Shown piece after piece: positions 1 to 64,000 of a stretch of DNA of 64,000 bases. The position numbers were made by a program, and so were the translations under genes. The notes beneath the pieces were generated by a model. That model had not been told where the DNA came from, made no database searches, and was given only the letters and a program-made list of their open reading frames with translations. This DNA comes from Clostridiales bacterium (GTDB lineage Bacteria; Bacillota; Desulfotomaculia; Desulfotomaculales; VENG01), in the NCBI GenBank assembly GCA_021736985.1, contig JAIPEW010000005.1, forward strand, positions 26,413-90,412, given 5' to 3'. Numbering within the stretch: the stretch's first letter is position 1; each line of letters starts with the position of its first letter.

Positions 1-735
1 GCGGCCTTTTCGTTCGCGCAGCTTCGTAATTGCGCCTGGATCTTTCCCGCTGCAGGCCAGGTGAAAACCGCCAAGGCCTTTTATTGCTAATATTTCTCCC
101 CGGGTTAGAAGCTGCCGGGATTTTTCCAGCCAGCTGTCGTTAATTTCTTTACCCTGTTTATCTGCAAGCCATGCCCGGGGACCGCACTCAGGACAGGCAA
201 CAGGCTGGGCGTGAAAGCGCCTGTCTGCAGGATTTATGTATTCTTTCTCGCATTTTTTGCACATGGGAAAAGTGGACATGGAAGTCTGGGAACGGTCATA
301 TGGCAAATCCTTGATTATGGTAAAGCGGGGCCCGCAGTTAGTACAGTTGGTAAAAGGGTAGAAGTAGTGGCGGTTAGAAGGATCAAAAATCTCTTTTTGA
401 CATTCTGCACAGGTTGCTACGTCCGGTGGCGCAACTGATTCTCCGGTTGCATTTCCCCCGGTAGAACTAATTATAAACTTTTCATGCCCCTGCAGGGAGT
501 TATCTTGTATTCTGCAGGTATTTATCTGTGCAAGACGCGGTGGTTTGTTTCTTAGCTTGCCAGTAAATTTTTCAACTTGATCTTTTTCGCCTTCTATTTC
601 TATAAATACACCACTGCCGGTGTTGCATACTGTTCCTCGCAGTTTCATTTTACAGGCCAGGTTGTATATATACGGCCTGAATCCCACTCCCTGAACTGTT
701 CCGGTTACAGTAATTTTACGATTGATTTGTTTCAA
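1..735 (-). CDS. hypF: [NiFe]-hydrogenase maturation carbamoyltransferase HypF, N-terminal part (gene runs off the left edge of the window)
   Basis: Absent from the ORF track because it has no stop in the window. My minus-strand translation from TTG at 735 gives LKQINRKITVTGTVQGVGFRPYIYNLA (acylphosphatase-like). It then shows two zinc-finger pairs (CAECQKEI..CTNCGPRFT and CKKCEKEY..CPECGPRAW) and LAIKGLGGFHLAC (start of the YrdC-like domain). It begins 15 nt after the hypE stop. Confidence 0.9.
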   Translation of the reverse strand, partial: MKQINRKITVTGTVQGVGFRPYIYNLACKMKLRGTVCNTGSGVFIEIEGEKDQVEKFTGKLRNKPPRLAQINTCRIQDNSLQGHEKFIISSTGGNATGESVAPPDVATCAECQKEIFDPSNRHYFYPFTNCTNCGPRFTIIKDLPYDRSQTSMSTFPMCKKCEKEYINPADRRFHAQPVACPECGPRAWLADKQGKEINDSWLEKSRQLLTRGEILAIKGLGGFHLACSGKDPGAITKLRERKGR

Positions 736-750
736 TAAGAACACCTCTAT

Positions 751-1758
751 TTAGCATATCCTTGGTAAAGGATTGCCTGCAAGCAAATTTAATGTCTTGG
801 TGCCTCCCAGTGCAGTTTCTAGATAAACGCTGCCGCTGCCTTCCCGGACGTCACCAATAATTACAGGGTCAGGCCCGTAAGGACTTTCCTGCAGGAGCTC
901 CAGGACTTTTTCTGCATCTCCGGGGGCTGTAATAACCAGGAATCTGCCCTCGTTGGCCAGGTACAGCGGATCTAATCCCAGTATTTGTGCAGCTCCTTCT
1001 ACGGCGGGGTCTGCGGGGAGGGAATTTTCTTTTACACGTATATCTATTTCGCTGCCTTCGGCTATTTCTCTGGCAGCAGTAGCCAGTCCACCCCTGGTTA
1101 AGTCGCGCATAATTTTGACTTTCGGGCAGTTGTCCCAGATTTTACTTATAATATTGTTTAGCGGTGCACAGTCGCTTTCCAGGGGCCCTTCAAGCCCGAG
1201 ATCTTCCTGCGCTGATAGTACGGTAAGGCCGTGTTTACCGAGACTACCGTTAATTATAACCTTGTCTCCCGGCTGCGGGGCCCGTCCGGGAGACAAGCCC
1301 GGTGGAACTGTGCCTATCCCGGTAGTATTTATGAAAATTTTGTCTGCATGCCCGCGGGGAACAACCTTGGTATCCCCGGCAACTATTGTTGTACCGGCCT
1401 CGATACAGGTATTAGCCATAGAAGATGTTATTCTTTCCAGGTCCTCTAAAGAAAAACCTTCTTCAATGATAAAAGATGCGGTAAGGTATTGCGGGCGTGC
1501 TCCGCTTACTGCTAAATCGTTTACTGTTCCGCACACGGCAAGCTTCCCGATATCCCCGCCCGGGAAAAAAATAGGGTTAACGACAAATGAGTCAGTTGTC
1601 ATGGCCAGTTTACCTTTTCCCGGTGTAAAAACTGCTGCATCTGACATCTGCTGCAGCAGGGGGTTATTAAAATATTTTAAAAATAAATTGTCTATAAGCT
1701 GGCGGGTTAATAATCCTCCATCCCCGTGAGCTAGGAGTATTGTAGAATTGCCTGGCAT
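751..1758 (-). CDS. hypE: hydrogenase expression/formation protein HypE (PurM-like, C-terminal PRIC)
   Basis: 335 aa. N-terminal LLAHGDGG, a PurM/AIR-synthase-like fold, and the protein ends in the HypE-specific ..PLPRIC cysteine. Confidence 0.92.
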   Translation of the reverse strand: MPGNSTILLAHGDGGLLTRQLIDNLFLKYFNNPLLQQMSDAAVFTPGKGKLAMTTDSFVVNPIFFPGGDIGKLAVCGTVNDLAVSGARPQYLTASFIIEEGFSLEDLERITSSMANTCIEAGTTIVAGDTKVVPRGHADKIFINTTGIGTVPPGLSPGRAPQPGDKVIINGSLGKHGLTVLSAQEDLGLEGPLESDCAPLNNIISKIWDNCPKVKIMRDLTRGGLATAAREIAEGSEIDIRVKENSLPADPAVEGAAQILGLDPLYLANEGRFLVITAPGDAEKVLELLQESPYGPDPVIIGDVREGSGSVYLETALGGTKTLNLLAGNPLPRIC

Positions 1759-1844
1759 AATAACACCTCTTTAATTTGGAAACTTTAATATGAAAATAGT
1801 TAAAGGTACCATAAGGGGTTGCATTAGAAAACTTTGTTGTTTAC

Positions 1845-2068
1845 CGGGCCGGTGGTACTCTCCGCTCCCTACTCCGGCACATAAAATTGTTCGAGCTCAA
1901 TCGGCCTCGGGCGCCGGAAAACTCGCTCCCTGCGGTCGCTCAGACATGCACCGGCGCTTTTCCTCGGCCTCATTCGCTCTTTGAATGCGCCTCCGTACGT
2001 CCGCTCCAAGTACCACCGGCCTTTACATGGTTGCTGAAAGAGTTTTCATACTCCGTTGTGAGCAATGC
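1845..2068 (-). repeat. GC-rich structured repeat module, full-length copy U1, in the hypE-hypD spacer
   Basis: About 85-90% identical by eye to the reverse complement of 39722-39945. A 12-bp closing stem joins ggccggtggtac (1847-1858) and gtaccaccggcc (2010-2021). The conserved leader ccgttgtgagcaa lies at 2053-2065. The element is clearly more GC-rich than the AT-rich intergenic DNA elsewhere in the window. Confidence 0.85.
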
Positions 2069-2089
2069 AAGTCAAGAACCGTCCCCGTA

Positions 2090-3196
2090 TTAATTTTTTT
2101 CGTACTGGTAATAAGCTGCACAGGCTCCTTCTGAAGAGACCATGCAAGGACCTACCGGATTGGCCGGTGTGCACTTGCGGGCAAATAAAGGGCATTCCGG
2201 GGGAGTGATTAAGCCCTGTAAAAGTTCGCCGCATCTGCATCCTTTAGGTTCAGGTGGTTCCTGTATATCTATGGAAAACCTGCGTGCTGCGTCGTAATGG
2301 CTGTATTTATCTTTTATTAAGAGTCCGCTATTTTCAATAAAACCAAATCCCCGCCAGGGTGCCTGTCCGCAGTAAAAACAGTTGTTAATTGCTTTTTGTG
2401 CTTCCGGGTTGCCGCTTTCTTTTACGGCCCAGCGGTAGGCATTAACAACTTCAGGCTCTTTTGAGATAATTCTGTCAAGCAGGGTATATATAGAATTAAG
2501 TATATCGACAGGTGTAAAACCGGTAATAACTGCCGGAATACCGTAATTGTCTCCAATAAAATTGAAAGGCTGCTTGCCAGTGGTTATACTGACGTGCCCG
2601 GGAAGAATAAAACCGTCCAGCGACATTTTATTGTTATTCAGCAGGGTGTCAATTGCAGGCGGCATTATTTTATTAGCCGGGTAGACGCTGAAATTATGAA
2701 TATTAAGTTCATATGCCTGTTGTATACCCAGGGCAACAAGGGGGGCAGTGGTTTCGAAGCCAACCCCTAAGAATATAATTTCTTGTTCCGGTTTTTCCCG
2801 GGCAAGTGCAGCAGCATCAGCAGGAGAATATACAATCTTAATGCTGGCTCCTGAAGCACGTTCTTTTTCCAGGGTAGTATGCAGCCCGGGGACGCGCAGC
2901 ATGTCCCCAAAAGTAGTTATTGTAACCCCTGGAATTCGGGACAGGGCTATCATTCGTTCCATGTCACCGGCAGAGGTTACGCAAACCGGGCAGCCGGGCC
3001 CGCTGCGAAGTTCCAATACCGCTGAAAACAGGCTGCGCAATCCAAATTTGGAGACTGCTGCAGTATGAGTACCGCATACTTCCATTAGCCTTACCGGGCG
3101 GCCGAGGTGTTGTGCTGCCTGGTTCGCTTTGTTTTTAATTTTTTTTATCATTAGCCTGCCAAGTTCAGGATCATTCAGCCTGTTTAGTGCCTTCAA
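2090..3196 (-). CDS. hypD: hydrogenase formation protein HypD
   Basis: 368 aa with MEVCGTHT, GPGCPVCV and a C-terminal GACAAYY-type Fe-S motif region. It overlaps hypC by 26 bp. Confidence 0.92.
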   Translation of the reverse strand: MKALNRLNDPELGRLMIKKIKNKANQAAQHLGRPVRLMEVCGTHTAAVSKFGLRSLFSAVLELRSGPGCPVCVTSAGDMERMIALSRIPGVTITTFGDMLRVPGLHTTLEKERASGASIKIVYSPADAAALAREKPEQEIIFLGVGFETTAPLVALGIQQAYELNIHNFSVYPANKIMPPAIDTLLNNNKMSLDGFILPGHVSITTGKQPFNFIGDNYGIPAVITGFTPVDILNSIYTLLDRIISKEPEVVNAYRWAVKESGNPEAQKAINNCFYCGQAPWRGFGFIENSGLLIKDKYSHYDAARRFSIDIQEPPEPKGCRCGELLQGLITPPECPLFARKCTPANPVGPCMVSSEGACAAYYQYEKN

Positions 3197-3410
3197 TGCT
3201 TAATAATTCCTCCCATAACTTTATTGTTTCTTCTGCCTCGGCCAGGTCCAGTTTTTCTATTGCATAGCCGGCATGAACGAGTACGTAGTCACCCGGCTCT
3301 ACTTCGCCTACCAGGTGAAGTCCTACCTTGCGTTTTATTCCGCCTGTTTCTATAATTGCCCATTGTTTTTCCGGTATTTCTATTATGGGAGCAGGTATTC
3401 CCAGGCACAT
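3171..3410 (-). CDS. hypC: hydrogenase assembly chaperone HypC/HupF
   Basis: The track ORF begins MKIMCLGIP. HypC needs an N-terminal Met-Cys, and the internal ATG at 3410 gives MCLGIPAP with GAGGTG 6 nt upstream. Confidence 0.88.
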   Translation of the reverse strand: MCLGIPAPIIEIPEKQWAIIETGGIKRKVGLHLVGEVEPGDYVLVHAGYAIEKLDLAEAEETIKLWEELLSIEGTKQAE

Positions 3411-3454
3411 TATTTTCACCTCTTGTATTTACAAACTCTAAATTGCTTTACACG

Positions 3455-4123
3455 TTAAGCTTCTTGACCATTGCCTTTTGTAATGGATTTTAGCCAGCTG
3501 CACCACTCGTCTAAGCCTTCTTTTGTAGTTGTTGAAGTCACAAATATGTTGGTGCCGGTGTTTATTTGCTTTATTTCATTGATGCATGTATCAAGATCAA
3601 AATCTAAATGGGGCAGCAGGTCTATTTTATTAATAACTGTTGTACCGGCATCTCTAAATATCCCGGGATATTTAGAGGGCTTATCTATACCTTCTGTTAT
3701 ACTTAAGACTGCTACTCTTGTGTGTTCACCCAGGTCAAAATTTACCGGGCAGACCAGGTTGCCAACGTTTTCAATAAATAGAAGGTCCAGCTGTTCCAGG
3801 GGCAGTTCTTTAACTGCGCGGGCTACCATGCTGGAATTGAGGTGGCACATCCCTTCGGTATTTACCTGGACTGCATGCAGGCCTGCTTTTTCAATTCTTT
3901 CTGCATCTCGTGCAGTATAAAGGTCGCCTACAACTACGCCTATATTGTAATCTCTTAAAGAATCTGCACTTTTTTCTAAAAGGGTGGTTTTGCCGGACCC
4001 GGGAGAACTTATCATGTTTATGACTGATACATTATTTTTGTTGAAAAGTTCACGATTTTGTTCGGCCTGGTCAGTATTAGCCCGGAGCAGGTCTTTTTCC
4101 ATGATTACTTTCAAAGTTTTCAA
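3455..4123 (-). CDS. hypB: hydrogenase nickel incorporation GTPase HypB
   Basis: 222 aa. P-loop SSPGSGKTTLL, EGMCHL metal-site motif, NKIDL G4-like motif; CobW/UreG/HypB family. Confidence 0.9.
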   Translation of the reverse strand: MKTLKVIMEKDLLRANTDQAEQNRELFNKNNVSVINMISSPGSGKTTLLEKSADSLRDYNIGVVVGDLYTARDAERIEKAGLHAVQVNTEGMCHLNSSMVARAVKELPLEQLDLLFIENVGNLVCPVNFDLGEHTRVAVLSITEGIDKPSKYPGIFRDAGTTVINKIDLLPHLDFDLDTCINEIKQINTGTNIFVTSTTTKEGLDEWCSWLKSITKGNGQEA

Positions 4124-4129
4124 CTCCCT

Positions 4130-4471
4130 TTAGTCGCCTTCATAGTAGTCTATATACAATTCCCTGCCGCTTATCTGTTTGACATTCATACTGCTGCAGG
4201 CTGTACACCTGTATGAAATACCTTCTGGTTTAAATTCAGCATTACAATCTTTGCATTTTATAATTACAGGTTTTTTTTCAACTTCTAATACAGCACCTGC
4301 ACATATTGTATTTTCAGTTAATATTTGAAAGGCAAAATCAAGTGCATCTGGAAGGGCCCCGTGGCTTTCTCCGATAACCAGTTTAACCTTGTGAACTTGC
4401 GTAATATCGTTTTCTGCGGCACTTTCATTGACTATTTCCATGAGGTTTTGTATAAGCGACAGTTCATGCAT
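4130..4471 (-). CDS. hypA: hydrogenase nickel insertion protein HypA
   Basis: 113 aa. N-terminal MHELSL and a zinc site CKDC..CTAC. Confidence 0.9.
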   Translation of the reverse strand: MHELSLIQNLMEIVNESAAENDITQVHKVKLVIGESHGALPDALDFAFQILTENTICAGAVLEVEKKPVIIKCKDCNAEFKPEGISYRCTACSSMNVKQISGRELYIDYYEGD

Positions 4472-4935
4472 ATAAGACCTCCGCTTTTACGGTATTAGCT
4501 GCTTCACCAACCACTTCTTTTATAGGTTGTGATAGTTCTGCAATCCATCGTTGTGGTTGTAAAATTTCTATGCCTATTATAACAATTTCAGAAGGAGATT
4601 GATCAGGCATTACAGCACGGGCAAAGGATAATGCTCCTCTTAATCCTATGCCGTGGGATTGTCCCGGACACAGTATTTTATCCCGGGTAATTCATTTTCA
4701 GTAAACCGTTTAATTGTTCCCGGTGATTTACCTAAAAAGGAGTCTACAAGTATGACTTTGTCAGCTCCCAGCATTAATTCTACCAGGGAAAGCCCCTGAA
4801 CACCTGCTTCTATGATATATTCCTGGGTAAATCAGTATATTCGGTTAAATTTCTTACTACAGCTGTACCAACACCGTCATTACCAGCCAGGTCGCTGCCG
4901 CAGCCAATTATATAAATGTTTTTATCTTTAGTCAT
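4464..4935 (-). pseudogene. hydrogenase maturation endopeptidase (HybD/HoxM/HycI family), disrupted by two frameshifts
   Basis: My translation is split over three frames. Frame 1: MTKDKNIYIIGCGSDLAGNDGVGTAVVRNLTEYTDLPRNIS*. Frame 2: EYIIEAGVQGLSLVELMLGADKVILVDSFLGKSPGTIKRFTENELPG..*. Frame 3: SHGIGLRGALSFARAVMPDQSPSEIVIIGIEILQPQRW..KAEVLYA*. The last stop overlaps the hypA ATG (ATGCATGA). The track has no ORF of 60 aa or more here. Confidence 0.7.
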
Positions 4936-4949
4936 TGAATTATCCCGCA

Positions 4950-5115
4950 TTAATCTACATTTTTTTGTATATCATTAACTATATCACCGTTGGAATCATA
5001 TACAACGGCCCTGAGGAGTATTTCACCGAAAAATAGAATGTGTAGCGCAGCTTATATACGGGTCGTAGGATCTAAATGCCATTTCTACCATGTTTAAAAA
5101 GAGGGATAGAATATT
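4950..5115 (-). pseudogene. relic of a [NiFe]-hydrogenase large subunit, C-terminal ~50 codons only
   Basis: The minus strand reads ..LNMVEMAFRSYDPYISCATHSIF, then after a +1 slip in a T5 run GEILLRAVVYDSNGDIVNDIQKNVD*. This is the DPCxxCxxH nickel-site motif with the first Cys replaced by Tyr (TAT), followed by a protease-cleaved-type tail. There is an in-frame TAA upstream and only AT-rich non-coding DNA 5' of it. Confidence 0.7.
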
Positions 5116-5222
5116 TTATTTTGTTTCATAAAATCCTTATATAAAATAACCAGGTAATTTTATATAATAGTAATATATTCTTTAATTGTTTGTGTAATGT
5201 GAATAATATAAGGAGGAGTTTT

Positions 5223-6107
5223 GTGTTAAAAAGTACACGAAATATTGTTTTTATTTTTCTAGTTGTTGTACTAGTATTAAATATTTATATGATGAGGCAA
5301 ATCAGTAATTTAAAAACTGAAGTTAATCAGCTAAAAGGAAATAATCAACAGCATTCACTAGAACACCGCATAAATACACTCCAGAACAAGTTAAATGATA
5401 TTCAGGAGGCACAGAGGTGGATTACACCGGTTAAACCGGAACTCGGGCCCAGGATAGGAGATAACAAACAGGTAATAAAACTTTCCTGGCAGGTTAAAGA
5501 TTATCAACAGGGGGAATCGGTGTCATTTTTTTACCGCAAGCCCGGTGAAACTAATTTTAATAGAATTGATGCGTCGCATACAGGTGGAGGGCGTTTTGAA
5601 GTTGAATTGAATACAGAAGTTAAGTTAAATCCCTTTATACAAGTAGTATTTAATGAAGAAAACAGTAAAAGTTCAAGAGCAATTGAATCCAATATTGGCG
5701 GTGAGTCTTTCCCTGAATATATTTATTATATAGCTGTGCAAAACGGTGACCAGGTGCGCAGCATTGAAGAAGAAAGAATAAACCCGGGTAAATTAGCGTA
5801 TCACACGGTTTCTCCTTTAAAAGTGGAAATTAAGCCTCTTCCTCAAGGAGAATACGAGGTGGTATTGTTTGAGGAAAATCCTCAAGAACCCAATTTCAAG
5901 TTATCTTCAGCATTTTTAGAAGCTTACTACGATGAGAGACTTATATCCCGGGTAGAATTACAAAAATCCGGTTTACAGGAAAAAAGTTGGCAGGCTCCTA
6001 TTTACAAGGGAGTTTTTGATAAAGAAAAAATAAATGCTTTGTCCCTTGAGCTTGAGTATGATAACGGGAAAACAATTAGAAAGGAACTTCCGAATATACT
6101 ACGTTAA
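5223..6107 (+). CDS. hypothetical membrane-anchored protein (N-terminal TM helix, coiled coil, beta-rich domain)
   Basis: Track ORF 5190-6107. AGGAGG at 5211-5216 favours the GTG at 5223 (VLKSTRNIVFIFLVVVLVL..). No motif recognised. Confidence 0.6.
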   Translation: MLKSTRNIVFIFLVVVLVLNIYMMRQISNLKTEVNQLKGNNQQHSLEHRINTLQNKLNDIQEAQRWITPVKPELGPRIGDNKQVIKLSWQVKDYQQGESVSFFYRKPGETNFNRIDASHTGGGRFEVELNTEVKLNPFIQVVFNEENSKSSRAIESNIGGESFPEYIYYIAVQNGDQVRSIEEERINPGKLAYHTVSPLKVEIKPLPQGEYEVVLFEENPQEPNFKLSSAFLEAYYDERLISRVELQKSGLQEKSWQAPIYKGVFDKEKINALSLELEYDNGKTIRKELPNILR

Positions 6108-6135
6108 AATAGTCACCCGCGCGGGTGGCTATTTT
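6108..6135. terminator. bidirectional hairpin between convergent genes
   Basis: aatagtcacccgcgcgggtggctatttt: a GC stem flanked by an A-run and a T-run. Confidence 0.6.
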
Positions 6136-6791
6136 ATATTATTAATAACAAGCTGTCCTTTTGCATTTTTATAATAAGAAAATTTAATATACTGGTTGCT
6201 CTGGAGTTTGGTCTTAAGTTTGCCGTATGCAGGTAATTTAAAAGACTGCGGCTTGCCGTCAATTTTTATTTCCACGAAATTATTGTCTATTCTTCCTACA
6301 TAAGTTCCTTCTGCAGTAATGTAGTTTTTACCCTTATTATTTTGTATAAACTTAAAATTATCGTTATCTGTGTTTAAGACAGTAATGTTTTTGGAAATAT
6401 TACCTTTTATTTCAACCAGTGTAATAGGATAAGTCAATACCTGGTTAACAGCACTGTCTTTATCCGGTTCTGTCTCTTTTACCGTTATTACAATATTTTT
6501 GTTTTGCCTGTTAATTCCTATTGGAGTGATATCATAACCGCTGGTTCTTTTTTCACCCGAACTTATTAATACCAGGCTGTTTTCCAGGTTATATTTGCCG
6601 GGTTTGAAAACATAATATCCCCTTTTATTTTTAATGTCAGGTATTTCTTCTGTAATATTTGCCGGTAAATTTTTAAGGCTGTTAATTTCTTTATAGTTAA
6701 TATCTTTTTGACTTTGATTGTCTTGACTGCTGCAGCCTACAAGAGCGATTGACATTATTAAGCCCAATACTATTGTTAGTAGTTTTTTCAT
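6129..6791 (-). CDS. lipoprotein, possibly PrcB-C-terminal-domain family
   Basis: Lipobox signal MKKLLTIVLGLIMSIALVGCSS. The segment SGEKRTSGYDITPIGI resembles the PrcB_C signature, but this is from memory only. Confidence 0.45.
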   Translation of the reverse strand: MKKLLTIVLGLIMSIALVGCSSQDNQSQKDINYKEINSLKNLPANITEEIPDIKNKRGYYVFKPGKYNLENSLVLISSGEKRTSGYDITPIGINRQNKNIVITVKETEPDKDSAVNQVLTYPITLVEIKGNISKNITVLNTDNDNFKFIQNNKGKNYITAEGTYVGRIDNNFVEIKIDGKPQSFKLPAYGKLKTKLQSNQYIKFSYYKNAKGQLVINNIK

Positions 6792-6985
6792 AAAAATTTC
6801 TCCCTGTTAATTATTCTTGTGCTTTTAGACGGGTAAGTTTATATTTTGTTCCAGCGGACAGATAATAGGATGCATGTGTGTAAAATCCTGTAATTTCCTC
6901 TGTCTTTTTTAGAGATAGAAAGGGATGTTTTTTTTAGATGTCGAAATTATTATTATAAGCTATCTAAATTTTGGGGGGCCCGACA

Positions 6986-7840
6986 TTGAAAAAATATGCA
7001 TCACTGGTAATTATTCTATCATTTATTTTAGCAATTGGTTATTTCGCTAATACCGGAGAAATACTATCCAGCATCTTTAATAAAGTATCCCTTGGACAAG
7101 CCCGTGCTGTAGATGAACCTGCAGACAATAAAGGACATATAAATAATAATGAGAACTCTGCTGTTGAAAAAAAACCTGGTAAGGATGATGAGCCAGTGGA
7201 ATCTTATCTTGAAAGAACTGTTGTATCAAATGAAGAAGGTAAAAAAATAATAAAAGAACCATCAAAGACTTTAGTACTTGTTAATAAAAAACGCAATCTT
7301 CCGGCGGGTTATGAACCACCTAACCTGGTAATCCCCAATATACCTTTTCCTTTTAAAGAAAACCTGGAAAAAAAATATCTGAGGAAAATTGCTGCCGGGG
7401 CGCTGGAAGAGTTGTTTAAAGAAGTCAAAAATAAAGGTCTTGATATGTATGGTTTGTCCGGCTATCGCTCCTATACAACTCAGAAAAATATATTTGATTA
7501 CAAGGCCGAAATGCGCGGGGAAGAAGTAGCTAATAAAACCAGCGCTCGACCGGGACAAAGTGAACATCAAACGGGCCTTGCCATGGATGTGACCAGCCCG
7601 AAAGTTAATTTCAGGCTGCTGCAAAGTTTTGGGGAGACTGAGGAGGGTATATGGCTGGCGAAAAATGCCCATAAGTTCGGGTTTATAATAAGGTATCCCG
7701 AGGGGAAAGAGGATATAACTGGTTATAGTTATGAACCGTGGCATCTGCGTTATGTAGGGAAGGACATTGCAGAAGATATTTATGAAGAAAGAGTAACCCT
7801 GGAAGAGTATATGGCAAAAACATATACAGGAGAAAAGTAG
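6986..7840 (+). CDS. D-alanyl-D-alanine carboxypeptidase, peptidase M15B (VanY-like)
   Basis: SEHQTGLAMD and EPWHLRYVG zinc-site motifs plus an N-terminal TM helix. The track start is 6971; the in-frame TTG at 6986 has GGGGGG 7 nt upstream. Confidence 0.85.
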   Translation: MKKYASLVIILSFILAIGYFANTGEILSSIFNKVSLGQARAVDEPADNKGHINNNENSAVEKKPGKDDEPVESYLERTVVSNEEGKKIIKEPSKTLVLVNKKRNLPAGYEPPNLVIPNIPFPFKENLEKKYLRKIAAGALEELFKEVKNKGLDMYGLSGYRSYTTQKNIFDYKAEMRGEEVANKTSARPGQSEHQTGLAMDVTSPKVNFRLLQSFGETEEGIWLAKNAHKFGFIIRYPEGKEDITGYSYEPWHLRYVGKDIAEDIYEERVTLEEYMAKTYTGEK

Positions 7841-7845
7841 GTTTT

Positions 7846-7870
7846 AAAAGGGCCCCGGGCCCTTTTTTCT
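7846..7870 (+). terminator. intrinsic terminator after the vanY-like gene
   Basis: aaaagggccccgggcccttttttc. Confidence 0.75.
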
Positions 7871-7889
7871 TTAATCCTGAAAAATCTAT

Positions 7890-8030
7890 GATCTGACATG
7901 TACCGGCGCTTTTCTTCGGCCTCAATCGCTTTTTGAATACGCCTCTGTACGTCCGCTCCGAGTACCACCGGCCTTTAAACGGTTGATGAAAGGTTTTCAT
8001 ACTTACGTTGTGACCAAAAAGTTCGTGAGG
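7890..8030 (-). repeat. GC-rich structured repeat module, 5'-arm-truncated copy U2
   Basis: It aligns with the right half of U1 (ctgacatgtaccggcgcttttcttcggcctca..gagtaccaccggcctttaaacggttgatgaaaggttttcatacttacgttgtgacc). The left closing-stem arm is missing. Confidence 0.8.
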
Positions 8031-8145
8031 GGTTAATTAGAAAATGTTAATTATGTGTTTTTATGCTTGTTTGTTCTGGAAGGTTTATGTTTATGCTTCA
8101 AGAATAATTATATAAATTTATTTAATTATTAAGAGGTGATAATTA

Positions 8146-9324
8146 TTGTCCAAGCCTGTTGTTTATTTTGCTAATGCCAGGTGTCATGCTTATGATTATG
8201 ACTACGGGTTACTGGGAAAGTTTGAAGAGATGCTAAATAGGGTAAACCTGGAAAAATATATATCTGCTAAAGAATACGTGCCTGTCAAAATGCACCTGGG
8301 ATCCCGTGGAGCTTACCGCACAGTACGGCCGGTATTTGTACGCAAAATAGTAGAAGCAGTAAATAAAATTAATGGACAGCCTTTTATTACAGAAAGTGTG
8401 CGTTTGCCGGGTTTAAAGTACCTGCAGGTGGCTAATGCTAATGGTCTAAATGAACAATCTTTGGGAGCGCCAATAGTTATTGCAGATGGTATTTTCGGTT
8501 TAGATTCTGTAAAAGTTGAAAGCGGCCCCATTTTGAATGAAATCGGCGTTTGTTCTGCAATATATGATGCCCCGGCCATGATAGTTGTTTCACACTGCAA
8601 GGGGCATATTGCCAGTGGTTACGGTGGTGCAATAAAAAACCTGGGAATGGGGGGCATTGCTTTTAAAGACCGCAGCAGCGGCATATCGCAGCGTGGGCGC
8701 ATGCATTTCCTGGAAAATGAAGAGCTTACCTGGAACGAGGAAAAATGCAATATGTGTTACCAGTGTGTTAATGTATGTCCGCATGAAAGTTTAGCTTTTG
8801 ATGAAAATAATCAACTGCAGATTGACCAGGAAAAATGTATTCGCTGTGGGCGCTGTGCACGCGTTTGCCCGGAAGGTGCATTAGTGCTGCCTCAAAATGA
8901 AGATTTATTTCAAAAAGTTTTAGCAGAGGCCACGTGTGCCGTACTAAAAACGTTTGATAAAAAAAGAGTACTATATATAAATTTTATAACAGAAGTAATC
9001 CCCGAGTGTGATTGCATGCCCATGACGGATACTCCCCTGGTTCCTGATATTGGGATAATGATTTCAGATGATATTGTGGCCATAGAAAAAGCAACACTGG
9101 ATATGATTAATAAATCTCAATTAATTCAAGATTCTAAAGTTGGTGATAATGGGATTACTACCAATGAAAATATTTTTAAACAGGTAACCGGTAAAGATCC
9201 ATACAAGCATGTAAAAGCTGCAGCTGAGTATGGACTGGGTTCGCTGGATTATGAAATAGAAATGATAGATTGTAAGCCCAAGCCGGACGGCAGTACGGCA
9301 CCAAAAAGTGTATTGGACAAGTAG
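8146..9324 (+). CDS. DUF362-type protein with a 2x[4Fe-4S] ferredoxin insert
   Basis: CNMCYQCVNVCP and CIRCGRCARVCP cluster motifs lie inside a DUF362-like scaffold (SHCKGH, ECDCMP). Confidence 0.7.
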   Translation: MSKPVVYFANARCHAYDYDYGLLGKFEEMLNRVNLEKYISAKEYVPVKMHLGSRGAYRTVRPVFVRKIVEAVNKINGQPFITESVRLPGLKYLQVANANGLNEQSLGAPIVIADGIFGLDSVKVESGPILNEIGVCSAIYDAPAMIVVSHCKGHIASGYGGAIKNLGMGGIAFKDRSSGISQRGRMHFLENEELTWNEEKCNMCYQCVNVCPHESLAFDENNQLQIDQEKCIRCGRCARVCPEGALVLPQNEDLFQKVLAEATCAVLKTFDKKRVLYINFITEVIPECDCMPMTDTPLVPDIGIMISDDIVAIEKATLDMINKSQLIQDSKVGDNGITTNENIFKQVTGKDPYKHVKAAAEYGLGSLDYEIEMIDCKPKPDGSTAPKSVLDK

Positions 9325-9343
9325 TTTTTGCAGCGGCGTTACT

Positions 9344-10252
9344 CTAATTATCTAAGCTGGAAATAATGTAATCTGCAATTTTCTCTTGCTGTAGTATTTG
9401 TTCATGTCCATATATGCTTCCAGGCAGTTTATTTAGTGGATTTACAGAAATAAAGCCGCCGTTCGTTAATAAGTGATCCTCCTGATCCAACAAGCAGGCT
9501 GACCGTGGAAGGACGATTAAATCCTGTGATGTTGCAAAAGTAGCTATGTCTATTCCATTTTTTTGAGCTTTTTTGACTACTTCTATTCTCCAGCTTTCTA
9601 TTTTGGGTTTGTATTTATGCTGCAGCATAAGCTGGCGAACTGCTGTGCTGCCCCAGATGTAACCGTTGTTTTCCAGTATGTTTAAAATATAACCAGGTAT
9701 GTTATAAATATTTCCCGTGAGCGGGGAATTTAGAGTAATTACATTTTTTATTTTATTAACCTTTTTATTGTCATTTTCTAAGTATTTGCTTACAAGGTTA
9801 AATGCTATAAGGCCGCCCAGGCTGTGCCCGACAAGTATGAACTTTGCTTTTGGGTAGGCCCGGGATACGTTTTCAATAAGATTATCCAGGTACATCATAC
9901 TTATTTCAACAGGCTGTCCTGTATCTTCAATGCTGTATTTGTTGGGATGCCATTTACCGTTTATTATGTTTCCCCCGCGATAACTGTATTGTATAAACCT
10001 GCAGTCCTTATAATTAAAACCGTATGGAGTCAACTTCTTTCTAAAAAAATTAAAACACATGTTGTTATAGCAAGTCCCATCGCATTTTGTACTTAAACCT
10101 TTTATAAACACTATGTATGTGTTTGTAAAAGTGTTTTTTTTTGTACTTGCACCGGCGTTTTTTACCAGATAATTGCACAAGTAAAAACAGGTTATAAAAA
10201 TTATAACCGCTGCTGCAGAATTGAGAAATAAAAAAGATTTTTTACTGGTCAT
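9344..10252 (-). CDS. membrane-anchored alpha/beta hydrolase (lipase/esterase-like)
   Basis: N-terminal TM helix and the nucleophile elbow VGHSLGG. Confidence 0.65.
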   Translation of the reverse strand: MTSKKSFLFLNSAAAVIIFITCFYLCNYLVKNAGASTKKNTFTNTYIVFIKGLSTKCDGTCYNNMCFNFFRKKLTPYGFNYKDCRFIQYSYRGGNIINGKWHPNKYSIEDTGQPVEISMMYLDNLIENVSRAYPKAKFILVGHSLGGLIAFNLVSKYLENDNKKVNKIKNVITLNSPLTGNIYNIPGYILNILENNGYIWGSTAVRQLMLQHKYKPKIESWRIEVVKKAQKNGIDIATFATSQDLIVLPRSACLLDQEDHLLTNGGFISVNPLNKLPGSIYGHEQILQQEKIADYIISSLDN

Positions 10253-10439
10253 ATTTTTAGCAATTGCAAAAATTATATTATTTACTCCAGGTAATAATAT
10301 GTAATTATTCTGTTAATTTTAGGTTTTTCAACAATGTTGAATTTTGTAAACTTACAATAGTATTGCTTATGTTATAATAAAAGTGTTTTCTATATTAATT
10401 TTAATCAAATTAGTACTGTTATTGCTAGGGGTTTTAAAA

Positions 10440-12290
10440 ATGAGACGACAAGATGCGAGAAAAAGAATAATTGCCTTAATGGTAATATTAGGATTAATTT
10501 TTGCTGTACTAGTAGGAAGACTGGCTTATTTGCAATTAGTAAAAGTGAACAGGTATAAAACGCTGGCCAGGGAAAACATGGTGCGTATTATACCTATGAA
10601 AGCACCAAGAGGTAAAATAGTCGATCGTAATAAAAAAATTATAGTAACAAATAAGCCTGAGTATGCCCTGTCGCTTTCATTTCTCGGGATGAGTGAAAAA
10701 GAGCGCCAGAATATAAAGAAGCTGCTGGCCCAGATATTGTCCAGAGATAAAAGTTTAGAACTTACAGCAGCTGAGTGGCACGAAAAAATAGAAGAAAAAC
10801 TAGAAAAACAGACTAAGTCATATATACCTGTTAGAATTGTTTCCGGGGTATCCTGGAATACAGTGGTTGAAGTGAAAGAACGGGGACTTGATTTGCCCGG
10901 TGTGATTGTAGAAGAAGAACCGGTACGGCAGTATCCCCACGGAGACTTGCTTGCTCATGTGGCAGGTTATGTCCGGCAGATTAACAGCCAGCAGTTAAAG
11001 GCTCACCAGGATGAAGGTTATCAACTGGGTGATATGTATGGCCAATCCGGCCTGGAGAAATCGTTTGAAAAGTATTTACGCGGTGAGAAAGGGGCCCAGC
11101 GTATAGAAGTAGATGCATACGGGAGGCCTGTAAATGTGTATGGTGTCAAAAAATCTATTCCGGGAAGCGACCTGGTTTTAACTGTGGATAACAGGTTGCA
11201 AAAGGCTGCAGAGGAAGCATTGGTAGAAGGGATAAAAATGGCCCGGGAAAACGGGCACGAAGAAGCTGAAAATGGAAGTACGGTAGTTATGGATGTTAAT
11301 AGTGGTGCTGTACTGGCCATGGCCAGCTATCCTTCTTATAACCCCGAGATCTTTACAGGCATAGTGACACAAGAAGAATTAAAAGGAATATCTTTATTGA
11401 ACAGGGCTATAAATGCTTATCCTCCTGGATCAGTATTTAAGCCAGTTACTGGTGCGGCTATATTGGAAAACGATATTGTAAATCCTGATCATGCTATTTC
11501 AGATCCGGGTTATTATATGCTTGGAAGTACGCGATTTAATGATTGGAAGCCCGGGGGACATGGGAAAGTTGATTTTAGAAAAGCTCTGCAAGTGTCCTGC
11601 AACACGTATTTTTATAAGTACAGTCGTAAAGTTGGACACGAGGCAATAGCTCATTATGCCAGGGAATTTGGCCTGGGGCAAAAAACTGGTATAAGATTAC
11701 CCGGGGAAGAAAAAGGATTATTACCAACTTTGGAAAATAAGCGTAAAAAATTTGATAAGAACAGCTGGGAATACGATTGGCATACTTATGACACATTAAA
11801 TATGGGAATCGGACAGGGATACAGTAAGTATACTCCCCTTCAGCTGGCAAATTATGTATCTTCTATTGCCAACGGTGGAACCTTGTACAAGCCTTATGTT
11901 GTAGAAAAGATTGTAAAACAGGACGGGAGCCTTGAAAAAGAGTACGAGCCAGAAATTAAAAAAACAGTGGATGTATCTGAAAAAACGTTGCAAATAATCA
12001 GGGAAGGCATGCATATGGTTACACAACCTGGCGGTACAGCTGCAGGAGTTTTTTGGGACTTCCCAATTGGTGCTGCAGCTAAAACAGGGTCTGCAGAGGT
12101 AGGTGACCATGATACACATGCTCTTTTTGCTTCCTTTGTTCCGTATGAAAATCCTGAAATAGCGGTGATTACAATTATAGAGCACGGGGGTTCTGGGAGT
12201 GCATCAGCGGGGCCCGTTGCCCGTGATATACTGGATGTTTACCTTGAAATAAATAAGGATCTTATTGATTACCAGGAGCCTCAAAAATAA
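10440..12290 (+). CDS. mrdA: penicillin-binding protein 2 (class B, elongation-type)
   Basis: SVFKP (SxxK), SCN (SxN) and KTGSAE (KTG) motifs. The ATG at 10440 (MRRQDARKR, then a TM helix) is preferred over the track start at 10383. Confidence 0.85.
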   Translation: MRRQDARKRIIALMVILGLIFAVLVGRLAYLQLVKVNRYKTLARENMVRIIPMKAPRGKIVDRNKKIIVTNKPEYALSLSFLGMSEKERQNIKKLLAQILSRDKSLELTAAEWHEKIEEKLEKQTKSYIPVRIVSGVSWNTVVEVKERGLDLPGVIVEEEPVRQYPHGDLLAHVAGYVRQINSQQLKAHQDEGYQLGDMYGQSGLEKSFEKYLRGEKGAQRIEVDAYGRPVNVYGVKKSIPGSDLVLTVDNRLQKAAEEALVEGIKMARENGHEEAENGSTVVMDVNSGAVLAMASYPSYNPEIFTGIVTQEELKGISLLNRAINAYPPGSVFKPVTGAAILENDIVNPDHAISDPGYYMLGSTRFNDWKPGGHGKVDFRKALQVSCNTYFYKYSRKVGHEAIAHYAREFGLGQKTGIRLPGEEKGLLPTLENKRKKFDKNSWEYDWHTYDTLNMGIGQGYSKYTPLQLANYVSSIANGGTLYKPYVVEKIVKQDGSLEKEYEPEIKKTVDVSEKTLQIIREGMHMVTQPGGTAAGVFWDFPIGAAAKTGSAEVGDHDTHALFASFVPYENPEIAVITIIEHGGSGSASAGPVARDILDVYLEINKDLIDYQEPQK

Positions 12291-14370
12291 TCTTTATCTT
12301 TGTTTCCGGGGGGACTTTACTCCCCGGTTTTATATTTTGTTTGACAGCTAACCCGGTACCTTCGGGATCTAACAGCAGTTGAATGTTTTGTAATGTGTTA
12401 GCTGTTTCTTTTATTGTAAGTCCTTTCAAGTTTGGGACAGTAATTTCTTCATTTTCTCCGGTTGTAGAAGCCAGTTTTAAGTTTATAGTACTACCTTTGC
12501 TTACCCTGGTGTTTGGAGAAGGCTGCTGGCTGTTTACAATGTTTCCCTCGCCGGTAGTACTGAATCTCAAGCCTAAAGAGTTTAGTATTTTTTTAGCACT
12601 TTGTACCGGGCGGTTTTTTAAACCAGGGACGGTTACATTAGACTGCTGGAGATTATCTTTTTGTTCCCCGGAATTTGAAGTTGAGATGCGCGGTATGTCC
12701 AAGTATCTTAGAGTATTTTCTGTTATATTCTTAAAAGCAGGTGCTGCAATTTCTCCTCCGTGATATCTTGGGCCTTCAGGGTCCGCTATCATAACCAGGA
12801 CAGAAACCTGCGGGTTGTCTGCCGGTGCAAACCCTGCAAAGGATGCCACATATTTTCCTTCTATATAACCACTATCTCCCACGACCTGGGCTGTACCCGT
12901 CTTCCCGGCTACGCGATAACCTTCTATATAAGCCTTTTTACCTGTTCCCTGGGAAACTACTTTTTCTAACATGCTCCTTATTATTTTAGAAGTGTCTTTT
13001 GAGATTACTTTTCTTTTAATATGTGGTTCGAATTTTTTAACAGTTTTCCCCCCGGGGGTTGTAATTTCTTCTACAATATAAGGCTTCATAAGTTTTCCGC
13101 CGTTTGCTGCTGCCGATATTCCATTTATAAGTTGAATGGGAGTTACGGCTATAGATTGTCCAATAGCCATTGATGCAATATTTAATTCGGTAGCTTCTTT
13201 TTCTGGAATCATAATACCTTTTTCTTCCCCGGGTAAATCTATACCGGTGCTTTTATTGAAACCAAAATCTTTTATATAAGGGTAAAAACCTTTTTTACCA
13301 AGTTCCAGGGCAACTTTTACAAATCCTGGGTTGCAAGAATTTTGAACTACTTCTTCGAATGTTTGTATGCCGTGTCCCCCGTTTTTCCAACAATGAATTC
13401 TTTCCCCGGAAACATTAATATAACCGGGGTCGTAAAATGTATCCTGTGGGCTAACAGTGTTTGTTTCAAGTGCTGCAGAAGCAGTGATGATTTTAAAGGT
13501 AGAACCTGGTTCATAATTGTACCAGGCAGCAGGATTGTGGTTCCAAACTTCTTTTGAGCTTTTTTCCCAGTGATTGGGATTAAATGTAGGCGTATTTTCC
13601 ATGGCCAGTATTTTGCCGGTTTGTGGATCCATTACTATTCCAACTGCTAATTTAGGATTAGTAGTCTGCATAATTTTTTTTAATTCTTTTTGTACATAAT
13701 ACTGTATAGTCTTATCTATAGTAAGTGTCAGGTTGTTTCCCTGTTTTGGTTTAACATATTGTTGCGTGGTGCCTGGTATTTTTCTTCCAAGTGCATCGAA
13801 TTCGGCAATGATCTTTCCGCTTTTTCCTTTTAATGTGCTGTCGTAGCTTTTCTCTATACCAAGCAGTCCCTGGTTGTCAATGCCGGTAAAACCCAGTAAA
13901 TGAGAAGCCATAGGACCGTTTAAGTAAAAACGGTCGCTTTCTTGTACTGATTTTATGCCTTCCAGCTTTAAGTTTTTTATTTTTTGAGCAGTTTCAAAAT
14001 TAATTTTACGTGCTATCCATTGAAATTCATTACTTCCAGTTAATTTTTTAATAATAGTATCTTTGTCCAGGTCAAGTAATGTACTTAATTTTTGAGCAGT
14101 TTTATCTGGATTATTTATTTCTTTGGGAATGGCATAGATTGAATCAACACTTATGTTAGTAACAAGCTTATTTCCCCTGGAGTCTTTTATTATGCCGCGG
14201 CTTGGAGCCAGGGATATGCTGTGAATTCGTTTATTGGATGCTTTATTTTCTAATTCTTCTCCTTGTACAAGTTGAATCCAAACTAAATGAGCAGTTAATA
14301 ATATAAAAGATAAACTAAATAAAATAAAAACTTGCGTAAGTCTTCTATGTACGATATTTTTTTTGTTCAT
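12262..14370 (-). CDS. class B penicillin-binding protein with two C-terminal PASTA domains (SpoVD/PBP2B-like)
   Basis: STFK, SCN and KTGTAQ motifs, plus two PASTA-like repeats (VTVPGLKN.. and ITVPNLKGL..). The 3' end overlaps mrdA by 29 bp. Confidence 0.85.
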   Translation of the reverse strand: MNKKNIVHRRLTQVFILFSLSFILLTAHLVWIQLVQGEELENKASNKRIHSISLAPSRGIIKDSRGNKLVTNISVDSIYAIPKEINNPDKTAQKLSTLLDLDKDTIIKKLTGSNEFQWIARKINFETAQKIKNLKLEGIKSVQESDRFYLNGPMASHLLGFTGIDNQGLLGIEKSYDSTLKGKSGKIIAEFDALGRKIPGTTQQYVKPKQGNNLTLTIDKTIQYYVQKELKKIMQTTNPKLAVGIVMDPQTGKILAMENTPTFNPNHWEKSSKEVWNHNPAAWYNYEPGSTFKIITASAALETNTVSPQDTFYDPGYINVSGERIHCWKNGGHGIQTFEEVVQNSCNPGFVKVALELGKKGFYPYIKDFGFNKSTGIDLPGEEKGIMIPEKEATELNIASMAIGQSIAVTPIQLINGISAAANGGKLMKPYIVEEITTPGGKTVKKFEPHIKRKVISKDTSKIIRSMLEKVVSQGTGKKAYIEGYRVAGKTGTAQVVGDSGYIEGKYVASFAGFAPADNPQVSVLVMIADPEGPRYHGGEIAAPAFKNITENTLRYLDIPRISTSNSGEQKDNLQQSNVTVPGLKNRPVQSAKKILNSLGLRFSTTGEGNIVNSQQPSPNTRVSKGSTINLKLASTTGENEEITVPNLKGLTIKETANTLQNIQLLLDPEGTGLAVKQNIKPGSKVPPETKIKIIFEAPGNQ

Positions 14371-14648
14371 TGTTTTTCACCCTTGAATTTAAAATTTAAG
14401 TTTTGTAACAATAAAGTACCTTTGATCATATTATTATAAAGATGCAACGGCGAACGGGTGATGCCATGAATTTATATATGGTGTTACACGATAGATACCC
14501 GGGTTAAAATACCCCGGGTATTTTAATTTTAGATAATATTTCTTATTGTATTTTTCTACTTTTTTGGTTTTTATTCCTTTGTTTTTATTAAGTATCCCGG
14601 CTAAAAATATTTACTTTTGTGCAAGATAAATAAAAAGGAGGGATAGTT

Positions 14649-15071
14649 ATGCGCAGAGGAAAGATCCCTTTTGTAGGGAGTAATATGTCACTCAAACGCC
14701 CGATTGAAGAGATATTTCGTGTAATGGATGATTCTTTTGAGAGATTAAAGAAAATTTTTGTAGATGTCTACGAGGAAAATAATACAATAGTTGTAGAAGC
14801 TGATTTGCCGGGGTTTAAAAAGGAAGATGTCAGGGTTGATGTTAGAGATGATTCATTGTTTCTCCATGCCAGCCGTGACAATAATGAAGAAGAGAAAAAC
14901 AGAAATTATTATCGCAGAGATCGAGTAGATGCACAACTTAAAGAAGAGATATCCCTTCCTTTAGAAGTAGACAAGGAAAATGCTGCTGCCACGATGAAGG
15001 ATGGGGTTTTAGAAATAAGATTGCCCAAAGTAGAAAGTTATGAGGATGTTAATCGCATTGATATTAAATAA
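14649..15071 (+). CDS. Hsp20/alpha-crystallin small heat-shock protein
   Basis: The alpha-crystallin core runs from IVVEADLPGFKKEDVRVDV to GVLEIRLPK. Confidence 0.85.
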   Translation: MRRGKIPFVGSNMSLKRPIEEIFRVMDDSFERLKKIFVDVYEENNTIVVEADLPGFKKEDVRVDVRDDSLFLHASRDNNEEEKNRNYYRRDRVDAQLKEEISLPLEVDKENAAATMKDGVLEIRLPKVESYEDVNRIDIK

Positions 15072-15087
15072 TTATTATAAAGAGATA

Positions 15088-15115
15088 TAAAAATGGCCTT
15101 AAGGCCATTTTTATT
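15088..15115 (+). terminator. intrinsic terminator after hsp20
   Basis: aaaaatggccttaaggccatttttatt. Confidence 0.75.
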
Positions 15116-15230
15116 ATAGTTTAAGTGATAAGTTTTCAAAGGACAAAAAGCATTTTTTGAAGAATATTCACAGCAGGGCGAATCTCTCTTCTATTTTGCT
15201 CAATTACTTTAAAGAAGGAAAGTTATAAGT

Positions 15231-15803
15231 ATGAAATTTGACATGGAATTGACGCGAAAAAATTTAATTATGCTAAGTATATTATTCTCTCTTGTTTTAA
15301 TCATTTTATCTTTCTTTATAAAAGGTATATATTTAAAAGAAAATTTTAATATATTTACAGGTAATTTATTAATACAATTAATAATAGGAATAACTTACGG
15401 AATAGCTGCAGGAAGTATAAGCCTTTTTTTATTGATTAAATTAAAAATTTTTAAAGAACTGAAAAGTCTTTTTCAAGAATTAATAATAAAGACGAAAATA
15501 ACTATGCCCGTTATCTTGTTTATTTCTATTAGTGCAGGTATAAGTGAAGAATTAATGTTTCGTGGGGTTCTACAACAATTAATTGGTATTTGGTGGTCTT
15601 CACTTATGTTTATTGCCTTACACGGATATTTTAACCCTTGTAATTGGAAAATAACTACGTACGGCCTGCTCATGTTCTCAATAAGTTTAGGCCTGGGCTT
15701 ATTGTATGAGACCTGTGGTTTAGTTTCTGTTATTTCAGCCCATGCACTGGTAGATATAGTTATTTTTCAGGGACTGTTAGTAAATGTATCAGAATCTAGT
15801 TAG
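15231..15803 (+). CDS. CPBP family intramembrane glutamic endopeptidase (CAAX protease-like)
   Basis: Polytopic protein with SEELMFRG, FIALHG and AHALVD motifs. Confidence 0.8.
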   Translation: MKFDMELTRKNLIMLSILFSLVLIILSFFIKGIYLKENFNIFTGNLLIQLIIGITYGIAAGSISLFLLIKLKIFKELKSLFQELIIKTKITMPVILFISISAGISEELMFRGVLQQLIGIWWSSLMFIALHGYFNPCNWKITTYGLLMFSISLGLGLLYETCGLVSVISAHALVDIVIFQGLLVNVSESS

Positions 15804-15833
15804 TTGTTAAATCTTCTGAATGGAAGTGATTTT

Positions 15834-16586
15834 ATGAGTGATTATAAGTTTATAGAAATGTATTTAGATAAAAATTCTAACGGTAGGCCTGGAGTTAAAA
15901 TTAAACCTAAGGCCCTGGTAATTCATTGGACTGCTAATACTGACGTGGGAGCGGATGCAAAGGCAAATAGAAATTACTTTAATAATTCCGGTGATTATGC
16001 AAGTACTCATTATATTGTAGATGATCAAGTTGTAATACAATGTTTGCCGGAAGATGAAATGGGTTTTCACGTTGGTTCAAGCTACTACAAACCTGATGCA
16101 CTGAAGTTATTAAGCAATTATCCCAATGACTGTACAATTGGTATAGAAATGTGTGTGAATAAAGATGGGGATTTTCAAAAAACCTATCAAAATACTGCGG
16201 CTTTAAGTACGGAAATAGTAAACCGGTACAATTGGAACCAGGAGAATCTCTGGCGCCATTATGATATTACCGGCAAATATTGTCCCAGGTATTTTGTAAA
16301 CGATATTACAGCCCGGGAATATAATTTTTCATCTGCCAGCAAGGGGTGGGAAAGTTTTCAAGATGAAGTATTAAGAGTTTCAGAAGAAAATAACAGTAGC
16401 AAGGGACTATTTAAGGATTTACAGGGGTACTGGGCACAAGAAACAATAGAAAGAGCTTATAAACTGGGGCTGGTTTCTGGGGTAAGTGAAGATGAATTTG
16501 CACCGGATAAATTTTTAACGCGGGCTGAAGGCGTTGTTTTACTTATGCGATTATATGATGAAATTAAAGAAACCGGTATTACTTAG
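15834..16586 (+). CDS. N-acetylmuramoyl-L-alanine amidase (Amidase_2/PGRP) with a C-terminal SLH domain
   Basis: Amidase core (VIHWTAN, ASTHYIVD, CPRYF). The C-terminal FKDLQGYWAQETIERAYKLGLVSGVSEDEFAPDKFLTRAEG is an S-layer homology repeat. The track start is 15804. Confidence 0.8.
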   Translation: MSDYKFIEMYLDKNSNGRPGVKIKPKALVIHWTANTDVGADAKANRNYFNNSGDYASTHYIVDDQVVIQCLPEDEMGFHVGSSYYKPDALKLLSNYPNDCTIGIEMCVNKDGDFQKTYQNTAALSTEIVNRYNWNQENLWRHYDITGKYCPRYFVNDITAREYNFSSASKGWESFQDEVLRVSEENNSSKGLFKDLQGYWAQETIERAYKLGLVSGVSEDEFAPDKFLTRAEGVVLLMRLYDEIKETGIT

Positions 16587-17034
16587 CTCCGGCTTCTTTT
16601 AATAATTTTATAACCTCAGAGAAGTTGTCATTTTCTGCTATCATCAAAGCTTTTAACCCGTTTTTACTTTGCAGGTTTACGTCGGCACCGTTGTCTATAA
16701 GCTCTTTTATAATATCCAGGTGCCCTTTGTGTACTGCTGCCATCAATGCAGTTATACCGTCTTCACTTTGGGTGTTCACGTTAGCACCTTTTTTAAAAAG
16801 GGATTTTATCATGGAAAGATGACCATTATATGAAGCTAATATGAGTGGTGTTGCATCGTAAACATTTTTTACTTCGGTGTCCATACCGGCATCTATAAAA
16901 ATTTCTACTGCAAGATTATTGCCTTCGTCTACCGTTTTAAAAAAAGTTTCTCTATCGTTTGATATATTCATATCTTCTAATTCCTTTTGTGCGTCTTCTG
17001 GGGTTCTCGGAAAATCTGCATGCATATCTATCAC
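16579..17034 (-). CDS. ankyrin-repeat protein
   Basis: Three or four ANK repeats (TPLILASYNGHLSMIKSLFKKGANVN, ITALMAAVHKGHLDIIKELIDNGADVN). Confidence 0.85.
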   Translation of the reverse strand: MIDMHADFPRTPEDAQKELEDMNISNDRETFFKTVDEGNNLAVEIFIDAGMDTEVKNVYDATPLILASYNGHLSMIKSLFKKGANVNTQSEDGITALMAAVHKGHLDIIKELIDNGADVNLQSKNGLKALMIAENDNFSEVIKLLKEAGAK

Positions 17035-17390
17035 CCTTTCATTTTTGTGGACCTAAAAACTCAAGTATATAAAAAACTCTGGTTAGTTTACCAGAGAGTA
17101 ATTCTATTATGTAAAATTAATTCCTGCATATTTTTTAAATTATGTTCAAAATTAAATTTGTTTGTAAATAAACACGTTTTGTTATTGTGCAAAAATTCTA
17201 AAAACATAGACTAAAAAGAAGAGCCCGTTAAGGGCAAATAACGTAAAGAAGATGAAAGAAACTTCGATGTTATTCTACATTTTGTTACTTTTATAGTCAA
17301 TGTTTTTTATATATTAATTATTGGTTATTTTCAGTTTATAAAATTGAGTCTATACTAAAATATAATAATACTAACAGGGAGTGAAAGTAT

Positions 17391-17810
17391 ATCAGTGAAG
17401 GAAAAGTTTTAGCAGTTAATTTTAGTGAGGTCAGGGGAAATAAAAGCAGTGTAGAAAAGATTAGGGTTATTGAAGATTGGGGAGTAGAAGGCGACGTACA
17501 TGGAGGAAATTGGGACCGGCAGGTAAGTATTTTTCCCGTGGAATCCTTGCAAAAAGTTCCAGATTATAAAAAAGAAGAAGTACTTAATGGAGAATATACT
17601 GAGAATATAACAATTTCCGGTGTAGCATTAAATGATTTGATGGAAGGTAGTACAATAAGGGTTGGAGAAGCTGTAATTAAAATTATGCATGTAGGTAAGG
17701 AAAAATTTAAGGAAAACGGTCGTCCTTATATTGTGAGCAGGGAAGGTCGTTTTGGTCGTGCATTAAAAGGTGGAAAAGTTCAGACAGGTGACTCCGTGAA
17801 AGTAATATAA
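17391..17810 (+). CDS. MOSC domain protein; apparent non-canonical ATC start
   Basis: The track shows only 17538-17810. The frame is open from 17385 and encodes ISEGKVLAVNFSEVRGNKSSVEKIRVIEDWGVEGDVHGGNWDRQVSIF, the normal MOSC N-terminus. An in-frame TGA sits at 17382-17384, and there is no ATG/GTG/TTG between that stop and the conserved region. Confidence 0.7.
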   Translation: MSEGKVLAVNFSEVRGNKSSVEKIRVIEDWGVEGDVHGGNWDRQVSIFPVESLQKVPDYKKEEVLNGEYTENITISGVALNDLMEGSTIRVGEAVIKIMHVGKEKFKENGRPYIVSREGRFGRALKGGKVQTGDSVKVI

Positions 17811-17877
17811 TGGAAGTAATACAAGAATAATATAAGTTTGTAAGGTTAAAAAAACTTGATTTATTTGTAAAAAAGAA

Positions 17878-17913
17878 ACTCTTGCTGTAAAAATAACAGC
17901 AAGAGTTTTTTTT
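17878..17913 (+). terminator. intrinsic terminator after the MOSC gene
   Basis: actcttgctgt-aaaaata-acagcaagagt followed by T7. Confidence 0.8.
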
Positions 17914-18053
17914 ACTAGATATTTAGGTAGGTTTAATATTTTTTTTAACCTTTTAATTTAGTATATAAAAAAACACGTTATGAAAGGAGGGTGTAAATAA
18001 TTAGTGCAATTAATTTTATAAAAAGGATAGTAAAAACTAAAAATGATAATTTA

Positions 18054-20282
18054 TTGCATATTAGTAATAAAGATTATCTTTTAAAACTAATAAAAATTAA
18101 TCAAAATATGGGTTATAAAGTGTTTATTTTGTATTTCGATATTATAAAATTTCGTGAAATAGAACAGGTTTGTGGAAGTAGAGCAGCTGAAAAAATAATT
18201 AACTTAGTCAGGGAAAAGCTTGAAAATAAGATACCATTTGAAGAAAATGTAAATATTTTAAGAGTTAGCAATATATGGGGCGATGATTTCATTGTCGTGG
18301 GTGCTTGTAGTAGTAATTGTGATATAAGAAAGCTGCAAGAAATTGCACTAACCTCGCGGGTTAAAATATTAGACATGATAAACTCGGATGTCAGAGAAAT
18401 AAGTGGGCAGGAAATAGAACTGCATGTTGGGTACTCAGTTATGTCTTACAGTGATAGTTTTAATATGGGAAGTAAGTTGTATGCAGCAATCCGGGATGCC
18501 CAAAATGTGGCCAAGGGGAAGGTTGATCTTAGTGTAGCCGAGGTCTTTCCTGAATTTAAAGAAATAGTAGAGAAAGAACAATTAAATGTAGTGTATCAAC
18601 CCTTAGTATCTTTAAGTTCAGGAAGGATATTGGGTTGGGAATCGCTTGTACGTGGTCCTGATAATTCTGCTTATCGATCTCCTGCTGTGCTTTTTAAATT
18701 TGCCGAGCAAACAGATATGCTTTATGCAATAGAAAAAGTTTGTAGGAAAAAAGCTATAAAGGATTTTGGTGAGCTCGGGCCCGGGCAAAAAATTTTCGTA
18801 AATATACACCCTCGTACAATAAGCGACCCCAATTTTGTCAGCGGGGAAACTTTAAACCTGATAAAAGAATCGGAATTTCAACCAGAAAATATTGTATTTG
18901 AGATAACAGAAAGACATCATATTAAAGACTATGCGCTTTTTAATGAAACGCTATATCATTATCGAAAGCAGGGGTACCTGGTAGCTATAGATGATATGGG
19001 TGCTGGATTTTCATCACTTCAGTCTCTTGCTGAGATTAAGCCTGATTACATAAAAATTGATATGTCCCTGGTTCGTGATATTAATAATGACCGTGTAAAA
19101 AAATCGCTCATAGAAACTTTTACAGCTTTTGCCGAGAAAATTGACTGCCAGGTTATTGCTGAAGGCATTGAAACAGCGGAAGAATTAGAAACTCTGGCCA
19201 GTATAGGTGTACATTACGGGCAGGGTTTTTATCTTGCCAGGCCGTCTTTCCCTAAACCGTATATGAAAGGCAATGTAATAAATGAAATTTTAACAATAAA
19301 ATATGAACAGACCTGGGGGTATTCTTTGAAGGTAAAAGATATAGCCGAGGCTGCTTCAAAATGCGAAAAGAATATGCCGGTGAAAAAAGTCAAAGAATTA
19401 TTTGATGTTTATGAACCAATTAACGGGCTAGTAATTGTAGAAGATAATCGTCCCGCAGGTTTACTAATGTACCATAATCTTAACCAACTGCTTGGAAGCC
19501 AGTATGGTATTCCCCTGTATTTTGACCGTCCGGTAAGTGAAGTAATGGATAGAATGCCCTTGATTATTGATGAAAATACTACCGTAGAACAAATCTCACA
19601 GGTAGCCATGAACAGGGAAAGAAAAAAACTGTATGATTCAATAATAATAACCAGGGATGGAAACCTGGCAGGCGTAGTCTCTGTACAAAGACTTCTTGAT
19701 ACATTAACAAAGATGCAGCTGGAAATGGCTAGAGGAACTAATCCTTTAACAGGGTTTCCTGGCAATATAGCTATTGAACAAAAGTTTTACTATTTGAGCC
19801 GCCGGGGTTTTAATTTTGCAATTGTTTACGTAGATCTGGATAACTTTAAGGCCTATAATGATAGGTATGGTTTTGAAGATGGAGACCAGGTAATACTTTT
19901 TACAGCACGACTCCTTAAAAGTATTTTTAAGAAGTATGTTTCGCAGGGTTTTATTGGACATGTCGGGGGGGATGATTTCATATTAATGCTTGATGAAGAT
20001 AACGCTGATTATATTTGCGAAAAAATTAAGCGTTGTTTTGACCGGCTTATACCAGGTTATTACAATATAGAGGATCGTACTAATAATGCATATAAGGGGT
20101 ACAACCGTCATGGAGATGAAACATGGTACTCCATTATGTCAATATCTATGGCAATAATAGATTGCAGTAATTCTAAGTATAAAGATTTTAAAGTTGTTAG
20201 TCAAAAGGCTTTTGAATTAAAGTATTATGCAAAATCTATTGATAGAAGTGTTTATGTTAGAGACAGGCGCATATCAAGATAA
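18054..20282 (+). CDS. c-di-GMP signalling protein: degenerate GGDEF-like N-domain, EAL, CBS pair, C-terminal GGDEF-type domain (GGDDF)
   Basis: EAL domain features: QPLVSL..GWESLVRG, EITE, DDMGAGFSSL, KIDMSLV, EGIET, GQGF. C-terminal VDLDNFKAYND..GHVGGDDFILM. The N-terminal domain has WGDDFIVV. Confidence 0.8.
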   Translation: MHISNKDYLLKLIKINQNMGYKVFILYFDIIKFREIEQVCGSRAAEKIINLVREKLENKIPFEENVNILRVSNIWGDDFIVVGACSSNCDIRKLQEIALTSRVKILDMINSDVREISGQEIELHVGYSVMSYSDSFNMGSKLYAAIRDAQNVAKGKVDLSVAEVFPEFKEIVEKEQLNVVYQPLVSLSSGRILGWESLVRGPDNSAYRSPAVLFKFAEQTDMLYAIEKVCRKKAIKDFGELGPGQKIFVNIHPRTISDPNFVSGETLNLIKESEFQPENIVFEITERHHIKDYALFNETLYHYRKQGYLVAIDDMGAGFSSLQSLAEIKPDYIKIDMSLVRDINNDRVKKSLIETFTAFAEKIDCQVIAEGIETAEELETLASIGVHYGQGFYLARPSFPKPYMKGNVINEILTIKYEQTWGYSLKVKDIAEAASKCEKNMPVKKVKELFDVYEPINGLVIVEDNRPAGLLMYHNLNQLLGSQYGIPLYFDRPVSEVMDRMPLIIDENTTVEQISQVAMNRERKKLYDSIIITRDGNLAGVVSVQRLLDTLTKMQLEMARGTNPLTGFPGNIAIEQKFYYLSRRGFNFAIVYVDLDNFKAYNDRYGFEDGDQVILFTARLLKSIFKKYVSQGFIGHVGGDDFILMLDEDNADYICEKIKRCFDRLIPGYYNIEDRTNNAYKGYNRHGDETWYSIMSISMAIIDCSNSKYKDFKVVSQKAFELKYYAKSIDRSVYVRDRRISR

Positions 20283-20318
20283 GATGTTTAAAAATTTTAT
20301 CTCCCGGGGGTTAACTAA

Positions 20319-21875
20319 TTGAAAATAGGACAAAAAATATACTTTATCATATTTATAATCCTATTAATTACCTGCGTGTCTTATGGTGTTATGTATTTAC
20401 AAGTAGAAAGTTTAAAAGATAATATGAATGAGACGTTTAGTACTTCTAAAAAAAACATGGAAGTTATGAAGTTGCAATCTAATTACTGGACATCTATCGA
20501 TACTTTAAAAGATTTTTTAATCACAGCAGACGAACTAAAATATGATGCTTTCGGTGAAATTTCTTACAAGTCTATAACGCAGGAAGAAAAGTTAATTAAA
20601 CTAACTAAGAATAAGGAAGCCAGGGAACATTTAAAAAAATTGCAGTCGCTGCACATATCTTTTACTAAACTTGTTAACGAAAAAATGGTTCCACTGGTGA
20701 GAACGGGCGAAAGTGTAAAAGCCCTTAATTTGTATAGTAAGGAAATAAAACCCAAGGCCTTGCAATCTATGGAAGAATTAAAAACATATTTAGATCTGCA
20801 CAAGAAGGAAATGGAAAAAATTAATGATGTATCAGCCAAGAAGGCTAACCTGGTCAAAAACTTAACTATTATTATAGGGATAATTATTATTTTACTCGGG
20901 ATTCTCATAAGTGTGTCAGCATCAAGAGCTATTATCAGGCCGTTAAAGAGGTTATCAACAGAAGTTAAATTAGTAGCAGGAGGTGATTTAACCAAGAAAA
21001 TTAATTTGAAATCAAAAGATGAGCTAGGGGATCTCGCTGCGGCTTTTAATGAAATGATTGACAATTTCAAACAAATACTTGGAAGCATCAAGGATTATTC
21101 TTTGAATCTTTCAACCCAAAGTGAGGAAATGTTTTCTGCTACAGGACAGGTTAGTTCTAATATGAGTAAAATTACCAGTAATGCAAATGATGTAACTACA
21201 GCGGTACAACAAACATCTCAAAATGCCCAGGATGCAGCTGACAAATCGCAGGAGATGTACAGCAGTGCTGAATATGGTGGACAGGCAGTTGATGAAACAG
21301 TACAAAAGATAAGAGATATAGATACTGCTTCACATGATGTAGCTGACAAGCTTCATGAAATGGAAGATAAGCTGACTAAAGTAAATGAAATAACGGATAC
21401 AATTACAGGTATAGCTGAGCAAACAAATTTACTAGCTTTAAATGCAGCAGTAGAAGCAGCAAGAGCGGGAGAACATGGAAAAAGTTTTGCTGTCGTAGCA
21501 GATGAAGTACGCAGTTTAGCCGAGCAATCGGCAGAAGCAGTAAAAGGAGTAGAATCTATAATAACAGAAATACGGCAAGGCATGTTTGCCTTAAATAACA
21601 GTATGAAAGCAAGTACAGAAATAGTTAAGCAGGGTGTATCTACTGCAGAAGATGCTGGCAAAACAATTAACGATATTGTTTGCTTGATTAAGGAGAATGT
21701 TTCCTTAATATATGAAATATCACAAATGGCTCAGAAAAGCAGTTCTTCAATAGAAAATCTAGCGTCATCTTCAGAACACATTAATTCAACTATGCAGCAA
21801 GTTACTACTTTTTCAAAGGAACTTGCCCGGATGTCAGAGGAGTTAAGCAGGTTAACCACGCGCTTCAAGTTGTAG
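20319..21875 (+). CDS. methyl-accepting chemotaxis protein
   Basis: Two TM helices, a HAMP domain ([13 protein letters not shown]) and the conserved MCP hairpin [35 protein letters not shown]. Confidence 0.9.
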
Positions 21876-22004
21876 AACAAGTTGTTAAAATAATGTTTAA
21901 TTTTCCTTAACAAATTTTACTTTAGTTTCAATCTGCTTTTATAAATATTTGCTATATTCTAAGTCGAACAATTTTTTACTAAATTTTTATGAAGGAGAGA
22001 TAGC

Positions 22005-22895
22005 ATGTTCAGACCCTTGTCTAAGTTAGCATTAGTATTTGCTGTTGTGTTTTTGCTGGCAGGTTTAGTAGCCGGCTGCGGCGGTAACTCCGATTCCGGT
22101 CAAGAGCAAAGTGCTGATCAGAATGATGGTAAAGAAGAGTTAAGCGGTACATTACAGGTTAACGGTTCTACTACTGTAACCCCTGTTGCTCAAGCCTGGG
22201 CAGAAAAGTTTCATCAGAAGCATTCTGGCGTAGAAGTAGTTGTTAGTGGTACAGGTTCTGGTAATGGTATAGCAGCTCTTATCAACGGTACTACAGATAT
22301 TGCTATGGCATCCCGCAAAATGAAAGAAAAAGAAGAAGCTAAGTTTGATGGCACACCTAAGTGCCACGTAGTCGGTCGCGACGGAGTTGCTATTGTTGTA
22401 CATCCTGGTAATTCTGTAGAGTCTTTAACTATGGAAGAAGCAAAAGCTGTATTTACTGGTGAAGTTACTAACTGGAAGGAAGTTGGCGGAGCAGATCAAG
22501 AAATCACTGTTTACACCAGGGATACAAGCTCCGGTACTTACGGATTTGTTAAAGAAAAAGTATTAGAAGATGAAAATTTTGCTAAAGCTGCACGTAAAAC
22601 TGCATCCAACGCTTCCATGGCAAAAACTATAGCACAAGAAGAATCCTCCATTGGCTATTGCGGTCTTGCATTTGTTGATGACAGCCTCAAAGCTGTTAGT
22701 ATCAGCGCAGATGGTGCCGATCCTGTTAAGCCCAGCTTTGAAACTGCAGCGTCCGGAGACTACCCCGTTGTGCGTGACTTAAACATGTATACTATCGGTG
22801 AAGCTGAAGGTTTAGCAAAAGCATTCTTTGATTACGGATTCAGTGAAGAAGGTCAGGCAATAGTTAAAGAAATTGGTTACCTGCCTGTTAAGTAA
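22005..22895 (+). CDS. pstS: phosphate ABC transporter substrate-binding lipoprotein PstS
   Basis: Lipobox LAGLVAGCGG, with GSTTV and SGTGSG motifs. Confidence 0.85.
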   Translation: MFRPLSKLALVFAVVFLLAGLVAGCGGNSDSGQEQSADQNDGKEELSGTLQVNGSTTVTPVAQAWAEKFHQKHSGVEVVVSGTGSGNGIAALINGTTDIAMASRKMKEKEEAKFDGTPKCHVVGRDGVAIVVHPGNSVESLTMEEAKAVFTGEVTNWKEVGGADQEITVYTRDTSSGTYGFVKEKVLEDENFAKAARKTASNASMAKTIAQEESSIGYCGLAFVDDSLKAVSISADGADPVKPSFETAASGDYPVVRDLNMYTIGEAEGLAKAFFDYGFSEEGQAIVKEIGYLPVK

Positions 22896-22946
22896 TAAAC
22901 TTAAAAATTTATAAATAGAAAGTGCGAGTGAAATACTCATAATTCT

Positions 22947-22972
22947 GCGGTCCTTAACGGGGCCGCTTTTTT
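22947..22972 (+). terminator. intrinsic terminator after pstS
   Basis: gcggtccttaacggggccgc followed by tttttt. Confidence 0.7.
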
Positions 22973-23357
22973 ATTTAAAATATCTTCTTAAAAAACTCTG
23001 CTAATTATATTAAGCTAAAGTTATAATGTGATGTTCAGGAAGAAATTACATGTACTGTTTAAAAATAATGCTCCAGGTACGTATACGCTTATAATAGCAG
23101 TCTTATAAAAGAAGGGAATGTATTAACCTGGTCAGAAGGCCGTTAGATATTGCAAGTTATTATATTATTAGTAAACCAATTTAAAAATCTCAGGAATTTA
23201 TATTTAAATTTATATTAAATTAAAATATGTTTATTTTTTTTTAATAATCAGTTTATAAATAAATGGTAAATTTATTATAAATAAAAGGTTTCTAGTATTT
23301 TTTTGTTAAGTAGAATTGCTGCAGCTTAGTTTAAAATTATATACAGAGGTGTAAATA

Positions 23358-23555
23358 ATGTCTTTAGCTAAAAAGAAGTCAAATACAAGTAATAAAAATT
23401 CTAAGCCTCGGAAAGTTAATGCTAATAATAAGCAATCTTGCAGCTTATCTAATCAGTTTGAAAATCCTATTATTCATGTGGATATAAAACAGCAAAAAGT
23501 ATTAGTTAATAGATTATGTGAAGTATGGACTCATGAACGTATGGATATAATTTAA
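23358..23555 (+). CDS. small basic hypothetical protein (65 aa)
   Basis: AGAGGTG SD 6 nt upstream of the ATG, its own terminator at 23619-23645, and a Lys/Asn-rich N-terminus. No motif recognised. Confidence 0.5.
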   Translation: MSLAKKKSNTSNKNSKPRKVNANNKQSCSLSNQFENPIIHVDIKQQKVLVNRLCEVWTHERMDII

Positions 23556-23618
23556 ATTTATAATATATTATAATTTACTTTCCTGATCCCTGATTGAACA
23601 ACTAACCCCAATTCTTTT

Positions 23619-23645
23619 AACGCTTTCAAAAGCGTTATTTTTTTG
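23619..23645 (+). terminator. intrinsic terminator after the 65-aa gene
   Basis: aacgctt-tcaa-aagcgtt followed by a T-run. Confidence 0.65.
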
Positions 23646-23658
23646 TTATATGAACAAT

Positions 23659-23692
23659 AAAAAAAACTGTCCTATTTGTAAATAGAACAGTT
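23659..23692 (-). terminator. intrinsic terminator after the 242-aa gene
   Basis: Minus strand: actgttctattt-ac-aaataggacagt followed by T8. Confidence 0.7.
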
Positions 23693-23713
23693 CTAAATCT
23701 ATGCTCTCATATT

Positions 23714-24442
23714 TTATGCAGATTTGGTAATCCAATCACGATAGTCGTATAGAAAATCTGTTATTTTATTAGTGTAATAATTTTTAATCTCTATTTGTAT
23801 ATTATCCAGATATCCATTTAGGTATTTTAGTATATGAGTCTTGTGATACTTATTTAAGTTGTTGAAATAAAAGTTTTTACACAGCTTTTTCGATATTTCA
23901 GTTGTATCTAAAAGAAAATCAAAATAAAACGGCAAGCAGATATCCAAAACTACATCAATTGATTTGATACTTAAGTAGTTTAAAAAGCGATTTTTATTTT
24001 CAGCTTTATAAATAATGCTTATTTCATCATGTGATGGAAATACATGTACTAGCTGTGCGCTTCCTTGTAAGTTTAAAATTTCTTTTATCTGATTATAGTT
24101 TAAAAAGCTTATATTTTTGCTTATTGAGGAAGTTATTTTGTAATGCAATTCATTTAATTTTTTTGAAGACAACAGTTCTTTTATTACTTCATAATTATTT
24201 ATATTTTTTTTATTAAATATTTTTTCTAATACATAATTTAATTCTTTTTTTTGAATTTTAAAAAAGTTATCTACTTCGTTGCTAATAATGTTATGGCAAT
24301 TTTCTACTGTTCTATGTGTAGCTTCATCCAGCAAAAATTGGCTAAGACTATTACTAGTTAATATAGAAAGAAATAAATTGTATTTAATATTAGTGTTTAG
24401 CATATTAGTTAGTGTGTCGGGCAAAAAATTTCCTCCTAACAT
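23714..24442 (-). CDS. hypothetical protein (242 aa, N/K/I/Y-rich)
   Basis: A long ORF in extremely AT-rich DNA with its own terminator. No motif recognised. Confidence 0.5.
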   Translation of the reverse strand: MLGGNFLPDTLTNMLNTNIKYNLFLSILTSNSLSQFLLDEATHRTVENCHNIISNEVDNFFKIQKKELNYVLEKIFNKKNINNYEVIKELLSSKKLNELHYKITSSISKNISFLNYNQIKEILNLQGSAQLVHVFPSHDEISIIYKAENKNRFLNYLSIKSIDVVLDICLPFYFDFLLDTTEISKKLCKNFYFNNLNKYHKTHILKYLNGYLDNIQIEIKNYYTNKITDFLYDYRDWITKSA

Positions 24443-24599
24443 AAAAACTAGATGTATTTTATAATTAGCTTATTAATTTAATGTTGAATTTATTTAAATA
24501 AAATTAAAATTTTATGAAAAAATATTCCATAATTGTATAAAATATCTTTTAGTGTAATATAATACAGATTAAACATTTTTATTGTAAGGGGAAAGTTAG

Positions 24600-25226
24600 A
24601 TGATAAGAAGCCGATACAGGTATAATAATGTAGATAATCAAGCTTTGGAGAATGTACAAAAAGATATGTCTCGTGATATTGATGAATATAGTAAGATTCG
24701 TAAAGAAAGAAAAGGATGGCTTAAACAAAGGTCAGAAAAGCGACAGTATGTAAAGGATAGAAATGAACGATATAAACAAACAGAAAATTTACGTAATGAT
24801 GTGAAGCGAGAGCTGCGTGCTGTAGGTAATATAGAAAAACGAATAGGCAGGATTCGTTCCCCAGAAGTACAGGAAGTAGTTTATGATATTTTAAATCAGG
24901 CCAGGGAACGTGGGATGTCAGTAGATGAAGTTTTGCAAGCACTTCCTGACGGGGGAATAAAAGGACGTGTATCACCTGCGTCAAGAAGCAGTTTGTATTG
25001 GATTTTGGGGTCTTTATTATTATCTGCCCTGATATTTCCGTCAGCAAATCAAAATATGCGCAATTTTGCCGGGAAAGTTGCAGATGGAGCTTCTGATCTA
25101 TCTGATAAGCTGCAAGCTTTTGTAGAAGAAACCAGGGAAGGCCTGGAGGATATAATTGCAGAAGCTCATTTTAACAGGCTTAAAAAATCAATGGACAGTG
25201 GGGATGAAGGGGAACCACAGGCATAA
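24600..25226 (+). CDS. hypothetical protein: basic coiled-coil N-half, one TM helix, amphipathic acidic tail; paralogue of 30207-30569
   Basis: The C-half LYWILGSLLLSALIFP..LQAFVEETREGLEDIIAEAHF parallels GYLAAGTLIGAGIPFI..KLFEETREELQAIKAEAAE in the gene on the other side of the ATPase. Confidence 0.6.
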   Translation: MIRSRYRYNNVDNQALENVQKDMSRDIDEYSKIRKERKGWLKQRSEKRQYVKDRNERYKQTENLRNDVKRELRAVGNIEKRIGRIRSPEVQEVVYDILNQARERGMSVDEVLQALPDGGIKGRVSPASRSSLYWILGSLLLSALIFPSANQNMRNFAGKVADGASDLSDKLQAFVEETREGLEDIIAEAHFNRLKKSMDSGDEGEPQA

Positions 25227-25249
25227 AATAATTACAGGAGGATATTAGT

Positions 25250-25480
25250 ATGGCAGATATGGAAAGTATAAATAACAAGTTAGATCAAGCTTCACAACTG
25301 TTAAATGAAGCAGTGGATTTAAGCACAGAATTAAGAAAAGAAGGCCCCGGAAACAGTAAAGAAGTTTCTGCTGCATGGGAAAATTTTTTAAATAATTTTT
25401 TTTCATATATAAAAACAAAAAGTAAGGAAAGCGGCCAGAATTTAATGGCCGGTATATCCTGGAGAAAAATAAAACCATAA
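25250..25480 (+). CDS. hypothetical small protein (76 aa)
   Basis: AGGAGG 8 nt upstream of the ATG and a terminator immediately after. No motif recognised. Confidence 0.55.
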   Translation: MADMESINNKLDQASQLLNEAVDLSTELRKEGPGNSKEVSAAWENFLNNFFSYIKTKSKESGQNLMAGISWRKIKP

Positions 25481-25511
25481 AAAACAGCCTTTTATAAAAG
25501 GCTATTTTTTA
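25480..25511. terminator. bidirectional terminator shared by the 76-aa gene and the ATPase
   Basis: aaaaacagccttttataaaaggctatttttt. Confidence 0.75.
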
Positions 25512-28500
25512 TTTGTTTAGTATATCAAGTCCCTGGCTCATTATAGAACTGACAAAAACAACGCCCCATTGTGAGGGATCAAGTGAGCATGTCCCAAAAA
25601 TTCTTTGCCCGGCAGGTAAATGAATTGCTGAAAAGAGCAAACCTGCAGAAGATGCTACTGCACTTCCTACATATAAGTTTGATGATGTTTTGTTATCCTT
25701 ATTTTTGCGGCAATCAAGTACATGTAAAAGCTGACTTAGGGTAATTGAACTCAGCGTCATGCTGCGTGCAGTGGAAAGATTGTACCGGTTTAATCCCCAC
25801 ATGTATGCTCCGATTCCTGTAATTCCAATAGTAAGACCGCGGCTTATTATCTGGTTTCTTGTCTTTTTGTCTATAAAAGCTTCATCTTTATCCCTTGGTG
25901 GCTGTTTTATCAGGTCAGGAGGGAATTTGTCTATAGACAATGCTAAAGCAGGTAATCCATCTCCTAACATATTCAGCCACAGCAGTTGAATAGGAAGCAG
26001 TGGAAGCGGTAGGCCTCCTGCTACGGCAGTAAACATCAGGATAATTTCACCAACATTAGTAGCAAGAAGGTAGCGTATAGATTTCTTAATATTTTCATAA
26101 ATTCCACGTCCTTGTTCTACGGCAGTTACAGCTGTACCAAAATAATCATCTGTAATAATTATTTGTGCAGCTTGTTTTGTAACATCTGTACCGCTTTTAC
26201 CCATGGCAATTCCTATGTCTGCTTCTTTAACTGCTGGAGCATCATTTATTCCGTCGCCTATCATGCCAACAATATGCCCCTGTTGTTTAAAAGTATTTAT
26301 AATTAATACTTTTTGATTCGGATAAAGTCTTGCAAATACTCTTACTTTGTGAATAACATTTATTAAATCATTTTCATCCATTTCATCTATTTCTTTGCCT
26401 GTTAGCACTTCATTCGAACTATTTACCAGGCCTAATTCGCTTCCAATTGCAAATGCGGTTTGTTTATGATCTCCGGTAATCATGGCTACTCCTATTCCTG
26501 CCTGTTTACACTTGTTTAAGGCATGAGTAACTTCGGGCCTTGGAGGATCGGTCATACCTATCAGGCCTAGAAAGACTTGTTCTGTTTCTTCATTCTTTTC
26601 CACGTTATTTTCAAAGGCTTCCGGAAGTATTTTATATGCTACTCCGAGTACGCGCATGCCGCGTGTAGTCATGTAGTTGTTTGCTTCAACGATGGACTGG
26701 TAGTATTCATTGTCCAGTAAATTTTTATTGTTTTCAGCTCGATAGTGAGTACAGTTTTCTAATATAACTTCAGGAGCCCCTTTTGTAAAAGCTATATACT
26801 GGTTTTTAGGCCCCCTGCATATCTGCGTCATTTTGCATTTCTCAGAATCAAAAGGAATCTCTCTAACAGGCATGTATTCTTCATTCAAGTTATTTAAATT
26901 AATCCCTGCACGACCGGCTGCAGTAAGTATTGCACCTTCTGTTGGATCTCCTTTTACTTCCCATTCGTTATCGTTTTTAACAATTTTAGACGTACAGCAT
27001 TGTGCTGCAGCACAAAGGGTAAAGTATATATTATCCTGGTTGTGTATATCTTGACCGTTTGCAGGTTTAATAAAGCCATTTTCAGGGTTATATCCATCTC
27101 CTTCAATACTCCACCATTCATTTTGTCCACAGTAAACAAGTTTTATAGTCTGCTGATTTTGAGTCAGGGTACCCGTTTTATCAGTACAGATCATTGTAGC
27201 ACATCCCAGCGTCTCTACTGCCGGCAGTTTTCGTACAATTGTATTTGCTGAAGCCATTTTGTGTACGCCGGAAGCAAGGGCAAGAGTTACAATAGCCGGC
27301 AGTCCCTCGGGGATTGCAGCGACCGCTAGGCTTACCCCTGTTATAAGCATTTGCAGCAGTGATCCTCCGCGCATTAGTCCTGCAATAACAACAATGCCGC
27401 TAACAACGGTAGAACCCTTTAATATGGTTTTCCCAAGGTCTGCTAATCTTTTTTGCAGTGGGGTCGTTTCATTATCATTATTATTTAACATTTGTGCTAT
27501 ATGTCCGAGTTCTGTGTCCATACCCGTGCCAACTACAATTCCTTTTCCATGTCCCTTGGTAATTATGGTTCCCATAAAGGTAAGGTTATGGCAGTCCAAT
27601 AAATACATGCAGTTGTTTTCTGTAGAAATTTTCTTGGGTACGGGATAAGATTCCCCTGTTAAGGCAGATTCTTCTACTTCCAGTGCGTTTGATTCTATTA
27701 ACCTGGTGTCAGCAGGTACAATATTACCCTGTTCGATTATTATTATATCACCGGGTACTAATTCTACCGCGGGAATAGATTGTTCTCTGCCATCACGGAT
27801 TACAGCAGCAGTAGATGTTGTCATTTTCTTTAATGCAGATAAGGATCCTTCTGCCTTGTGTTCTTGTACAGCACTTAAGACGGCATTAATAATTACAATT
27901 GATATAATAGCCAGAGCATCACCTTTCTCGCCTAACAGCAGACACACAACGCTGGAGCCGACAAGTACATATATAAGGAAGTCTTTTAGCTGTGCTAATA
28001 CTCTACTAAAAAAACTTGGAGGGGGGGGTTCAGCTAACATGTTTTTGCCGTATAAAGTCAGGCGTGAATTCACTTCTTGTAGATCTAGTCCTGTTGAACC
28101 ACTGCTGTTTAATATATCTATTACTTTTTCCCTGGACATCATGGCCCATGGTTTCGTGTAAATACTTTCATCATTAGTATTATCAGAGGCAGCTGCATAT
28201 TGTTTTACGGCCAGGTTGTCGTAATACTTATGTGTATTATTGCTCAATTTCTTTAATAATTTTAAAGAATGTACTGTGATTAATATACTTGTAACATTAT
28301 TAAATAATCCAGCCCCTAAGGGGGAGATAAGGCTTGAGGCAGCCAGCGCCAGACCAAAGGAATTAAAACCGCCTGAAAGTGCAAAACTCTGGCGGGTTGT
28401 TTCCCCCACGTGAAAAGAGACTTTAAAGGCTGTTGGTAGATTTTTAATACCATTATCTACAATAATATCTGTTTTAGAATTGAGTTTAGATAATGTTTTT

Positions 28501-30140
28501 TCAGTTTTTAGCAGGATGTTCACATCAGTTATATTGGACAAATTTGTTATATCATCAAGGTTATTTGCAATTAGACCTACATAATTGTTGTTTTTATGTA
28601 ATAATGACATTTCATCCAGCATTTCTTCGTTTGATTTTACTGTATGCAAACCTAGTTCTTTTGCAATTATGCTAGTACTTTCATTATTATCTTTGTTCAT
28701 AACGTAGATAGATTTAATTCCCCGGGTTCTGATATTGTATATTGTTTCTTTTGCTTGATTAGATACAGAAGATTTAATACCAATTAAACCTATAAGTTCA
28801 CCTTCCTGATAGATATAGTAAGGACACTGGTAATGATGCTTTAATCTTTCTGCCTTGTAAAAGTTAAAATCGCATAAATCTATTTTAGAAGATATATACC
28901 TGTAGTCTCCTATCAATACTTCTTTGGAATATATTTCACCGCATATGCCGCTGCTGGTAATATCTTTAACAGTGACATGTTCCAGGTTTTGCACCTGTAT
29001 ACTGGAGGAAAATGCTTCATTAAGTGCATGTCCTGCTTTTTTAAAGAGTGAAGCAGCAATAGTTAAAACATCTTCTTCAGTATATCCTTGCAGAGGTATT
29101 ATTTTACCGATCTCGAGACCTGGGTCAAACATTTCTTGCTCTGTAAAAATTAATGTATCCACGTGCTCCAACACTTCCAGGGACTTTCTGTTATGTACTA
29201 AAATACCGTGTTTTGCTGCAAGGGCCATGCCTGAAGATATGGATGAGGAACGATAGAGTTGAAGTGGTCCTGGAGATGCAGCAATAAGCATTGCTAAACT
29301 TTTTTCAAAATTACGTGCTGCTAAACCAGCAAGACCGGCAAGTCCAAAATATACTGGCGTGATCTTTTGTGCATAATTTTCTGCTTCTTTCTCAAGTGGG
29401 GAAGCTGCAATTCTTCTATTTTTAGAATTAAATGTACTTATAGGTTTAGAACTAAATTTTACATTTTCAATTGTGTTGTCAGCATATTCTTCTGCAATAT
29501 CGCGCGTCTGTTTTACTAGTATAGATTGAAGTAAAGATCCCAGGTTAGAAAGCCAGATCACCAGCAGACCGGAAATATTCTCCCGCAGCAGTATAGTAAT
29601 CAAACTTGTTATACTAATAATTAGGTCATGATTAATTTGCTTTTTTCTGGTTAGAGCAGTAATCCCGCTGCGAATTATAGGATAGCCTGAAATTAATGTA
29701 GTTGCATTGGCTATGTAGGATAAGCTTGTAGACCGCGACAAAGATGAAGGTCCTGCGATCAAACGCTTTACAGTAAAACCAGCAAGTATAGTGCCGCCCA
29801 GAGTTACATTAAATAATTCTCGCCTTATTGGCAAATCTCCATATTCTTTCTCTACATGTTCTTTTTCGTTTTTAGAAACTGCTGTATCATTAGTAGATAG
29901 GCATAGATAATTTATTTCATTGATAATCAGATCATAGCTAATTAGATCCTTATTATAATGAATAAGCATACGACCTGAATTTATACTTCCTTTAACATCA
30001 GTTATACCATTCAAGCTAGATAGTTTATTTATTAAATGTGATAATAAGACTATATTTTTATTTAGACCTGGTATTTTAATACGTATTCTTTCAGGCAAAT
30101 TATGAACTACTTCTGGTGATGTGTTGTGTATTGCTTTCAT
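25509..30140 (-). CDS. tandem P-type ATPase (1,543 aa): degenerate P1B-like N-module fused to an intact P2A (Ca2+/cation-type) pump
   Basis: N-module (aa 1-~660): an HMA-like start VHNLPERIRIKIPGL without CxxC, AASPGP in place of the CPC helix, VDTLIFTEQEMF in place of DKTGT, and LIANNLDDITNL in place of GDGxND. C-module: TGES, ICTDKTGTLTQN, KGAPE, DPPR, MITGDH, GDGINDAPAVK and IPEGLP. Confidence 0.85.
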   Translation of the reverse strand: MKAIHNTSPEVVHNLPERIRIKIPGLNKNIVLLSHLINKLSSLNGITDVKGSINSGRMLIHYNKDLISYDLIINEINYLCLSTNDTAVSKNEKEHVEKEYGDLPIRRELFNVTLGGTILAGFTVKRLIAGPSSLSRSTSLSYIANATTLISGYPIIRSGITALTRKKQINHDLIISITSLITILLRENISGLLVIWLSNLGSLLQSILVKQTRDIAEEYADNTIENVKFSSKPISTFNSKNRRIAASPLEKEAENYAQKITPVYFGLAGLAGLAARNFEKSLAMLIAASPGPLQLYRSSSISSGMALAAKHGILVHNRKSLEVLEHVDTLIFTEQEMFDPGLEIGKIIPLQGYTEEDVLTIAASLFKKAGHALNEAFSSSIQVQNLEHVTVKDITSSGICGEIYSKEVLIGDYRYISSKIDLCDFNFYKAERLKHHYQCPYYIYQEGELIGLIGIKSSVSNQAKETIYNIRTRGIKSIYVMNKDNNESTSIIAKELGLHTVKSNEEMLDEMSLLHKNNNYVGLIANNLDDITNLSNITDVNILLKTEKTLSKLNSKTDIIVDNGIKNLPTAFKVSFHVGETTRQSFALSGGFNSFGLALAASSLISPLGAGLFNNVTSILITVHSLKLLKKLSNNTHKYYDNLAVKQYAAASDNTNDESIYTKPWAMMSREKVIDILNSSGSTGLDLQEVNSRLTLYGKNMLAEPPPPSFFSRVLAQLKDFLIYVLVGSSVVCLLLGEKGDALAIISIVIINAVLSAVQEHKAEGSLSALKKMTTSTAAVIRDGREQSIPAVELVPGDIIIIEQGNIVPADTRLIESNALEVEESALTGESYPVPKKISTENNCMYLLDCHNLTFMGTIITKGHGKGIVVGTGMDTELGHIAQMLNNNDNETTPLQKRLADLGKTILKGSTVVSGIVVIAGLMRGGSLLQMLITGVSLAVAAIPEGLPAIVTLALASGVHKMASANTIVRKLPAVETLGCATMICTDKTGTLTQNQQTIKLVYCGQNEWWSIEGDGYNPENGFIKPANGQDIHNQDNIYFTLCAAAQCCTSKIVKNDNEWEVKGDPTEGAILTAAGRAGINLNNLNEEYMPVREIPFDSEKCKMTQICRGPKNQYIAFTKGAPEVILENCTHYRAENNKNLLDNEYYQSIVEANNYMTTRGMRVLGVAYKILPEAFENNVEKNEETEQVFLGLIGMTDPPRPEVTHALNKCKQAGIGVAMITGDHKQTAFAIGSELGLVNSSNEVLTGKEIDEMDENDLINVIHKVRVFARLYPNQKVLIINTFKQQGHIVGMIGDGINDAPAVKEADIGIAMGKSGTDVTKQAAQIIITDDYFGTAVTAVEQGRGIYENIKKSIRYLLATNVGEIILMFTAVAGGLPLPLLPIQLLWLNMLGDGLPALALSIDKFPPDLIKQPPRDKDEAFIDKKTRNQIISRGLTIGITGIGAYMWGLNRYNLSTARSMTLSSITLSQLLHVLDCRKNKDNKTSSNLYVGSAVASSAGLLFSAIHLPAGQRIFGTCSLDPSQWGVVFVSSIMSQGLDILNK

Positions 30141-30166
30141 CTATCGTCCTCCAATAATTTTAATTT

Positions 30167-30213
30167 AAAAAAAACTTATAACTTAAGCTGTTTAATGCAG
30201 CTTAAGTTATGAG
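30167..30213 (-). terminator. strong intrinsic terminator between the small membrane-protein gene and the ATPase start
   Basis: Minus strand: ctcataacttaagctg-cattaaa-cagcttaagttataag followed by U8. It is a 16-bp stem with one G-U pair. The upstream TAA stop (30207-30209) lies in the 5' arm. The ATPase ATG is 27 nt after the U-run. Confidence 0.75.
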
Positions 30214-30569
30214 TTTTTTTCTTCAGCAGCTTCTGCCTTGATTGCTTGCAATTCTTCCCTGGTTTCTTCAAACAGTTTAGCCAGCTCTTTTTTTGTTTGT
30301 TCTAATTCATCCTCAACATTTGTTCCTGCGTAATTTCTTTTATCAAATTCAAATGTTTCCGGTCTATTTTCCTGTTTGGACCTTATCTCTTGTACTAAAT
30401 TGTTCCAACCTTCGGACATCTGTTTTCCAGTAGATCTGACCTTTTCGTTAACAGTTAGAGTACCTTCTGCTGTTAATAAAGCAAGTCCCCGAACCCTTCT
30501 TTTGATAAATGGGATTCCAGCACCAATTAAAGTGCCTGCTGCCAGATATCCCAGTGGATATGGATTCAT
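30207..30569 (-). CDS. small membrane protein (120 aa; glycine-zipper TM helix plus amphipathic/acidic tail, YtxH-like architecture)
   Basis: The internal ATG at 30569 (MNPYPLGYLAAGTLIGAGIPFI) has AGAGGTG 6 nt upstream; the track start is 30614. It is a paralogue of the C-half of 24600-25226. Confidence 0.65.
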   Translation of the reverse strand: MNPYPLGYLAAGTLIGAGIPFIKRRVRGLALLTAEGTLTVNEKVRSTGKQMSEGWNNLVQEIRSKQENRPETFEFDKRNYAGTNVEDELEQTKKELAKLFEETREELQAIKAEAAEEKNS

Positions 30570-30862
30570 GTAAACACCTCTTTTTTTAATTTTACATATA
30601 AATAATTTTGTCATTTATCTTTTTTTATTATACAGGAAAGATATTTAAAAGTTGTAAAAATTTATATGTAAACAGGGTTATATAATATATAAATTATAAA
30701 AATTACTTGTAATAAAATAATAAAGTTATTAAAATATCTAATAGAAACATTAACAAAATGTTAGGTGGATTTTTTACTATAGGATTGTGAAAGTTCAAAC
30801 ATATGTTAAATACTCATACAGATAAGCTCCGGCTTTTTACTGTATTAAAGGGGGAAGTTGTT

Positions 30863-31108
30863 ATGCCTTTAGAAAACGTTAAAAACGCGATAGATAATCT
30901 TAATATGGATGAACTCTGGCGCCTGGCTTTAGAACATCCACGCGGTGTTTTAAATAAGATATCTGCGCGGCAGCTTGGAAAAAGGCGCATAGAAAAACTT
31001 TATACATATGTTAGTGCTATGGATACTGAAAAATTGAAAGAAACACATGCATTTGAACTGCTCTTATATATTTGTGCTGAAAAGGAAATGAATAATCAAA
31101 ATAATTAG
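30863..31108 (+). CDS. hypothetical protein (81 aa)
   Basis: The ATG at 30863 follows AAGGGGGAAG. No motif recognised. Confidence 0.45.
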   Translation: MPLENVKNAIDNLNMDELWRLALEHPRGVLNKISARQLGKRRIEKLYTYVSAMDTEKLKETHAFELLLYICAEKEMNNQNN

Positions 31109-31149
31109 TAAGAATAAATCAAAATAAATACTATGTCTAATTGTCTAAC

Positions 31150-31178
31150 AAAAAAACCGGTCGCTGACCGGTTTTTTA
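31150..31178. terminator. bidirectional terminator
   Basis: aaaaaaaccggtcgctgaccggtttttt. Confidence 0.75.
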
Positions 31179-31213
31179 AAACTATTTTAATATATATTTT
31201 ATTAAAATATATA

Positions 31214-31747
31214 TTAAAGCATATTTTGCAGTTGTTTACGAGATATCCATACTTCTGTAAGTTCTCTATGTATTCTAGTGCGCGCAAAGGGTAAGGCATA
31301 AGTTCTTGCCAGTAGATATTCCCATGATGCTATAAAAGAGTTAACGGGATTTCGGGGAAGTTTTCTAACATGAAATCCCAATCTTTTTGCTCCTGCACTT
31401 GCTACAGTAATACTATAAATACCAGTAACTGGTGTTAATTCTGTATTTTCTTCAATCTCTTTTGCCAGTAGATACAGTTCATTTTTCAGTACGTGAAGCA
31501 TGCTCCATTCAGTGGATTTTTTATGTTCTGAAATATGTTTTAATTTTAAATTAGCTAAATGTATTTCTCCCACTTTGCTGCCAGGCATAATTTCCGTTCC
31601 ATCCGGCAGAGTAAAAGGCTTACCCCGGTATTTGTGATAGCCAACAAGGATTATTCCGCAGGCATCGGAATGTACGGGATGGGTGCGTTTGATAAAAGAA
31701 AAAAATTTTTCCCACGGAAGTAATATAAGTGCTGCCCATCTATTCAA
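31214..31747 (-). CDS. conserved hypothetical protein, possibly YkoP-like, translationally coupled to the deacetylase
   Basis: 4-bp ATGA-type overlap with the upstream gene. The family assignment is from memory of B. subtilis ykoN-ykoP context only. Confidence 0.4.
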   Translation of the reverse strand: MNRWAALILLPWEKFFSFIKRTHPVHSDACGIILVGYHKYRGKPFTLPDGTEIMPGSKVGEIHLANLKLKHISEHKKSTEWSMLHVLKNELYLLAKEIEENTELTPVTGIYSITVASAGAKRLGFHVRKLPRNPVNSFIASWEYLLARTYALPFARTRIHRELTEVWISRKQLQNML

Positions 31748-32451
31748 TATTTTTCCTCCTCAAATAACCCGTCTAGTGTAACTAATTCCCACCCGTTTAT
31801 TTTACAAAAATCTAATATTATAGGTAGAGCTTGAAGCATAGTTTGTGTAGAGCCCCGGGCATAGTTATGATCGTGTAATAGTACTATAATTCCAGGTTTT
31901 AAATTTTTACATATTCTTTTTACGATGTATTGGGAAGTTATATTGTGTATCCAATCCTTGCCGGCAATAGACCATAGAACTGTCTTTTGACCGAAACGAC
32001 CGGGCCAAAAAACGGTTCCCATATTAAAACATCCCCAGGGCGGCCTGTACCACCTGGGTGTGTCTCCCGTAATAGCTTTTAATGTTTTCTTGCATTTTTT
32101 CAAGTCTAATGCTACACCCCAGGGTGTAACTAACCAGGGATGACGGTGTTTCCAAGTATGTATGCCAATAGTGTGACCGGCGTTATAAGCTTGCTGCACT
32201 AAATCTGGGTACTTTTGGGCTGATTTTCCTACCACAAAAAAAGTTGCTTTTGCCTTGTAGTCTGTCAGAATGTTTAAAAGGTGTGGGGTAAAGTAAGGAT
32301 CGGGACCGTCGTCAAAAGTTAAAGCTACAGCAGGTTTATCGGGCCCGCGGCGTATAATAGAAGGAGACTGCTTGTGTGCAAAAAAACTAGCTCCAGCAGT
32401 ATATATCATGTATGCAAATGTTAAGTTTAAGAAGTTAGACAATATTATCAC
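31744..32451 (-). CDS. polysaccharide deacetylase (NodB homology domain)
   Basis: LTFDDGPDP, HTWKH and RPPWG motifs. Confidence 0.85.
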   Translation of the reverse strand: MIILSNFLNLTFAYMIYTAGASFFAHKQSPSIIRRGPDKPAVALTFDDGPDPYFTPHLLNILTDYKAKATFFVVGKSAQKYPDLVQQAYNAGHTIGIHTWKHRHPWLVTPWGVALDLKKCKKTLKAITGDTPRWYRPPWGCFNMGTVFWPGRFGQKTVLWSIAGKDWIHNITSQYIVKRICKNLKPGIIVLLHDHNYARGSTQTMLQALPIILDFCKINGWELVTLDGLFEEEKY

Positions 32452-32484
32452 CTATCATAGCTGACAACTAATATCTGAAAAATA

Positions 32485-33672
32485 TTAAGTTGTCTGGGCT
32501 ATATGGTATTCTTCTTCATCAGATTTTTTTTTAGCATCGGCCATTTCTAATACTAGATTAACTGTGTCATTTACAGCGTTAGGTTTAGAATGCAATAGGG
32601 CCGCATCACTCATTTTTTTTAATGATGCAGGAGTTTTATATAAGTATTGGACAGTATTAACCAGGTCTTTTGTATTTTTAAAAGATTTTCCTGCACCAAT
32701 ATTGATTAAGAAGTTCGTATTTCCCTCTTCTTGTCCTGGAATAGGACGGTAAACTAATAGAGGTAAACCCTTGGATAGTGCTTCGTAAACAGTAATACCT
32801 CCAGCTTTGGAAATTAAAAGGTTGGAAACTTGCATTAAGTCTGCAATTTTTTCGGTAAAGCCTAATACATGCATCTTATTTCTAAACCGGTACTTAAGGT
32901 TTTGCATGCGTTTTAAAAGCATTCGATTGTGTCCGCAAACAATTATTATTTGTATATCTTCCGGCAAATTTCCAAGGAGCTGGCAAATCTTGGATTCTTT
33001 ACCCAGCATACCGTAAGCGCCGCCCATCAAGAGTACAGTAAATTTGTTAGATAAACCAAAATTTTGTCTTATTTGCTCGCAACTGCAGTTTTTACTAAAG
33101 CTTGGCCTGAGGGGGATGCCTAGTGGGTGAATACAAGATGTAGGAATATTCCTATCAATCAACTTATTAATTGAATACTTATCAGGTATGATATAAATGT
33201 CAGTATGGGGATGAATCCACTGCGAGTGGATTATAACATCTGTAATAATAGTTATTACTTTAGGTACGTCCTTACCTCTTTCGCTTAAAGCAGATAATAC
33301 CCCGGCAGGGGTAGGAAATGTACAAATAATAATACAAGGTTTAATGTCTTGTATAAGTTTTGCAAGACGTTCATGTCCCAGGTTGTCTAACCAGTGCTGC
33401 ACCGGGGAATCAGGTTTTATTGAACCAGTTAGTTTAAAAAATACCCGGTAAGCGTTAGGGAAATAACGAACTATTTTTATAAAACTTTTTTTAGTAACGT
33501 GATTAACGCGCGGTGCCAGAAAGTTAAAAAAGTCTTTTATTTCTACGCTTAAATCAGTTCTGTATGCATTAATGATGTCTTTAACAGCGTGGGCAACAAG
33601 GTTATGCCCGGCTCCGTAATTAGCGGATAATATAAGAATATCATAATGCGATTGAGTCCTCAATAGAAACAC
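32485..33672 (-). CDS. MGDG-synthase-family glycosyltransferase (UgtP/YkoN-like diacylglycerol glycosyltransferase, GT28)
   Basis: N-terminal ILSANYGAGHNLVAHAV and a C-terminal GT-B motif SKAGGITVYEALSKGLPLLVYRPIPGQEEGN. Confidence 0.8.
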   Translation of the reverse strand: MFLLRTQSHYDILILSANYGAGHNLVAHAVKDIINAYRTDLSVEIKDFFNFLAPRVNHVTKKSFIKIVRYFPNAYRVFFKLTGSIKPDSPVQHWLDNLGHERLAKLIQDIKPCIIICTFPTPAGVLSALSERGKDVPKVITIITDVIIHSQWIHPHTDIYIIPDKYSINKLIDRNIPTSCIHPLGIPLRPSFSKNCSCEQIRQNFGLSNKFTVLLMGGAYGMLGKESKICQLLGNLPEDIQIIIVCGHNRMLLKRMQNLKYRFRNKMHVLGFTEKIADLMQVSNLLISKAGGITVYEALSKGLPLLVYRPIPGQEEGNTNFLINIGAGKSFKNTKDLVNTVQYLYKTPASLKKMSDAALLHSKPNAVNDTVNLVLEMADAKKKSDEEEYHIAQTT

Positions 33673-33910
33673 CCCTCTTATAAGGTTCAGCTTTTATTAT
33701 ACTACGTTGACCTGATAACCTTAAAGTAGGGATATTAACTTGTTCTAAAAAATTAAACCAAAAGCCTGCTGTTACCCTTTGAGTAAGCGGAAGCAGATAT
33801 ATTTTTATTTTAGTAAATGTATATCAAGTTTAAGCAAAGATTGTTTTAAGATTTTTTTTGTTTTAATTAATATTGATTACTTGTAAAACCATAAGTATTT
33901 TACTGCGGAA

Positions 33911-33941
33911 ATAAATACCCGGTGGGTAAAGTTCACCGGGA
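33911..33941 (-). terminator. terminator after the NifX-like gene
   Basis: Minus strand: cccggtg-aactttac-ccaccggg followed by a U-rich tail. Confidence 0.55.
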
Positions 33942-33951
33942 GTAGAAATTT

Positions 33952-34263
33952 TTATTGTTTTTTGGAATTTCCGATATATTCTTCAACCGCGTTGGAAACT
34001 GCGCCCTTATATCCATCAATAACTTTTAATTGCTGTTTAATAAAACTCTCGTATGCACGCCTGCCAATACGATTTACTAAAGTTATTTCTACGCCTTCAT
34101 TGCGAAGGACTATGGCTATATCATGATAATTTTTTTCATGGCTTACGTCGAGAACATCAATAAGATTATAATTATTACCATTAATAGTAAATATGCTATA
34201 CTTAGTAAATTGATTTAACTGGGGACTTATAAATCCCTGTTTATTAGGAACAGCAATTTTCAT
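33952..34263 (-). CDS. NifB/NifX-family (dinitrogenase Fe-Mo cofactor-binding-like) small protein
   Basis: 103 aa. It starts MKIAVPNKQG and has the size and pattern typical of the family, but the usual HFG motif is not present. Confidence 0.5.
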   Translation of the reverse strand: MKIAVPNKQGFISPQLNQFTKYSIFTINGNNYNLIDVLDVSHEKNYHDIAIVLRNEGVEITLVNRIGRRAYESFIKQQLKVIDGYKGAVSNAVEEYIGNSKKQ

Positions 34264-34387
34264 AATGCCAGCTCCTTTTACTTAACATATGTTCATAATA
34301 AAATTTACCAGAGTTATAAACCTGTGTCAAAAAAATTTTTACAATTTTAAATTTTTATTAACATACTGTTATGTAATTTTGTAATGC

Positions 34388-34430
34388 AAGCCGCGAAGAA
34401 TACGGTTTTTCGTGGCTTTATTTTATTATT
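34388..34430 (+). terminator. orphan plus-strand intrinsic-terminator-like hairpin in the leader of the BtuF-like operon
   Basis: aagccgcgaa-gaatacggttt-ttcgtggctt followed by tattttatt. There is no plus-strand gene upstream, and it lies 130 nt before the 34562 start. Confidence 0.45.
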
Positions 34431-34561
34431 AGTTACTGAGCTATTTTAGACGCATAAAATTAATACTTATAATTAATGTAATAAAGTTTGATAATTTATC
34501 CTCAAGTGATAAAATACTAGCATTAGAGGAACTTTTATAAAATACAGGAGGGAAGTTTAAC

Positions 34562-35503
34562 TTGTTATCAGGAATTGGAAAATTATACAAAATGTTTGTG
34601 GTTTTGTTAATGCTGGTTATTATATTATTGTCAGGATGTGGTCAAACAGAGATAAGTACGAGTAATTCTGAATTTCCAATGACTTTTATAGATGACTTGG
34701 ATAGAAAAGTAACGATTAATAAAGTTCCTCAGCGAATAGTATCTTTAGCTCCTGCTAATACAGAAAATCTTTTTTCTTTAGGACTGGGTGATAAAATTGT
34801 TGGAGTTACCAGGTTTTGTAATTATCCACCTGAAGCGAAAGAAAAGCCTGTAATCGGTGGGTTTTCTAAGCCTAATGCTGAGCTTGTAGTTGCTGCAAAC
34901 CCTGACCTGGTAGTGGCTACTAATAGACATAAGGAATTTATTAATCAACTAGAATCTAGTGGAATTAAGGTAATTTCAATTGAAGGTTATGAATTAACTA
35001 AAATTTTAGATAATATTAAACTGATTGGTAAAATTACTGGAAAGTCAAAAAAGGCAGAAGAGTTAGTATCTGATATGCAGAAGCGTATTGATAGGGTTGT
35101 TGTTAAGGTAAAAAATCTTTCTCAAGAAGAAAAACCTTCTGTATATTTTGAGATATGGCCTGATCCTCTTACCACGGGTGGGGCAAAAAGCCTTTTAAAC
35201 AATTTAATTGAAACGGCAGGAGGAAAAAATATCGTTGGGGACGTGGAAAAAGATTGGGTGACTCTTAATCCTGAAGTGTTACTGGCAGAAAATCCTAAAG
35301 TTGTAATCATATCTCATCACGGGGCGTCTAAAAAAACATTGTCCCAGGTGAAGGCTCGAGAAGGTTGGAAGAGAATAGAAGCAATTAAAAACAATCGCGT
35401 ATATTATATTGAGGACAAGGATATTGTCCATCTTGCAGGACCCCGGATAGTGGATGGCTTGGAAGTTGTAGCAAAATGTATTCACCCTAAACTTTTTGAG
35501 TAA
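34562..35503 (+). CDS. ABC transporter substrate-binding lipoprotein, BtuF/cobalamin-siderophore (Peripla_BP_2) family
   Basis: Lipobox LLSGCGQ. RIVSLAPANTENLFSLGLGDKIVGVTRFCNYPPEA is the classic BtuF-like N-lobe. Confidence 0.8.
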   Translation: MLSGIGKLYKMFVVLLMLVIILLSGCGQTEISTSNSEFPMTFIDDLDRKVTINKVPQRIVSLAPANTENLFSLGLGDKIVGVTRFCNYPPEAKEKPVIGGFSKPNAELVVAANPDLVVATNRHKEFINQLESSGIKVISIEGYELTKILDNIKLIGKITGKSKKAEELVSDMQKRIDRVVVKVKNLSQEEKPSVYFEIWPDPLTTGGAKSLLNNLIETAGGKNIVGDVEKDWVTLNPEVLLAENPKVVIISHHGASKKTLSQVKAREGWKRIEAIKNNRVYYIEDKDIVHLAGPRIVDGLEVVAKCIHPKLFE

Positions 35504-35521
35504 CAATAGGAGGCACCTTTT

Positions 35522-36565
35522 TTGAATTTTCGATGGCGTTGGAGAATTGTATTTTCTTTGTTGTTTGCTGCACTGGTATTTACAGTAATTTTTTGCACGG
35601 CCATAGGTCCGGTCTCGATAGGATTCTTTACTGTAGTAAAAATAATAATTAATAGTTTGCCGGGGGCTAAAAATTTTATGCCAGCTGAAAATTGGCCGAT
35701 TACTTATGAAACTATAGTGTTTAATTTACGATTAGCAAGGGTGATTTTAGCTCTATTAGTTGGTGCTGCACTAGCAACTTCGGGAGTGGTTTTGCAAGGA
35801 CTCTTGCAAAATCCAATGGGAGATCCCTACATATTAGGTATTTCTTCTGGTGCAGCTTTAGGGGCTACAACAGCGATACTGTTTGGACTGGGGAATTACA
35901 TGTTAGGTATTTTCACCATACCTGCAATGGCTTTTTTAGGAGGGGCAGGTACTACTTTTGTAGTGTATAATATTGCTAAGGTAGGTAACCGGGTATCAAT
36001 GTCAACTCTATTGCTGGCAGGTATTGCTGTAGGTTCTTTTCTTTCTGCTGTTGCTTCTTTAACTATGGTAATAAGTGGTGAAAATTTACACCAGGTGATT
36101 TTTTGGTTAATGGGTGGATTATCCAATCGCGGTTGGAAGCATGTAATGATTTTATTACCCTATATTATAATTGGTATTATTCCCATGATTTTATATTCTA
36201 GAGATTTAAATGTTATGCTGTTAGGCGAAGAATCTGCTCAACATATGGGAGTAGAGGTGGAAAAGTTAAAAAAAATAATGTTGGGAGTTGCTGCGCTTGT
36301 GACAGCTTCTGCCGTATCTGTTAGCGGTATTATTGGATTTGTAGGTTTAATAATTCCTCATATCGTCAGGTTGTTGGTTGGTCCTGATCATCGTGTTCTT
36401 TTACCAGCTTCAGCTCTTTTAGGTGCAATTTTTCTTGCCGTTGCAGATACCCTGGCCAGAGTAGTTGCAGCACCATTAGAAATACCTGTTGGGATAATTA
36501 CAGCATTATGTGGAGGTCCTTTTTTTTTATATTTGCTTAGAAAAAAGAAAAACCCGGGATTTTAG
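35522..36565 (+). CDS. FecCD/BtuC-family ABC permease
   Basis: Polytopic protein with LLVGAALA..SG, GDPYILGISSGA and GIITALCGGPFFLYLL. Confidence 0.88.
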   Translation: MNFRWRWRIVFSLLFAALVFTVIFCTAIGPVSIGFFTVVKIIINSLPGAKNFMPAENWPITYETIVFNLRLARVILALLVGAALATSGVVLQGLLQNPMGDPYILGISSGAALGATTAILFGLGNYMLGIFTIPAMAFLGGAGTTFVVYNIAKVGNRVSMSTLLLAGIAVGSFLSAVASLTMVISGENLHQVIFWLMGGLSNRGWKHVMILLPYIIIGIIPMILYSRDLNVMLLGEESAQHMGVEVEKLKKIMLGVAALVTASAVSVSGIIGFVGLIIPHIVRLLVGPDHRVLLPASALLGAIFLAVADTLARVVAAPLEIPVGIITALCGGPFFLYLLRKKKNPGF

Positions 36566-36607
36566 GTTAATATATGTTTAATGCAGAGAATAATGGGGGT
36601 AAACAAT

Positions 36608-37885
36608 ATGTCCGCAATATTAAAAATCCTGGATATTGACTGTGCTTATGAATCTGTAAAAGTATTAGATGGAATAAACTTCTCTATAGATAAAGGAAGT
36701 TTTACTGGTATTATCGGGCCTAATGGTTCCGGGAAATCAACACTTCTACGCTGTACTACACAAGTTTTGAGACCTGAAAAAGGTACAGTATTTTTAAATG
36801 ATTTTAATTTAAGTATGATGAAATCTCCTGAAATAGCTCGACTCATGGCAGTGGTGCCGCAAGAGACGTCAATCACTTTTTCTTTCACTGTTAAGGAAGT
36901 AATTATGATGGGGCGCTCACCCTATTTGAACCGTCTTCAGTCTGAAAGTAAAGAAGATTACGAGATAGTTAATTATGCAATGAAATTAACTAATACTCAT
37001 TATCTTGCAGAGCGTCCTGTTACTGCTATTAGTGGAGGAGAGCGCCAGAGGGTTATTATAGCAAGGGCTTTAGCTCAACAGCCGGAAATACTTTTATTAG
37101 ATGAACCTATTTCTCATCTTGATATTAATTACCAGCTTGAAATTCTAAATCTGCTTCTTAAATTAAATCAAGAAAAAAGGCTTACTGTTATACCGGTATT
37201 TCACGATTTAAATTTAGCTGCCCAGTATTGTGATCAATTGATTTTATTAAAAGAGGGTAAAGTTTTTGCAATTGGCACCCCTGAAGAAGTATTAACAGAA
37301 AAAAATATAAAGGATGTATATGGTACAAATGTTATGATAAAAAAACATTTTGTTACCGGGCGTCCAAATATTGTATGTTTTTCTACTTGTTCTCAACATA
37401 CATCTTTTAAAGGTAAAGTTCATTTAATCTGTGGTGGCGGAGCTGGTTCATCAATTTTAGAATTAATAGTTAGCCAGGGATATAAGCTGACTGCTGGAAT
37501 ATTAAATACCGGTGACTTTGATTGGGAGATGGCTAAGTTTTTAAGTGTAAAGCTGGTAGAAGAATCCCCATTTTCATCTATTTCATATTATAATCATAAA
37601 AGAAATCTTGAATTAATAAAAAATACTGATGTTTGCGTAATGGCGAGCATCCCTTTTGGACAAGGAAATTTAGAGAACCTGAAGGCTGTAGAATATGCAT
37701 GTGATCTTGGGAAACCAGTTATTTTAGTAGAAGAACAGGGAATAAATAAACGTGATTTTACAGGGGGACAGGCCAGGATTATTTATAATAATTTGAAAAA
37801 TAAAAAAGGTGTAATAGTTGTAAATTCAAGTGTTGAGGTATTAAATGTGCTGCCAGGTTTGTTATCTTCAGAGCAGCATAATTAA
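36608..37885 (+). CDS. ABC transporter ATPase (FepC/BtuD-like) with an extra ~165-aa C-terminal domain of unknown function
   Basis: Walker A GPNGSGKST, signature SGGERQR and Walker B LLLDEP. After aa ~265 comes an additional domain (KVHLICGGGAGSSILELIVSQGYKLTAGILNTGDFDW..). Confidence 0.85.
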   Translation: MSAILKILDIDCAYESVKVLDGINFSIDKGSFTGIIGPNGSGKSTLLRCTTQVLRPEKGTVFLNDFNLSMMKSPEIARLMAVVPQETSITFSFTVKEVIMMGRSPYLNRLQSESKEDYEIVNYAMKLTNTHYLAERPVTAISGGERQRVIIARALAQQPEILLLDEPISHLDINYQLEILNLLLKLNQEKRLTVIPVFHDLNLAAQYCDQLILLKEGKVFAIGTPEEVLTEKNIKDVYGTNVMIKKHFVTGRPNIVCFSTCSQHTSFKGKVHLICGGGAGSSILELIVSQGYKLTAGILNTGDFDWEMAKFLSVKLVEESPFSSISYYNHKRNLELIKNTDVCVMASIPFGQGNLENLKAVEYACDLGKPVILVEEQGINKRDFTGGQARIIYNNLKNKKGVIVVNSSVEVLNVLPGLLSSEQHN

Positions 37886-37909
37886 AAGATCACAGTGCAA
37901 TTTGGTATA

Positions 37910-38593
37910 TTAACTTTTACAATCTTTTTTAAAGATATCATTATATAATTCAACAAACTTGAATTTAATTTCTATATCTTTATTTGTTTTATTAGCCGTA
38001 TCTATTGCTTGTGGCGAGGTAGACAGCTTGAAAGCTTTGACGGCTTCTTTTTGTTTTATGCTGCTGTTATCTTGATGATTAACAAAACAAAGCGGCGGGA
38101 AAAGTACACACCACCAGTTAGAACCTTTCCCTTCACCTATAACTACGCGTACGGCCTCGTATGTGCCTTCTGGCAGTGTCAGATATTCTTTTTTCCCATC
38201 TTTGACGCCAAGATTATATGATTTTGCAGGAAAAGGGTAATTGCCTAATGAAGCCTTTACATGGTAGCTTTTGCCATAAGAATTGATTTCACTAAGGGCT
38301 AATTTTTCAATATAATTCATATTATTATTAACGATATTTCTTGCGTCGGATACATCGTCTATTCCTTTAAGTTGTTTAGACATGCCGTTAATAACAGCAT
38401 CTCGTACCTTGTATTTTAAGGCTTGATCCAGGGCCGAATCACTGTTAGCTATTACGTGAAATCTAATTAAATCGTTTTTATCGTAACTTATTACTGTTTG
38501 TTCCCTGTTTACATGCCAGCCGGCAAAAAAAACTATTAATCCAATAACTAATAATATTAAGCTGTATTTTAATCTTTTGTTGTTTATATTCAT
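37910..38593 (-). CDS. spoIIR: stage II sporulation protein R
   Basis: IRFHVIANSDSALDQALKYKVRDAV and NWWCVLFPPLCF signatures. Confidence 0.88.
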   Translation of the reverse strand: MNINNKRLKYSLILLVIGLIVFFAGWHVNREQTVISYDKNDLIRFHVIANSDSALDQALKYKVRDAVINGMSKQLKGIDDVSDARNIVNNNMNYIEKLALSEINSYGKSYHVKASLGNYPFPAKSYNLGVKDGKKEYLTLPEGTYEAVRVVIGEGKGSNWWCVLFPPLCFVNHQDNSSIKQKEAVKAFKLSTSPQAIDTANKTNKDIEIKFKFVELYNDIFKKDCKS

Positions 38594-38725
38594 AGTTTCA
38601 CCCCATTTGCTATCTAATTAATAGTTTTCCCGAATATTAACTTGTTAAAACTAGCAGTAAAATAAACAGAAGGAAATAAGAAGGAATGATTCATTTTTTT
38701 TGTTGTACTAAAATGCAGCCTGTAG

Positions 38726-38771
38726 TAATATAATCTACAAATGCAAATATTTGCATTTGTAGATTATATTA
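38726..38771. promoter_or_regulatory. perfect 46-bp palindrome overlapping the znuA promoter region (candidate Zur operator)
   Basis: TAATATAATCTACAAATGCAAAT|ATTTGCATTTGTAGATTATATTA. I checked it base by base and both 23-nt arms are perfectly complementary. It ends 24 nt before the znuA GTG. Confidence 0.7.
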
Positions 38772-38784
38772 TCTATCGGTTAAG

Positions 38785-38794
38785 GGGGGGGGGC
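38785..38794 (+). repeat. G10 homopolymer forming the znuA ribosome-binding region
   Basis: taaGGGGGGGGGGcaGTG. The tract ends 1 nt before the 2-nt spacer and the GTG start at 38796. Confidence 0.9.
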
Positions 38795-38795
38795 A

Positions 38796-39659
38796 GTGAA
38801 TAGAATAGTTTTTTTATTGACAGTACTGGTTGTGGTAATAATTGTATGTGCAGGTTGCAGCAAGCCAGTGATTGATACAAGTGTTGATGATACCGGTATT
38901 GAAGATATAAAAGTAGCTGTTAGTATTTTGCCGCAGGCCAGGTTTGTAGAAAAAATTGGTGGAGATAAGGTTAAAGTTCAGGTGATGATCCCACCCGGTG
39001 CTTCTCCTGTAACTTATGAGCCAACTCCAACCCAGTTAAAAAATCTAAGTCGAGCCGATATGTATGTCAGAGTAAAATGTTTACCGTTTGAAAAGGCATG
39101 GATGGGTAGAATTAAAAGTGCCAATGATAATATGCATATCATTGACTCTTCCATGGGAATTAAAATAATCAATAAGGACCCGCATATATGGCTTTCTCCA
39201 GTTCTTGTAAAGAAACAAGTGGAGCATATATATCAAGGTCTGGCTGAGATTGACCCGCAAAATAAAGATTATTATAAAAATAATAAAGAAAGATATGTCT
39301 CTGAGCTTGAAAAGTTAGACCGTGAAATAAAAAATGTTTTATCAGGGATTTCAAATAAAAAGTTTATAGTGTTCCACCCGTGCTGGGGGTATTTTGCAAG
39401 GGAGTATGGCTTAAAGCAAATTCCAGTAAAAACCGAAGGTAAGAAGTTAACTCCCCGGGATATAACCAGAGTTGTAGATAAAGCAAGATCAAGCCGTGTT
39501 AAAGTTATTATTGTTTCGCCGCAGCATGATACAAAGAGTTCAGAAGTAATAGCAAGAGAGATTGAAGGTGAAATTATATTAGCTAACCCGTTAGCGAAAG
39601 ATTACATTGAAAATATTAGACATTTTGCCGGTAAGCTGTCCAAACTAAATCGATCCTGA
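38796..39659 (+). CDS. znuA: metal (probably zinc) ABC transporter substrate-binding lipoprotein, ZnuA/TroA family
   Basis: Lipobox VCAGCSK plus DPHIWLSP and FHPCWGYFAREYGL motifs. Operon context with znuCB-zur. Confidence 0.8.
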   Translation: MNRIVFLLTVLVVVIIVCAGCSKPVIDTSVDDTGIEDIKVAVSILPQARFVEKIGGDKVKVQVMIPPGASPVTYEPTPTQLKNLSRADMYVRVKCLPFEKAWMGRIKSANDNMHIIDSSMGIKIINKDPHIWLSPVLVKKQVEHIYQGLAEIDPQNKDYYKNNKERYVSELEKLDREIKNVLSGISNKKFIVFHPCWGYFAREYGLKQIPVKTEGKKLTPRDITRVVDKARSSRVKVIIVSPQHDTKSSEVIAREIEGEIILANPLAKDYIENIRHFAGKLSKLNRS

Positions 39660-39704
39660 GCGTTTAGTTTGGCCTGTGAGGTAAACGAAGTGAACGAGGG
39701 GCAA

Positions 39705-39945
39705 TGGCAAGCCCTATGAGCTTCTTGCTCACAACGGAAAATGAAAATCTTTCATCAACTGCGTAAAGGCTGGTGGTACCCGGAGCGGACGTACGGAGGC
39801 GCATTTAAAGAGCGAATGAGGCAGAGAAAAAGCGCCGGTGTATGTCTGAGCGACTGGAGGAGCGAGTTTTCCGGTGCCCGGGGTCGATTGAGTACGAACA
39901 ATTTTATGTGCCGGAGTAGGGAGCGGAGAGTACCACCAGCCTAGC
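39705..39945 (+). repeat. GC-rich structured repeat module, full-length copy U3, in the znuA-znuC spacer
   Basis: Leader tgctcacaacggaaaatgaaaatctttcatcaactgcgtaaa, then a 12-bp closing stem of ggctggtggtac (39768-39779) and gtaccaccagcc (39930-39941). It is the reverse complement of U1. Confidence 0.85.
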
Positions 39946-39981
39946 AAAAACTAGAGTTTTCTGATCGCCCATGGGTCATGG

Positions 39982-40162
39982 CCCACAACGCTGAATGAAA
40001 ACTTTTCTGACAGCTGGGTGGAGGGTCGGGGCAAAGGGCAGAGGTGAGAAGTGGGAAATTAGATGGTGGAAAAAAGAAAAGGTCTACGCAGCAGATTTCC
40101 TCACACTTCTCACCTCCCATATCACACTTTGCAAATGACGGGCTATGCAACGCACCCAGACT
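39982..40162 (+). repeat. variant repeat module U4: same leader, different hairpin body
   Basis: The leader ccacaacgctgaatgaaaacttttctgacag matches the U3 leader. Closing stem ctgggtg (40014-40020) / cacccag (40153-40159). An inner ~19-bp hairpin pairs gaggtgagaagtgggaaat (40041-40059) with atttcctcacacttctcacctc (40095-40116). Confidence 0.7.
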
Positions 40163-40255
40163 TTACTACCTTCCGGAAATCCCCAGTTTCTTTGGATTTA
40201 TAGATTGTTAATTGTGCTTAAGCCAGAGTTTTTGAATTAAGGTAGGGGTTTTTAT

Positions 40256-40987
40256 ATGAAAAAATTAAACCGGGTAAACAGTGAAATTTTACGTTTAAAA
40301 AATATATGTGTTCAGTATAATAATGCTACTGTTCTGGAGAATATAAATCTATCTGTCTACAAAACGGATTTTTTAGGTGTTATTGGGCCTAATGGCGGAG
40401 GGAAAACTACATTACTTAAAGTAATGTTAGGATTAATAAGGCCTACTACGGGAAAGGTTGAATTTTTAGGTAATAATCCTGATAAAAAACAAAAGCATAT
40501 GGGTTATGTGCCTCAAAATTTTTATTTCGATAGAACTTTTCCAATAAGTGTACGGGATGTTGTGCTAATGGGACGGTTAGCCCGCGGGGGGCTTTTAAAA
40601 AAATTTAATGATAACGATAAAAAAATTGTTGATAATGCCCTGGAGAAAGTTGGAATCTATACGATAAAGGACAGGCAGATTGGACAGCTTTCAGGGGGAC
40701 AAATACAAAGGGTTTTAATTGCTAGGGCACTGGCAACTGAGCCGCAAATACTTTTTTTTGATGAACCCACGTCAAATATTGACAGGCGTAATCTAAAATT
40801 GATCTGTAGTTTGCTTAAAATTATAAACAAAAACATACCTATTGTTATAGTATCGCATGACATAGAATATATTTCTACTTTTGTTAATAAAATTGCATGT
40901 CTAAATAAAAGATTATTAAATAAAAATCTATGTGGAGTAAATAAGAAAACAATTGAATTTGCTTATAATTGTTCCGTGAATTTGTAA
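40256..40987 (+). CDS. znuC: zinc/metal ABC transporter ATPase
   Basis: Walker A GPNGGGKTT, signature SGGQIQR and Walker B LFFDEP. Confidence 0.85.
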   Translation: MKKLNRVNSEILRLKNICVQYNNATVLENINLSVYKTDFLGVIGPNGGGKTTLLKVMLGLIRPTTGKVEFLGNNPDKKQKHMGYVPQNFYFDRTFPISVRDVVLMGRLARGGLLKKFNDNDKKIVDNALEKVGIYTIKDRQIGQLSGGQIQRVLIARALATEPQILFFDEPTSNIDRRNLKLICSLLKIINKNIPIVIVSHDIEYISTFVNKIACLNKRLLNKNLCGVNKKTIEFAYNCSVNL

Positions 40988-41022
40988 ATCAGCTATTTTT
41001 TGGTAAAGAACAAAATGAGAAG

Positions 41023-41868
41023 ATGGTGAAGTTAAGATATATGATAGAAGCACTGCAGTATGAATTTATGAGAAATGCACTTGCAGCAGGTATACTTGCA
41101 AGTATAGCTTGTGGTATAGTAGGTTCTTATGTAGTCGTAAAAAGGATAGTGTTTATAAGTGGTGGGGTATCGCACAGCGCATATGGTGGAATAGGATTGG
41201 GCTGCTTGTTTGATTTTAACCCGGTTTTAGGGTCAACATTATTTAGCCTGGCAGCAGCATTGATAATTGGAGTTGTAAGCAAGGAGTCTAGCCAGCGCGA
41301 AGATACTGTTATTGGTGTTATATGGGCTATAGGCATGTCGCTAGGAATTATTTTTATAAGTATGAGTCCCGGGTATTCTGCAAATCTTTTTAGCTACTTA
41401 TTCGGAAATATTTTAACTGTACCTACGAGTGATATTTTTATTATGCTTGTACTTGATAGTCTTATTATCACCGTAGTGTTTCTTTTATACAATCATTTTT
41501 TAGCCCTGTGTTTTGACGAGGAATTTGCACTTCTTGTTAGTTATCCTCAAAAGTTATATCTCCTGCTTTTATGTTTGATTGCACTAACTGTTGTAATTTT
41601 GATTCGAGTAGTTGGAGTTATCCTGGTGATAGCAATGCTTACTATACCAGCAGCTATAGGTGCTCAATTTACTAATAATTTAAAGAAGATGATGTTTATT
41701 TCAACAATATTAGGGATTATTTTTACTACTGTTGGATTAAGCATATCTTATATTTTTAATATAGCCTCCGGTGCAACAATTATATTATTTTCAGGGATTA
41801 CTTATTTAATTTCTATAGGGGTAAGTTTTCTGTGGCAAAGAAGAAATTTTTCATGTAATAAACTTTAA
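41023..41868 (+). CDS. znuB: zinc/metal ABC transporter permease (ABC-3 family)
   Basis: Polytopic protein; ALQYEFMRNALAAGILASIACGIVGSYVV is the typical ZnuB/TroC N-terminus. The start could be 41023 or 41041; the track gives 40969. Confidence 0.85.
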   Translation: MVKLRYMIEALQYEFMRNALAAGILASIACGIVGSYVVVKRIVFISGGVSHSAYGGIGLGCLFDFNPVLGSTLFSLAAALIIGVVSKESSQREDTVIGVIWAIGMSLGIIFISMSPGYSANLFSYLFGNILTVPTSDIFIMLVLDSLIITVVFLLYNHFLALCFDEEFALLVSYPQKLYLLLLCLIALTVVILIRVVGVILVIAMLTIPAAIGAQFTNNLKKMMFISTILGIIFTTVGLSISYIFNIASGATIILFSGITYLISIGVSFLWQRRNFSCNKL

Positions 41869-42029
41869 TTTAAAATGCAGTTAATAATTTGTAAACCCAA
41901 AGGACCGCGAAATTCCGATAGGTAGTGGCCTAGCACTCAGCCTATCTTTACTGTAGGAAGAATAGGAGTAAAAGTATTTTTACCTGCTATTTAATACAGT
42001 TTTTTTAAACTACGCTGCAGTACTGAAAT

Positions 42030-42105
42030 GAAGGAAACCACCGGCCATCATCCAGCTATGAGAAAAGTTTTAATACTTTGTTGTGAGCAAAAAGCTCGTG
42101 GATGT
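42030..42105 (-). repeat. repeat module fragment U5 (leader plus one stem arm only)
   Basis: ggaaaccaccggcc..gagaaaagttttaatactttgttgtgagcaaaaagctcgtgga matches the leader end of U1/U2, including the extension caaaaagctcgtg shared with U2. Confidence 0.65.
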
Positions 42106-42160
42106 TTAATCAAAAACTCTAATTTTCTCGCGGATTTTATACATCAAGGAGTAATGTTTT

Positions 42161-42592
42161 GTGTTTAATGATTTAGAAAAAAAATTGGTACAAGAAGGTT
42201 ATAAAATTACAAAAAACAGGCGGGTTATACTGGAAGTATTTAATGAAACACCAGAAAGCTGGATAACTGCCCAGGATTTATTTGAAAAAGTATTAAATAA
42301 AAATCAAAAGATTAATTTCTCAACTGTGTATCGGAATCTGAATATGCTAACTAAAATAGGAATACTGTACCAGGTAAATAAAGAACAGGGATTGGGTTAT
42401 TACAGGCTAAATAATAATCAGAGTTACCACCATCACTTGATTTGTAAGTCATGCGGGAAAACCTGGAGAGTGCAATTTTGTCCTTTAAAAGAACTTGGGG
42501 TTGAGCATATTCAGGGTTTTACTATTGTAGACCATAAGTTTGAGATATACGGGTATTGCAGCGACTGTAAAAAACAAGGCAAAATTGATTGA
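42161..42592 (+). CDS. zur: Fur-family metalloregulator, probably Zur
   Basis: 143 aa with a winged-helix N-domain, HHHLICKSCGK and CSDC zinc-site motifs. It lies directly downstream of znuACB. Confidence 0.7.
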   Translation: MFNDLEKKLVQEGYKITKNRRVILEVFNETPESWITAQDLFEKVLNKNQKINFSTVYRNLNMLTKIGILYQVNKEQGLGYYRLNNNQSYHHHLICKSCGKTWRVQFCPLKELGVEHIQGFTIVDHKFEIYGYCSDCKKQGKID

Positions 42593-42617
42593 CGAACTAC
42601 TATATTAATGATACTAT
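42589..42617 (+). promoter_or_regulatory. sigma-A-type promoter for the riboswitch transcript
   Basis: TTGACG (42589-42594), a 17-nt spacer, then TACTAT (42612-42617). It overlaps the zur stop codon. Confidence 0.6.
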
Positions 42618-42629
42618 ATACAAAAGTTG

Positions 42630-42795
42630 AATTTGTATAGGTGCTTTAAAAGCTTAATAGGGAAACCGGTGTAAATCCGGTGCGGTCCCCGCCACTGTGA
42701 TGGGGAGGAACTTCATGTTAATGCCACTACCCAAGTTTGGGTGGGAAGGTATGAAGCTCCTGTGAACCTGAGCCAGTAGACCTGCCTTTATAGTT
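42630..42795 (+). promoter_or_regulatory. cobalamin (B12) riboswitch aptamer
   Basis: AATAGGGAAACCGGTGTAAATCCGGTGCGGTCCCCGCCACTGTGATGGGG .. GCCACTACCC..GGGTGGGAAGG .. GAGCCAGTAGACCTGCC (B12 box). All the hallmark blocks occur in the canonical order. Confidence 0.9.
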
Positions 42796-42859
42796 ATAAT
42801 GTATTTACCACTGCCTACGGGTGATAGGGAAATGGTTATTTTTATTGTTTTTATACAGT

Positions 42860-42900
42860 AAAAAAACCGGCGCCTCTAAGTGGGCCGGTTTTTATTTTTT
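42860..42900. terminator. strong bidirectional terminator between the riboswitch transcript and feoB
   Basis: aaaaaaaccggcgcctctaagtgggccggtttttattttttt. Confidence 0.8.
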
Positions 42901-42981
42901 TACAAGTTTATCCCATACTCTAAACTCATACATTTTAAAACTCGGTTATACTGCCGGGTCTTTTTTTTGTTTATAGTTGTA

Positions 42982-44370
42982 TTAAACTAATCCAAATCCT
43001 TTTGCCAGCAAGTTTATTATCATACATGTTACAATACCAACTGCAGTAGGTATTGCGATAGCTAAAAAGGTCCAGTACCAGCTGTGTTGTTCTTTTTGTA
43101 TAGTATACAAAGTAGTACCGCAAGGCCAGTGGCAAAGGGCAAAAACCATTGTACACAGTGCAGTAAGCCAGGTCCAACCGTTTTCATCTACGAGAAGATG
43201 GCGCAGGGCTTCTAAACTGCTTAGTTCTAACATCCCACTGCCTGATATATAGCTCATTATTAATATCGGAAAAACAATTTCATTTGCCGGTAAACCCAGT
43301 ATAAAGGCGGTTAATATGAAACCGTCCATCCCCATAAGCTGGGCAAATGGATTCAGCCAACTTGCAAAAGCTGCTAATAGACTTGTATCACCTACCATGG
43401 TGTTAGCCATTATCCAAACTATACCGCCTGCTGGAGCAGCTATAATCATAGCCCTTGTGAGTACGAATATTGTTCTGTCCAGTATTGAACGTACAATAAC
43501 TTCACCTATTTTAGGTTTTCTGTATGGAGGTAATTCTAAAGTAAAGGATGAAGGTACTCCTTTTAATAATGTTTTAGAAAGCAGCCAGGATATAAACAGG
43601 GTTATGGTAATGCCAAATACAACCAGGCCTGCTACTGTTAATGTTGCAATTATACTGCTGATGCTTGCGGCAACAGAGCCCCCGATAAAGATTGTAGCCA
43701 GGGCTATTAATATAGGGAATCTACCGTTGCAGGGAACAAAGTTGTTAGTAAGAATAGCTATTAATCTTTCCCGCGGTGATTCAATAATCCGGCAGGATAT
43801 AATACCTGCAGCATTACAGCCAAAGCCCATGCTCATTGTCAGTGCCTGCTTGCCGTGGGCCCCGGCTTTTTTAAAAAACCGGTCCATATTAAATGCCACC
43901 CGTGGTAAATAACCCAGGTCTTCTAAAAGAGTAAATATAGGAAAGAATATAGCCATGGGCGGCAGCATTACTGAGACTACCCAGGCCAGGCTACGGTAAA
44001 CACCCGTAACTAAAAAACCGCGCAACCATCCGGGAGCATTTAAAGCCATGAATACCTCTGTTAACCTGTCTTCAATCCAGAAAAGTCCTGTAGCTAACAT
44101 AGAAGACGGGACGTTTGCTCCTGCAATAGTTATCCAGAATACAGTTGTTAGAAGTGCTAGCATTATAGGAAAACCCCATATGGGCGAGGTTAAAATATTA
44201 TCTATTTTGCGGCTCCAATCTGTGCTTTTTTTATCTTCAACATATTGTGTATTGCTGGTAATGTTTTCTGCAGAACTGTAGATGCTTTTTACAATATTGT
44301 CCCTGACTTCATTTTGATTAGGACAACTTTTAGCTGCTTCATCTAAAAGTTGCCTAATTGGGGAACTCAT
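42982..44370 (-). CDS. feoB: ferrous iron transporter FeoB, membrane (permease) portion as a separate polypeptide
   Basis: 462 aa and polytopic, with FeoB gate-region motifs (GFGCNAAG, FVPCNGRFP). Its ATG overlaps the upstream stop (ATGA), with GGAGG 7 nt upstream. Confidence 0.85.
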   Translation of the reverse strand: MSSPIRQLLDEAAKSCPNQNEVRDNIVKSIYSSAENITSNTQYVEDKKSTDWSRKIDNILTSPIWGFPIMLALLTTVFWITIAGANVPSSMLATGLFWIEDRLTEVFMALNAPGWLRGFLVTGVYRSLAWVVSVMLPPMAIFFPIFTLLEDLGYLPRVAFNMDRFFKKAGAHGKQALTMSMGFGCNAAGIISCRIIESPRERLIAILTNNFVPCNGRFPILIALATIFIGGSVAASISSIIATLTVAGLVVFGITITLFISWLLSKTLLKGVPSSFTLELPPYRKPKIGEVIVRSILDRTIFVLTRAMIIAAPAGGIVWIMANTMVGDTSLLAAFASWLNPFAQLMGMDGFILTAFILGLPANEIVFPILIMSYISGSGMLELSSLEALRHLLVDENGWTWLTALCTMVFALCHWPCGTTLYTIQKEQHSWYWTFLAIAIPTAVGIVTCMIINLLAKGFGLV

Positions 44371-45143
44371 GCCATTACCTCCTTTGACATTTCTAATATC
44401 TTATGTTTGTCGTAAAAATCTTCTAAGGCACTTATTAATTTTGTGTCTCTATCAAGAAGGCGCAGTGCTATCCATCGTGTACTCAGTTCATCGCCCAGCA
44501 AAGGCTTGATTTTTGATTCTAAATGTAAAATAGCATCTTCTAACTTTTTATCATACTTTACCAGGTTAGGCCGGGGTTTTATTTGCCCGCTAATTAACTT
44601 GTTAGTTGTATTCATCAATTCTTCTATACCTTCTTTATTGCGTGCCGCAGTAGGGATGACTGGTATTCCCAGTGTCCTGCTTAATTTTTCAGTGTCGATT
44701 TGTATTTTCTTTCTCCGGGCTTCATCAATCAAATTTAAACAAACGATTACATTACTGGTTATTTCCATGACTTGTAATACCATGTTCAGATTTCTTTCCA
44801 TGCAAGTTGAATCAACAACTACAATTGTAACTTCAGGCTTAGCAAAACAAATAAAGTCTCTTGCCACTTCTTCTTCTACTGAATTTGCTAACAGAGAATA
44901 TGTTCCTGGCAAGTCAACTACCAGGTATTTGCGAGTATTATAAATGTAAGTACCTTTACTTTGCAGTACAGTTTTGCCGGGCCAGTTTCCAGTATGCTGG
45001 CGCAATCCAGTTAAAGCATTAAACAGGGTGCTTTTTCCAGTATTAGGATTACCAGCTAGTGCAATTACAGGTTCGTTGCTGATACATGTTATATTGAAGT
45101 TTTCTCTAGAAGTAATGCCAGTAGATTGATAAGTTAATCCCAT
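44367..45143 (-). CDS. feoB: ferrous iron transporter FeoB, cytoplasmic G-domain plus helical domain as a separate polypeptide
   Basis: G1 GNPNTGKSTLFNALTG, G3 DLPG and G4 NLID. Confidence 0.85.
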   Translation of the reverse strand: MGLTYQSTGITSRENFNITCISNEPVIALAGNPNTGKSTLFNALTGLRQHTGNWPGKTVLQSKGTYIYNTRKYLVVDLPGTYSLLANSVEEEVARDFICFAKPEVTIVVVDSTCMERNLNMVLQVMEITSNVIVCLNLIDEARRKKIQIDTEKLSRTLGIPVIPTAARNKEGIEELMNTTNKLISGQIKPRPNLVKYDKKLEDAILHLESKIKPLLGDELSTRWIALRLLDRDTKLISALEDFYDKHKILEMSKEVMA

Positions 45144-45173
45144 TTTATACCCTCCAATTATTTATAAAATATT

Positions 45174-45407
45174 TTACCTGCTTGTTTGAACTTGACTTGA
45201 CTCTTCTTTGCGTAAGGCTATAACTGCACCACGAATATTATACGCAACAGGATCGCCCATAGGGCTGCGCTGCAAAACTTCTACCCGGGTACCCGGTACT
45301 AATCCTAAGTCAAGCAATCTTCTGCGTGTTGGACCGTCAGCATTTATACTGGTTATCAGGGCAAAAGTATTAGAAGGAACAGTATCTAATGTAATTGAGC
45401 CCTTCAT
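45174..45407 (-). CDS. feoA: FeoA
   Basis: 77 aa with an SH3-like FeoA pattern (RRRLLDLGLVPGTRVEVLQRSPMGDPVAY). Confidence 0.85.
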   Translation of the reverse strand: MKGSITLDTVPSNTFALITSINADGPTRRRLLDLGLVPGTRVEVLQRSPMGDPVAYNIRGAVIALRKEESSQVQTSR

Positions 45408-45613
45408 AAGTTTTCCTCCTTGATTTAGAGTTGATTAAGATTGTTAAGTGTATCTAACAACCTGACATAAAAATAATATGACAATTTTGTACTTCTTGTG
45501 ATAAAAAAATATTATTGAAAATAAGAAAAGTTAGTTTTTACTAACTTTTTACATATCAAGTGCATAAAATAACCTGCGCAATATCTATATATAAGAGGGA
45601 AGGAGGATCGGCT

Positions 45614-46561
45614 GTGGAACAAAATATGAATGATAATTCATTAATGCAGAGTAGAAAAAGAATACTTTATTCAATATTGCTGGTAGGCATTATTTTATGT
45701 GCTAAGTTTATAGGTGCTTTTATTACAAACAGTCTGGCACTTTTTTCAGACTGCTGGCATTTAATGACTGATTTAGCATCACTGCTGATAAGCTGGTGGG
45801 GATTGAAAGTGGTTAATAAACCCGAAACATATACTTTTACTTTCGGGTATTACCGGCACAGTATCTTAACAGCACTTATTAACAATGTTTCTCTAATGAT
45901 CATTGCTGTGTTTATATTATACAAATCAGTTATGCGCTATCTGAATCCAGTTGAAGTAGAACCAGAAGGTATGATGCTTCTTGCTGTTCTTGGACTGGTG
46001 ATAAACAGCATAATTGTATTTAGCTTAAAAAGTAACTCTACTAATCTTAATGTAAAAAGTGCTTTTCTGCACTTTATAGGAGATGCACTTGCTGACGTGG
46101 GAGTTCTGGTAGGCGGGTTGCTAATCTACTTTACTGGCTGGACGGGTGTAGATACCCTGTTAAGTGCTGTGTTAGGGTGCTTTATTCTTAAAAACGCCGT
46201 AAAAATGAGTAAAAGATGTATTAATATATTCTTAGAAGCTGCTCCAGATGATATTTCCATAAATAAAATGAAAGAACGTTTAAAAAGTATAGAGAAAATA
46301 TACGAGGTTACAGATTTGCATGTATGGAGTCTTACTGCAGAAGTGCCGCTATTAACCGCTCATGTATGTGTAGAAGAAGAAAATTTGAAAAAATGTGAAG
46401 AAATATTATTTGAAATACAATCCTTATTAAAAAATGAGTTTAATATAGAACATTCTACAATCCAATTTGAACATGCGCCGTGCAGCAGTTGTTATTTTAA
46501 TTATGTTAATAAGCTACCTGGTTGTGTTATGTGTATTGACTCGTCTAAATCTAAGCAGTAA
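45614..46561 (+). CDS. cation diffusion facilitator family exporter (CzcD/ZitB-like)
   Basis: HLMTDLASL and HFIGDALADVGV metal-site motifs, six TM helices and a C-terminal cytoplasmic domain. The GTG at 45614 has AGGAGG 7 nt upstream. Confidence 0.85.
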   Translation: MEQNMNDNSLMQSRKRILYSILLVGIILCAKFIGAFITNSLALFSDCWHLMTDLASLLISWWGLKVVNKPETYTFTFGYYRHSILTALINNVSLMIIAVFILYKSVMRYLNPVEVEPEGMMLLAVLGLVINSIIVFSLKSNSTNLNVKSAFLHFIGDALADVGVLVGGLLIYFTGWTGVDTLLSAVLGCFILKNAVKMSKRCINIFLEAAPDDISINKMKERLKSIEKIYEVTDLHVWSLTAEVPLLTAHVCVEEENLKKCEEILFEIQSLLKNEFNIEHSTIQFEHAPCSSCYFNYVNKLPGCVMCIDSSKSKQ

Positions 46562-46873
46562 TTTTTACCTGTTTTATATAAATTTTTAGTACTTGGAATA
46601 TGTGCTTGAATCCGGAAAATTAAACAAAAAACATTATAATTGCTGTATGAAGCAATTAGCTCTGTATTGCTGGTTCAGATTGTTTTATATAAGAAGAATT
46701 TAGACTGCATAATTGTTGAACTGATTAATAAAATATATTAATATGTAATTAGAAACAACTTAAGTAGATTATAAAGTTGCTTGGCAAAAACAAGATTTTG
46801 GTCAGGAGGTGATGCGGAGTATACCTGGCAGCTTTATGCTTGATAAATAATATTTAACGAGGGAGGTTATATA

Positions 46874-47635
46874 ATGTCAAATACAGCAGTAGATAATTAT
46901 ACTGATAATTACTTAAATGAATATACTAAGCCTTTTGTAGATAAGTGGGATGAATTGGTGGATTGGAATAAACGCTGGGAGAATGAAAATTTATTTTTTC
47001 AAAATTTATTAAAAGGACATAATTGTCGTACTGTGCTTGATATTGCCACGGGAACTGGTTTCCACAGCGTGATGTTAAGTCGTGATGGTTTTTCAGTAAC
47101 ATCTGCTGACGGTTCAGATAATATGTTGAGAAAAGCTAAAGAAAACGGTAGGAAATACGGGGTGGATTTATCTGTAGTAAGGGCGGACTGGAGGCATCTT
47201 AGTTCTTATATTTTTGATAAGTTTGATGCAGTTGTATGCCTGGGTAATTCTTTTACACATATATTTGATAGTAATGAACGCAGGTTAGCTATGAAAGAAA
47301 TCTACAAGGTTTTGAAAAATGGTGGGCTTGCAATAATAGACCAGAGAAATTATGATGCAATAATAAAATACGGGTATACCAGCAAGCATACCTATCATTA
47401 TTGCGGCAAGAACGTAGAAATAGACCCTGACCATGTATCACGGGATGCAGTCAGGCTGCGTTATACATTTAGTGATAAATCAAATTATCTGCTTACTATG
47501 TATCCTATTCTTCAAGATAAACTTACAGAGATATTGAAAGAATCTGGATTTAAGAATGTAGAAAGATACGGTGATTTTAGTAAAGATTATGAATTTTACG
47601 AGCCTGATTTTATCACCCAGGTTGGATATAAGTAA
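46874..47635 (+). CDS. class I SAM-dependent methyltransferase, glycine/sarcosine N-methyltransferase-like
   Basis: Motif I region VLDIATGTGFHSVMLSRDGFSVTSADGSDNML closely resembles GNMT/GSMT proteins. LGNSFTHI is also present. Confidence 0.6.
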   Translation: MSNTAVDNYTDNYLNEYTKPFVDKWDELVDWNKRWENENLFFQNLLKGHNCRTVLDIATGTGFHSVMLSRDGFSVTSADGSDNMLRKAKENGRKYGVDLSVVRADWRHLSSYIFDKFDAVVCLGNSFTHIFDSNERRLAMKEIYKVLKNGGLAIIDQRNYDAIIKYGYTSKHTYHYCGKNVEIDPDHVSRDAVRLRYTFSDKSNYLLTMYPILQDKLTEILKESGFKNVERYGDFSKDYEFYEPDFITQVGYK

Positions 47636-47667
47636 AAAAAAAGCCGGGTAATCTCCGGCTATTTTTT
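47634..47667. terminator. bidirectional terminator
   Basis: aaaaaaaaagccgggtaatctccggctatttttt. Confidence 0.8.
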
Positions 47668-48108
47668 ATAACCGTTTACCAGGCCCAACCCTTTATTTTC
47701 ACGATAGCGGCTGTGTTTTTCAAATTTTTCTCTGCACTCTATATTGTTTTCCAAAAAATCAAGTAAATTTTCAATCGATCTAATTGTCGGAAGAGTTAAG
47801 TAATGTTCCATTGCTTCAGCTTCAGCATTTATATTGCATTTTGAATCTATAACCTGTAAAAATCTTTGCAGTATACTGTTTCTTTCTACTAGAAATTTAC
47901 CTAACCTGCGCCCTTTATCAGTTAAAACTAGTTCTCTATATTTTTTATATATTAAATAATCTTTTTCACTTAGCTTGTGTATGGCATTATTAACCGAGGG
48001 GAGGGTTACATCCAGGCATGCTGCAATATCGCTAACACGTGCAGCATCATTGTTTTGTAATAAACGGTAAATTTCCTCCAGGTAGTCTTCCAGGCTTGGT
48101 GAAAGCAT
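47659..48108 (-). CDS. mntR: DtxR/MntR-family metal-dependent transcriptional repressor
   Basis: MLSPSLEDYLEEIYRL..RVSDIAACLDVTLPSVNNAIHKL. Its 149 aa and lack of an SH3-like domain suggest MntR-like. Confidence 0.75.
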   Translation of the reverse strand: MLSPSLEDYLEEIYRLLQNNDAARVSDIAACLDVTLPSVNNAIHKLSEKDYLIYKKYRELVLTDKGRRLGKFLVERNSILQRFLQVIDSKCNINAEAEAMEHYLTLPTIRSIENLLDFLENNIECREKFEKHSRYRENKGLGLVNGYKK

Positions 48109-48312
48109 GTTGTTACACCCCTTTGAAGAAAGAAGAATATTAATATATGTTTTATATATATTAACAGTTTATGCTAGTTAATATATTTTTTTTATACTAC
48201 ATTTTTATTAACATTAATTTAACTATTTAAGGCTTACCAGTTATTCTTACTAGCCGCTATTTATTTACAGTTAAGAAAAAGAACTGTCATATAATAATGC
48301 TTCCATTTTTAA

Positions 48313-48352
48313 AAAGCCGGGAAAGTTTTTATAAACTTACCCCGGCTTTTAT
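48313..48352 (-). terminator. terminator after the HAD hydrolase gene
   Basis: Minus strand: agccgggg-taagtttataaaaacttt-cccggct followed by a U-run. Confidence 0.7.
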
Positions 48353-48379
48353 AGCTATATAAAAAATATACAAATATAT

Positions 48380-49090
48380 TTAATCACCAGTTGTTTTTAG
48401 CATTTCTATAAGATCAGCTAATGTTCCTGACCAGTCTGGCTGCAGTTCTTCTTGTGGGGAACCGATAAGATGATCTGTTACCAGGCAAGTTTTCATTCCA
48501 AGTTTGGCTGGTACAAGGTCTTCTTCTGCATGGTTTCCAATCATGATACATTCACGGGGCAGAACTTCAAGCTGTTCCGTGATTTCCGTAAAGTATTCCG
48601 GGTGCGGCTTGCAAAAATGCATATTTTCATAACTGGTAATTAATTCCCATGGCATATCATTGACTCCTGCCCATGTCATCCGGTCGTGTATGGCTGAAGT
48701 GGGAAATACAGAGTTTGTTGCTAGAGCAATACGATAACCTTTTTCTACGGCCGTTTGTACGGCGAGGTGTGAGTACTTATTGTGTCCGGCCAGGTTTCCA
48801 AGCTTATGAAACTCATTTTTATAAAAATCTTCAATAAGTGGTTCTAAATCTTGTATGTATTTACCCAGGTAAGAGTTAAACGCTGCCCAAAAAACGTCAG
48901 AGTTATAAGCAGAGGCATCCCGGTTTTCTATCATTGCCTGGGTGCTTGCCATGAGAGCCCGGGTGAACAATTGTGGATCTACAACCTGTGCCATAAATGA
49001 AGAAATTTTCTTAGTGTATTCTTTCATGAACTTTTCTGTATCTATTGGTAAGAGCGTTCCATCAAGATCAAAAAGAGCTGCTTTTAGCAA
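48380..49090 (-). CDS. HAD-superfamily hydrolase
   Basis: Motif I AALFDLDGTLL, with downstream TNS and GNHAEED motifs. Confidence 0.8.
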   Translation of the reverse strand: MLKAALFDLDGTLLPIDTEKFMKEYTKKISSFMAQVVDPQLFTRALMASTQAMIENRDASAYNSDVFWAAFNSYLGKYIQDLEPLIEDFYKNEFHKLGNLAGHNKYSHLAVQTAVEKGYRIALATNSVFPTSAIHDRMTWAGVNDMPWELITSYENMHFCKPHPEYFTEITEQLEVLPRECIMIGNHAEEDLVPAKLGMKTCLVTDHLIGSPQEELQPDWSGTLADLIEMLKTTGD

Positions 49091-49282
49091 GTATTTATCA
49101 TCCTTTCTGTTGTGATATTAATAATATACTGGTAAAATACATCTTTGAATAAAAATAACAAGTTATTTTTGGAACCTGTTATAATTCATAATTAATTATA
49201 TAAAAAATTGATCTTTGTTTTTTAATTATAATAATTATTGATTAAAGTTAAGAGCGTTTAATTTTCAGGGGGGATTAAGCTT

Positions 49283-49948
49283 TTGAAAAAGATTATATAT
49301 TACTTGCTGCAGTACAGCTGGTTAACGCTGGGACTTTTTGTGCTTAGTATCGGTATTGTTTTATTAATTCGCGCTAATTTGGGTCCTGCGCCATGGGATG
49401 TTTTTCATACTGGTATAACGAATTATATATCTTTAACATTAGGTCAAGTAATGATACTTGCCGGGGGTATAATAGTATTATTAAGCTGGGTATTGGGTGT
49501 CAAGCCTTATACGGGTACCGTTTTAAATATGACACTTATAGGTTTTTTTGTTGATTATATTATGAATCAGGGATGGTTTATAGTGCCGCATCTAATGTTT
49601 TACTGTATTATATACATGATTTTTGGTATTATACTCTGTGGTGCAGGTTCTGGAATATATATAAGTGCAAATCTGGGAGCCGGGCCCCGTGACAGTTTAA
49701 TGCTGGCCCTGTGTAAAATAACAGGCCAGCGTGTTGGAGTGGTAAGAACAATTTTAGAAGTTAGTGTAGTCATAGCAGGGTATCTTTTGGGCGGTCTTTT
49801 CGGCCCGGGAACAATAATGTTTTCCTTATTTATTGGTTGGGTTATAGAATTCTCTTTAAATCTAATAAGAAAACTTACCAGTTATTCTGTTTTTATAAAT
49901 GTACAAAATATGTTGTTGAGAAGAGCACACTGTCATAAATCGTGTTAA
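49283..49948 (+). CDS. YczE/YitT-like integral membrane protein
   Basis: Polytopic, with LGPAPWDVFHTG and GAGPRDSLM motifs. Confidence 0.55.
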   Translation: MKKIIYYLLQYSWLTLGLFVLSIGIVLLIRANLGPAPWDVFHTGITNYISLTLGQVMILAGGIIVLLSWVLGVKPYTGTVLNMTLIGFFVDYIMNQGWFIVPHLMFYCIIYMIFGIILCGAGSGIYISANLGAGPRDSLMLALCKITGQRVGVVRTILEVSVVIAGYLLGGLFGPGTIMFSLFIGWVIEFSLNLIRKLTSYSVFINVQNMLLRRAHCHKSC

Positions 49949-49995
49949 CCTTTGAGATACATAATATGTAATAAAAAGGAGATTGATGCTGCAAC

Positions 49996-50781
49996 ATGGT
50001 AATTGAAAATGCTGTATTAATTCTTATTATTGGTATTGCTGCAGGGTTTATAAATGTGCTGGCTGGAGGCGGATCTCTATTAACCATGCCGGTGTTAATT
50101 TTTCTGGGATTGCCGTCAGCTGTGGCAAACGGTACCAACCGTATAGCCCTGTTAGTACAAAACATAATCGCAGTTTATAACTTTAAAAACAAAGGATTTT
50201 TTGACTGGAAATTAAGTTTATTGCTTGGTATTCCTGCTGTATTAGGTTCTATAGTAGGAGCAAATATAGCTATTACACTGCCGGACCAGGTTTTTAACAA
50301 AATACTTGGCGTAGTAATGCTGATGGTACTCATCCTAATATTATGGGAACCTCAGAAAAAAATAGCTTTGCAGGATGATAAAGATACAAACGAACTCAGT
50401 ACAGGTCGTAAGATAATGTCTGCAGCAGCTTTTTTCTTTGTTGGGATATATGGAGGCTTTATTCAAGCAGGCGTAGGCTTTATTATAATAGCCAGCTTGT
50501 CACTTTTAGCCGGGATGACCCTGGTGAAAATCAATAGTATAAAAGTATTTGTAGTTGGCGTATACATGTTGTTTTCACTGGTTGTTTTTATAATTAACGG
50601 CCAGGTAAACTGGATGCTCGGTGCTGCTCTTGCTGTAGGTAATGGTATTGGTGCCTGGTTGGGCAGTAATTTTGCTGTGGATAAAGGAGATAAGTGGATA
50701 CGCCGGGTTCTTTTTATTACTGTTATTTTTATGGCAGCCAAATTGCTGGGAGTATTTAAATTTGTTATGAAAATTATATAA
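49996..50781 (+). CDS. TauE/SafE-family anion (sulfite-type) exporter
   Basis: Eight TM helices, with AGGGSLLTMPVLIFLGLP and GTNR motifs. Confidence 0.75.
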   Translation: MVIENAVLILIIGIAAGFINVLAGGGSLLTMPVLIFLGLPSAVANGTNRIALLVQNIIAVYNFKNKGFFDWKLSLLLGIPAVLGSIVGANIAITLPDQVFNKILGVVMLMVLILILWEPQKKIALQDDKDTNELSTGRKIMSAAAFFFVGIYGGFIQAGVGFIIIASLSLLAGMTLVKINSIKVFVVGVYMLFSLVVFIINGQVNWMLGAALAVGNGIGAWLGSNFAVDKGDKWIRRVLFITVIFMAAKLLGVFKFVMKII

Positions 50782-50803
50782 TGATTACGGATAAAATTTG
50801 CTT

Positions 50804-51226
50804 TTAAGTCTGCTCTTTTAAAAACCTGGTCCAATCACCATCAGATATTATCACACCATTTTTTTTCAGCCACTGTCTTTTACTGGGCGGCCACATATAT
50901 AAGTGTGCTTTTATAGTTTCACCGGTATCAATAATTTCTACGTCCCGGATTTCCCTTATAAGATGACTCTGGGTTTCAATATCGGTATACTTGTGAATTT
51001 CATCAATTTCCGGAAGTATAACAGGTAATTCCTCTGTATTATACAAAACACCTTTTATATATCTCTCACCATCAATTACGACGGGGTAACCGTCTTCAGG
51101 CAGGTAGTACATAATTCCTTTAGTCCTGGCATTATAAATGTTAGGATTGTATTTTTTTATAAAATAATTATAATTATTTAGTCCCGGAAGTAGTGTCCCA
51201 AATACAAAAAAATTATTTAAATACAT
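50804..51226 (-). CDS. gamma-glutamylcyclotransferase (AIG2/GGACT-like)
   Basis: N-terminal FVFGTLLPG motif and typical size. Confidence 0.65.
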   Translation of the reverse strand: MYLNNFFVFGTLLPGLNNYNYFIKKYNPNIYNARTKGIMYYLPEDGYPVVIDGERYIKGVLYNTEELPVILPEIDEIHKYTDIETQSHLIREIRDVEIIDTGETIKAHLYMWPPSKRQWLKKNGVIISDGDWTRFLKEQT

Positions 51227-51308
51227 AAAACATCACCCGCCCGTATTGTAACACAAAAAACAAGAAGTATATAGGTAAAATAAGGGAGCTAAACTTTTGC
51301 CGGGTTTT

Positions 51309-51578
51309 TTACCCGGCTTGTTCAACTAATTCTAAAAAATCGTCCCCTAGTTTTGTAAGTGTGCAAATTTTGCTCTTTCCTTCAGTTTCAACTTCTACAA
51401 GGCCCAGTGCATAAAGCTGTAAGAGTATATGATCCAGTACAGCCCTTTTAACACTAGCTGTAAGTGACAACCCCTCTTTGTTCATACTTCCTTCTTCACC
51501 AAGTACTTTTAATACTCTTGTTGCTTCATCAGGTAAGCGATTACTTGCTTTAAGTAAGTATTCATTTAGTGTTAGCAT
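51309..51578 (-). CDS. small hypothetical protein, possibly winged-helix
   Basis: The internal ATG at 51578 (MLTLNEYLLK) has AGAGGTG upstream; the track start is 51665. Confidence 0.45.
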   Translation of the reverse strand: MLTLNEYLLKASNRLPDEATRVLKVLGEEGSMNKEGLSLTASVKRAVLDHILLQLYALGLVEVETEGKSKICTLTKLGDDFLELVEQAG

Positions 51579-51844
51579 TTTAAAAACACCTCTTTGCAAA
51601 AAATTATATTTAGCATATATATTAACCAAATTATCTTTGATTAATAAGTTAGATTTATGAAACATAAGAAAATTTTACATAGATAAGCAATTATTAATTT
51701 AAATTTGAACTATAATTAAGAGCATGCAGCGTTTCAGTACCCTGGATACCAAATGAAAAATTTTTAACAATAACTTGACTTTAGTTCTTTAGTTAGTTAA
51801 ACTGTTAGCAGAAAAAATAGTATGGATGGTGGAGGAGTAGAGAA

Positions 51845-52687
51845 ATGAAAAAAAATTTATTATTATGGGTTATTTCTGCGGTTTTGGGGTTGTCATTGGT
51901 AGCAGCAGGGTGTGGTGGACAAGATAATGAGAGCAATTCAGGAGATCAAAATGATAAAGCTAAAAGTACAACATGGCAGCAAGTACAAGAAGATGGTGTA
52001 TTAAAAGTAGGTTTAGATGATACTTTTGCACCCATGGGATATCATGATCCAGATACCAATGAATTAATTGGTTTCGATATTGATATGGGGAAAGAACTAG
52101 CCAAGAATTTGGGAGTTGAAATTGAGTGGCAGCCGACCGAGTGGGAAGGTGTTATTGCTTCACTTAAAACAAAGAAATTCGATGCAGTTATTTCAGGCAT
52201 GAGTGTTACTGAAAAACGTAAAAAACAAATTGCTTTTTCTGATAACTACCTGCAGGCAGGTATCGGCATGGTAGTGAAGAAAAGTAATGATAATAGTATA
52301 AAAACAGCAGAAGATTTAAAGGAATTAAAAAGTGATGAGATTGCAACGCAAACTGGAAGTTCCGGTGAGACAGCATGTGATGAACTGGAACTAGGTGAAG
52401 TGAAACTGTATGATCAATATCCCGAGGCTTTTCAAGATTTAGCAATAGGGCGTGTGAATGTAGTTATAGTAGATGTAACTACTGCAGCGCACTATGTAAG
52501 TAAAAAACCGGATACTTATAAAATTGTTGGAGAGCGCTTAGTTAAAGAACCGTACGCTATCGGTCTTCGGAAAGCTGATGCTGAGCTTCAGAAAGAGATT
52601 AATAAAGCTCTGTCTGAAATGAAAGAAGACGGTACTTTAACTGAAATATCTCAGAAATGGTTTGGAAACGATTTAATTCCTGAATAA
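51845..52687 (+). CDS. polar amino-acid ABC transporter substrate-binding lipoprotein
   Basis: Lipobox LVAAGCGG plus the family-3 SBP pattern (LKVGLDDTFAPMGY, GFDIDM). Confidence 0.85.
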   Translation: MKKNLLLWVISAVLGLSLVAAGCGGQDNESNSGDQNDKAKSTTWQQVQEDGVLKVGLDDTFAPMGYHDPDTNELIGFDIDMGKELAKNLGVEIEWQPTEWEGVIASLKTKKFDAVISGMSVTEKRKKQIAFSDNYLQAGIGMVVKKSNDNSIKTAEDLKELKSDEIATQTGSSGETACDELELGEVKLYDQYPEAFQDLAIGRVNVVIVDVTTAAHYVSKKPDTYKIVGERLVKEPYAIGLRKADAELQKEINKALSEMKEDGTLTEISQKWFGNDLIPE

Positions 52688-52712
52688 TAAATTAGACAAC
52701 GGAGTGTAAGCA

Positions 52713-53384
52713 ATGAAATTTGGGCCATTAGATATAGGTTTTCAATGTAACATTTTCCCAGTGCTGCTCAAGGGTGCTTTAATGACCCTTGAGTTAACAC
52801 TTTTAGCGATTTTTTTCGGAACTGTTATCGGTCTTTTTATAGCACTTGCAAAAATATCAAGGGTGCGAATACTTGAATTTATAGGGGGGATTTATACCTG
52901 GGTTGTCAGGGGGATCCCCCTTCTTGTGCAGCTTTTTCTTTTATATTATGGTTTGGCCCAGGTTGGTATAGAGTTAAGTTCTTTTACCGCTGCAGTTATG
53001 GGATTAAGCATATGCGGGGGAGCATATATAGCAGAAATTTTCCGTGCTGGAATACAGTCTATAGACAGGGGGCAGAAGGAAGCTGCTTTGTCCCTGGGTA
53101 TGTCATCAGGCCAGGCTTTTCGCCGGGTAATTTTGCCCCAGGCATATCGTAGGTTGCTTCCGCCCATGGGTAACGAATTTATTACGCTAATGAAAGATTC
53201 TTCTCTGGTTTCTGTAATAAGTATGACTGATTTAATGCGTACGGGACAGCTTTTGAACAGCTCACATTTTAAGCCGATGGAAATATACTTGCCGGTTGCA
53301 ATCATATATTTAATATTAACGACTATATTTATTTATTTACTAGGTAATATAGAAAAGCGTCTGGCTATATATGACGGTGATTAA
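52713..53384 (+). CDS. polar amino-acid ABC transporter permease (HisMQ/GlnP family)
   Basis: EAA-loop region IDRGQKEAALSLGMSSGQAFRRVILPQA. Confidence 0.88.
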   Translation: MKFGPLDIGFQCNIFPVLLKGALMTLELTLLAIFFGTVIGLFIALAKISRVRILEFIGGIYTWVVRGIPLLVQLFLLYYGLAQVGIELSSFTAAVMGLSICGGAYIAEIFRAGIQSIDRGQKEAALSLGMSSGQAFRRVILPQAYRRLLPPMGNEFITLMKDSSLVSVISMTDLMRTGQLLNSSHFKPMEIYLPVAIIYLILTTIFIYLLGNIEKRLAIYDGD

Positions 53385-53393
53385 AGAGGGTGA

Positions 53394-54155
53394 ATGCTTG
53401 TGATTGAAGCACAAAATATAACCAAGAGTTTTGGTGATTTCCAGGTACTAAAAAAAGTTAACCTCTTTGTTAAACAGGGTGAAGTCGTTGTGATAATAGG
53501 TCCCAGCGGGTCCGGTAAGAGTACTTTTCTGCGCTGTTTAAATTATTTAGAGCCTATTGATGACGGGTCTATTACTGTAAATGGACAAACAGTAGGTAAA
53601 AGAAAGCTAACTAGCGGGCAATTAGTTGAAGTTCATAAAAAGAATATATATCGCCTGCGAAGCCAGATAGGTATGGTTTTTCAGCAATTTAACTTGTTTC
53701 CCCATAAAACGGCGCTGGAAAATGTAATGGAAGGCCCAATAACAGTAAGTAGAATTTCTGAATCTGAAGCCCGTGAAAGGGCAGAGGTACTGTTAGACAA
53801 GGTAGGGCTTGTAGATAAAGCCGGTACTTATCCTGTTCATCTTTCTGGCGGACAGAAACAGCGCGTAGCTATAGCAAGGGCTCTTGCCATGCAGCCGCGT
53901 GCAATGCTTTTTGACGAACCTACCAGCGCGCTTGATCCGGAATTAGTAGACGGAGTTCTGGCAGTTATCAAGGAATTGGCCCTGGAAGGAATGACAATGG
54001 TAGTAGTAAGTCATGAAATGAGTTTTGCGCGTGAAGTTGCTGACAGGGTAATTTTTATGGATGAGGGCTGTATAATAGAAGAGTCTACACCGCAAAAAAT
54101 TTTTTCAGAACCTGATCATCCTAGAACAACAGAATTCTTAAGTAAAATATTATAG
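53394..54155 (+). CDS. polar amino-acid ABC transporter ATPase (GlnQ-like)
   Basis: [24 protein letters not shown] and [10 protein letters not shown] motifs. Confidence 0.9.
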
Positions 54156-54168
54156 AAAATTAAGTAGT

Positions 54169-54200
54169 AAAATCGCGTAGCAATCACTGCGCGATTTTTA
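54169..54200 (+). terminator. intrinsic terminator
   Basis: aaaatcgcg-tagcaatcactg-cgcgatttttat. Confidence 0.75.
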
Positions 54201-54335
54201 TGTCTATATGCTGTTTTACTTTTTTTTACAAAATATTGTTCTTAAAGCTATTTGGAGGTATTTTAAATATGCATAAAGAATGATAACTAGGTAGAGTAAT
54301 AAAAAAAAACTATTATACGGGTGGAGGAAAAAGCA

Positions 54336-55043
54336 ATGGCTCAAAAAGTACTCATTGTTGATGATGAAGAATCAATAGTAAGGTTGTTGTCTTTCAATTT
54401 AGAAAAAGAAGGCTTTGTGATGCTGTTTGCTTATAATGGTGAAGATGCACTGAGTATAATTTCTGAGAAAGAACCGGATTTAGTAATATTAGATATTATG
54501 CTGCCCCAGATTGATGGTTTTGAAGTTTGCAGGCGTATTCGACAGCAGAATAAACCTATCGCTGTAATAATGCTTACTGCTAAGGACCAGGAAATAGATA
54601 CTGTACTGGGCCTGGAATTGGGTGCAGATGATTATATTGTTAAACCTTTCAGCCCACGGGAGCTAGTTGCACGTGTAAGAGCCGTTCTTCGTCGGACAAA
54701 GACAAAAGCTGTTGATAAAATTCAAGAACCAGATGAGATAACAAAAATTGGTAACCTGACTATAGATTCAGCAAAATATGAAATAACGGTAGATGACAGG
54801 CCTGTAGAACTTACTCCCAAGGAGTTTGAATTACTTGATTTTATGGTACGCAACGCAGGGAGAGTAATGAGCAGAGATGCTCTGCTTGATAATATTTGGG
54901 GGTATACATATACTGGTGATACTAGAATTGTAGATGTTCATATGAGTCATTTGCGAGAAAAAATAGAGAAAAATCCTAGGTCACCTGTTTTTTTAAAAAC
55001 TGTCAGGGGCGTAGGATACAAGTTTAAAAAGCAGGAAAATTAA
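54336..55043 (+). CDS. phoP: OmpR/PhoB-family response regulator (PhoP-like)
   Basis: Receiver domain (VLIVDDE, DLVILDIMLP, KPF) and a winged-helix output domain (TVRGVGYKF). Context with phoR and pst. GGAGG 8 nt before the ATG at 54336. Confidence 0.8.
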   Translation: MAQKVLIVDDEESIVRLLSFNLEKEGFVMLFAYNGEDALSIISEKEPDLVILDIMLPQIDGFEVCRRIRQQNKPIAVIMLTAKDQEIDTVLGLELGADDYIVKPFSPRELVARVRAVLRRTKTKAVDKIQEPDEITKIGNLTIDSAKYEITVDDRPVELTPKEFELLDFMVRNAGRVMSRDALLDNIWGYTYTGDTRIVDVHMSHLREKIEKNPRSPVFLKTVRGVGYKFKKQEN

Positions 55044-55112
55044 CTCAATAAATGTTTATGACTGAAATAAAGTATTTGTTCATATTACAAGAGGGAGCGA
55101 TAAAGTTAACTT

Positions 55113-56879
55113 ATGTTTAAGCATTTGCGTTGGAGGTTAACCTGGATATATATTTTTATGATTGTACTGCCCATGGTATTGCTAGGTGCTTATATGATTT
55201 TTTTTCAACACCAGTATGTGCAAAATAACCTTCAGGCGGAATTGAAAACACAGGCGAGTTTAGCTGCCTGCATGGTGGAAGATAATATAAAAGAAGAGTT
55301 CCCTGGTAATTTAAAAGGTATAACCGGTAGAATTAATAATAATACAAAAGCTCAAGTTGCACTAATCCTGGATAATGGTGCTGTATATGGTGATTTTCAA
55401 ACGGAAGAATTGTTTTTTTATAAAGGACAAGGTTGGCCGGAAGAGATTTTAAAGGCTTTTAATAAAGGACACGGGGAATCTGTACGATTTAACAGTAAGT
55501 TGAATTCTAAGATAGTGTATGCTGCCAGTAGTTTTTCTAGCAATAATACAATAGGTGTTGTATGCCTTGCTGCTCCTGTTAAAGATAGGGCTATTTTTTC
55601 GCTTTCCAGGATTTATTTTATAGTTTCTTTACTGGCACTTCTCCTAACTGTTTTAGTTACTCGTGTTGTAAGTAAACAGTTAACTGAACCTGTTGGTCAA
55701 CTAACCAAGTTTGCAAGAAGATTTTCAAGGGGAGATTTTAAATACCGGGCGCCTATAAGCAGCCGTGATGAGATTGGTGAGTTGGCCGGTACATTAAATA
55801 CAATGGCAGAAACCATAGAGGAAAAAGTAAAACAGATATATGAAGGTAAAAATAAACTGGAAACAGTTTTAACAAACATGATTAGTGGAGTTATTTTTGT
55901 AAATAAAGATGGAATTGTAGAACTGGTTAACCCGGCTGCAAGAAAATTTACATCTTTTACAGAAAACGAAATGACTACAGGACTACCCTATGATATAGTT
56001 TTAAAAAATTCTGGTTTGTTAAGTGCTATAAGTAAAGCATTGGAGAAAGGTAAAGTAGTAGAAGAAGAAATTAAAATTAGCCAGGACAAAGAGAACGAAT
56101 TAGAAGTAATTGTTTCACCTATCAGTGATGACAGTGGTTATCCATCAGGTGTTGTTGTAGTTTTACATGATATAACTCAAATACGCAAGCTAGAAAAAAT
56201 GCGCACTGAGTTTGTTGCTAATGTATCTCATGAACTTAAAACACCGGTAACATCCATAAAAGGGTTTACAGAAACACTTTTGGACGGGGCTATTAATGAA
56301 GAAAGTACATGCCGTGAGTTTGTGGAGATAATTGATAAGGAATCGGGGCGCTTGCAGAGTTTGGTTGAGGATCTCCTCGAATTGTCTAAGATAGAATCTA
56401 AACAAGTCAATTTAGAGTTTGAAACAGCTGATGTTTGTAAAATTGCCTCTGATGTTGTGACCAGGTTAAAAGGAAAGGTTCAAAATAATGGCTTAAAAAT
56501 TAAACAAAAATATCCTTGCTATCCAGTGTTTGCAAAGGTAGACAGAAATCTTATAGAACAGGTCTTAGTAAACCTGGTAGACAATGCAGTAAAGTATAAT
56601 GTTCGGGATGGTAAAATAGAGATAGTTATAAATACCGAGGGGAACTTTGTTGTTGTATGGGTACGAGATACAGGTATAGGTATTACCCCCGAGGATGTAG
56701 ATAGGGTGTTTGAGAGATTTTTCAGGGTGGAGAAAGCCCGGAGCAGGATTCTGGGCGGCACAGGCCTGGGGTTAAGTATCGTAAAACACATAGTTGATGC
56801 ACACGGGGGAATAGTAGGAGTAAATAGTAAGCCGGAAGATGGTTCTGACTTTTTCTTTACATTACCCAGAGTTTATTAG
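55113..56879 (+). CDS. phoR: sensor histidine kinase (PhoR-like: TM, HAMP, PAS, HisKA, HATPase_c)
   Basis: H-box SHELKTPVTS, N-box LVDNAVKY, and G-boxes DTGIGI and GGTGLGLSI. Confidence 0.8.
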   Translation: MFKHLRWRLTWIYIFMIVLPMVLLGAYMIFFQHQYVQNNLQAELKTQASLAACMVEDNIKEEFPGNLKGITGRINNNTKAQVALILDNGAVYGDFQTEELFFYKGQGWPEEILKAFNKGHGESVRFNSKLNSKIVYAASSFSSNNTIGVVCLAAPVKDRAIFSLSRIYFIVSLLALLLTVLVTRVVSKQLTEPVGQLTKFARRFSRGDFKYRAPISSRDEIGELAGTLNTMAETIEEKVKQIYEGKNKLETVLTNMISGVIFVNKDGIVELVNPAARKFTSFTENEMTTGLPYDIVLKNSGLLSAISKALEKGKVVEEEIKISQDKENELEVIVSPISDDSGYPSGVVVVLHDITQIRKLEKMRTEFVANVSHELKTPVTSIKGFTETLLDGAINEESTCREFVEIIDKESGRLQSLVEDLLELSKIESKQVNLEFETADVCKIASDVVTRLKGKVQNNGLKIKQKYPCYPVFAKVDRNLIEQVLVNLVDNAVKYNVRDGKIEIVINTEGNFVVVWVRDTGIGITPEDVDRVFERFFRVEKARSRILGGTGLGLSIVKHIVDAHGGIVGVNSKPEDGSDFFFTLPRVY

Positions 56880-56884
56880 ATTAT

Positions 56885-56918
56885 AAAAAGAGCAGGCACC
56901 TGGGGCCTGCTCTTTATT
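56885..56918. terminator. bidirectional terminator between phoR and phoU
   Basis: aaaaagagcaggcacctggggcctgctctttatt. Confidence 0.8.
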
Positions 56919-56922
56919 ACGT

Positions 56923-57579
56923 TTAATCGTTTAGTTCTACTCTTTCACCCGTGGCCATGTAGATTATCCACTCGCTTACATTTGTTGCATGGTCGCCTAT
57001 GCGCTCAAAATGACGGGCAGCCATTAATAAATAAGTAGACTGCCTTATATTGCGGGAGTCTTTGGTCATAAATACTAATAAATCACGAAATATCTGGTTG
57101 TACAAGTGATCTATTTCATGATCTAGTGCGGCTGCCTTAATTGCCATTTCGCGGTCCCTGTTAATGTATGCAGTCATGTTTTTTCTGACCATCTCCTGTG
57201 ATAATTCTGCCATGCGCGGCAGGTCAATTAAAGGTTTTATAAAAGGTTCGTCACCAATGCTAAGTACTATTTTAGATATATTTGCTGCATAATCGCCCAT
57301 TCTTTCCAGGTCAGTGTTTATTTTTATAGCTGTTCCTATAAATCTTAGGTCTCGTGCCATAGGCTGTTGTAATGCGATAAGTGACAAACAATTTTGTTCA
57401 ATTTCCAGTTCAAGTTTATCTATTTTTTCGTCATCCATTATTATTTTCTCAGCAACATCTTTATTGCGAGATTTTAGTGCAGTTATGGCAGATCCAATGG
57501 CATCATCTACAAGGTTGCCCATTTTTAATATCTTGTTTCTAGTTTCTTCTAAATTATCATGAAACGACTTATTAGTCAT
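56923..57579 (-). CDS. phoU: phosphate signalling accessory protein PhoU
   Basis: Two PhoU repeats (DLERMGDYAANI and HFERIGDHATNV). Confidence 0.9.
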   Translation of the reverse strand: MTNKSFHDNLEETRNKILKMGNLVDDAIGSAITALKSRNKDVAEKIIMDDEKIDKLELEIEQNCLSLIALQQPMARDLRFIGTAIKINTDLERMGDYAANISKIVLSIGDEPFIKPLIDLPRMAELSQEMVRKNMTAYINRDREMAIKAAALDHEIDHLYNQIFRDLLVFMTKDSRNIRQSTYLLMAARHFERIGDHATNVSEWIIYMATGERVELND

Positions 57580-57604
57580 TTAAATTACCCCTTCATAGTT
57601 AATT

Positions 57605-58360
57605 TTATCCGAATCTTCCGGTTATATAGTCTTCCGTTTGTTTTTCCCTGGGCGCAGTAAAAATAATGTTTGTTTGATCATATTCTATTAATTTTCCATT
57701 TAGAAAAAAACTTGTATAATCTGATATCCTGGCAGCCTGCTGCATGTTGTGAGTAACAATTACAATAGTATAATTATTTTTTAATTCTCTGACAAGTTCT
57801 TCAAGTTTGCTGGTGGATATAGGATCAAGAGCAGAGGCAGGTTCGTCCATTAATATCATTTCTGGTTCTACTGCCAGTACTCGTGCTATTACAAGTCTTT
57901 GCTGCTGCCCGCCTGAGAGTCCGAGTGCCGAGTCATGTAGCCTGTCTTTAACTTCATCCCACAGGGCAGCGGATTTTAAGCTGCTTTCTACTAATTCTTG
58001 CAGCTTTTGTTTATTTTTAATCCCGTGTATGCGGGGCCCATAAGCAATATTATCGAAAATAGAAATGGGAAAAGGATTAGGCTGCTGAAATACCATTCCT
58101 ACTTTTTTTCTTAGTTCAACGGGGTCTACGTCAGGATCATAAATGTTTTTATTATCCATTAGTACTTCCCCTACCACCTTAGTTTTCTCAATAACGTCGT
58201 TCATGCGGTTTAAAGTGCGCAAAAATGTTGATTTACCGCATCCCGAAGGCCCAATTAGAGCTGTAACTGCATTTTTTTCAACTGGCAAATTGATGTTAAA
58301 TAGTGCCTGTGTATCTTTATAATAAAAATCTAGGTGTTTAGCTTCCATTTTGTTGATCAT
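57605..58360 (-). CDS. pstB: phosphate ABC transporter ATPase PstB
   Basis: [18 protein letters not shown] and a PstB-type N-terminus. Confidence 0.92.
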
Positions 58361-58375
58361 AATCTCACCCTTTTT

Positions 58376-59221
58376 TTATCTTGTATTTTTTAATCTCATT
58401 TTTGTACGAATAATTATAGCTATTAAGTTTAATCCACATACTATAGCTATTAAGACAATTGCAGCACCAAAGGCCTTGCTTTCTGGTACATTGGGTACCT
58501 GGGTTGCTACTGCGTAAAGATGATAAGGTAGTGCCATAACCTGGTCAAAAATTGAATTTGGTAAAGATGGGATATATATTGCTGCACATGTAAACATAAT
58601 AGGTGCTGTTTCTCCTGCTGCACGCCCTATGCCCAGGATAGCGCCAGTAAGTATCGAGGGCATCGCGGTTGGAAGTACTATACGGCTGATAGTCTGCCAG
58701 TGCGTTGCTCCCAGGGCGAGACTGGCATTTCTATAATCATCCGGCACAGCTATCAGGGCTTCTTCAGCGGCAGAAATAATTACTGGTAGAGTAAGAAACC
58801 CTAAAGTTAGTGCTCCTGCTACTAAAGAACGTCCAAAGTTTAACATTAATACAAAAAGACCTAGTCCAAATAAACCATAAACTACTGAAGGAACCCCGGC
58901 AAGGTTTATGATAGCAATTCTTATCAGGGTTGTGAAGAAGTTTTGTTTTGAGTATTCAACCAGGTATATAGCTGTGCCTATGCCCAGTGGTAGCGCTACT
59001 ATAATAGTGCCCGTTGTTAATCCGAGAGTTCCTATTATAGCAGGAAAAATCCCACCTTCTTTTAAAAATCCATGTGGTGGTTGAGTTATAAATTCCCAGG
59101 TTATAGCAGGGCCTCCTACATATATAAGATAAGCTATTATTAATAGAACCGGGATAATAGCAAGAAATGTACATACAGCTAGACTGCCGAAACCAATTTT
59201 TTCTTTAAGTTTTCTAGACAT
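58376..59221 (-). CDS. pstA: phosphate ABC transporter permease PstA
   Basis: Polytopic, with EAA-loop region YRNASLALGATHWQTISRIVLP. Confidence 0.9.
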   Translation of the reverse strand: MSRKLKEKIGFGSLAVCTFLAIIPVLLIIAYLIYVGGPAITWEFITQPPHGFLKEGGIFPAIIGTLGLTTGTIIVALPLGIGTAIYLVEYSKQNFFTTLIRIAIINLAGVPSVVYGLFGLGLFVLMLNFGRSLVAGALTLGFLTLPVIISAAEEALIAVPDDYRNASLALGATHWQTISRIVLPTAMPSILTGAILGIGRAAGETAPIMFTCAAIYIPSLPNSIFDQVMALPYHLYAVATQVPNVPESKAFGAAIVLIAIVCGLNLIAIIIRTKMRLKNTR

Positions 59222-60120
59222 TACAGTTGTGCACCTCTTTGTATGTTAGATGTTTTTGCAAAAACAAGATCAGTAATTAAATTGATAACAAAAGTCATTG
59301 AGAATAGGATCACACCCAGGCCGAACAGCGCCTGGTAATGAGTTCCTCCCTGTACGGTCTCTCCCATCTCTGCAGCAATGTCTGCAGTTATAGTTCGTAC
59401 AGGATCAAATACAGAATGAGGAATAATGGTAGCATTACCTGCTACCATTAATACTGCCATAGTTTCACCTATAGCTCTTCCCAGTCCTAGCATGGAAGCT
59501 GCAAGCAATCCGGAGCGGGCACTGGGTAAAATTATGCGTATTGTTGTTTCCCACTTGGTAGCTCCTAAAGCCAGCGATGCCTCTCTGTAACTATCCGGAA
59601 CTGCATTTAAGGCATCTTCAGATATGCTCACTACTGTAGGCAGTGCCATTATTCCTAATACAAGGGACGCTGTAAAAGCATTTAACCCGCTGGAAAGATT
59701 AAAAAGGTCCTTAATGATAGGAGATAATACAATTAATCCTATAAAACCGTAAACAACTGAAGGTATGCCTGCCAATAATTCAATGATGGCCTTTAAAATT
59801 TCACGCAAGTTTCGGGGAGCAACTTCAGCAAGAAACATTGCAATACCTATGCCAAAAGGTATTGCAATTATACCTGCTCCCACGGTTACGACTAATGAGC
59901 CAACAATCATGGGCATAGCACCAAATATAGGTGGTTCTGAGGCAGGAAGCCATTCCATTCCAAATATAAAGTTTAAAATACCAACTTTTGCAAATATGCC
60001 TATACCTTCTTTAAATAAAAAGATAAATATTAAAAAAAGTATAAGAATAGACGTGCCTGCTACTAATGCCAATAAGTACTTTATTCCTTTTTCGTAATAT
60101 TTTACAAACTTTTTATTCAT
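59221..60120 (-). CDS. pstC: phosphate ABC transporter permease PstC
   Basis: Polytopic, with YREASLALGATKWETTIRIILP. Confidence 0.9.
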   Translation of the reverse strand: MNKKFVKYYEKGIKYLLALVAGTSILILFLIFIFLFKEGIGIFAKVGILNFIFGMEWLPASEPPIFGAMPMIVGSLVVTVGAGIIAIPFGIGIAMFLAEVAPRNLREILKAIIELLAGIPSVVYGFIGLIVLSPIIKDLFNLSSGLNAFTASLVLGIMALPTVVSISEDALNAVPDSYREASLALGATKWETTIRIILPSARSGLLAASMLGLGRAIGETMAVLMVAGNATIIPHSVFDPVRTITADIAAEMGETVQGGTHYQALFGLGVILFSMTFVINLITDLVFAKTSNIQRGAQL

Positions 60121-60195
60121 GTTGAGCGTATGCCCCCAAATTAAAAGTATTTATCTTCACCTTATCAATTTTTTTTTTAGTTTTTATGATAAAAA

Positions 60196-60212
60196 TGTAA
60201 AGATGATGTAAA
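60196..60212 (-). promoter_or_regulatory. candidate PhoP (Pho box) direct repeats upstream of pstC
   Basis: The minus strand reads TTTACAtcatcTTTACA: two TTTACA hexamers with 11-bp periodicity, about 80 nt upstream of the pstC start. Confidence 0.45.
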
Positions 60213-60547
60213 TTCATTGAAATTTTTACGGACTTTTAGCTCACAATAGAGCAAAAAAATTTTACTAATGCTTTTGTGCTGCTGCACAGTAAGCTTGACC
60301 TGGTACTCAGTAAAATATATTAGACTTTTAATTGTTTTGTCTTTTGTGATAGCAGGATTACCTGGCTGTTTTATTTTTATGAGGCTTGCTCTGCCGCAAA
60401 AGAGTTTTTACGCTTTATTGCGGTCCAAAAGCCGTGGGCATTTAATTAATTACAACTGTATAATAAAGTTTCACAAAAATATTAATAGGAGTATACATAT
60501 AATGCTAAAGATAAATAAAATTATGTTTTTTTGAATGGAGGAAGACA

Positions 60548-61588
60548 ATGAGTTTTAGAATTCTAAATGGCAAAAATAATATGCATTATTTTTTGAAAGT
60601 ACCTTCTTATGTTTATAGTAACCAACTTGTACCGCCTACTGCCAGCAGTTATTCTACTATGATGCGTTTTTTCCGGCCAGCTAATTCAGTGCTGCAGCAC
60701 CTGCACTATGCTAATTTTACTGTAGTTGATGAAGACCGCCCCGTAGGAAGAATATGTGCTGCCGTAGATGACCTGAATCCCCGGAAAAATGAGGGGTTCT
60801 GGGGGTGTTTTGAGTGTATTAATGATTATAAAATAGCTAAGTCCTTGTTTGATGCTGCTGCAGATTGGCTTAAAAAAAATAATAAAACAATTATGCTTGG
60901 CCCTGCAACTTTGAATACTAACCAGGAAGTGGGGTTGTTAATTAAGGGGTTTGAACATGAAATGCAAAATGAAATTCCTTATAATCCTCCATATTACCAG
61001 GATTTAGTAGAAAACGCGGAGATGGAGAAAGTTCAGGACTTAGAGTGTTTCAAATGGCAATTACCTGATTCGCTTCCAGAAAAGTTAGTTAAGGCCAGGT
61101 TTCCTGATAACCTGGTAATACGTCCAATAAATTACAAAATGCTATCTAAGGAGTTAAAAATAATAAACCAGGTAATTAATAAATCAATGGCACGTATCTG
61201 GGGTTTTATCCCCATGACGCAAAATGATACCAGGGAATTTCTAATGGCGATGGCAGAACGTGTTCCACGAAATTTGTTTAAAATTATTGAAGTAGATGGA
61301 AAGCCGGCAGGAATGTTATTGTCTATTCCTTACGTGAAACCGTCCCATAACAGGGGTGGAAAATTAAGGTTGGCTGTAGGAGGTATGGTGCCTGATTTCC
61401 AGTGCAGGGGGATACACTGGGCAGTATTAAATAATTTTTATAATACTTGTAGAAAACTTGGTTTTACCGAGGGAGAGGCTTCTCAAGTAGCAGAAAGTAA
61501 TGACGCGGTAAAAAGAAGAATAATAAAGCCTCTATTCGGGGGTGAAATAATTAAAAATTACCGTGTATACCAGTGGGATATAAGTTAA
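60548..61588 (+). CDS. hypothetical protein, possibly a GNAT-fold acyltransferase-like family
   Basis: 346 aa with GGAGG upstream. The FWGCFECIND..MLGPATLNTNQEVGLLIKGFEHE pattern is one I associate with an uncharacterised GNAT-like family, but the recall is weak. Confidence 0.4.
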   Translation: MSFRILNGKNNMHYFLKVPSYVYSNQLVPPTASSYSTMMRFFRPANSVLQHLHYANFTVVDEDRPVGRICAAVDDLNPRKNEGFWGCFECINDYKIAKSLFDAAADWLKKNNKTIMLGPATLNTNQEVGLLIKGFEHEMQNEIPYNPPYYQDLVENAEMEKVQDLECFKWQLPDSLPEKLVKARFPDNLVIRPINYKMLSKELKIINQVINKSMARIWGFIPMTQNDTREFLMAMAERVPRNLFKIIEVDGKPAGMLLSIPYVKPSHNRGGKLRLAVGGMVPDFQCRGIHWAVLNNFYNTCRKLGFTEGEASQVAESNDAVKRRIIKPLFGGEIIKNYRVYQWDIS

Positions 61589-61613
61589 TTTATAATTTAT
61601 ATTATAAAATGTA

Positions 61614-61652
61614 TTAAAAAAAACCCAAACACTATTAAGAGTTGGGTTTATC
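61614..61652. terminator. bidirectional terminator
   Basis: aaaaaaaacccaaacactattaagagttgggttta. Confidence 0.75.
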
Positions 61653-61848
61653 TTTGTGTTTGTTCATGTTTTTGTTTAAAACCGAACTGCAGTGAATTTA
61701 TACCTTCATGTATAGAAGTTAATGAATATGCTGTCCGGTCGACGAGTTGTTTTAAAAGCATAAGTTTTGCCTCAGATCCTTTATCTGTGCTTAGTAGAAG
61801 CAGAATTAAAATTAAAAAAAGTGTATATGGACTGTCTTTATCAAACAA
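61648..61848 (-). CDS. small hypothetical membrane protein (66 aa, TTG start)
   Basis: AAGGAGG 7 nt upstream of the TTG, and a hydrophobic stretch YTLFLILILLLLS. Confidence 0.5.
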   Translation of the reverse strand: MFDKDSPYTLFLILILLLLSTDKGSEAKLMLLKQLVDRTAYSLTSIHEGINSLQFGFKQKHEQTQR

Positions 61849-61940
61849 CTATATACCTCCTTTGACCCTTGCATAAGGTTACTACTATAGTATGCACAAA
61901 CTCTTATGAGGTGAAGTTGTTCTTTGCTTATTTGAAGTTC

Positions 61941-63257
61941 TTATCCCAGCATTATTTTGCCTTCTGGGTGACGCAATTCAGGTTGCTTTTTCTTTAGTGC
62001 CAGGGCAGAACCTATGGTCAGGGGGCCCAACCGCCCCAGGAACATAGTTATGATTAATATAATGCGTCCAATTTCATTAGTTTCTCTAGTTAATCCAAGG
62101 CTGAGACCTACTGTGCCCATTGCAGATACTGCTTCAAACAATACTTTTATGAAATCTGCCTGTTGAGTAATAGATAATAAAAAAGTTACTATAAAAATTA
62201 GCAGTAATGCTAAAGACATAATCGACAGTGCACGAAGTATTTCTTGTGAAGCAATTCTTCTGTTTAATATTTCTGGTTCTTTTTTACCTCGTAGTACACT
62301 GTAAACGGCAATCCATATTACGGCATTGGTAGTAGTTTTAGTTCCCCCGGCTGTAGATCCAGGAGATCCACCGATTAACATAAAGGACATTATTAAAATT
62401 TGTGTAGATACTAGAAATGAACTTATATCCAAAGTATTAAAACCGGCAGTTCTGGGCGTTACTGCATGGAAGTAAGCTGCCAGCAATTTTTTCCCCGCAG
62501 TAAATTCTTGCAATGCGTGATTAGACTCAGTAACATATATTATGAGGGTGCCTGAAATTATTAAAAACAGTGTGGAAATTAATACTATCTTTGAATGCAG
62601 GGATATCTTTTGATTATTTTTAAGATTGAATATTTCGTTTATTACTACAAATCCCAGCCCGCTAATTACAAACAGTGTAGATATTATTAAATAAGTTGCA
62701 GTGTCCTGCTGGGTGGTCAGGCTGTTAAAATTACCAAATAAAGCAAATCCAGCATTATTAAAAGCAGAAACCGAGTGAAATACTCCGTACCACAATGCTT
62801 TGGTAAAAACATAATCAGACATCCAGTGTAGAGTTAAAAGTATTGTACCTGCTAATTCAGCAATAAAAGAGAACACTAATAAGTAGCGGAATATTTTTAC
62901 GATACCCTCTATGGAAGGTTTATTTAGGGCCTCTTGCATAATAAGTCTTTGCCGCAGCTGTATTTTTCTACCCAGTAAAAGGGCAAAAAAAGTTGCAAAT
63001 GCCATAACACCCAATCCACCGATTTGTATGAGCATTAATATTATGAATTGTCCCGCGGAAGACCAGTATGTACCCGTATCAACTACTACCAGGCCAGTTA
63101 CACATACGGCGGAAGTTGCAGTGAATAAAGAAGTAAGCCAATCTGCATTTTCATTGCTGACTGCCCATGAAGTATGTAACAGGATAGTTCCCAGCAGTAT
63201 TAAAGATATGAAGCTTGCTGCAAGCAGCTGGTTAGGAGTTAACTGCTTATTTTTCAT
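61941..63257 (-). CDS. ktrB: potassium uptake membrane subunit KtrB/TrkH family
   Basis: 438 aa, polytopic, with repeated selectivity-filter-like MPM segments (TGL, GGLG, GGSPGSTAGG). Confidence 0.88.
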   Translation of the reverse strand: MKNKQLTPNQLLAASFISLILLGTILLHTSWAVSNENADWLTSLFTATSAVCVTGLVVVDTGTYWSSAGQFIILMLIQIGGLGVMAFATFFALLLGRKIQLRQRLIMQEALNKPSIEGIVKIFRYLLVFSFIAELAGTILLTLHWMSDYVFTKALWYGVFHSVSAFNNAGFALFGNFNSLTTQQDTATYLIISTLFVISGLGFVVINEIFNLKNNQKISLHSKIVLISTLFLIISGTLIIYVTESNHALQEFTAGKKLLAAYFHAVTPRTAGFNTLDISSFLVSTQILIMSFMLIGGSPGSTAGGTKTTTNAVIWIAVYSVLRGKKEPEILNRRIASQEILRALSIMSLALLLIFIVTFLLSITQQADFIKVLFEAVSAMGTVGLSLGLTRETNEIGRIILIITMFLGRLGPLTIGSALALKKKQPELRHPEGKIMLG

Positions 63258-63278
63258 GTTTTATACCTCGTTTTGAAG

Positions 63279-63938
63279 CTATAAATCCATTTCACTTAAT
63301 TTAACCAGGTGATCATTTTTACCTATAACTACCAGTACATCATCTTTTAGAATGATTTTTTGCGGTTGGGGGGCGATAATAATATCATCATTGCGGCGAA
63401 TTGCCAGGATGGTTACTTTTAATTTTTCTCGCATATCAAGATCCAGTAATTTTTTGTTGACAAAATTTTTAGGAGCTACTAATTCCATAATGCTGTAATC
63501 GGTCGAAAGGTCAATTTGCTCCAGTATATTTTTAGAAACTAGCGACCGGGCAAGTTTTTTAGCCATATCTCTTTCAGGATATATAACCAGGTCGGTTCCT
63601 ATTTTCTCCAGTACTTTGCCGTGCAGGGCATTTCTTGCTTTGGATACTATTTTGGCTACACCCATCTCTTTTAATAAAATAGTTGTTAATATATTATTTT
63701 GTATGTTTTCTCCAATAGAGATTATTGCTACATCAAAATTTTTTATACCCAGGGATTTTAAGGCATGTTCATCCAGTATGTCTGCTATTACAGCATGAGT
63801 TGCAATGTCGGTAGCATCGTTGATTTTGTCTTCATCCCGGTCAATTGCTAAAACTTCGTAACCCAGGTTGCTTAATTCTTTTATCATGCTCATGCCAAAT
63901 CGTCCGAGGCCAATCACAGCGAATTGCTTATTTTTCAT
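63279..63938 (-). CDS. ktrA: potassium uptake peripheral subunit KtrA/TrkA (RCK domain)
   Basis: VIGLGRFG Rossmann motif plus a TrkA-C domain. Confidence 0.88.
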   Translation of the reverse strand: MKNKQFAVIGLGRFGMSMIKELSNLGYEVLAIDRDEDKINDATDIATHAVIADILDEHALKSLGIKNFDVAIISIGENIQNNILTTILLKEMGVAKIVSKARNALHGKVLEKIGTDLVIYPERDMAKKLARSLVSKNILEQIDLSTDYSIMELVAPKNFVNKKLLDLDMREKLKVTILAIRRNDDIIIAPQPQKIILKDDVLVVIGKNDHLVKLSEMDL

Positions 63939-64000
63939 TTATTTCACCCGCAATTGTAATAATTTTTAATTATTATTATCATTATGCAGAAACTTTACTT

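Follow-up and report, generated by a model that had tools for sequence, protein, structure and literature searches.

Gene content and organisation of the locus

The window (the whole stretch of 64,000 nucleotides analysed here) contains, on its reverse strand, a gene for a 1543-aa tandem P-type ATPase (25509-30140), accompanied by small genes whose positions were all confirmed as placed in the first-pass annotation. On one side of the pump gene lie two forward-strand genes. The first, pA (24600-25226, 208 aa), encodes a protein with a long basic N-terminal helix, an EncFtn-like two-helix region (24768-24938, forward strand; residues about 57-113, read as helix, S/D-P turn, helix), a hydrophobic segment and an acidic helix; it is followed by pC (25250-25480, 76 aa), which encodes an orphan protein, soluble and helical, and has an AGGAGG ribosome-binding site upstream. 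On the other side lies pB (30207-30569, reverse strand, 120 aa), a DUF5132-type protein. Its start was set at the ATG at 30569, which is preceded by GAGG and agrees with the annotation of the metagenome-assembled genome (MAG); a 135-aa version reaching 30614 was rejected, as the ribosome-binding site there is poor.

Two further genes lie beyond pA: p242 (23714-24442, reverse strand, 242 aa; soluble and helical), divergent from pA, and p65 (23358-23555, forward strand), a 65-aa ORF and possible additional member of the cluster. A PstS-like gene at 22005-22895 is unconserved across the loci described below.

Terminator-like hairpins were found on both sides of the pump gene. One (25486-25503) carries T-runs on both strands and lies where the pA-pC unit and the ATPase gene converge, while the other (30178-30210, reverse strand; a 13-bp stem followed by a T-run) separates pB from the ATPase start, so that transcription of pB and of the pump may be separated or attenuated. 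Considering this hairpin together with the convergent orientation of pA-pC, co-transcription of the small genes with the pump is not expected here.

Paralogy and family affiliation of pA and pB

The hydrophobic and acidic segments that had been quoted for the two proteins were recovered in both. In pA the hydrophobic segment LYWILGSLLLSALIFP (residues 132-147) is short and closed by an invariant proline, after which follows one acidic helix unit of DUF5132 type that includes the motif AFVEETREGLEDIIAEA (residues 173-189, nt about 25116-25166). In pB the Gly-rich hydrophobic segment, which is framed by the invariant P5 and P20, has a conserved GxxxG and had been quoted as GYLAAGTLIGAGIPFI (residues 7-22), is followed by the basic stretch KRRVRG and by two amphipathic acidic helix units, with the acidic motif LFEETREELQAIKAEA at residues 99-114 (nt about 30228-30275). 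An AF2 model built with the pB family alignment placed helices at residues 6-17, 20-67 and 85-119, and a single-sequence AF2 model of pA was all-helical.

Pairwise, the similarity of pA and pB is only moderate: BLASTP gave 17/37 identities (E = 1e-4 for a single comparison), and the Smith-Waterman score of 60 was attained in 7 of 5000 global and 19 of 5000 local-window shuffles. The family-level comparison was decisive. Aligning the pA family (A4, 10 sequences) with the pB family (A2, 36 small relatives from a full HMMER search), hhalign returned a probability of 96.4% and E = 1.1e-9 over 72 columns (A2 against pA alone: E 1e-4); cross-family BLASTP matches ranged from 2e-4 to 3e-3, and intermediate sequences matched both family HMMs. 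On the strength of these profiles pA and pB are true paralogs, in line with the first-pass annotation, although the likeness it had drawn from tail to tail needs a different register. The motif is present in both tails, but the best alignment (pA 122-195 with pB 1-68) sets hydrophobic segment against hydrophobic segment, and the EETRE tail of pB is copy 2 of its helix unit. The common module is a short hydrophobic segment of Gly and small residues that ends in an invariant proline, followed by a few basic residues and a long amphipathic helix of acidic character; in pA it occupies residues 132-195 (24993-25184, forward strand; helix …FVEETREGLEDIIAEAHFNRLK). R81, P88, P147, E180, D184, E188 and F191 are invariant in the pA family, and P5, G12, P20 and R27 near-invariant in that of pB.

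Judging from its relatives, pB belongs to the neighbourhood of DUF5132 and is linked more weakly to DUF1490 (PacL), DUF6110 and YtxH. The Pfam DUF5132 model was matched by 8/36 pB relatives and by 5/10 pA family members, and the syntenic pB orthologs in loci L004 and L007, at 25.3 and 25.8 bits, exceed its curated cut-off of 25 bits, while DUF1490 (5/36), DUF6110 (2/36) and YtxH (3/36) remained below threshold among the pB relatives. No Pfam threshold was reached by the window's own pA or pB, whose DUF5132 assignment is based on orthologs and profiles. For the N-terminal part of pA, 12 of the 14 matches of the A4 profile against the PDB were EncFtn-type, EncB/EncC or bacterioferritin chains (E 0.005-0.25); Pfam EncFtn-like was matched by 3/10 family members, and NCBIfam EncB_fam matched pA of the window with E 0.017. 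Inspection of the PDB profile alignment revealed that the ExxH ligands of EncFtn are unconserved in pA, where the aligned positions are A and R/Q.

The tandem ATPase

The N-terminal module of the pump (28245-30140, reverse strand; aa 1-632) begins with a CoBaHMA domain (Pfam HMA_2, 35.9 bits against a cut-off of 30; the two are equated in a preprint) and bears the His- and R-rich signature VVHNLPERIRIKIPGL. The P1B6-like half that follows is, as had been claimed, catalytically dead: FTEQE stands where DKTGT is expected, and TGE, the A-domain and GDGxND are all missing. Stand-alone versions of the module (634-635 aa) occur in P0003 and L007, and intact versions of the N-half in L016-L024. An active paralog in L008 carries CPC plus HNAST.

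By contrast with this dead half, the C-terminal half (25509-28191, reverse strand; about aa 650-1543) is an intact P2A-type Ca2+-ATPase, with DKTGT at residue 987, TGES at 828 and GDGIND at 1295, as well as (by inspection) PEGLP, N..E in TM5 and N...D in TM6. LMCA1, a Ca2+-ATPase of Listeria, is its best match in the PDB (8e-163), and NCBIfam models of the PMR1 and SERCA types match it.

Conservation of the gene neighbourhood

The co-occurrence of the small proteins with the ATPase, which the first-pass annotation had left as the point to be checked, was found to be strong in both directions. Starting from pB, 6/7 homolog contexts longer than about 2.3 kb contain a CoBaHMA ATPase or its N-module; starting from the ATPase, pA and pC adjoin the N-module in most metagenome loci with usable flanks, and pB-like genes lie beside most of these. 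Counted both ways, pA+pC occur in about 10 and pB likewise in about 10 of some 13 lineages, between which ATPase identity is below 60%. pA+pC and pB together beside an ATPase or stand-alone N-module were seen in the window, L004, L006 (Desulfotomaculum acetoxidans), L007, L008 (D. hydrothermale), the L016 and L019 groups, L026 and L029. Orthologs in the four individually compared loci L004, L006, L007 and L008 scored 7e-48, 3e-25, 1e-31 and 1e-24 for pA, 1e-17, 7e-21, 1e-16 and 2e-17 for pB (all syntenic), and 2e-25, 1e-21, 2e-14 and 2e-17 for pC. Exceptions exist: pA+pC are present in L012 and no pB was found within 10 kb upstream or 5 kb downstream (L012/L011), L015 has pB and neither pA nor pC, and L027 has pB alone, on a mere 3.2 kb.

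The 76-aa gene had rightly been counted in the unit: pC was found in 13 loci, always directly 3' of pA where both are present, and 11 residues are invariant in an 11-sequence alignment, although searches of Pfam and the PDB gave no relatives. To pA, pC, pB and the ATPase at least one gene has to be added, namely p242 as a fourth conserved accessory gene. Its homologs neighbour the cluster in L004 (205 aa, BLASTP 5e-7), L007 (246 aa, 4e-9) and L008 (230 aa, 4e-8), its family HMM matches ORFs at the operon head in L015, L016, L018 and L019, and it matched no Pfam family. The membership of p65 is uncertain, as it was seen in two loci only: it resembles (phmmer, E about 2e-6) a 65-aa ORF abutting the stand-alone N-module gene in L007, with NPII.VD...L.NRL.EVW in common.

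About ten lineages, deeply diverged from one another (30-57% ATPase identity between cluster lineages), carry pA, pB, pC and p242 beside an ATPase of one and the same lineage. Since L007 has all four together with a 635-aa dead N-module and no Ca2+ half, the association tracks the N-module and not the Ca2+ half. The bracketing of the pump holds for this genome, whereas order and strand vary from locus to locus elsewhere, which favours selection on proximity over an inherited operon structure.

Proposed role and alternative readings

We reason, with about as much confidence as doubt, that pA, pC, pB and p242 are a co-inherited accessory set, akin to PacL and Fez proteins, that docks on, stabilises or clusters the CoBaHMA tandem ATPase. 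We infer physical interaction, scaffold function and ion identity as follows. pA and pB would be placed in the membrane alongside the pump, and their acidic helices (in pA with the invariant E180, D184 and E188) would dock on its N-terminal module, made up of the basic CoBaHMA domain and the P1B6-like half; the latter, its catalysis lost in this genome, would be retained as a docking or regulatory scaffold. With pC and p242 acting as soluble partners, the assembly would stabilise the P2A half, which is of Ca2+(/Mn2+) type and still active, or concentrate it at a given site in the membrane. A single membrane span would put the acidic tail of pA on the other side of the membrane from its long basic N-terminus, so docking would require insertion as a hairpin or in monotopic fashion; for such an insertion there are no more than hints, from the 15-16-residue length of the hydrophobic segment and from a published DUF5132 model. 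Points that sit uneasily with the accessory-set reading are the terminator-like hairpin between pB and the ATPase, the convergence of pA-pC with the pump gene, the Pfam scores of the window's own pA and pB, which stay under every threshold, the sub-threshold DUF1490 and DUF6110 matches, the metal-binding motif missing from pB of the window, and the exceptions L012/L011, L015 and L027.

A possible, if rather doubtful, physiological role (compatible with the scaffold mechanism) is that the cluster serves a stage of sporulation, moving Ca2+ towards the forespore for Ca-dipicolinate while the small proteins direct the pump to the engulfing or forespore membrane or keep it there. The active half is of Ca2+-ATPase type, the named hosts D. 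acetoxidans and D. hydrothermale are endospore formers, and five loci with an intact tandem have a gene for the sporulation membrane protein YtaF at most about 1 kb from the cluster (TIGR02840: 161 bits in L015 against a cut-off of 149.6, about 136 bits in the other four). According to the literature, ytaF is sigma-E dependent, with a proposed role in Ca-DPA accumulation, and the P-type Ca2+-ATPase YloB is reported to matter for sporulation in Solibacillus. However, ytaF is not beside the cluster in the window, L004, L006, L007 or L008, the regions upstream of pA, pB and p242 gave no callable promoter for a sporulation sigma factor, the association follows the P1B-like module even where the Ca2+ half is missing (L007), and the related PacL, fez and ccyA-neighbourhood systems are non-sporulation systems.

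Less probable still is a lipid-bounded, ferrosome-like or iACC-like inclusion for mineral storage, loaded with divalent cations by the tandem pump, in which pA and pB, as short Gly-rich hairpin proteins, would give the membrane its shape or label it, with the EncFtn-like part of pA either turned towards the cargo or ordering a lattice. The parallels with fez clusters are several (a P-type ATPase with an N-terminal R-rich motif, at least one small protein with a hydrophobic region and GxxxG motif, a ferritin-like protein whose GxxxG anchor is C-terminal, and a second R-rich ATPase, of 728 aa in L008 and 1030 aa in L004), the pA profile matches almost exclusively EncFtn-family chains, and the Microcystis neighbourhood of ccyA, a marker of intracellular Ca-carbonate, comprises DUF5132 and CoBaHMA genes, two of each, along with a Ca2+ transporter. 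Set against these are the unconserved EncFtn ligands, the lack among the loci of a calcyanin-like GlyZip protein and of a carbonate or phosphate gene conserved in the cluster, and the N-module itself, where the transmembrane motifs that define FezB, D[YF]SCA and HNxxT, are absent and ASPGP and FNNVTS stand instead. Inclusions of such kind in Desulfotomaculum were not found in the literature searched, and we know of no report of them. Finally, it is highly improbable that pA and pB are generic YtxH-type stress proteins, or chance look-alikes with low-complexity acidic helices, that flank the ATPase by accident in this genome. Their pairwise similarity is indeed short and lies in E/A/K-rich helices (BLASTP E 1e-4, shuffle p about 0.001-0.004), YtxH and GvpT/GvpP matched weakly, and a word-indexed search returned only the proteins themselves and no other homolog; yet the profile-profile E of 1.1e-9 and the neighbourhood kept in about ten deep lineages already contradict this reading, and the invariant positions outside low complexity (P5, G12, P20 and R27 in pB; P147, E180, D184, E188 and F191 in pA) speak against it too, as does a YtxH score of 11 bits, well short of the 37.5 required.

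Comparison with known systems

The preferred reading, of an accessory set acting on the pump, has a counterpart in mycobacteria, where PacL proteins are encoded beside P1B ATPases with R-rich motifs, are needed for pump accumulation and cluster the pumps into membrane platforms; PacL1, on which the accumulation of CtpC depends, forms membrane foci. In broad terms PacL (DUF1490) and the DUF6110 proteins that resemble it, the latter encoded with P1B6 ATPases, are of the kind to which pB and pA's C-terminal third belong, and the active N-module paralog of L008 has the combination described as 'P1B6-like' for CtpC, the PacL1 partner. PacL1 differs in having a metal-binding motif, which is lacking in pB of the window. 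Microcystis has DUF5132 genes with CoBaHMA genes and a Ca2+/H+ exchanger as neighbours, and one of the two DUF5132 genes and the exchanger are co-expressed with ccyA. As related small proteins (DUF5132, DUF1490/PacL and DUF6110) had already been noted beside CoBaHMA proteins or P1B6-type ATPases, the label undescribed fits the module in part only; the likeness to ferrosome clusters, offered as speculation, has a real basis in the GxxxG segment of pB and in pA, whose weak EncFtn-like region and C-terminal hydrophobic anchor reproduce the layout reported for one fez-cluster protein.

Genes and DNA signals of the cluster

Combining the ORF map with the DNA itself, we placed the larger of the two small membrane proteins (pA, 208 aa) at 24600-25226 (+), followed by a 76-aa protein (pC) with its own AGGAGG ribosome-binding site at 25250-25480 (+), the 1543-aa tandem ATPase at 25509-30140 (-) and the smaller membrane protein (pB, 120 aa) at 30207-30569 (-); the source is a MAG that bears the label Clostridiales bacterium, in which the corresponding locus tags are K9L17_03935 to 03950. 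The likely start of pB is the ATG at 30569, which is preceded by GAGG, and the alternative 135-aa reading from 30614 is without a good ribosome-binding site. All the peptide segments quoted in the first-pass annotation were found in the window, about where it had put them.

Terminator-like hairpins were located at 25486-25503 (T-runs on both strands) and, on the minus strand, at 30210-30178, where a strong 13-bp hairpin followed by a T-run stands between pB and the ATPase start codon. Given the latter (30178-30210), pB may have a transcript of its own, or the pump may be subject to regulated read-through. Rfam returned no riboswitch (Mn2+ or other metal) near the cluster in the window and ten related loci, the promoter scan of the window (AT-rich DNA) performed no better than on shuffles, and the comparison of upstream regions across loci by inspection permitted no sigma-factor call. 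An ACATAA box, situated ~45 nt 5' of the start codon of the first pB-like gene, is common to the related loci with an intact tandem ATPase (L016, about 15915-15960; also L018, L021, L019 and L024) and could be a -10 element.

The upstream flank (18054-22895) encodes an EAL-CBS-GGDEF protein, a methyl-accepting chemotaxis protein (MCP) and a PstS-like binding protein, and the downstream flank (31214-33672) encodes YkoP, a polysaccharide deacetylase and an MGDG-synthase-like glycosyltransferase. Across loci, these flanking genes are not conserved beside the cluster, except for MCP-type genes in a few of them, which is probably a coincidence.

Paralogy and family placement of the small membrane proteins

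Word-indexed database searches with pB and pA recovered no homologs (self-matches only), while a full HMMER search with pB yielded 36 small proteins of 75-190 aa. Their N-terminal consensus reads M-R-W-L-R…S-P-x-G-L-L-A-A-G-x-x-x-G-x-A-G-x-P-x-x-K-K-x-L-R-G-L-A-V…W-x-x-L-V-x-E-A-R, and most of them carry a second copy of the helix unit.

The pairwise BLASTP match between pA and pB (17/37 identities, E = 1e-4 for a single comparison) is modest by itself, and their Smith-Waterman score of 60 was equalled in 7 of 5000 global and 19 of 5000 local shuffles. The pB-family profile aligns to pA 132-197 (E = 1e-4), and the family-to-family profile comparison (ten pA orthologs against the pB family) reached a probability of 96.4% and E = 1.1e-9 over 72 columns, laying pA 122-195 on pB 1-68. 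Furthermore, pB-like ORFs of other loci match both family HMMs, as exemplified by L016 15151-15672 (9e-17 to the pB HMM, 4e-12 to the pA C-terminus). Judged by this family-to-family match and by the ORFs recognized by both HMMs, the paralogy of pA and pB is real. The shared tail from which the first-pass annotation had argued stands as a similarity, but the tail-to-tail match pairs the single helix unit of pA with the second unit of pB, and the best register instead brings hydrophobic segment onto hydrophobic segment.

Among the 36 pB relatives, Pfam matches fell to DUF5132 (8/36 at E <= 0.1; best 1e-6), Apolipoprotein (7), DUF1490 (5; best 5.7e-5), YtxH (3) and, weakly, DUF6110 (2; E 0.0014). 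Two syntenic pB orthologs exceed the DUF5132 (PF17195) gathering score of 25 bits (L004 with 25.3 and L007 with 25.8 bits); window pB and pA gave no reportable match to this Pfam profile. As far as profile matches can tell, no Pfam family is closer to pB and to the C-terminus of pA than DUF5132. With the 36-sequence alignment as input, AF2 modelled pB (mean pLDDT 71) with helices at 6-17, 20-67 and 85-119, so that pB is predicted to have the DUF5132 layout, in which a hydrophobic helix at the N-terminus leads into a long soluble helix where the profile lies. The hydrophobic segment of pB spans only ~15 residues, with the invariant P5 and P20 on either side, and includes a GxxxG motif (AAG12TLIG16AG; family consensus AAGxxxGxAGxP) whose G12 is nearly invariant in this alignment and invariant in a further pB alignment.

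Short motifs rich in Cys (CCPSC, DHDCPC, CNCTDSNC) occur in several pB orthologs, either between the two helix units or after them (L016 15151-15672, L018 15218-15820, L019 9554-10129, L021 6766-7311 and L006 8001-8546), and are possible metal-binding motifs; window pB is without a His or Cys metal-binding motif.

The hydrophobic segment of pA (15-16 residues, ending in the invariant P147) is likewise rich in small residues, with G137 nearly invariant and an S138xxxS142 pattern. Its ten relatives matched DUF5132 (5/10 at E <= 0.1), YtxH (3/10) and EncFtn-like (3/10) in Pfam. When the pA profile was searched against the PDB, 12 of the 14 chains recovered were encapsulated ferritins, EncB/EncC or bacterioferritin; the matches to EncFtn-type chains were weak and family-specific, all falling on profile positions 56-118 (E 0.005-0.25). 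Although pA ~57-113 fits the two-helix EncFtn pattern (…ELxAV…, D/S-P turn, second helix), the ferroxidase ExxH is not conserved in pA (A and R/Q occupy its positions), and the helix-1 Glu is replaced by Lys in 4/10 members of the pA family (those of intact-tandem lineages). The middle region of pA is thereby short of EncFtn membership as defined by the Glu and ExxH ligands together with a significant profile match. It also differs from encapsulated ferritins in that pA has a membrane anchor, and the loci examined showed no gene for an encapsulin shell. The single-sequence structure model of pA was of low confidence (pLDDT 66), and its Foldseek comparison with the PDB gave meaningless long-helix matches only.

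The tandem ATPase

The ATPase opens with a Pfam HMA_2 domain (PF19991, residues 10-99, 35.9 bits against a cut-off of 30) and contains, from about residue 665, a complete P2-type ATPase. This C-half has the Listeria Ca2+-ATPase LMCA1 as its closest solved structure (8e-163), intact catalytic motifs (DKTGT at 987, TGES at 828, GDGIND at 1295) and, by inspection, the cation-site residues of TM4, TM5 and TM6 (IPEGLP, TNVGE and LNMLGDG). We classify it, on these motifs, as a P2A Ca2+-ATPase; since its score lies below the NCBIfam equivalog cut-offs, a specificity for Ca2+ or Ca2+/Mn2+ is presumed.

The N-terminal module (N-module, aa 1-632) resembles a P1B ATPase in which FTEQE replaces DKTGT, and TGE, the A-domain and GDGxND are gone, the same losses being found in five relatives. 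The Microcystis preprint equates Pfam HMA_2 with the CoBaHMA domain, which is marked by conserved basic residues and by a His that sits in an additional N-terminal strand. The N-module stretch VVHNLPERIRIKIPGL matches this signature, the residues concerned being, by inspection, VVH13NLPER18IR20IK22, alongside an HMA_2 score above cut-off. The R-rich N-terminal motif RxR(xR), which the ferrosome preprint describes as common to FezB, FezC, FezH and CtpC, is also present: this RxR/RxRxR motif (RIRIK) reads LPERIRIKIPGL in the window, its counterparts in orthologs being GRMRIR, GRVRLQ and GRIRIS.

At the P1B-6 motif places the window N-module has ASPGP (…IAASPGPLQ…) and FNNVTS, which rules it out as a P1B-6 ATPase. 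The active paralog of L008 (the Desulfotomaculum hydrothermale locus) has CPC at the TM4 position and HNAST in TM6, a combination of the kind named 'P1B6-like', as for CtpC, in the PacL paper. This paralog is an extra HMA_2-P1B ATPase of 728 aa (8466-10652, +). A different extra pump was observed in L004 (8825-11917, +), where HMA_2 is fused straight to a Ca2+-ATPase, with no P1B half, in a CoBaHMA protein of 1030 aa.

Across the related loci the tandem and its module occur in three states: ~1717 aa and intact in both halves (DKTGT and GDGxND twice each; L016-L024), ~1530 aa with a dead N-half that is without the A-domain (window, L004, L006, L008, L012 and L013), and a stand-alone dead module of 634-635 aa (L007 and a relative designated P0003).

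Conserved gene neighbourhood

We surveyed the neighbourhood in two directions. In the forward direction, the gene content of contigs encoding pB homologs was inspected. The Logan assembly locus L004/L005 encodes proteins of 205, 202 and 77 aa, a 1538-aa HMA_2-tandem ATPase and a 134-aa DUF5132-like protein; Desulfotomaculum acetoxidans (CP001720, L006) encodes proteins of 75, 220 and 181 aa and a 1523-aa tandem ATPase; a further Logan assembly (L007) encodes proteins of 76, 208, 171 and 246 aa, with a stand-alone 635-aa HMA_2 module 3 kb off; and D. hydrothermale (CAOS01, L008) encodes proteins of 77, 292, 124 and 230 aa, a 1528-aa tandem ATPase and the active 728-aa HMA_2-P1B ATPase. By BLASTP, orthologs in L004, L006, L007 and L008 were assigned to pA (7e-48, 3e-25, 1e-31 and 1e-24), pC (2e-25, 1e-21, 2e-14 and 2e-17) and pB (1e-17, 7e-21, 1e-16 and 2e-17), at a full-length ATPase identity of 40-46% among these loci. 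No relative of pC was found in Pfam or the PDB, and 11 of its residues are invariant in 11 sequences.

Upstream of pA lies p242, a 242-aa, AT-rich and orphan-looking ORF (23714-24442, -), yet kept beside the cluster in L004, L007 and L008 (BLASTP 5e-7, 4e-9 and 4e-8, respectively), with more distant relatives beside it in L015, L016, L018 and L019; it has no Pfam family match. A 65-aa ORF is also found near the cluster in both the window (23358-23555, +) and L007 (6549-6746), where it abuts the stand-alone N-module gene; the two copies match at E about 2e-6 and have a common C-terminal motif (NPII.VD…L.NRL.EVW).

For the reverse direction, six aligned N-modules served as the query of a metagenome scan; it provided 15 loci, all ORFs of which were surveyed by HMM. 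Where the contig reaches, L016-L019, L021, L022 and L024 have the order p242, pA, pC, ATPase on one strand and, where it extends, one or two pB-like genes downstream on the other strand. In L012, pA and pC come downstream of the ATPase; of the set, L015 has just the p242-like and pB-like genes; and in L013 and L023 the contig breaks off on the side that matters. Among the short contexts, L026 and L029 follow the same pattern and L027 (only 3.2 kb) has pB alone. The ATPases represent ~eleven lineages at <60% identity (from a matrix without L026 and L029); pA together with pC was found in about ten lineages, and so was pB.

The other searches contributed little: the word-indexed N-module search gave one stand-alone relative of 634 aa (P0003, on a 2.5-kb contig that holds no small genes) and otherwise mostly ordinary P1B ATPases, the window ATPase itself not being recovered, and the scan of species-representative genomes gave two Ignavibacteria P1B loci only, the source genome not being among its hits. 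As gene order and strand vary between the loci, proximity itself appears to be conserved. The co-occurrence of the small proteins with the ATPase in related genomes, on which the first-pass annotation had made its module depend, was thus borne out in ~ten lineages and from both search directions.

Two observations concern single loci. In D. acetoxidans (L006, 2663-6376), at a distance of 2-5 kb from the cluster, there are three small coiled-coil ORFs and a gene for a 976-aa protein that has two dynamin-like domains; none of these is conserved elsewhere among the loci. The contig of D. hydrothermale carries a partial 16S rRNA gene (L008, 1-1393, -) some 500 bp away from pC.

Interpretation and possible physiological roles

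Of the readings of these data, the best supported, in our view, has pA, pB, pC and p242 acting together as accessory proteins to the CoBaHMA/P1B6-like module of this pump lineage. It is the N-module that the association tracks, even in the locus devoid of the Ca2+ half (L007), which suggests that the dead N-half was kept here as a docking or regulatory scaffold; in such an arrangement the invariant acidic helices would dock on the basic CoBaHMA face. The series leading from two active halves, through a dead N-half, to a stand-alone dead module could reveal a role of CoBaHMA-P1B beyond transport.

To our knowledge, the route of Ca2+ to the forespore is still poorly defined, which makes the cluster a concrete candidate for it. 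Sporulation Ca2+ loading may be the physiological role: the named hosts are spore formers, and in five loci of the intact-tandem type a gene for a YtaF-type sporulation membrane protein (MntP superfamily) adjoins the cluster, within about 1 kb of it (L015 7275-7910, L016 6963-7619, L017 6558-7214, L018 6816-7463 and L021 5993-6619). The proposed role of YtaF is in Ca-DPA accumulation. In the window, however, no YtaF-type gene is adjacent to the cluster. The set may alternatively serve a ferrosome- or iACC-like storage compartment, for which the parallel in the parts lists speaks, though the motifs that define FezB are absent.

A wider proposal, which we hold to be unlikely, would credit spore-forming Firmicutes (e.g., Desulfotomaculum) with a so far unrecognised membrane system built around a pump and related by evolution to ferrosomes and PacL effluxosomes. 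Two DUF5132 paralogs of the short-hairpin kind, one tethering an EncFtn-like domain, would there organise a P1B6-like plus Ca2+ double ATPase and make with it a divalent-cation compartment or a forespore Ca2+-loading site. Were it true, the dead P1B half would be a pump domain turned docking scaffold. Because the cluster is present in the cultured and fully sequenced D. acetoxidans DSM 771, these ideas are directly testable.

Comparison with known systems

We know of few systems in which ion pumps are placed in membrane domains or organelles (PacL effluxosomes, ferrosomes and candidate intracellular Ca-carbonate genes). The cluster links PacL, ferrosome and Ca-carbonate systems by common parts (CoBaHMA/R-rich domain, small proteins with Gly-rich anchors, anchored ferritin-like protein) and, in spore-forming anaerobes, brings a pump of the Ca2+ type into the theme. 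A literature search (with the CoBaHMA family paper outside its reach) found no description of the present cluster.

Generic amphipathic families resemble the small proteins in layout. Both YtxH (PF12732) and GvpT/GvpP have an N-terminal hydrophobic helix followed by apolipoprotein-like amphipathic helices, and gave weak profile matches. They were rejected on score, YtxH with 11.1 bits for pA (E 0.55), 22.2 bits for the best family member and no match for pB (cut-off 37.5), and GvpT/GvpP with 19 bits against a cut-off of 80. The conserved place beside the ATPase is also unlike that of a generic stress protein such as YtxH.

The accessory set would be analogous to PacL-type partners, with which it probably has distant homology. 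PacL1 (Rv3269; family DUF1490, PF07371, gathering score 28.4 bits) is encoded with the P1B ATPase CtpC, is needed for CtpC accumulation and zinc resistance, and forms membrane foci with the pump; DUF6110 proteins, encoded with P1B-6 ATPases, have been called PacL-like. PacL proteins are small and have the general build of pB (one N-terminal hydrophobic segment, then a Glu/Ala-rich cytoplasmic helix), several paralogs per genome can occur in both cases, and the Cys-rich motif of some pB orthologs recalls PacL's optional metal-binding motif. In the window and in about ten lineages pB adjoins, as PacL does, an R-rich ATPase of P1B6-like lineage. The DUF1490 gathering score was nevertheless not reached (14.4 bits for the L019 pB, no match for the window proteins). 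DUF1490 is reported to be exclusive to Actinobacteria, whereas the hosts here include Firmicutes. Window pB is without PacL's optional C-terminal His-rich metal-binding motif, it is partnered with a tandem (P1B-P2A) pump that has a dead P1B half, and three more conserved proteins are present (pA, pC and p242), none of which is reported in PacL systems.

With ferrosomes (FezA/FezB/FezC/FezH) and DUF6110/P1B-6 pairs the cluster shares an ATPase with an N-terminal RxRxR-type motif. The fez likeness extends to small protein(s) with a hydrophobic region and GxxxG (Gxxx[A/S]), which pB fits by motif alone, a ferritin-like protein bearing a hydrophobic anchor at its C-terminus (here pA), extra R-rich ATPases in the same locus, and clusters found in anaerobes. 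It differs in that the FezB transmembrane motifs D[Y/F]SCA and HNxxT are absent from the window N-module and in having as its active half a pump of the Ca2+-ATPase type instead of an iron-type P1B-6 one; neither FeoA nor Fur nor DtxR was seen in the context of the cluster.

The third parallel is with Microcystis aeruginosa PCC 7806, in which the iACC marker ccyA (calcyanin) lies near two genes each for DUF5132 and CoBaHMA proteins, besides a Ca2+/H+ exchanger, and is co-expressed with one DUF5132 gene, the exchanger and a CoBaHMA-DUF454 gene. Two DUF5132 paralogs in one locus, with CoBaHMA proteins and a Ca2+ transporter as neighbours, thus recur here, and the published Microcystis DUF5132 model (N-terminal hydrophobic helix, hairpin-like second helix, then a long soluble helix) can be likened to the one that AF2 gave for pB. 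In contrast to Microcystis, the present cluster belongs to another phylum and has no calcyanin, its CoBaHMA is fused to a P-type ATPase (a DUF454 hairpin there) and its Ca2+ transporter is a P2A ATPase (a CAX exchanger there); the Microcystis link itself consists of co-location and co-expression. The membrane/metal module that the first-pass annotation had put forward as possibly undescribed is best retained in a wider form, of at least five genes, and loses part of its novelty: the cluster is a variant of the PacL/Fez/DUF5132-CoBaHMA theme and not something wholly undescribed.

Follow-up and report, generated by a model that had tools for sequence, protein, structure and literature searches.

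A tandem P-type ATPase of spore-forming anaerobes joins a predicted inert P1B-derived body to a complete P2A-type pump

What might a P-type ATPase that has apparently lost its catalytic residues contribute when it is joined in one chain to another that has kept them? The question is raised by a gene in a 64,000-nucleotide stretch of DNA from a Clostridiales bacterium (GCA_021736985.1, JAIPEW010000005.1:26413-90412; hereafter the window), for which a first-pass annotation had described one uninterrupted minus-strand reading frame in which a P1B-like module without catalytic function continues directly into a complete P2A-type pump. The ORF list contains exactly this frame (Table 1), which opens with an ATG preceded, 8 nt 5', by GGAGG; all the motifs previously named lie in the translated ORF where they had been placed, and the nucleotide coordinates given for TGES (27648-27659) and DKTGT (27168-27182) match exactly on conversion. 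The description is also backed by HMM, PDB-sequence and fold comparisons. An identical protein is encoded in GCA_021736925.1 and in a separate Logan assembly (SRR12088346), with NCBI entries on two contigs (MCF8010214.1 and MCF8021831.1), and the fusion architecture is common to more than 30 cluster representatives, among them the isolates Desulfofundulus thermobenzoicus, Desulfotomaculum arcticum and Dtox_1725. A stop codon between the modules, which had been named as a possible refutation, occurs in no assembly or relative. That a sequencing error joined two neighbouring genes is very improbable: the window derives from a MAG and an M-M pair marks the ancestral P2A gene start at the end of the linker, yet the ORF recurs in the separate entries just listed and the fusion in isolate genomes, all relatives keep the reading frame through the linker, and direct reading of the DNA finds no Shine-Dalgarno sequence ahead of the internal M-M. 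Frameshift and misassembly are excluded as far as sequence data can exclude them, and the gene is a true fusion, conserved since ancient times, in which two P-type ATPase bodies are joined.

Table 1. Features of the tandem ATPase gene and its neighbours (positions counted from the first letter of the window).
Feature	Position	Strand	Remarks
Tandem P-type ATPase ORF	25509..30140	-	1,543 aa; CoBaHMA, predicted dead P1B-like body, linker, complete P2A pump
CoBaHMA (Pfam HMA_2) domain, aa 10-83	29892..30113	-	PF19991, 35.9-38.8 bits vs cut-off 30
N-module helices MA, MB, M1, M2, aa 102-221	29478..29837	-	AF2 helices 102-129, 138-166, 171-186, 189-221
Remnant loop at former actuator (A) domain, aa 222-247	29400..29477	-	no TGE; identity 0.15
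N-module M3-M4, aa 248-310	29211..29399	-	AASPGP in place of CPC/SPC helix
Degenerate but folded P and N domains, aa 311-563	28452..29210	-	PDB alignments, motif columns of relatives
N-module M5-M6, aa 564-633	28242..28451	-	AF2 helices 564-601, 607-653; conservation
Flexible inter-module linker, aa 634-664	28149..28241	-	pLDDT < 50; identity 0.18
Complete P2A-type pump, aa 665-1543	25509..28148	-	Pfam, NCBIfam; LMCA1/PMR1-like
W_135, 120 aa	30207..30569	-	upstream of ATPase; ATG at 30569, RBS before it; mechanical ORF to 30614
W_76, 76 aa, soluble	25250..25480	+	convergent with ATPase; family HMM E 1e-33 to 1e-36
W_208, 208 aa	24600..25226	+	long form of DUF5132-like family
W_242, 236-242 aa, all-helical	23714..24442	-	homologues in 11/11 loci
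Terminator-like hairpin, bidirectional	25477..25512		consensus scan: 16-pair stem, T-runs on both strands; pattern match only
Terminator-like hairpin	30178..30210	-	consensus scan: 13-pair stem, then T-run; pattern match only

The C-terminal half has the features expected of a working pump. The full Pfam P2-type set (Cation_ATPase_N, E1-E2_ATPase, Cation_ATPase, Hydrolase and Cation_ATPase_C) is confined to it, and its catalytic signatures are intact: TGES (residue 828), PEGL (944), DKTGT (987, with D987 encoded at 27180-27182), KGAPE (1120), DPPR (1198), MITGD (1220) and GDGINDAP (GDGIND at 1295). The nearest solved relatives are LMCA1 (6zhf, E 1.9e-163) and SPCA1, and the module shares its catalytic motifs, domain order and site-II ligands with Listeria LMCA1, the B. 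subtilis YloB class and human SPCA1. The columns of the Ca2+ site read IPEGLP, TNVGE and LNMLGDGLP, with the E/N/E/N/D ion-site ligands present and Gln at the M8 position. Against the curated NCBIfam models it scores 655-662 bits for TIGR01522 (PMR1-type, cut-off 798) and 580-586 bits for TIGR01116 (SERCA-type, cut-off 703); since both values lie under the equivalog cut-offs, the earlier label of P2A-type is valid at class level and does not extend to either equivalog name. Unlike bacterial PMR1/LMCA1-type pumps, this one follows a 664-residue N-terminal pseudo-pump, has Gly at the position equivalent to SERCA T799 (where the housekeeping paralogues differ) and belongs with the CoBaHMA-linked P2A pumps, which lie apart from the tight clade that housekeeping PMR1-type pumps of related Firmicutes form. 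The C-half is a specialised paralogue; the divalent cation that it would transport is most likely Ca2+ and possibly Mn2+.

By contrast with this intact half, the N-module (aa 1-660) is a P1B-ATPase derivative stripped of its catalytic apparatus. Beyond an above-cut-off Pfam match to HMA_2 (PF19991, aa 10-99), it aligns with model positions 160-560 of 560 in the P1B model TIGR01525 of NCBIfam (E 4e-35; 121.7 bits, under the cut-off of 346), a match that begins inside the part of the model covering the actuator and continues over M3-M4 and the P and N domains as far as M6. When compared with PDB sequences by phmmer, the N-half aligned to sCoaT, CopA and ZntA from TM4 through TM6, and a Foldseek search returned ATP7B, CopA, ZntA and sCoaT as top matches (E 4e-20 to 9e-17), its fold and topology being those of a P1B pump overall (MA, MB, M1-M6, P and N domains). 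Given these E-values, chance is no concern for the assignment of either half, and the option that the N-half might be unrelated to P-type ATPases falls away. So does that of a shifted, intact phosphorylation site, as no DK[TS]GT occurs anywhere in aa 1-660. The motifs of this half are AASPGP (287), VDTLIFTEQEMF (327), VMNKDN (480) and LIANNLDD (523). In the PDB alignments T333 (29142-29144) stands at the phospho-Asp of sCoaT and CopA, VMNKDN takes the place of MISGD and ANNLDD that of GDGVND, so that DKTGT, TGD and GDGxND are all absent, while GHAL represents the HP motif. AASPGP is aligned to VLVAASPCAL of sCoaT; the xPx helix of TM4 has become SPG, with an invariant Pro and the second ligand gone (A287 and P290 are 100% conserved). 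The actuator domain reported as missing is indeed lacking, the M2-M3 segment spanning 38 residues compared with ~120 in live relatives, and the AlphaFold model places a disordered loop (aa 221-253, pLDDT < 50) at its former site. Because the actuator domain, phospho-Asp, TGD and GDGxND have been lost, the N-half is predicted to be inert, with no Post-Albers cycle possible.

What remains is nevertheless substantial, and the model suggests that the N-module retains a CoBaHMA head, an eight-helix membrane body and a folded P/N core (pLDDT mostly 75-90). The HMA-like head without CxxC that had been recognised at the N-terminus turns out to belong to a known family, CoBaHMA, which is identical with Pfam HMA_2 (bioRxiv 10.1101/2024.07.07.602159) and is defined by an extra beta0 strand, a conserved His, basic residues in beta1/beta2 and the lack of CxxC (PMC8890360). 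Sequence, AF2 model and conservation all place the head within this definition: H13 lies on a beta0 strand, the basic residues are R18, R20, K22 and R57, no Cys occurs between beta1 and alpha1, and the modelled strands (aa 10-15 and 18-22) and helices reach pLDDT values of ~80-87. Fifteen fused relatives show complete (100%) conservation of H13, L15, P16, R18, R20 and R57. As for the ~8 additional TM helices claimed for this half, P1B homology and a medium-confidence model support the number, whereas a strict hydropathy threshold is exceeded only by about aa 177-209 and 595-613. The folded P/N core and the HP His, which several members keep, would fit nucleotide- or ion-sensing regulation as well as they fit a passive adaptor.

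The surroundings of the gene contain a conserved accessory cluster that the first-pass annotation had not picked up, comprising two DUF5132-like single-pass proteins with glycine zippers, a helical protein of ~240 aa and a protein of ~76 aa. W_135, whose homologues adjoin the ATPase in 11/11 loci, combines a glycine-zipper TM (LAAGTLIGAGIP) with a cytosolic helix that has a Glu/Ala-rich tail end, and gives a weak GvpT/GvpP match. W_208, with homologues in L007, L010, L011, L012, L014 and L015, consists by alignment of an N-terminal helical domain followed by a glycine-zipper TM and an amphipathic helix; it merges with W_135 into a single HMM family, eight of whose 17 members match the DUF5132 profile at E <= 0.05 (best E 1.2e-5); neither copy in the window does so by itself. 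Long forms of the family give weak ferritin-like matches. Homologues of W_76 were present in 8/10 loci scanned first and were not found in the eleventh, L019. W_242 has no Pfam, NCBIfam or PDB match and a low-confidence AF2 model. In the 16.6-kb locus L012 the accessory families flank a standalone dead module that has no P2A pump, and they therefore track the CoBaHMA/P1B-like body, which the accessory module accompanies in all its forms, live or dead, fused or unfused.

Relatives place the protein within a series of progressive degeneration. Among the best 150 representatives, 24 are fused, including 7 with both halves live, 10 from which the A-domain and the catalytic Asp motif have gone, and several that are further reduced. 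The closest relatives of the C-module (49-56% identity) nearly all carry PF19991; 9/12 of them are full-length tandems of ~1,500 aa with a single DKTGT, the remaining three being reduced (Dtox_1725), shorter (1,110 aa) or incomplete. The series leads from tandems with both halves live (P0036, P0037, P0051, P0063, P0064, P0094 and P0124), via loss of the A-domain (P0040, P0050, P0052 and P0067 lack it and keep DKTGT, TGD and GDGxND) and then of the motifs, to complete deletion of the N-domain (P0061, P0093, P0138 and Dtox_1725), and every stage also occurs standalone. Since both live/live tandems and further-reduced forms exist, the protein in the window represents one stage of this series. Two features that it had been suggested to look for were both found: the clade as a whole shares the loss of the catalytic motifs, and an N-module encoded as a separate gene beside a P2A pump was seen in Peptococcaceae bacterium BRH_c4a and in L019. 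In BRH_c4a the dead module (P0033) shares a cluster with two P2A pumps that are each CoBaHMA-headed; similar combinations occur in L019 and L014, and some P2A pumps bear a CoBaHMA head alone. Such arrangements count as Rosetta-stone evidence for the adaptor role proposed below. The N-terminal body descends from an uncharacterised branch of CoBaHMA-headed ("R-rich") P1B-ATPases.

Conservation within the dead clade is uneven. Mean pairwise identity is 0.39-0.48 for the membrane helices, 0.34 for CoBaHMA (its motif residues being 100% conserved), 0.25-0.32 for the P/N domains and 0.15-0.19 for the linkers. The best-conserved parts of the dead module are accordingly the membrane helices and the CoBaHMA basic motif, the MA-M2 region leading with 0.48 and the conserved motifs SGYP, N-x-D and R-E-x-x-P-G; M5-M6 keeps Q584, N593, G596 and L597, and M6 contains an N-N pair (FNN in this protein, mostly YNN in the relatives). 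This pattern indicates that the head motif and the membrane helices are what selection chiefly preserves; in the helices, the conserved polar residues N170, D172, R186, E187, Q584 and N593 could mean that an ion is still bound or conducted. It also bears on whether the N-half is an inert relic of an ancestral two-pump fusion, its P1B half unneeded and kept only because the downstream pump requires its helices to insert into the membrane or to fold. We regard such a relic as improbable: the live/live tandems and the stepwise A- and N-domain deletions speak for it, but in L012 and L010 dead modules persist as genes of their own beside the same accessory set, conservation reaches 100% in the CoBaHMA motif and at several helix positions, and P2A pumps fold well without a leader of this kind.

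The dead half is probably a built-in adaptor, because the fusion recurs in spore-forming anaerobes and within a conserved, uncharacterised gene cluster. Stated in full, the reading that we prefer, and to which we give an even chance, is that this half is a built-in adaptor or regulatory subunit coupling the active P2A pump to a CoBaHMA/DUF5132 membrane system. ATP hydrolysis and divalent cation transport would then be carried out by the C-half only, while the basic CoBaHMA patch and the membrane body would couple the pump to DUF5132-type proteins, to anionic lipid or to both, and in this way fix where or when it works, in a specialised membrane domain or compartment. Binding of anionic lipid or of a partner is the function proposed, as a hypothesis, for CoBaHMA by Gaschignard et al. 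2024. Of the roles that had been put forward by inference for the dead half (sensor, scaffold, oligomerisation), the data favour scaffold or adaptor.

Mycobacterial PacL scaffolds offer a possible model, in that PacL binds the N-terminal domain of CtpC, whose stability and clustering need PacL (PMC13460109). As in these PacL-Ctp "effluxosomes" (PMC13460109), a small single-pass protein with a Gly motif in its TM and a Glu/Ala-rich cytosolic helix is encoded beside a P-type ATPase, and the use of the ATPase N-terminal domain as docking site gives a concrete model for what the CoBaHMA head may do. Unlike PacL-Ctp, the proteins here are DUF5132-like with no evident metal-binding tail, and the partner is a P2A pump tethered via a dead P1B body. 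Neither DUF1490 nor DUF6110 was found among the Pfam matches of 17 accessory proteins (E <= 0.05), and HMMs of three accessory families gave no match in the fez-like locus L016. As the accessory proteins match neither the PacL family nor the fez cluster, the scaffold analogy is one of form and not of homology.

The dead half might instead be an allosteric sensor or autoinhibitor that binds nucleotide through its N-domain, or metal through polar sites in its helices, and gates the P2A pump with no need of a scaffold. We consider this unlikely, although several observations point towards it: the P/N core is confidently folded in the AF2 model, this protein (GHAL) and many dead relatives still have the HP His, the N-module helices contain invariant polar residues, and the four A-domain-less relatives with intact motifs look phosphorylatable but not recyclable, as would suit a switch. 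Against this, the dead clade shows no conservation of nucleotide-binding motifs, its HP column being highly variable; of the folded parts, the P/N domains are conserved least; the N-domain is gone from P0061, P0093, P0138 and Dtox_1725; and certain pumps carry the CoBaHMA head by itself.

The adaptor reading, with its membrane partners, also invites comparison with systems that build intracellular compartments. Ferrosome ATPases possess an R-rich motif, reported at the N-terminus of FezB, FezH and CtpC (bioRxiv 10.1101/2020.01.10.902569), and the CoBaHMA head is this same motif. FezB (P1B-6, ferrosome), FezH and M. tuberculosis CtpC share with the tandem an N-terminal hhLPGRxRxxxPGL, a CxxC-less HMA_2/CoBaHMA head, the P1B body plan and co-encoded small membrane proteins with glycine motifs; the corresponding features of our locus are PERIRIKIPGL on the ATPase and GTLIGAG (GxxxG-type) in W_135, and true P1B-6 sequences are among the more distant matches of the N-module. 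Unlike those ATPases, the N-module lacks the A-domain, DKTGT, TGD and GDGxND and is fused to a P2A pump, and where FezB has D[YF]SCA in TM4 and HNxxT in TM6 it has SPGP and FNN (YNN in relatives). A second parallel is the ccyA (calcyanin) neighbourhood of iACC-forming Microcystis, in which CoBaHMA proteins, two DUF5132 proteins and a Ca2+/H+ exchanger occur together, two of the neighbours being co-expressed with ccyA (bioRxiv 10.1101/2024.07.07.602159). Both loci unite CoBaHMA membrane proteins, DUF5132 or DUF5132-like proteins and a Ca2+ transporter, a putative one in the tandem's case, differing in that the ccyA host is a cyanobacterium and its transporter a CAX antiporter, not a P-type ATPase. 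We infer that the CoBaHMA/DUF5132 membrane system resembles, yet differs from, the ferrosome, PacL-Ctp and cyanobacterial iACC systems.

These parallels bear on a further possibility, that the cluster builds or serves either the forespore membranes or an intracellular, lipid-bounded cation store (Ca- or Mn-phosphate or carbonate), with the tandem protein as loader and its dead half as a structural, membrane-shaping subunit. The CoBaHMA or R-rich heads of FezB, FezC and calcyanin, the pairing of CoBaHMA and DUF5132 proteins with a Ca2+/H+ exchanger at ccyA, the glycine-zipper TMs of the accessory proteins and the weak ferritin-like matches of the long DUF5132-like forms would all be in keeping with such an organelle, as would the ppx-ppk1-ppx-alkaline phosphatase genes directly downstream of the cluster in L013 and the identifiable hosts, most of which are apparently endospore formers. 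It seems doubtful all the same: the fez hallmarks (D[YF]SCA/HNxxT, FeoA and DUF2202) are absent from the cluster, no FeoA, DUF2202 or DUF4405 being reported among the genes of 11 loci; the accessory HMMs find nothing in the fez locus; the polyphosphate link is confined to one locus; and sporulation genes are to be expected nearby in any Firmicute genome.

A characterised precedent for such a tandem ATPase, which the first-pass annotation did not know of, was likewise not found in the literature searched. The only described case there of a P-type ATPase-like body appended to another membrane enzyme is the alveolate P4-ATPase-like domain fused to guanylate cyclase (Plasmodium GC-alpha/beta, Toxoplasma ATPaseP-GC). 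Some alveolate copies of this domain are degenerate. Unlike the tandem described here, that fusion is eukaryotic, of the P4 class, has a cyclase as partner and is evolutionarily unrelated. Two predicted hairpins bracket the ATPase gene: one spans the point where the convergent W_76 ends and extends over the ATPase stop codon, and the other, located between W_135 and the start of the ATPase, might act as a terminator or an attenuator.

The minus-strand ORF, which the first-pass annotation had read as a single unbroken gene, was confirmed to run without interruption for 1,543 aa from an ATG with GGAGG 8 nt 5' of it, and the motifs listed in that annotation were all found in place. When the two halves were compared separately with Pfam and NCBIfam profiles, the N-terminal half (N-module, aa 1–660) proved to be P1B-like, and the complete P2-type domain set (Cation_ATPase_N, E1-E2_ATPase, Cation_ATPase, Hydrolase and Cation_ATPase_C; Pfam) was present only in the C-terminal half (C-module, aa 665–1543). 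The N-module carries an HMA_2 domain (PF19991; aa 10–99, Pfam) and matched positions 160–560 of the 560-position P1B model TIGR01525 (NCBIfam, E 4e-35), with a score of 121.7 bits that lies far under the cut-off of 346. It aligned from TM4 to TM6 with the solved structures of sCoaT (7qbz, E 1.4e-19), CopA and ZntA, and in the alignments with solved P1B structures AASPGP falls on the SPC helix, T333 on the phospho-Asp, VMNKDN on MISGD and ANNLDD on GDGVND. An AlphaFold2 model of aa 1–660 (input 8-sequence alignment, mean pLDDT 69) gave a beta0-beta1-alpha-beta-beta-alpha head at aa 10–83, eight long helices, confidently folded P and N domains, and a disordered loop (aa 221–253) in place of the actuator (A) domain; its top Foldseek matches were ATP7B, CopA, ZntA and sCoaT. 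The ~8 extra TM helices previously proposed are matched by the model; a Kyte-Doolittle scan recovered just part of them and gave no independent confirmation of eight.

The closest solved relatives of the C-half were Listeria LMCA1 (E 1.9e-163) and human SPCA1, which makes Ca2+ the probable transported ion, and the ion ligands E (M4), N/E (M5) and N/D (M6) are kept. The residues for ATP-driven transport are in the C-half alone; the N-half lacks an actuator and cannot be phosphorylated at the canonical site. The HMM and solved-structure alignments thus bear out the description of a catalytically dead P1B-like body fused in frame to a complete P2A-type pump. The fusion is topologically sound, because the P1B body has an even helix count and both its termini are cytoplasmic. 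A flexible linker of ~30 residues connects the two bodies, and no internal ribosome-binding site for separate expression of the P2A half was evident.

The identical protein was found under two NCBI accessions, on two contigs at NCBI, and as the same full ORF in a separate Logan assembly; with the recurrence of the fusion in relatives, this upholds the reading that no stop or frameshift separates the modules. A word-indexed protein search found one close N-module relative only, and exhaustive HMMER was needed: with the N-half it returned 69 cluster representatives below 1e-30, and 24 of the best 150 N-half matches were tandems of 1,350–1,700 aa. The nearest C-half relatives (49–56% identity) nearly all carry PF19991, and 9 of 12 are tandems of full length (about 1,500 aa). 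Among these nearest relatives are proteins of Desulfotomaculum arcticum and D. varum and that with locus tag Dtox_1725. Ordinary ~915-aa PMR1-type pumps came next, at ≤46% identity. Desulfofundulus thermobenzoicus DSM 14055 also encodes a tandem. A first scan of genome contigs with a single N-module as query gave no match, and an 8-sequence alignment (A1) was too divergent to serve pattern scanning; a closer 3-sequence alignment as query found three genome loci and two loci in the metagenome collection, one of them duplicating L010. Current database names for these tandems ('cation-translocating' or 'HAD-IC family P-type ATPase', 'Ca2+-transporting ATPase', 'zinc and mercury transporting ATPase') are generic or wrong, and hide or misstate the architecture. 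A tandem ATPase is also carried by a MAG titled 'Deltaproteobacteria bacterium DeMMO5_3' (JAGUVT010000033.1, loci L006/L009), in which the RmuC-flanked gene order is the same as in Peptococcaceae bacterium BRH_c4a (L010); the taxonomy given in the title of this MAG may be in error.

At the N-terminus, VHNLPERIRIKIPGL is the 'R-rich motif' described on FezB, FezC, FezH and CtpC by Grant et al. (bioRxiv 10.1101/2020.01.10.902569), and is present in all relatives. Pfam HMA_2 is the CoBaHMA domain, a member of the HMA superfamily distinguished by an additional beta0 strand, a basic patch and a conserved His, and by the lack of CxxC (PMC8890360; bioRxiv 10.1101/2024.07.07.602159). Its describers, as quoted in the latter, proposed that it is regulatory and binds anionic partners or lipids. 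True P1B-6 FezB-like sequences (DYSCA/HNxxT) occurred only among the more distant N-module matches; the nearest live relatives, with motifs intact, have CPA- or APS-type TM4 motifs and make up an uncharacterised P1B branch.

Catalytic columns read from an alignment of the N-modules of 150 relatives resolved five states: (a) tandems with two intact motif sets and a full A-domain (P0036, P0037, P0051, P0063, P0064, P0094, P0124); (b) a tandem without the A-domain (A-less) that keeps DKTGT and GDGxND (P0067); (c) A-less tandems in which the catalytic Asp motif is gone (the window protein, P0030, P0032, P0035, P0071, P0082, P0087, P0099, P0116, P0128); (d) tandems with the N-domain deleted too (P0061, P0093, P0096, P0138); and (e) free-standing bodies, which are dead (P0001, P0031, P0033, P0034, P0039, P0070), A-less with motifs (P0040, P0050, P0052) or minis of 380–500 aa. 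Of the closest C-module relatives, each of the nine full-length tandems has one DKTGT and one GDGxND, and in 15 dead tandems the phospho-site column read T, N, D, S, H or E, with TGD and GDGxND unrecognisable; the suspected loss of DKTGT across the clade was thereby established. Among these 15, mean pairwise identity was 0.56 in the C-module, 0.39–0.48 in the membrane helices, 0.34 in the CoBaHMA head, 0.25–0.32 in the P/N domains and 0.15–0.19 in the linkers, and H13, L15, P16, R18, R20, R57, G152-Y153-P154, A287, P290 and G596 were invariant. This regional conservation and these invariant residues indicate that the dead half is selected, though not for catalysis; the parts that outlast catalysis are the head and helices, not the ATPase core. 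The series from live/live through dead to truncated forms, with its unfused counterparts, constitutes a natural experiment on which pump parts are kept after catalysis.

Two further variants were observed. Dead tandems P0189, P0191, P0192, P0193, P0194 and P0196 still have Asp in the phospho-site column (e.g. TVIFDGTGS), with the surrounding K-T-G-T, TGD and GDGxND residues gone. A-less P1B-like bodies with DKTGT and GDGxND (standalone P0040, P0050 and P0052, tandem P0067; loci L019 and L013) retain TGD in the three standalone proteins and have SSD at that column in P0067; such bodies might in principle accept the phosphate, while the normal route for its removal would be closed to them.

The expectation that relatives might encode the N-module as a separate gene near a P2A pump was realised in BRH_c4a (locus L010, of which metagenome locus L018 is a duplicate), where the dead module is a 652-aa gene (P0033; 29% identity to the window N-half, E 2e-80) without DKTGT. 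Two P2A pumps (1,000 and 979 aa) lie ~1.5 kb downstream, past two accessory genes, and in both a CoBaHMA head adjoins Cation_ATPase_N directly. Next to its tandem, D. arcticum encodes a further CoBaHMA-P2A pump of 1,030 aa. In L019 an A-less P1B body that keeps its motifs occurs together with an HMA_2 protein of 558 aa and a CoBaHMA-P2A pump of 1,040 aa. The CoBaHMA-P2A pumps (~980–1,040 aa) of L010, L014 and L019 have no P1B body between the head and Cation_ATPase_N and share clusters with dead or A-less P1B-like proteins. By Rosetta-stone logic, these separate-gene versions imply that the dead body works jointly with the P2A pump, and a CoBaHMA head is what all pumps in the system share. In a rough NJ tree without support values, all CoBaHMA-linked P2A modules fell outside the tight housekeeping PMR1-type clade; M6 reads N-x-L-G-D-G-L-P in the dead-tandem clade versus N-L-V-T-D-G-L-P in housekeeping pumps.

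Coordinates of features in the window and in loci of relatives (L numbers)
Feature	Locus	Position	Strand	Remark
Tandem ATPase	window	25509-30140	minus	
W_135	window	30207-30569	minus	DUF5132-like single-pass, glycine-zipper TM
W_208	window	24600-25226	plus	longer DUF5132-like form
W_242	window	23714-24442	minus	~240-aa helical protein, no known family
W_76	window	25250-25480	plus	~76-aa protein
65-aa ORF	window	23358-23555	plus	
Homologue of 65-aa ORF	L012	9856-10077	minus	53% identity over 32 aa
Long DUF5132-like protein	L011	6968-7615		
Long DUF5132-like protein	L015	15259-16134		
Long DUF5132-like protein	L007	8821-9681		
CoBaHMA-P2A pump	L010	9315-12317	plus	
CoBaHMA-P2A pump	L010	12301-15240	plus	
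CoBaHMA-P2A pump	L014	5927-9019	minus	
CoBaHMA-P2A pump	L019	14703-17825	plus	
A-less body with motifs	L019	10001-11989		
A-less body with motifs	L013	2458-7008		
Cobalamin riboswitch	window	42622-42803	plus	120.8 bits
c-di-AMP riboswitch	L004	14953-15125	plus	99 bits
Polyphosphate gene set	L013	8499-15008		
PstS-like protein	window	22005-22895		
PhoU	L004	1-660		
Gene set from YkoP-domain protein to glycosyltransferase	window	31214-33672	minus	
Signalling and import genes	window	18054-21875	plus	
Signalling and import genes	window	34562-39659		
SpoIIR	window	37910-38593		

Pairwise BLAST followed by iterated HMMs across the loci of eleven relatives identified three accessory families adjoining the ATPase. 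The DUF5132-like family was present in 11/11 loci, mostly in two copies (8 of 17 members matched the DUF5132 profile), as was the W_242 family; of the first 10 loci scanned, 8 have the W_76 family, and a search of L019 found none. Searches with Pfam, NCBIfam and PDB profiles gave no name to W_242, W_76 or W_65, and a W_242 model from a 4-sequence alignment reached a pLDDT of only 57. The accessory set accompanies a live fused P1B-like body in L011, a dead fused body in the window, L004, L006, L007, L014 and L015, an A-less body in L013 and L019, and a dead free-standing body in L012 and L010. Since L012 has no P2A pump within its 16.6-kb locus, the set tracks the CoBaHMA/P1B-like body. Identity with the fez (ferrosome) cluster was rejected, as TM motifs differ and the accessory HMMs had no match in a fez-like locus with a true P1B-6 ATPase, FeoA and a MamC-like gene; PacL homology of the accessory proteins was likewise rejected, with no DUF1490 or DUF6110 signal.

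Weak similarities were also noted. In the long DUF5132-like proteins (L011, L015, L007 and W_208), the soluble domain at the N-terminus gave weak ferritin-like matches to EncFtn-like (two members), Coat_F (two) and DUF2383 (one). W_135 weakly resembled the GvpT/GvpP gas-vesicle accessory family over nearly the full length (E 9e-4, far under the cut-off), and five members of its family weakly matched YtxH. A 65-aa ORF adjoins W_242, its L012 homologue adjoins the standalone dead module, and it may be a sixth cluster member.

We put at about even the chance that the dead half serves as an adaptor or regulator of the attached P2A pump. By analogy, the basic CoBaHMA patch and the membrane body would tie the pump to DUF5132-like proteins, anionic lipid, or both. 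The model for such a role is the docking of PacL scaffolds to the N-terminal domain of CtpC, a protein that depends on them for stability and clustering (PMC13460109). The Microcystis ccyA locus contains CoBaHMA proteins, DUF5132 proteins and a Ca2+/H+ exchanger, several of them co-expressed with ccyA (bioRxiv 10.1101/2024.07.07.602159), a co-occurrence that would fit a shared toolkit for routing Ca2+. A ligand-sensing allosteric function of the dead half is unlikely. To the same low degree, the tandem might be a dedicated loader of an intracellular store or of the forespore membranes, a reading that overlaps with the adaptor role. An inert relic, set against the selection evident on the dead half, is very improbable, and an artefactual fusion, given its recurrence and the separate assembly, is scarcely credible.

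More speculatively, and with a low probability, the tandem and its four or five conserved neighbours might form an unrecognised Desulfotomaculia/Clostridia membrane system. This would be a third CoBaHMA/glycine-zipper cation-storage or -routing compartment, after ferrosomes and cyanobacterial iACC inclusions, in which pseudo-pumps (dead P1B bodies, fused or free) would be subunits that a heteromeric P-type ATPase complex requires for its structure or gating. If so, it would provide the first bacterial P-type ATPase 'pseudoenzyme' subunit, and the live/live, A-less, dead and mini forms would document conversion of a transporter into a scaffold.

The kinds of component (P1B, P2A, CoBaHMA, DUF5132) are already known. 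In the searchable literature, including that on tandem or fused P-type ATPases, Dtox_1725 and DUF5132, we found no description of bacterial tandem P-type ATPases, of a conserved pseudo-P1B module or of this accessory cluster, in agreement with the initial statement that no characterised precedent exists; the CoBaHMA family paper (Gaschignard 2024) may list CoBaHMA-P-type ATPase architectures. In concept, the arrangement that comes closest is that of alveolate guanylate cyclases, to which a P4-ATPase-like domain is attached. Few transporters are understood as well as P-type ATPases; for bacteria, no account of such a tandem or pseudo-module was found. The architecture is real, widespread and unexplained, and the functional readings are suggested by sequence. 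The cluster gives CoBaHMA, a domain named only recently, and DUF5132, an orphan family, a concrete, testable partner system, joins ferrosome R-rich motifs, PacL scaffolds and iACC gene neighbourhoods in one hypothesis on the targeting of bacterial cation pumps, and has cultured hosts (D. thermobenzoicus DSM 14055, D. arcticum and the strain carrying Dtox_1725).

As a clue to the ion, riboswitches (Mn2+, Mg2+ and others) were sought throughout the window and eight related loci, and none lay at the cluster. Pattern matching alone placed a terminator-like hairpin between W_135 and the ATPase, and a bidirectional one that spans the convergent W_76 end and overlaps the ATPase stop codon. A cobalamin riboswitch elsewhere in the window has nothing cluster-related downstream; a c-di-AMP riboswitch just past the DUF5132-like gene of the D. 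thermobenzoicus cluster (L004) probably acts on the lysine-2,3-aminomutase-like gene that follows it and not on the cluster. The host, annotated as a Clostridiales MAG, is an endospore former, as SpoIIR is encoded in the window. Directly 3' of the L013 cluster lie ppx, ppk1, a second ppx and alkaline phosphatase, the single locus with a polyphosphate link; the window encodes a PstS-like phosphate-binding protein, and L004 PhoU. Just upstream of the window cluster is a tight co-directional set of a YkoP-domain protein, a polysaccharide deacetylase and an MGDG-synthase-like glycosyltransferase, and the equivalent side of L013 has a GT4 glycosyltransferase and a PAP2 phosphatase. Further out, the window encodes an EAL-CBS-GGDEF protein, a chemoreceptor, a FecCD-type ABC importer, SpoIIR and a ZnuA-type binding protein, and the clusters of L007, L014 and L019 likewise have GGDEF proteins at their flanks.

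Follow-up and report, generated by a model that had tools for sequence, protein, structure and literature searches.

A putative composite interspersed repeat with interchangeable hairpin bodies fills the znuA-znuC spacer of a Clostridiales bacterium

Introduction

In a Clostridiales metagenome-assembled genome (MAG; GenBank assembly GCA_021736985.1), sporulation genes lie on contig JAIPEW010000005.1 together with a znu locus in which znuA, znuC and znuB are followed by zur, and the spacers between znuA and znuC and between znuB and zur measure 596 and 292 nt, respectively. What fills these spacers, and what might it do inside an operon? We analysed a 64,000-nt stretch of the contig (positions 26,413 to 90,412 of the forward strand), hereafter called the window, to which all coordinates refer. 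A first-pass annotation had described the znuA-znuC spacer as two tandem hairpin modules, U3 and U4, of a dispersed repeat family that it could not place, and had proposed a miniature inverted-repeat element (MITE), an IS200/IS605-derived palindromic element or a family of structured RNAs. Its observation that the spacer (39660-40255) is GC-rich held up, the GC content being 0.47-0.54 in segments of 200 nt vs 0.365 for the whole window.

Results

Anatomy of the units

Two complete units, arranged head-to-tail, occupy nearly all of the znuA-znuC gap, and znuC starts 18 nt past the end of the U4 tail (Table 1). Both follow the same order: a hairpin P1 (consensus cAUGAGC-loop-GCUCAC, then AAC), the sequence CACAAC followed by five bases, the A/T palindrome P2 (ATGAAAA..TTTTC), a long GC-rich hairpin body, and a tail. 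P1 and P2 form the two hairpins of a conserved leader of ~55 nt. P1, CACAAC, P2 and the tail are common to all units, which measure 170-290 nt, and the body is the part that differs. In its generic form, AGAGTTTTYTGAT, the tail repeats the 3' half of P2 (AUGAAAA/UUUUC) in direct orientation (..UUUUC..) and is able to pair back to ATGAAAA. An upstream repeat is optional and is missing from about half of the copies.

The two modules were present at the positions originally given (39705-39945 and 39982-40162), but the units proved larger, together spanning 39705-40240. The shared leader was likewise real, with 78% identity between 39727-39753 and 39981-40007, but it starts ~15 nt further upstream than had been thought and includes P1; the conserved tail at the 3' end of each unit had been missed. 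The closing stems of both bodies were found as described: in U3, after an 11-nt linker behind P2, the arms AGGCTGGTGGTAC and GTACCACCAGCCT (39767-39779/39930-39942) are 100% complementary over 13 nt, and in U4 the arms are CTGGGTG and CACCCAG. The inner stem reported for U4 is also present, as 16 nt with 94% complementarity (40041-40056/40101-40116). The U3 tail pairs with the U4 sequence GAAAACT at 39997-40003, and the tail recurs behind other copies.

Table 1. Positions of the genes of the znu locus, the parts of the two spacer units and the other copies in the window
Feature	Position	Strand	Remarks
znuA, zinc ABC transporter substrate-binding protein	38796-39659	+	Product matches PF01297 ZnuA; gene 5' of the spacer
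U3, type A, complete leader-body-tail	39705-39965	+	Covariance-model match 39705-39759, E 1.7e-9
U3 P1, UGAGC-uucuu-GCUCA	39717-39731	+	Paired in 89.9% of cells over 45 aligned cores
U3 CACAAC	39730-39735	+	Invariant across 45 aligned cores
U3 P2, ATGAAA-atc-TTTCAT	39741-39755	+	5' half ATGAAAA is the invariant 'anti-tail'
U3 body, long branched GC-rich hairpin	39767-39942	+	Closed by a perfect 13-bp stem
U3 tail, AGAGTTTTCTGAT	39953-39965	+	Doubles as upstream repeat of U4
U4, type B-like, leader and tail as U3, other body	39966-40240	+	Covariance-model match 39960-40013, E 3.8e-8
U4 P1	39972-39985	+	Covaries (UGGG/CCCA)
U4 CACAAC	39984-39989	+	
U4 P2	39997-40007	+	
U4 body	40014-40159	+	Arms CTGGGTG/CACCCAG at 40014-40020/40153-40159
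U4 tail, AGAGTTTTTGAAT	40225-40237	+	
znuC, ABC ATPase	40256-40987	+	Product matches PF00005 ABC_tran; gene 3' of the spacer
znuB	40969-41868		Follows znuC
Type B copy filling the znuB-zur spacer	41880-42120 (3' boundary tentative)	-	Match 42056-42110, E 6.3e-10
zur, FUR-family regulator	42161-42592		Beyond znuB
Full-length type A copy	1822-2086	-	E 1.3e-4; between hypD (2090-3196) and hypE (751-1758)
Type A copy, body internally deleted	7869-8047	-	E 3e-8; leader, upstream repeat and tail retained
Decayed leader-like relic, weak, inverted relative to the next	60219-60277	+	nhmmer E 8.5e-4; covariance model at noise level, E ~0.9-1.4 for the two relics
Decayed leader-like relic, weak	60393-60446	-	nhmmer E 3.3e-3

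No promoter-like or terminator-like consensus sites were found in the znuA-znuC gap, and a scan for tRNA and tmRNA was negative. An outward promoter composed of heptamer tracts and TATTTT/TATAAA was considered and rejected for poor spacing. The only Rfam match in the window is a cobalamin riboswitch, located away from the spacer.

Copies in the source genome and their insertion into operons

The pattern CACAAC-N4-6-ATKAAAA-N0-2-YTTTC matched five sites in the window, compared with 0.00 in 100 shuffles, which agrees with the leader having been called a shared element, and a covariance model of the leader, built from 45 leaders, recovered the same five copies (E 6e-10 to 1e-4). The three copies outside the znuA-znuC spacer, all on the minus strand, had been noticed before at 1845-2068, 7890-8030 and 42030-42105, with extents that are corrected here (Table 1). 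The one between hypD and hypE is full-length, and U3 is 87% identical to its 1828-2065 portion over 238 nt; the second has lost the interior of its body and kept its tail; and what had been reported as the third is only the leader of a ~240-nt unit (~41880-42120) lying in the znuB-zur spacer. About 185 nt of that unit are homologous to one of two further copies found outside the window, within the 9 kb of contig that follow it. The other of these two has a third, unrelated body with a 15-bp closing stem, followed by GAGATTTCGAATC. Firm copies thus number seven in ~73 kb, five of them in the window, and comprise at least three unrelated body types in one genome; a genome-wide copy number for the source organism would be an extrapolation from these 73 kb. 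Assemblies of the same organism from short reads end within copies, as would be expected for a high-copy repeat, and a practical consequence of the repeats is that they fragment such assemblies.

The znu locus was compared with those of the three nearest available relatives (ZnuA 54-60% identical), in which the order znuA-znuC-znuB-zur is kept. Between znuA and znuC they have 28, 68 and 22 nt, and between znuB and zur 59, 68 and 28 nt (n = 3); no leader match was found in ~50 kb of the three relatives. These short, element-free spacers mark the 596-nt and 292-nt spacers of the window as lineage-specific insertions, and the units very probably represent the secondary insertion of a dispersed repeat. 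No empty/filled-site polymorphism was found, so the case for mobility is a comparison with distant relatives only. In this genome, two operons (znuA|znuCB and hypD|hypE) and an operon-regulator pair (znuB|zur) are interrupted by the element.

Distribution of the leader across phyla

To examine the prevalence of the leader, the strict pattern GCTCACAAC-N4-6-ATGAAAA-N0-2-YTTTC was scanned over one genome per species (185,579 species), yielding 22 loci. The 5' arm of P1 (cATGAG), which is absent from the search pattern, was present at the right distance in 20 of them. The hosts include filamentous cyanobacteria, namely Coleofasciculaceae (three loci in one genome), Symploca (two), Microcoleus, Allocoleopsis and Leptolyngbyaceae; Desulfobacterota-like MAGs, namely a Thermodesulfobacteriota MAG with six loci and another deltaproteobacterial MAG with two, along with Desulfobacteraceae and Syntrophobacteraceae; and a Bacillaceae MAG assigned to Robertmurraya. 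A looser pattern applied to metagenomes gave, among the matches listed, ~18 of 120 that were true members by a leader HMM; these also carry the P1 5' arm and come from the same two non-Firmicute lineages. In viral contigs, the leader pattern gave 74 matches, all of which were attributed to chance by the leader HMM. As exact patterns were used for this census, the distribution is underestimated.

Eleven leader positions are invariant over three phyla. Across the 45 aligned cores, no variation was seen in CACAAC or in most of ATGAAAA. The leader is conserved across the Bacillota, Cyanobacteriota and Desulfobacterota. Small interspersed repeats are usually limited to one species or genus. The sequence following the leader is lineage-specific: cyanobacterial copies carry (TGACTCC)n heptamer tracts, the MAG267-like lineage has a ~190-nt hairpin with further repeat modules, and one Desulfobacteraceae genome has REP-like palindromes. 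No body similarity between different phyla was found beyond the leader, so the interchangeability of bodies that the first-pass annotation had proposed extends from one genome to other phyla. At one orthologous locus pair, the leader is the same and the body modules are different. Intervening bodies range from 0 to ~400 nt, some units being bodiless or having a 10-nt body. Tandem units are frequent, with the array terminating in a solo TTTTC repeat, and decayed and truncated copies are common.

All 50 copies examined are intergenic (0/50 inside ORFs). Relative to the upstream gene, 17 copies have the same orientation and 20 the opposite one; relative to the downstream gene, the counts are 21 and 23. 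The adjoining genes are ordinary housekeeping genes. A role of the element as a regulator of its neighbours was rejected given the intergenic location, the random orientation and these neighbours. Units of this family are multi-copy, intergenic and non-coding, without orientation bias, and the same leader carries unrelated bodies. The occurrence of a non-coding module across phyla implies either a shared, horizontally moving mobilising machinery or a conserved molecular function, and both alternatives are directly testable now that a covariance model and ~50 examples exist.

Folding and covariation

As RNA, the U3 module folds with -83.6 kcal/mol (z -3.6; complement -69.8 kcal/mol), the U4 module with -64.9 kcal/mol (z -2.8; complement -59.1 kcal/mol), and the whole spacer with -203.9 kcal/mol (z -2.95). 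When the tail is included, the minimum free energy structures of both full-length type A copies pair GAAAA of P2 with TTTTC of the tail; this pairing encloses the whole body, so that the body may be regarded as a variable apex carried by the P2 helix.

P1 was paired in 89.9% of the cells of the 45-core alignment, with eight double-change cells (e.g., UGAAC/GUUCA, UGACC/GGUCA, UGCC/GGCA and UGGG/CCCA), a level reached by 0 of 500 shuffles. The first-pass idea of a repeat family would have been weakened by copies confined to the window and lacking covariation; instead, copies lie in the adjacent 9 kb and in other phyla, and P1 covaries. The P2 half-sites GAAA(A)/(T)TTTC occur in 42 of the 45 cores, 0-4 nt apart. 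The P1 loop measures 3-9 nt, and the P1 and P2 loops together span 0-9 nt; such variable lengths argue against a fixed double-strand dimer site and for recognition as a folded single strand. Comparing U3 with the 1822-2086 copy revealed three compensatory double changes, including a change from U:A to C:G in the closing stem.

Several features bear on which strand and which nucleic acid is folded. Departures from pairing in P1 comprise 10 G·U and 11 A·C, a balance that shows no wobble asymmetry; compensations are equally numerous when the type A pair is folded as its complementary strand; and many P2 palindromes have a loop, often of 0-2 nt, that is too short for an RNA hairpin. The functional form may be RNA or single-stranded DNA, on either strand.

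Coding capacity, database matches and associated genes

The units do not encode proteins. Between copies, ORFs beginning with the conserved ATG showed synonymous to nonsynonymous differences of 1:16 and 2:8, the ORF of the 1822-2086 copy stops after eight codons, and a frameshifting 1-nt indel occurs mid-body. No Pfam family matched, and candidate ORFs of 67 and 47 aa starting from the conserved ATG, and of 72 and 69 aa on the other strand, were rejected. Among the leader-positive copies, no real gene was found between leader and tail.

We searched Rfam 15 with the window spacer and obtained nothing at the gathering threshold and only chance miRNA-like matches at E <=10; cyanobacterial and deltaproteobacterial units likewise gave nothing relevant, even at E <=10. 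The spacer had no blastn match in plasmid and phage collections, nor had a cyanobacterial unit in the plasmid collection, and no description of this element was found in the literature searched. The earlier statement that the element belongs to no known family therefore stands for Rfam and for the phage and plasmid collections.

In the window and its flanks, no gene for a transposase, integrase or reverse transcriptase was found; tnpA, tnpB and iscB were missing from the window and from the neighbourhood of 50 family members, and a RAYT (Y1 HUH) gene from ~85 kb of the source genome. The 25 commonest families of the 111 ORFs neighbouring copies included no transposase family. Long ORFs at pattern matches, considered as candidates for an autonomous parent, were chance matches at ordinary gene starts, e.g., that of a chemotaxis receptor. 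A CRISPR array was rejected as well, since the bodies vary from 0 to ~400 nt, are themselves repeated and structured, and cas genes are missing. GCTCACAA resembles a lac-operator half-site, and the tail a CodY box; both resemblances were set aside, since a double-strand dimer site is hard to reconcile with the variable hairpin loops and with hosts in different phyla.

Discussion

Proposed mechanism

On balance, we favour the view that the units are copies of a non-coding, non-autonomous composite interspersed repeat of a BOX/BIME-like kind, which is mobilised in trans and at this locus acts as a co-transcribed mRNA barrier. The leader and tail would probably serve as recognition parts for a mobilising enzyme whose gene lies elsewhere in the genome, and this recognition is probably of a folded single strand, since loops varying from 0 to 9 nt would not be tolerated by a double-strand dimer site. 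The body may then be an expandable apex of the P2 helix. An HUH/Y1-type single-strand transposase is one candidate for this enzyme, albeit a rather unlikely one; none of the features that define IS200/IS605 or RAYT systems was observed.

At the znu locus, the units are probably transcribed within znuACB: there is no promoter or terminator in the gap, and elements lie inside operons (znuA|znuC and hypD|hypE), suggesting that they are carried in polycistronic mRNAs. Hairpins of -65 to -100 kcal/mol would thereby be put into transcripts, likely altering relative gene expression. Stable hairpins would stall 3' exonucleases or attract endonucleases, and the upstream znuA mRNA might thereby be favoured over znuCB, as with REP/BIME in malE-malF. 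By analogy with those systems, we put forward such a local effect on mRNA stability or processing only tentatively.

Several observations speak against the composite-repeat interpretation. The conservation of primary sequence over 55 nt across phyla is unusual for a passive repeat and would fit a functional RNA or protein-binding site equally well. In addition, no mobilising gene, autonomous parent, terminal inverted repeats or clear target-site duplication was found. A more far-reaching and rather unlikely version of the mobile-element idea is that the leader is the recognition or catalytic core of an undescribed mobile non-coding class, which moves between Bacillota, Cyanobacteriota and Desulfobacterota, takes up arbitrary hairpin cargo at the apex of the second helix, and is mobilised by a recombinase family not yet linked to it or via an RNA intermediate.

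Alternative explanations

If the leader were instead a functional RNA domain (for protein binding, processing or catalysis) with the bodies as variable expansion segments, the multiplicity of copies would reflect duplication and horizontal transfer rather than transposition. We regard a structured non-coding RNA family of this kind as unlikely; it stays a serious competitor because the cross-phylum sequence conservation is stronger than passive repeats usually show. The eleven positions invariant over three phyla, the covariation of P1, the helices retained in the bodies by compensatory changes, and the greater stability of the leader strand than of its complement in both modules are all as this explanation predicts, and structured RNAs in AT-rich genomes typically stand out as GC-rich islands. 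However, a strand-specific RNA is difficult to reconcile with the equal compensation on the complementary strand, the lack of wobble asymmetry in P1 and a P2 loop that is often impossible for an RNA hairpin. The orientation of copies is random with respect to flanking transcription, no signal resembling a promoter or terminator was found in the spacer, copies are commonly decayed or truncated, and Rfam offers no match up to E <=10.

The layout of the units, with a repeat, content, an inverse repeat, a variable hairpin and a second repeat, also resembles that of an integrated cassette, which raises the prospect of cassette-like site-specific recombination products analogous to integron attC sites. 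The TTTTC repeat would be the crossover core, AUGAAAA the inverse core and the hairpin the variable region of attC, and new units would join an array by insertion into a core already present; the ending of arrays in a solo repeat, and hosts that include Desulfobacterota and filamentous cyanobacteria, are in keeping with this. We consider it quite improbable, given that the integron boxes RYYYAAC and GTTRRRY are absent, with no GTTGTGA partner in U3 or U4, that no integrase lies nearby, that the content is always the same P1 hairpin and never a gene, and that the upstream repeat is missing in about half of the copies. Least probable of all is a locus-specific regulatory leader of znuCB, e.g., a zinc-responsive or attenuator RNA. 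Its appeal lies in the position of the element directly 5' of znuC, with 18 nt separating the end of the tail from the ATG. The distribution of the element contradicts a zinc-specific leader: units also occur in the hypD-hypE spacer, in antisense orientation in the znuB-zur spacer, and next to unrelated genes in other phyla. Moreover, the spacer is missing in relatives and contains no terminator.

Comparison with known repeat families

Among known repeats, BOX of Streptococcus pneumoniae (boxA-boxB(n)-boxC) is similar to the composite repeat described here in having conserved end modules and a variable middle, the comparison being one of architecture only. BOX is a composite intergenic repeat, heavily paired and co-transcribed with its neighbours, without a transposase of its own (PMC3049150). 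The middle of BOX consists of tandem boxB, whereas here it consists of unrelated long hairpins; at its ends, a unit here has a leader with two hairpins and a short tail that is a direct repeat, in place of terminal inverted repeats; and the range of BOX is limited to S. pneumoniae, S. mitis and S. suis, whereas the leader spans phyla.

The location of U3 and U4 recalls REP/BIME elements of enterobacteria: these mosaics, built from palindromic modules, lie within ABC-transporter operons, between the gene for the binding protein and those for the membrane or ATPase components. REP/BIME hairpins in malE-malF and hisJ-hisQ protect the upstream mRNA, and REPs are linked to RAYT transposases. BIMEs are composite in nature, and comparable effects on transcripts have been summarised for BIME, ERIC and Correia elements (PMC3049150). 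REP units are 20-40 bp long and have GTAG or CGTC as their head (PMC3733652). Such a head was absent from the 45 aligned cores, and the units measure 170-290 nt.

The first-pass suggestion of a MITE fails in the strict sense. The defining features of a MITE are terminal inverted repeats and a target-site duplication (PMC3049150). The 5' end ..TATGAGCTT.. and the 3' end ..AGAGTTTTCTGAT of a unit are not reverse complements, the perfect inverted repeats of the units being internal and closing the body, unlike those at MITE ends. Nor do the flanks of U3/U4, 1822-2086 and 7869-8047 show a copy-specific target-site duplication; the TTTTC repeat is identical in all copies of a lineage and is hence either part of the element or a fixed target. 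The units do resemble MITEs in being small, non-coding, multi-copy and missing from orthologous sites of relatives. Together with Correia, Nezha, RUP and Chunjie, they are strongly folded, intergenic and tolerated inside operons, but these units are GC-rich and MITEs AT-rich. The Chunjie MITE of Geobacter sits inside an operon. We know of no IS element with ends matching these units.

Palindrome-associated transposable elements (PATEs) derived from IS200/IS605 share with the units a hairpin-based organisation, the lack of terminal inverted repeats and of an obvious target duplication, and an expected recognition as folded single strands. The ends of IS200/IS605 elements carry similar hairpins on both sides, whereas P1 is found only at the left end of a unit, with no similar partner at the other; for PATEs and omega-RNA-bearing ends alike, there is no Rfam match, no tnpA or tnpB nearby and no gene-bearing parent here. 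Integron attC sites and CALIN arrays share the inverse core and core around a hairpin of highly variable length and the tandem arrangement, but TCACAAC deviates from RYYYAAC, no GTTGTGA partner occurs in U3 or U4, and integrase and gene cassettes are lacking. Collectively, the leader-hairpin-tail architecture, the interchangeable bodies and the cross-phylum spread are unmatched in Rfam, in the phage and plasmid collections and in the literature searched, while the composite intergenic repeat as such is a known kind of element.

Element copies and decayed leaders in the window

The hydrogenase-maturation operon carries a full-length copy of the element, the non-coding dispersed repeat built of leader, variable body and tail, as the separator of hypD and hypE (see table). 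Two decayed leader-like sequences lie in the intergenic region from which a phosphate-permease-like gene and an unannotated 346-aa ORF diverge. In one of them, a tail-like TTTTACTAATGC directly follows the ATGAAAA-like run on its 3' side, and since the two abut, this leader is without a body.

Features located in the window, with their positions and settings
Feature	Position	Orientation or setting	Score
Full-length element copy	Within 1759-2089	Same orientation as hypD and hypE; between hypD (2090-3196) and hypE (751-1758)	
Two decayed leader-like sequences	60219-60446	Mutually inverted; ~130 nt between them	
Promoter-like site of cobalamin riboswitch	42589-42617		
Cobalamin riboswitch, apparently orphan	42622-42803		120.8 bits
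Terminator-like hairpins with T runs	~42860-42900 and 42940-42968	3' of the riboswitch	

L002 and L226, independent short-read Logan contigs of the same organism (SRR12088346), have ends 136 nt upstream of znuC and 115 nt upstream of hypE. Both contigs stop within element copies, showing that the element breaks up assemblies.

A cobalamin riboswitch facing feoB

The cobalamin riboswitch faces the 3' end of feoB (42982-44370), which is encoded on the opposite strand. No convincing ORF was found downstream of the riboswitch, and the locus (42589-42970) may specify a small or antisense RNA under riboswitch control.

Element bodies and resemblance to known sequences

In the MAG267-like lineage of deltaproteobacteria, each body is a mosaic that combines several independent repeat modules, ttccccctttgaagggggcc and gggccgatgagggcaaaaggcccctaca being examples (L091-L097, L104, L137, L152, L155, and L201), and these modules were also found as fragments separate from any leader, as at 2620-2750 of locus L097.

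In all leaders, the right arm of the P1 hairpin and the next bases read GCTCACAA (39727-39735 in the window); the symmetric lac operator (AATTGTGAGC/GCTCACAATT) has this same sequence as a half-site. The likeness was judged coincidental, because the P1 loop is not fixed in length and ranges from 3 to 9 nt.

Cyanobacterial copies (L084, L085, L172, L161, and other loci) have as their body a heptamer tract of TGACTCC and ACTCCCT, with 2-6 heptamers and a number that differs from copy to copy; the tail in the MAG267-like lineage is preceded by heptamers, CTGACCC or CTGATCC. Intergenic heptamer repeats (TAACTGA) that occur across phyla, with no known mechanism, have been described separately (PMC4679880).
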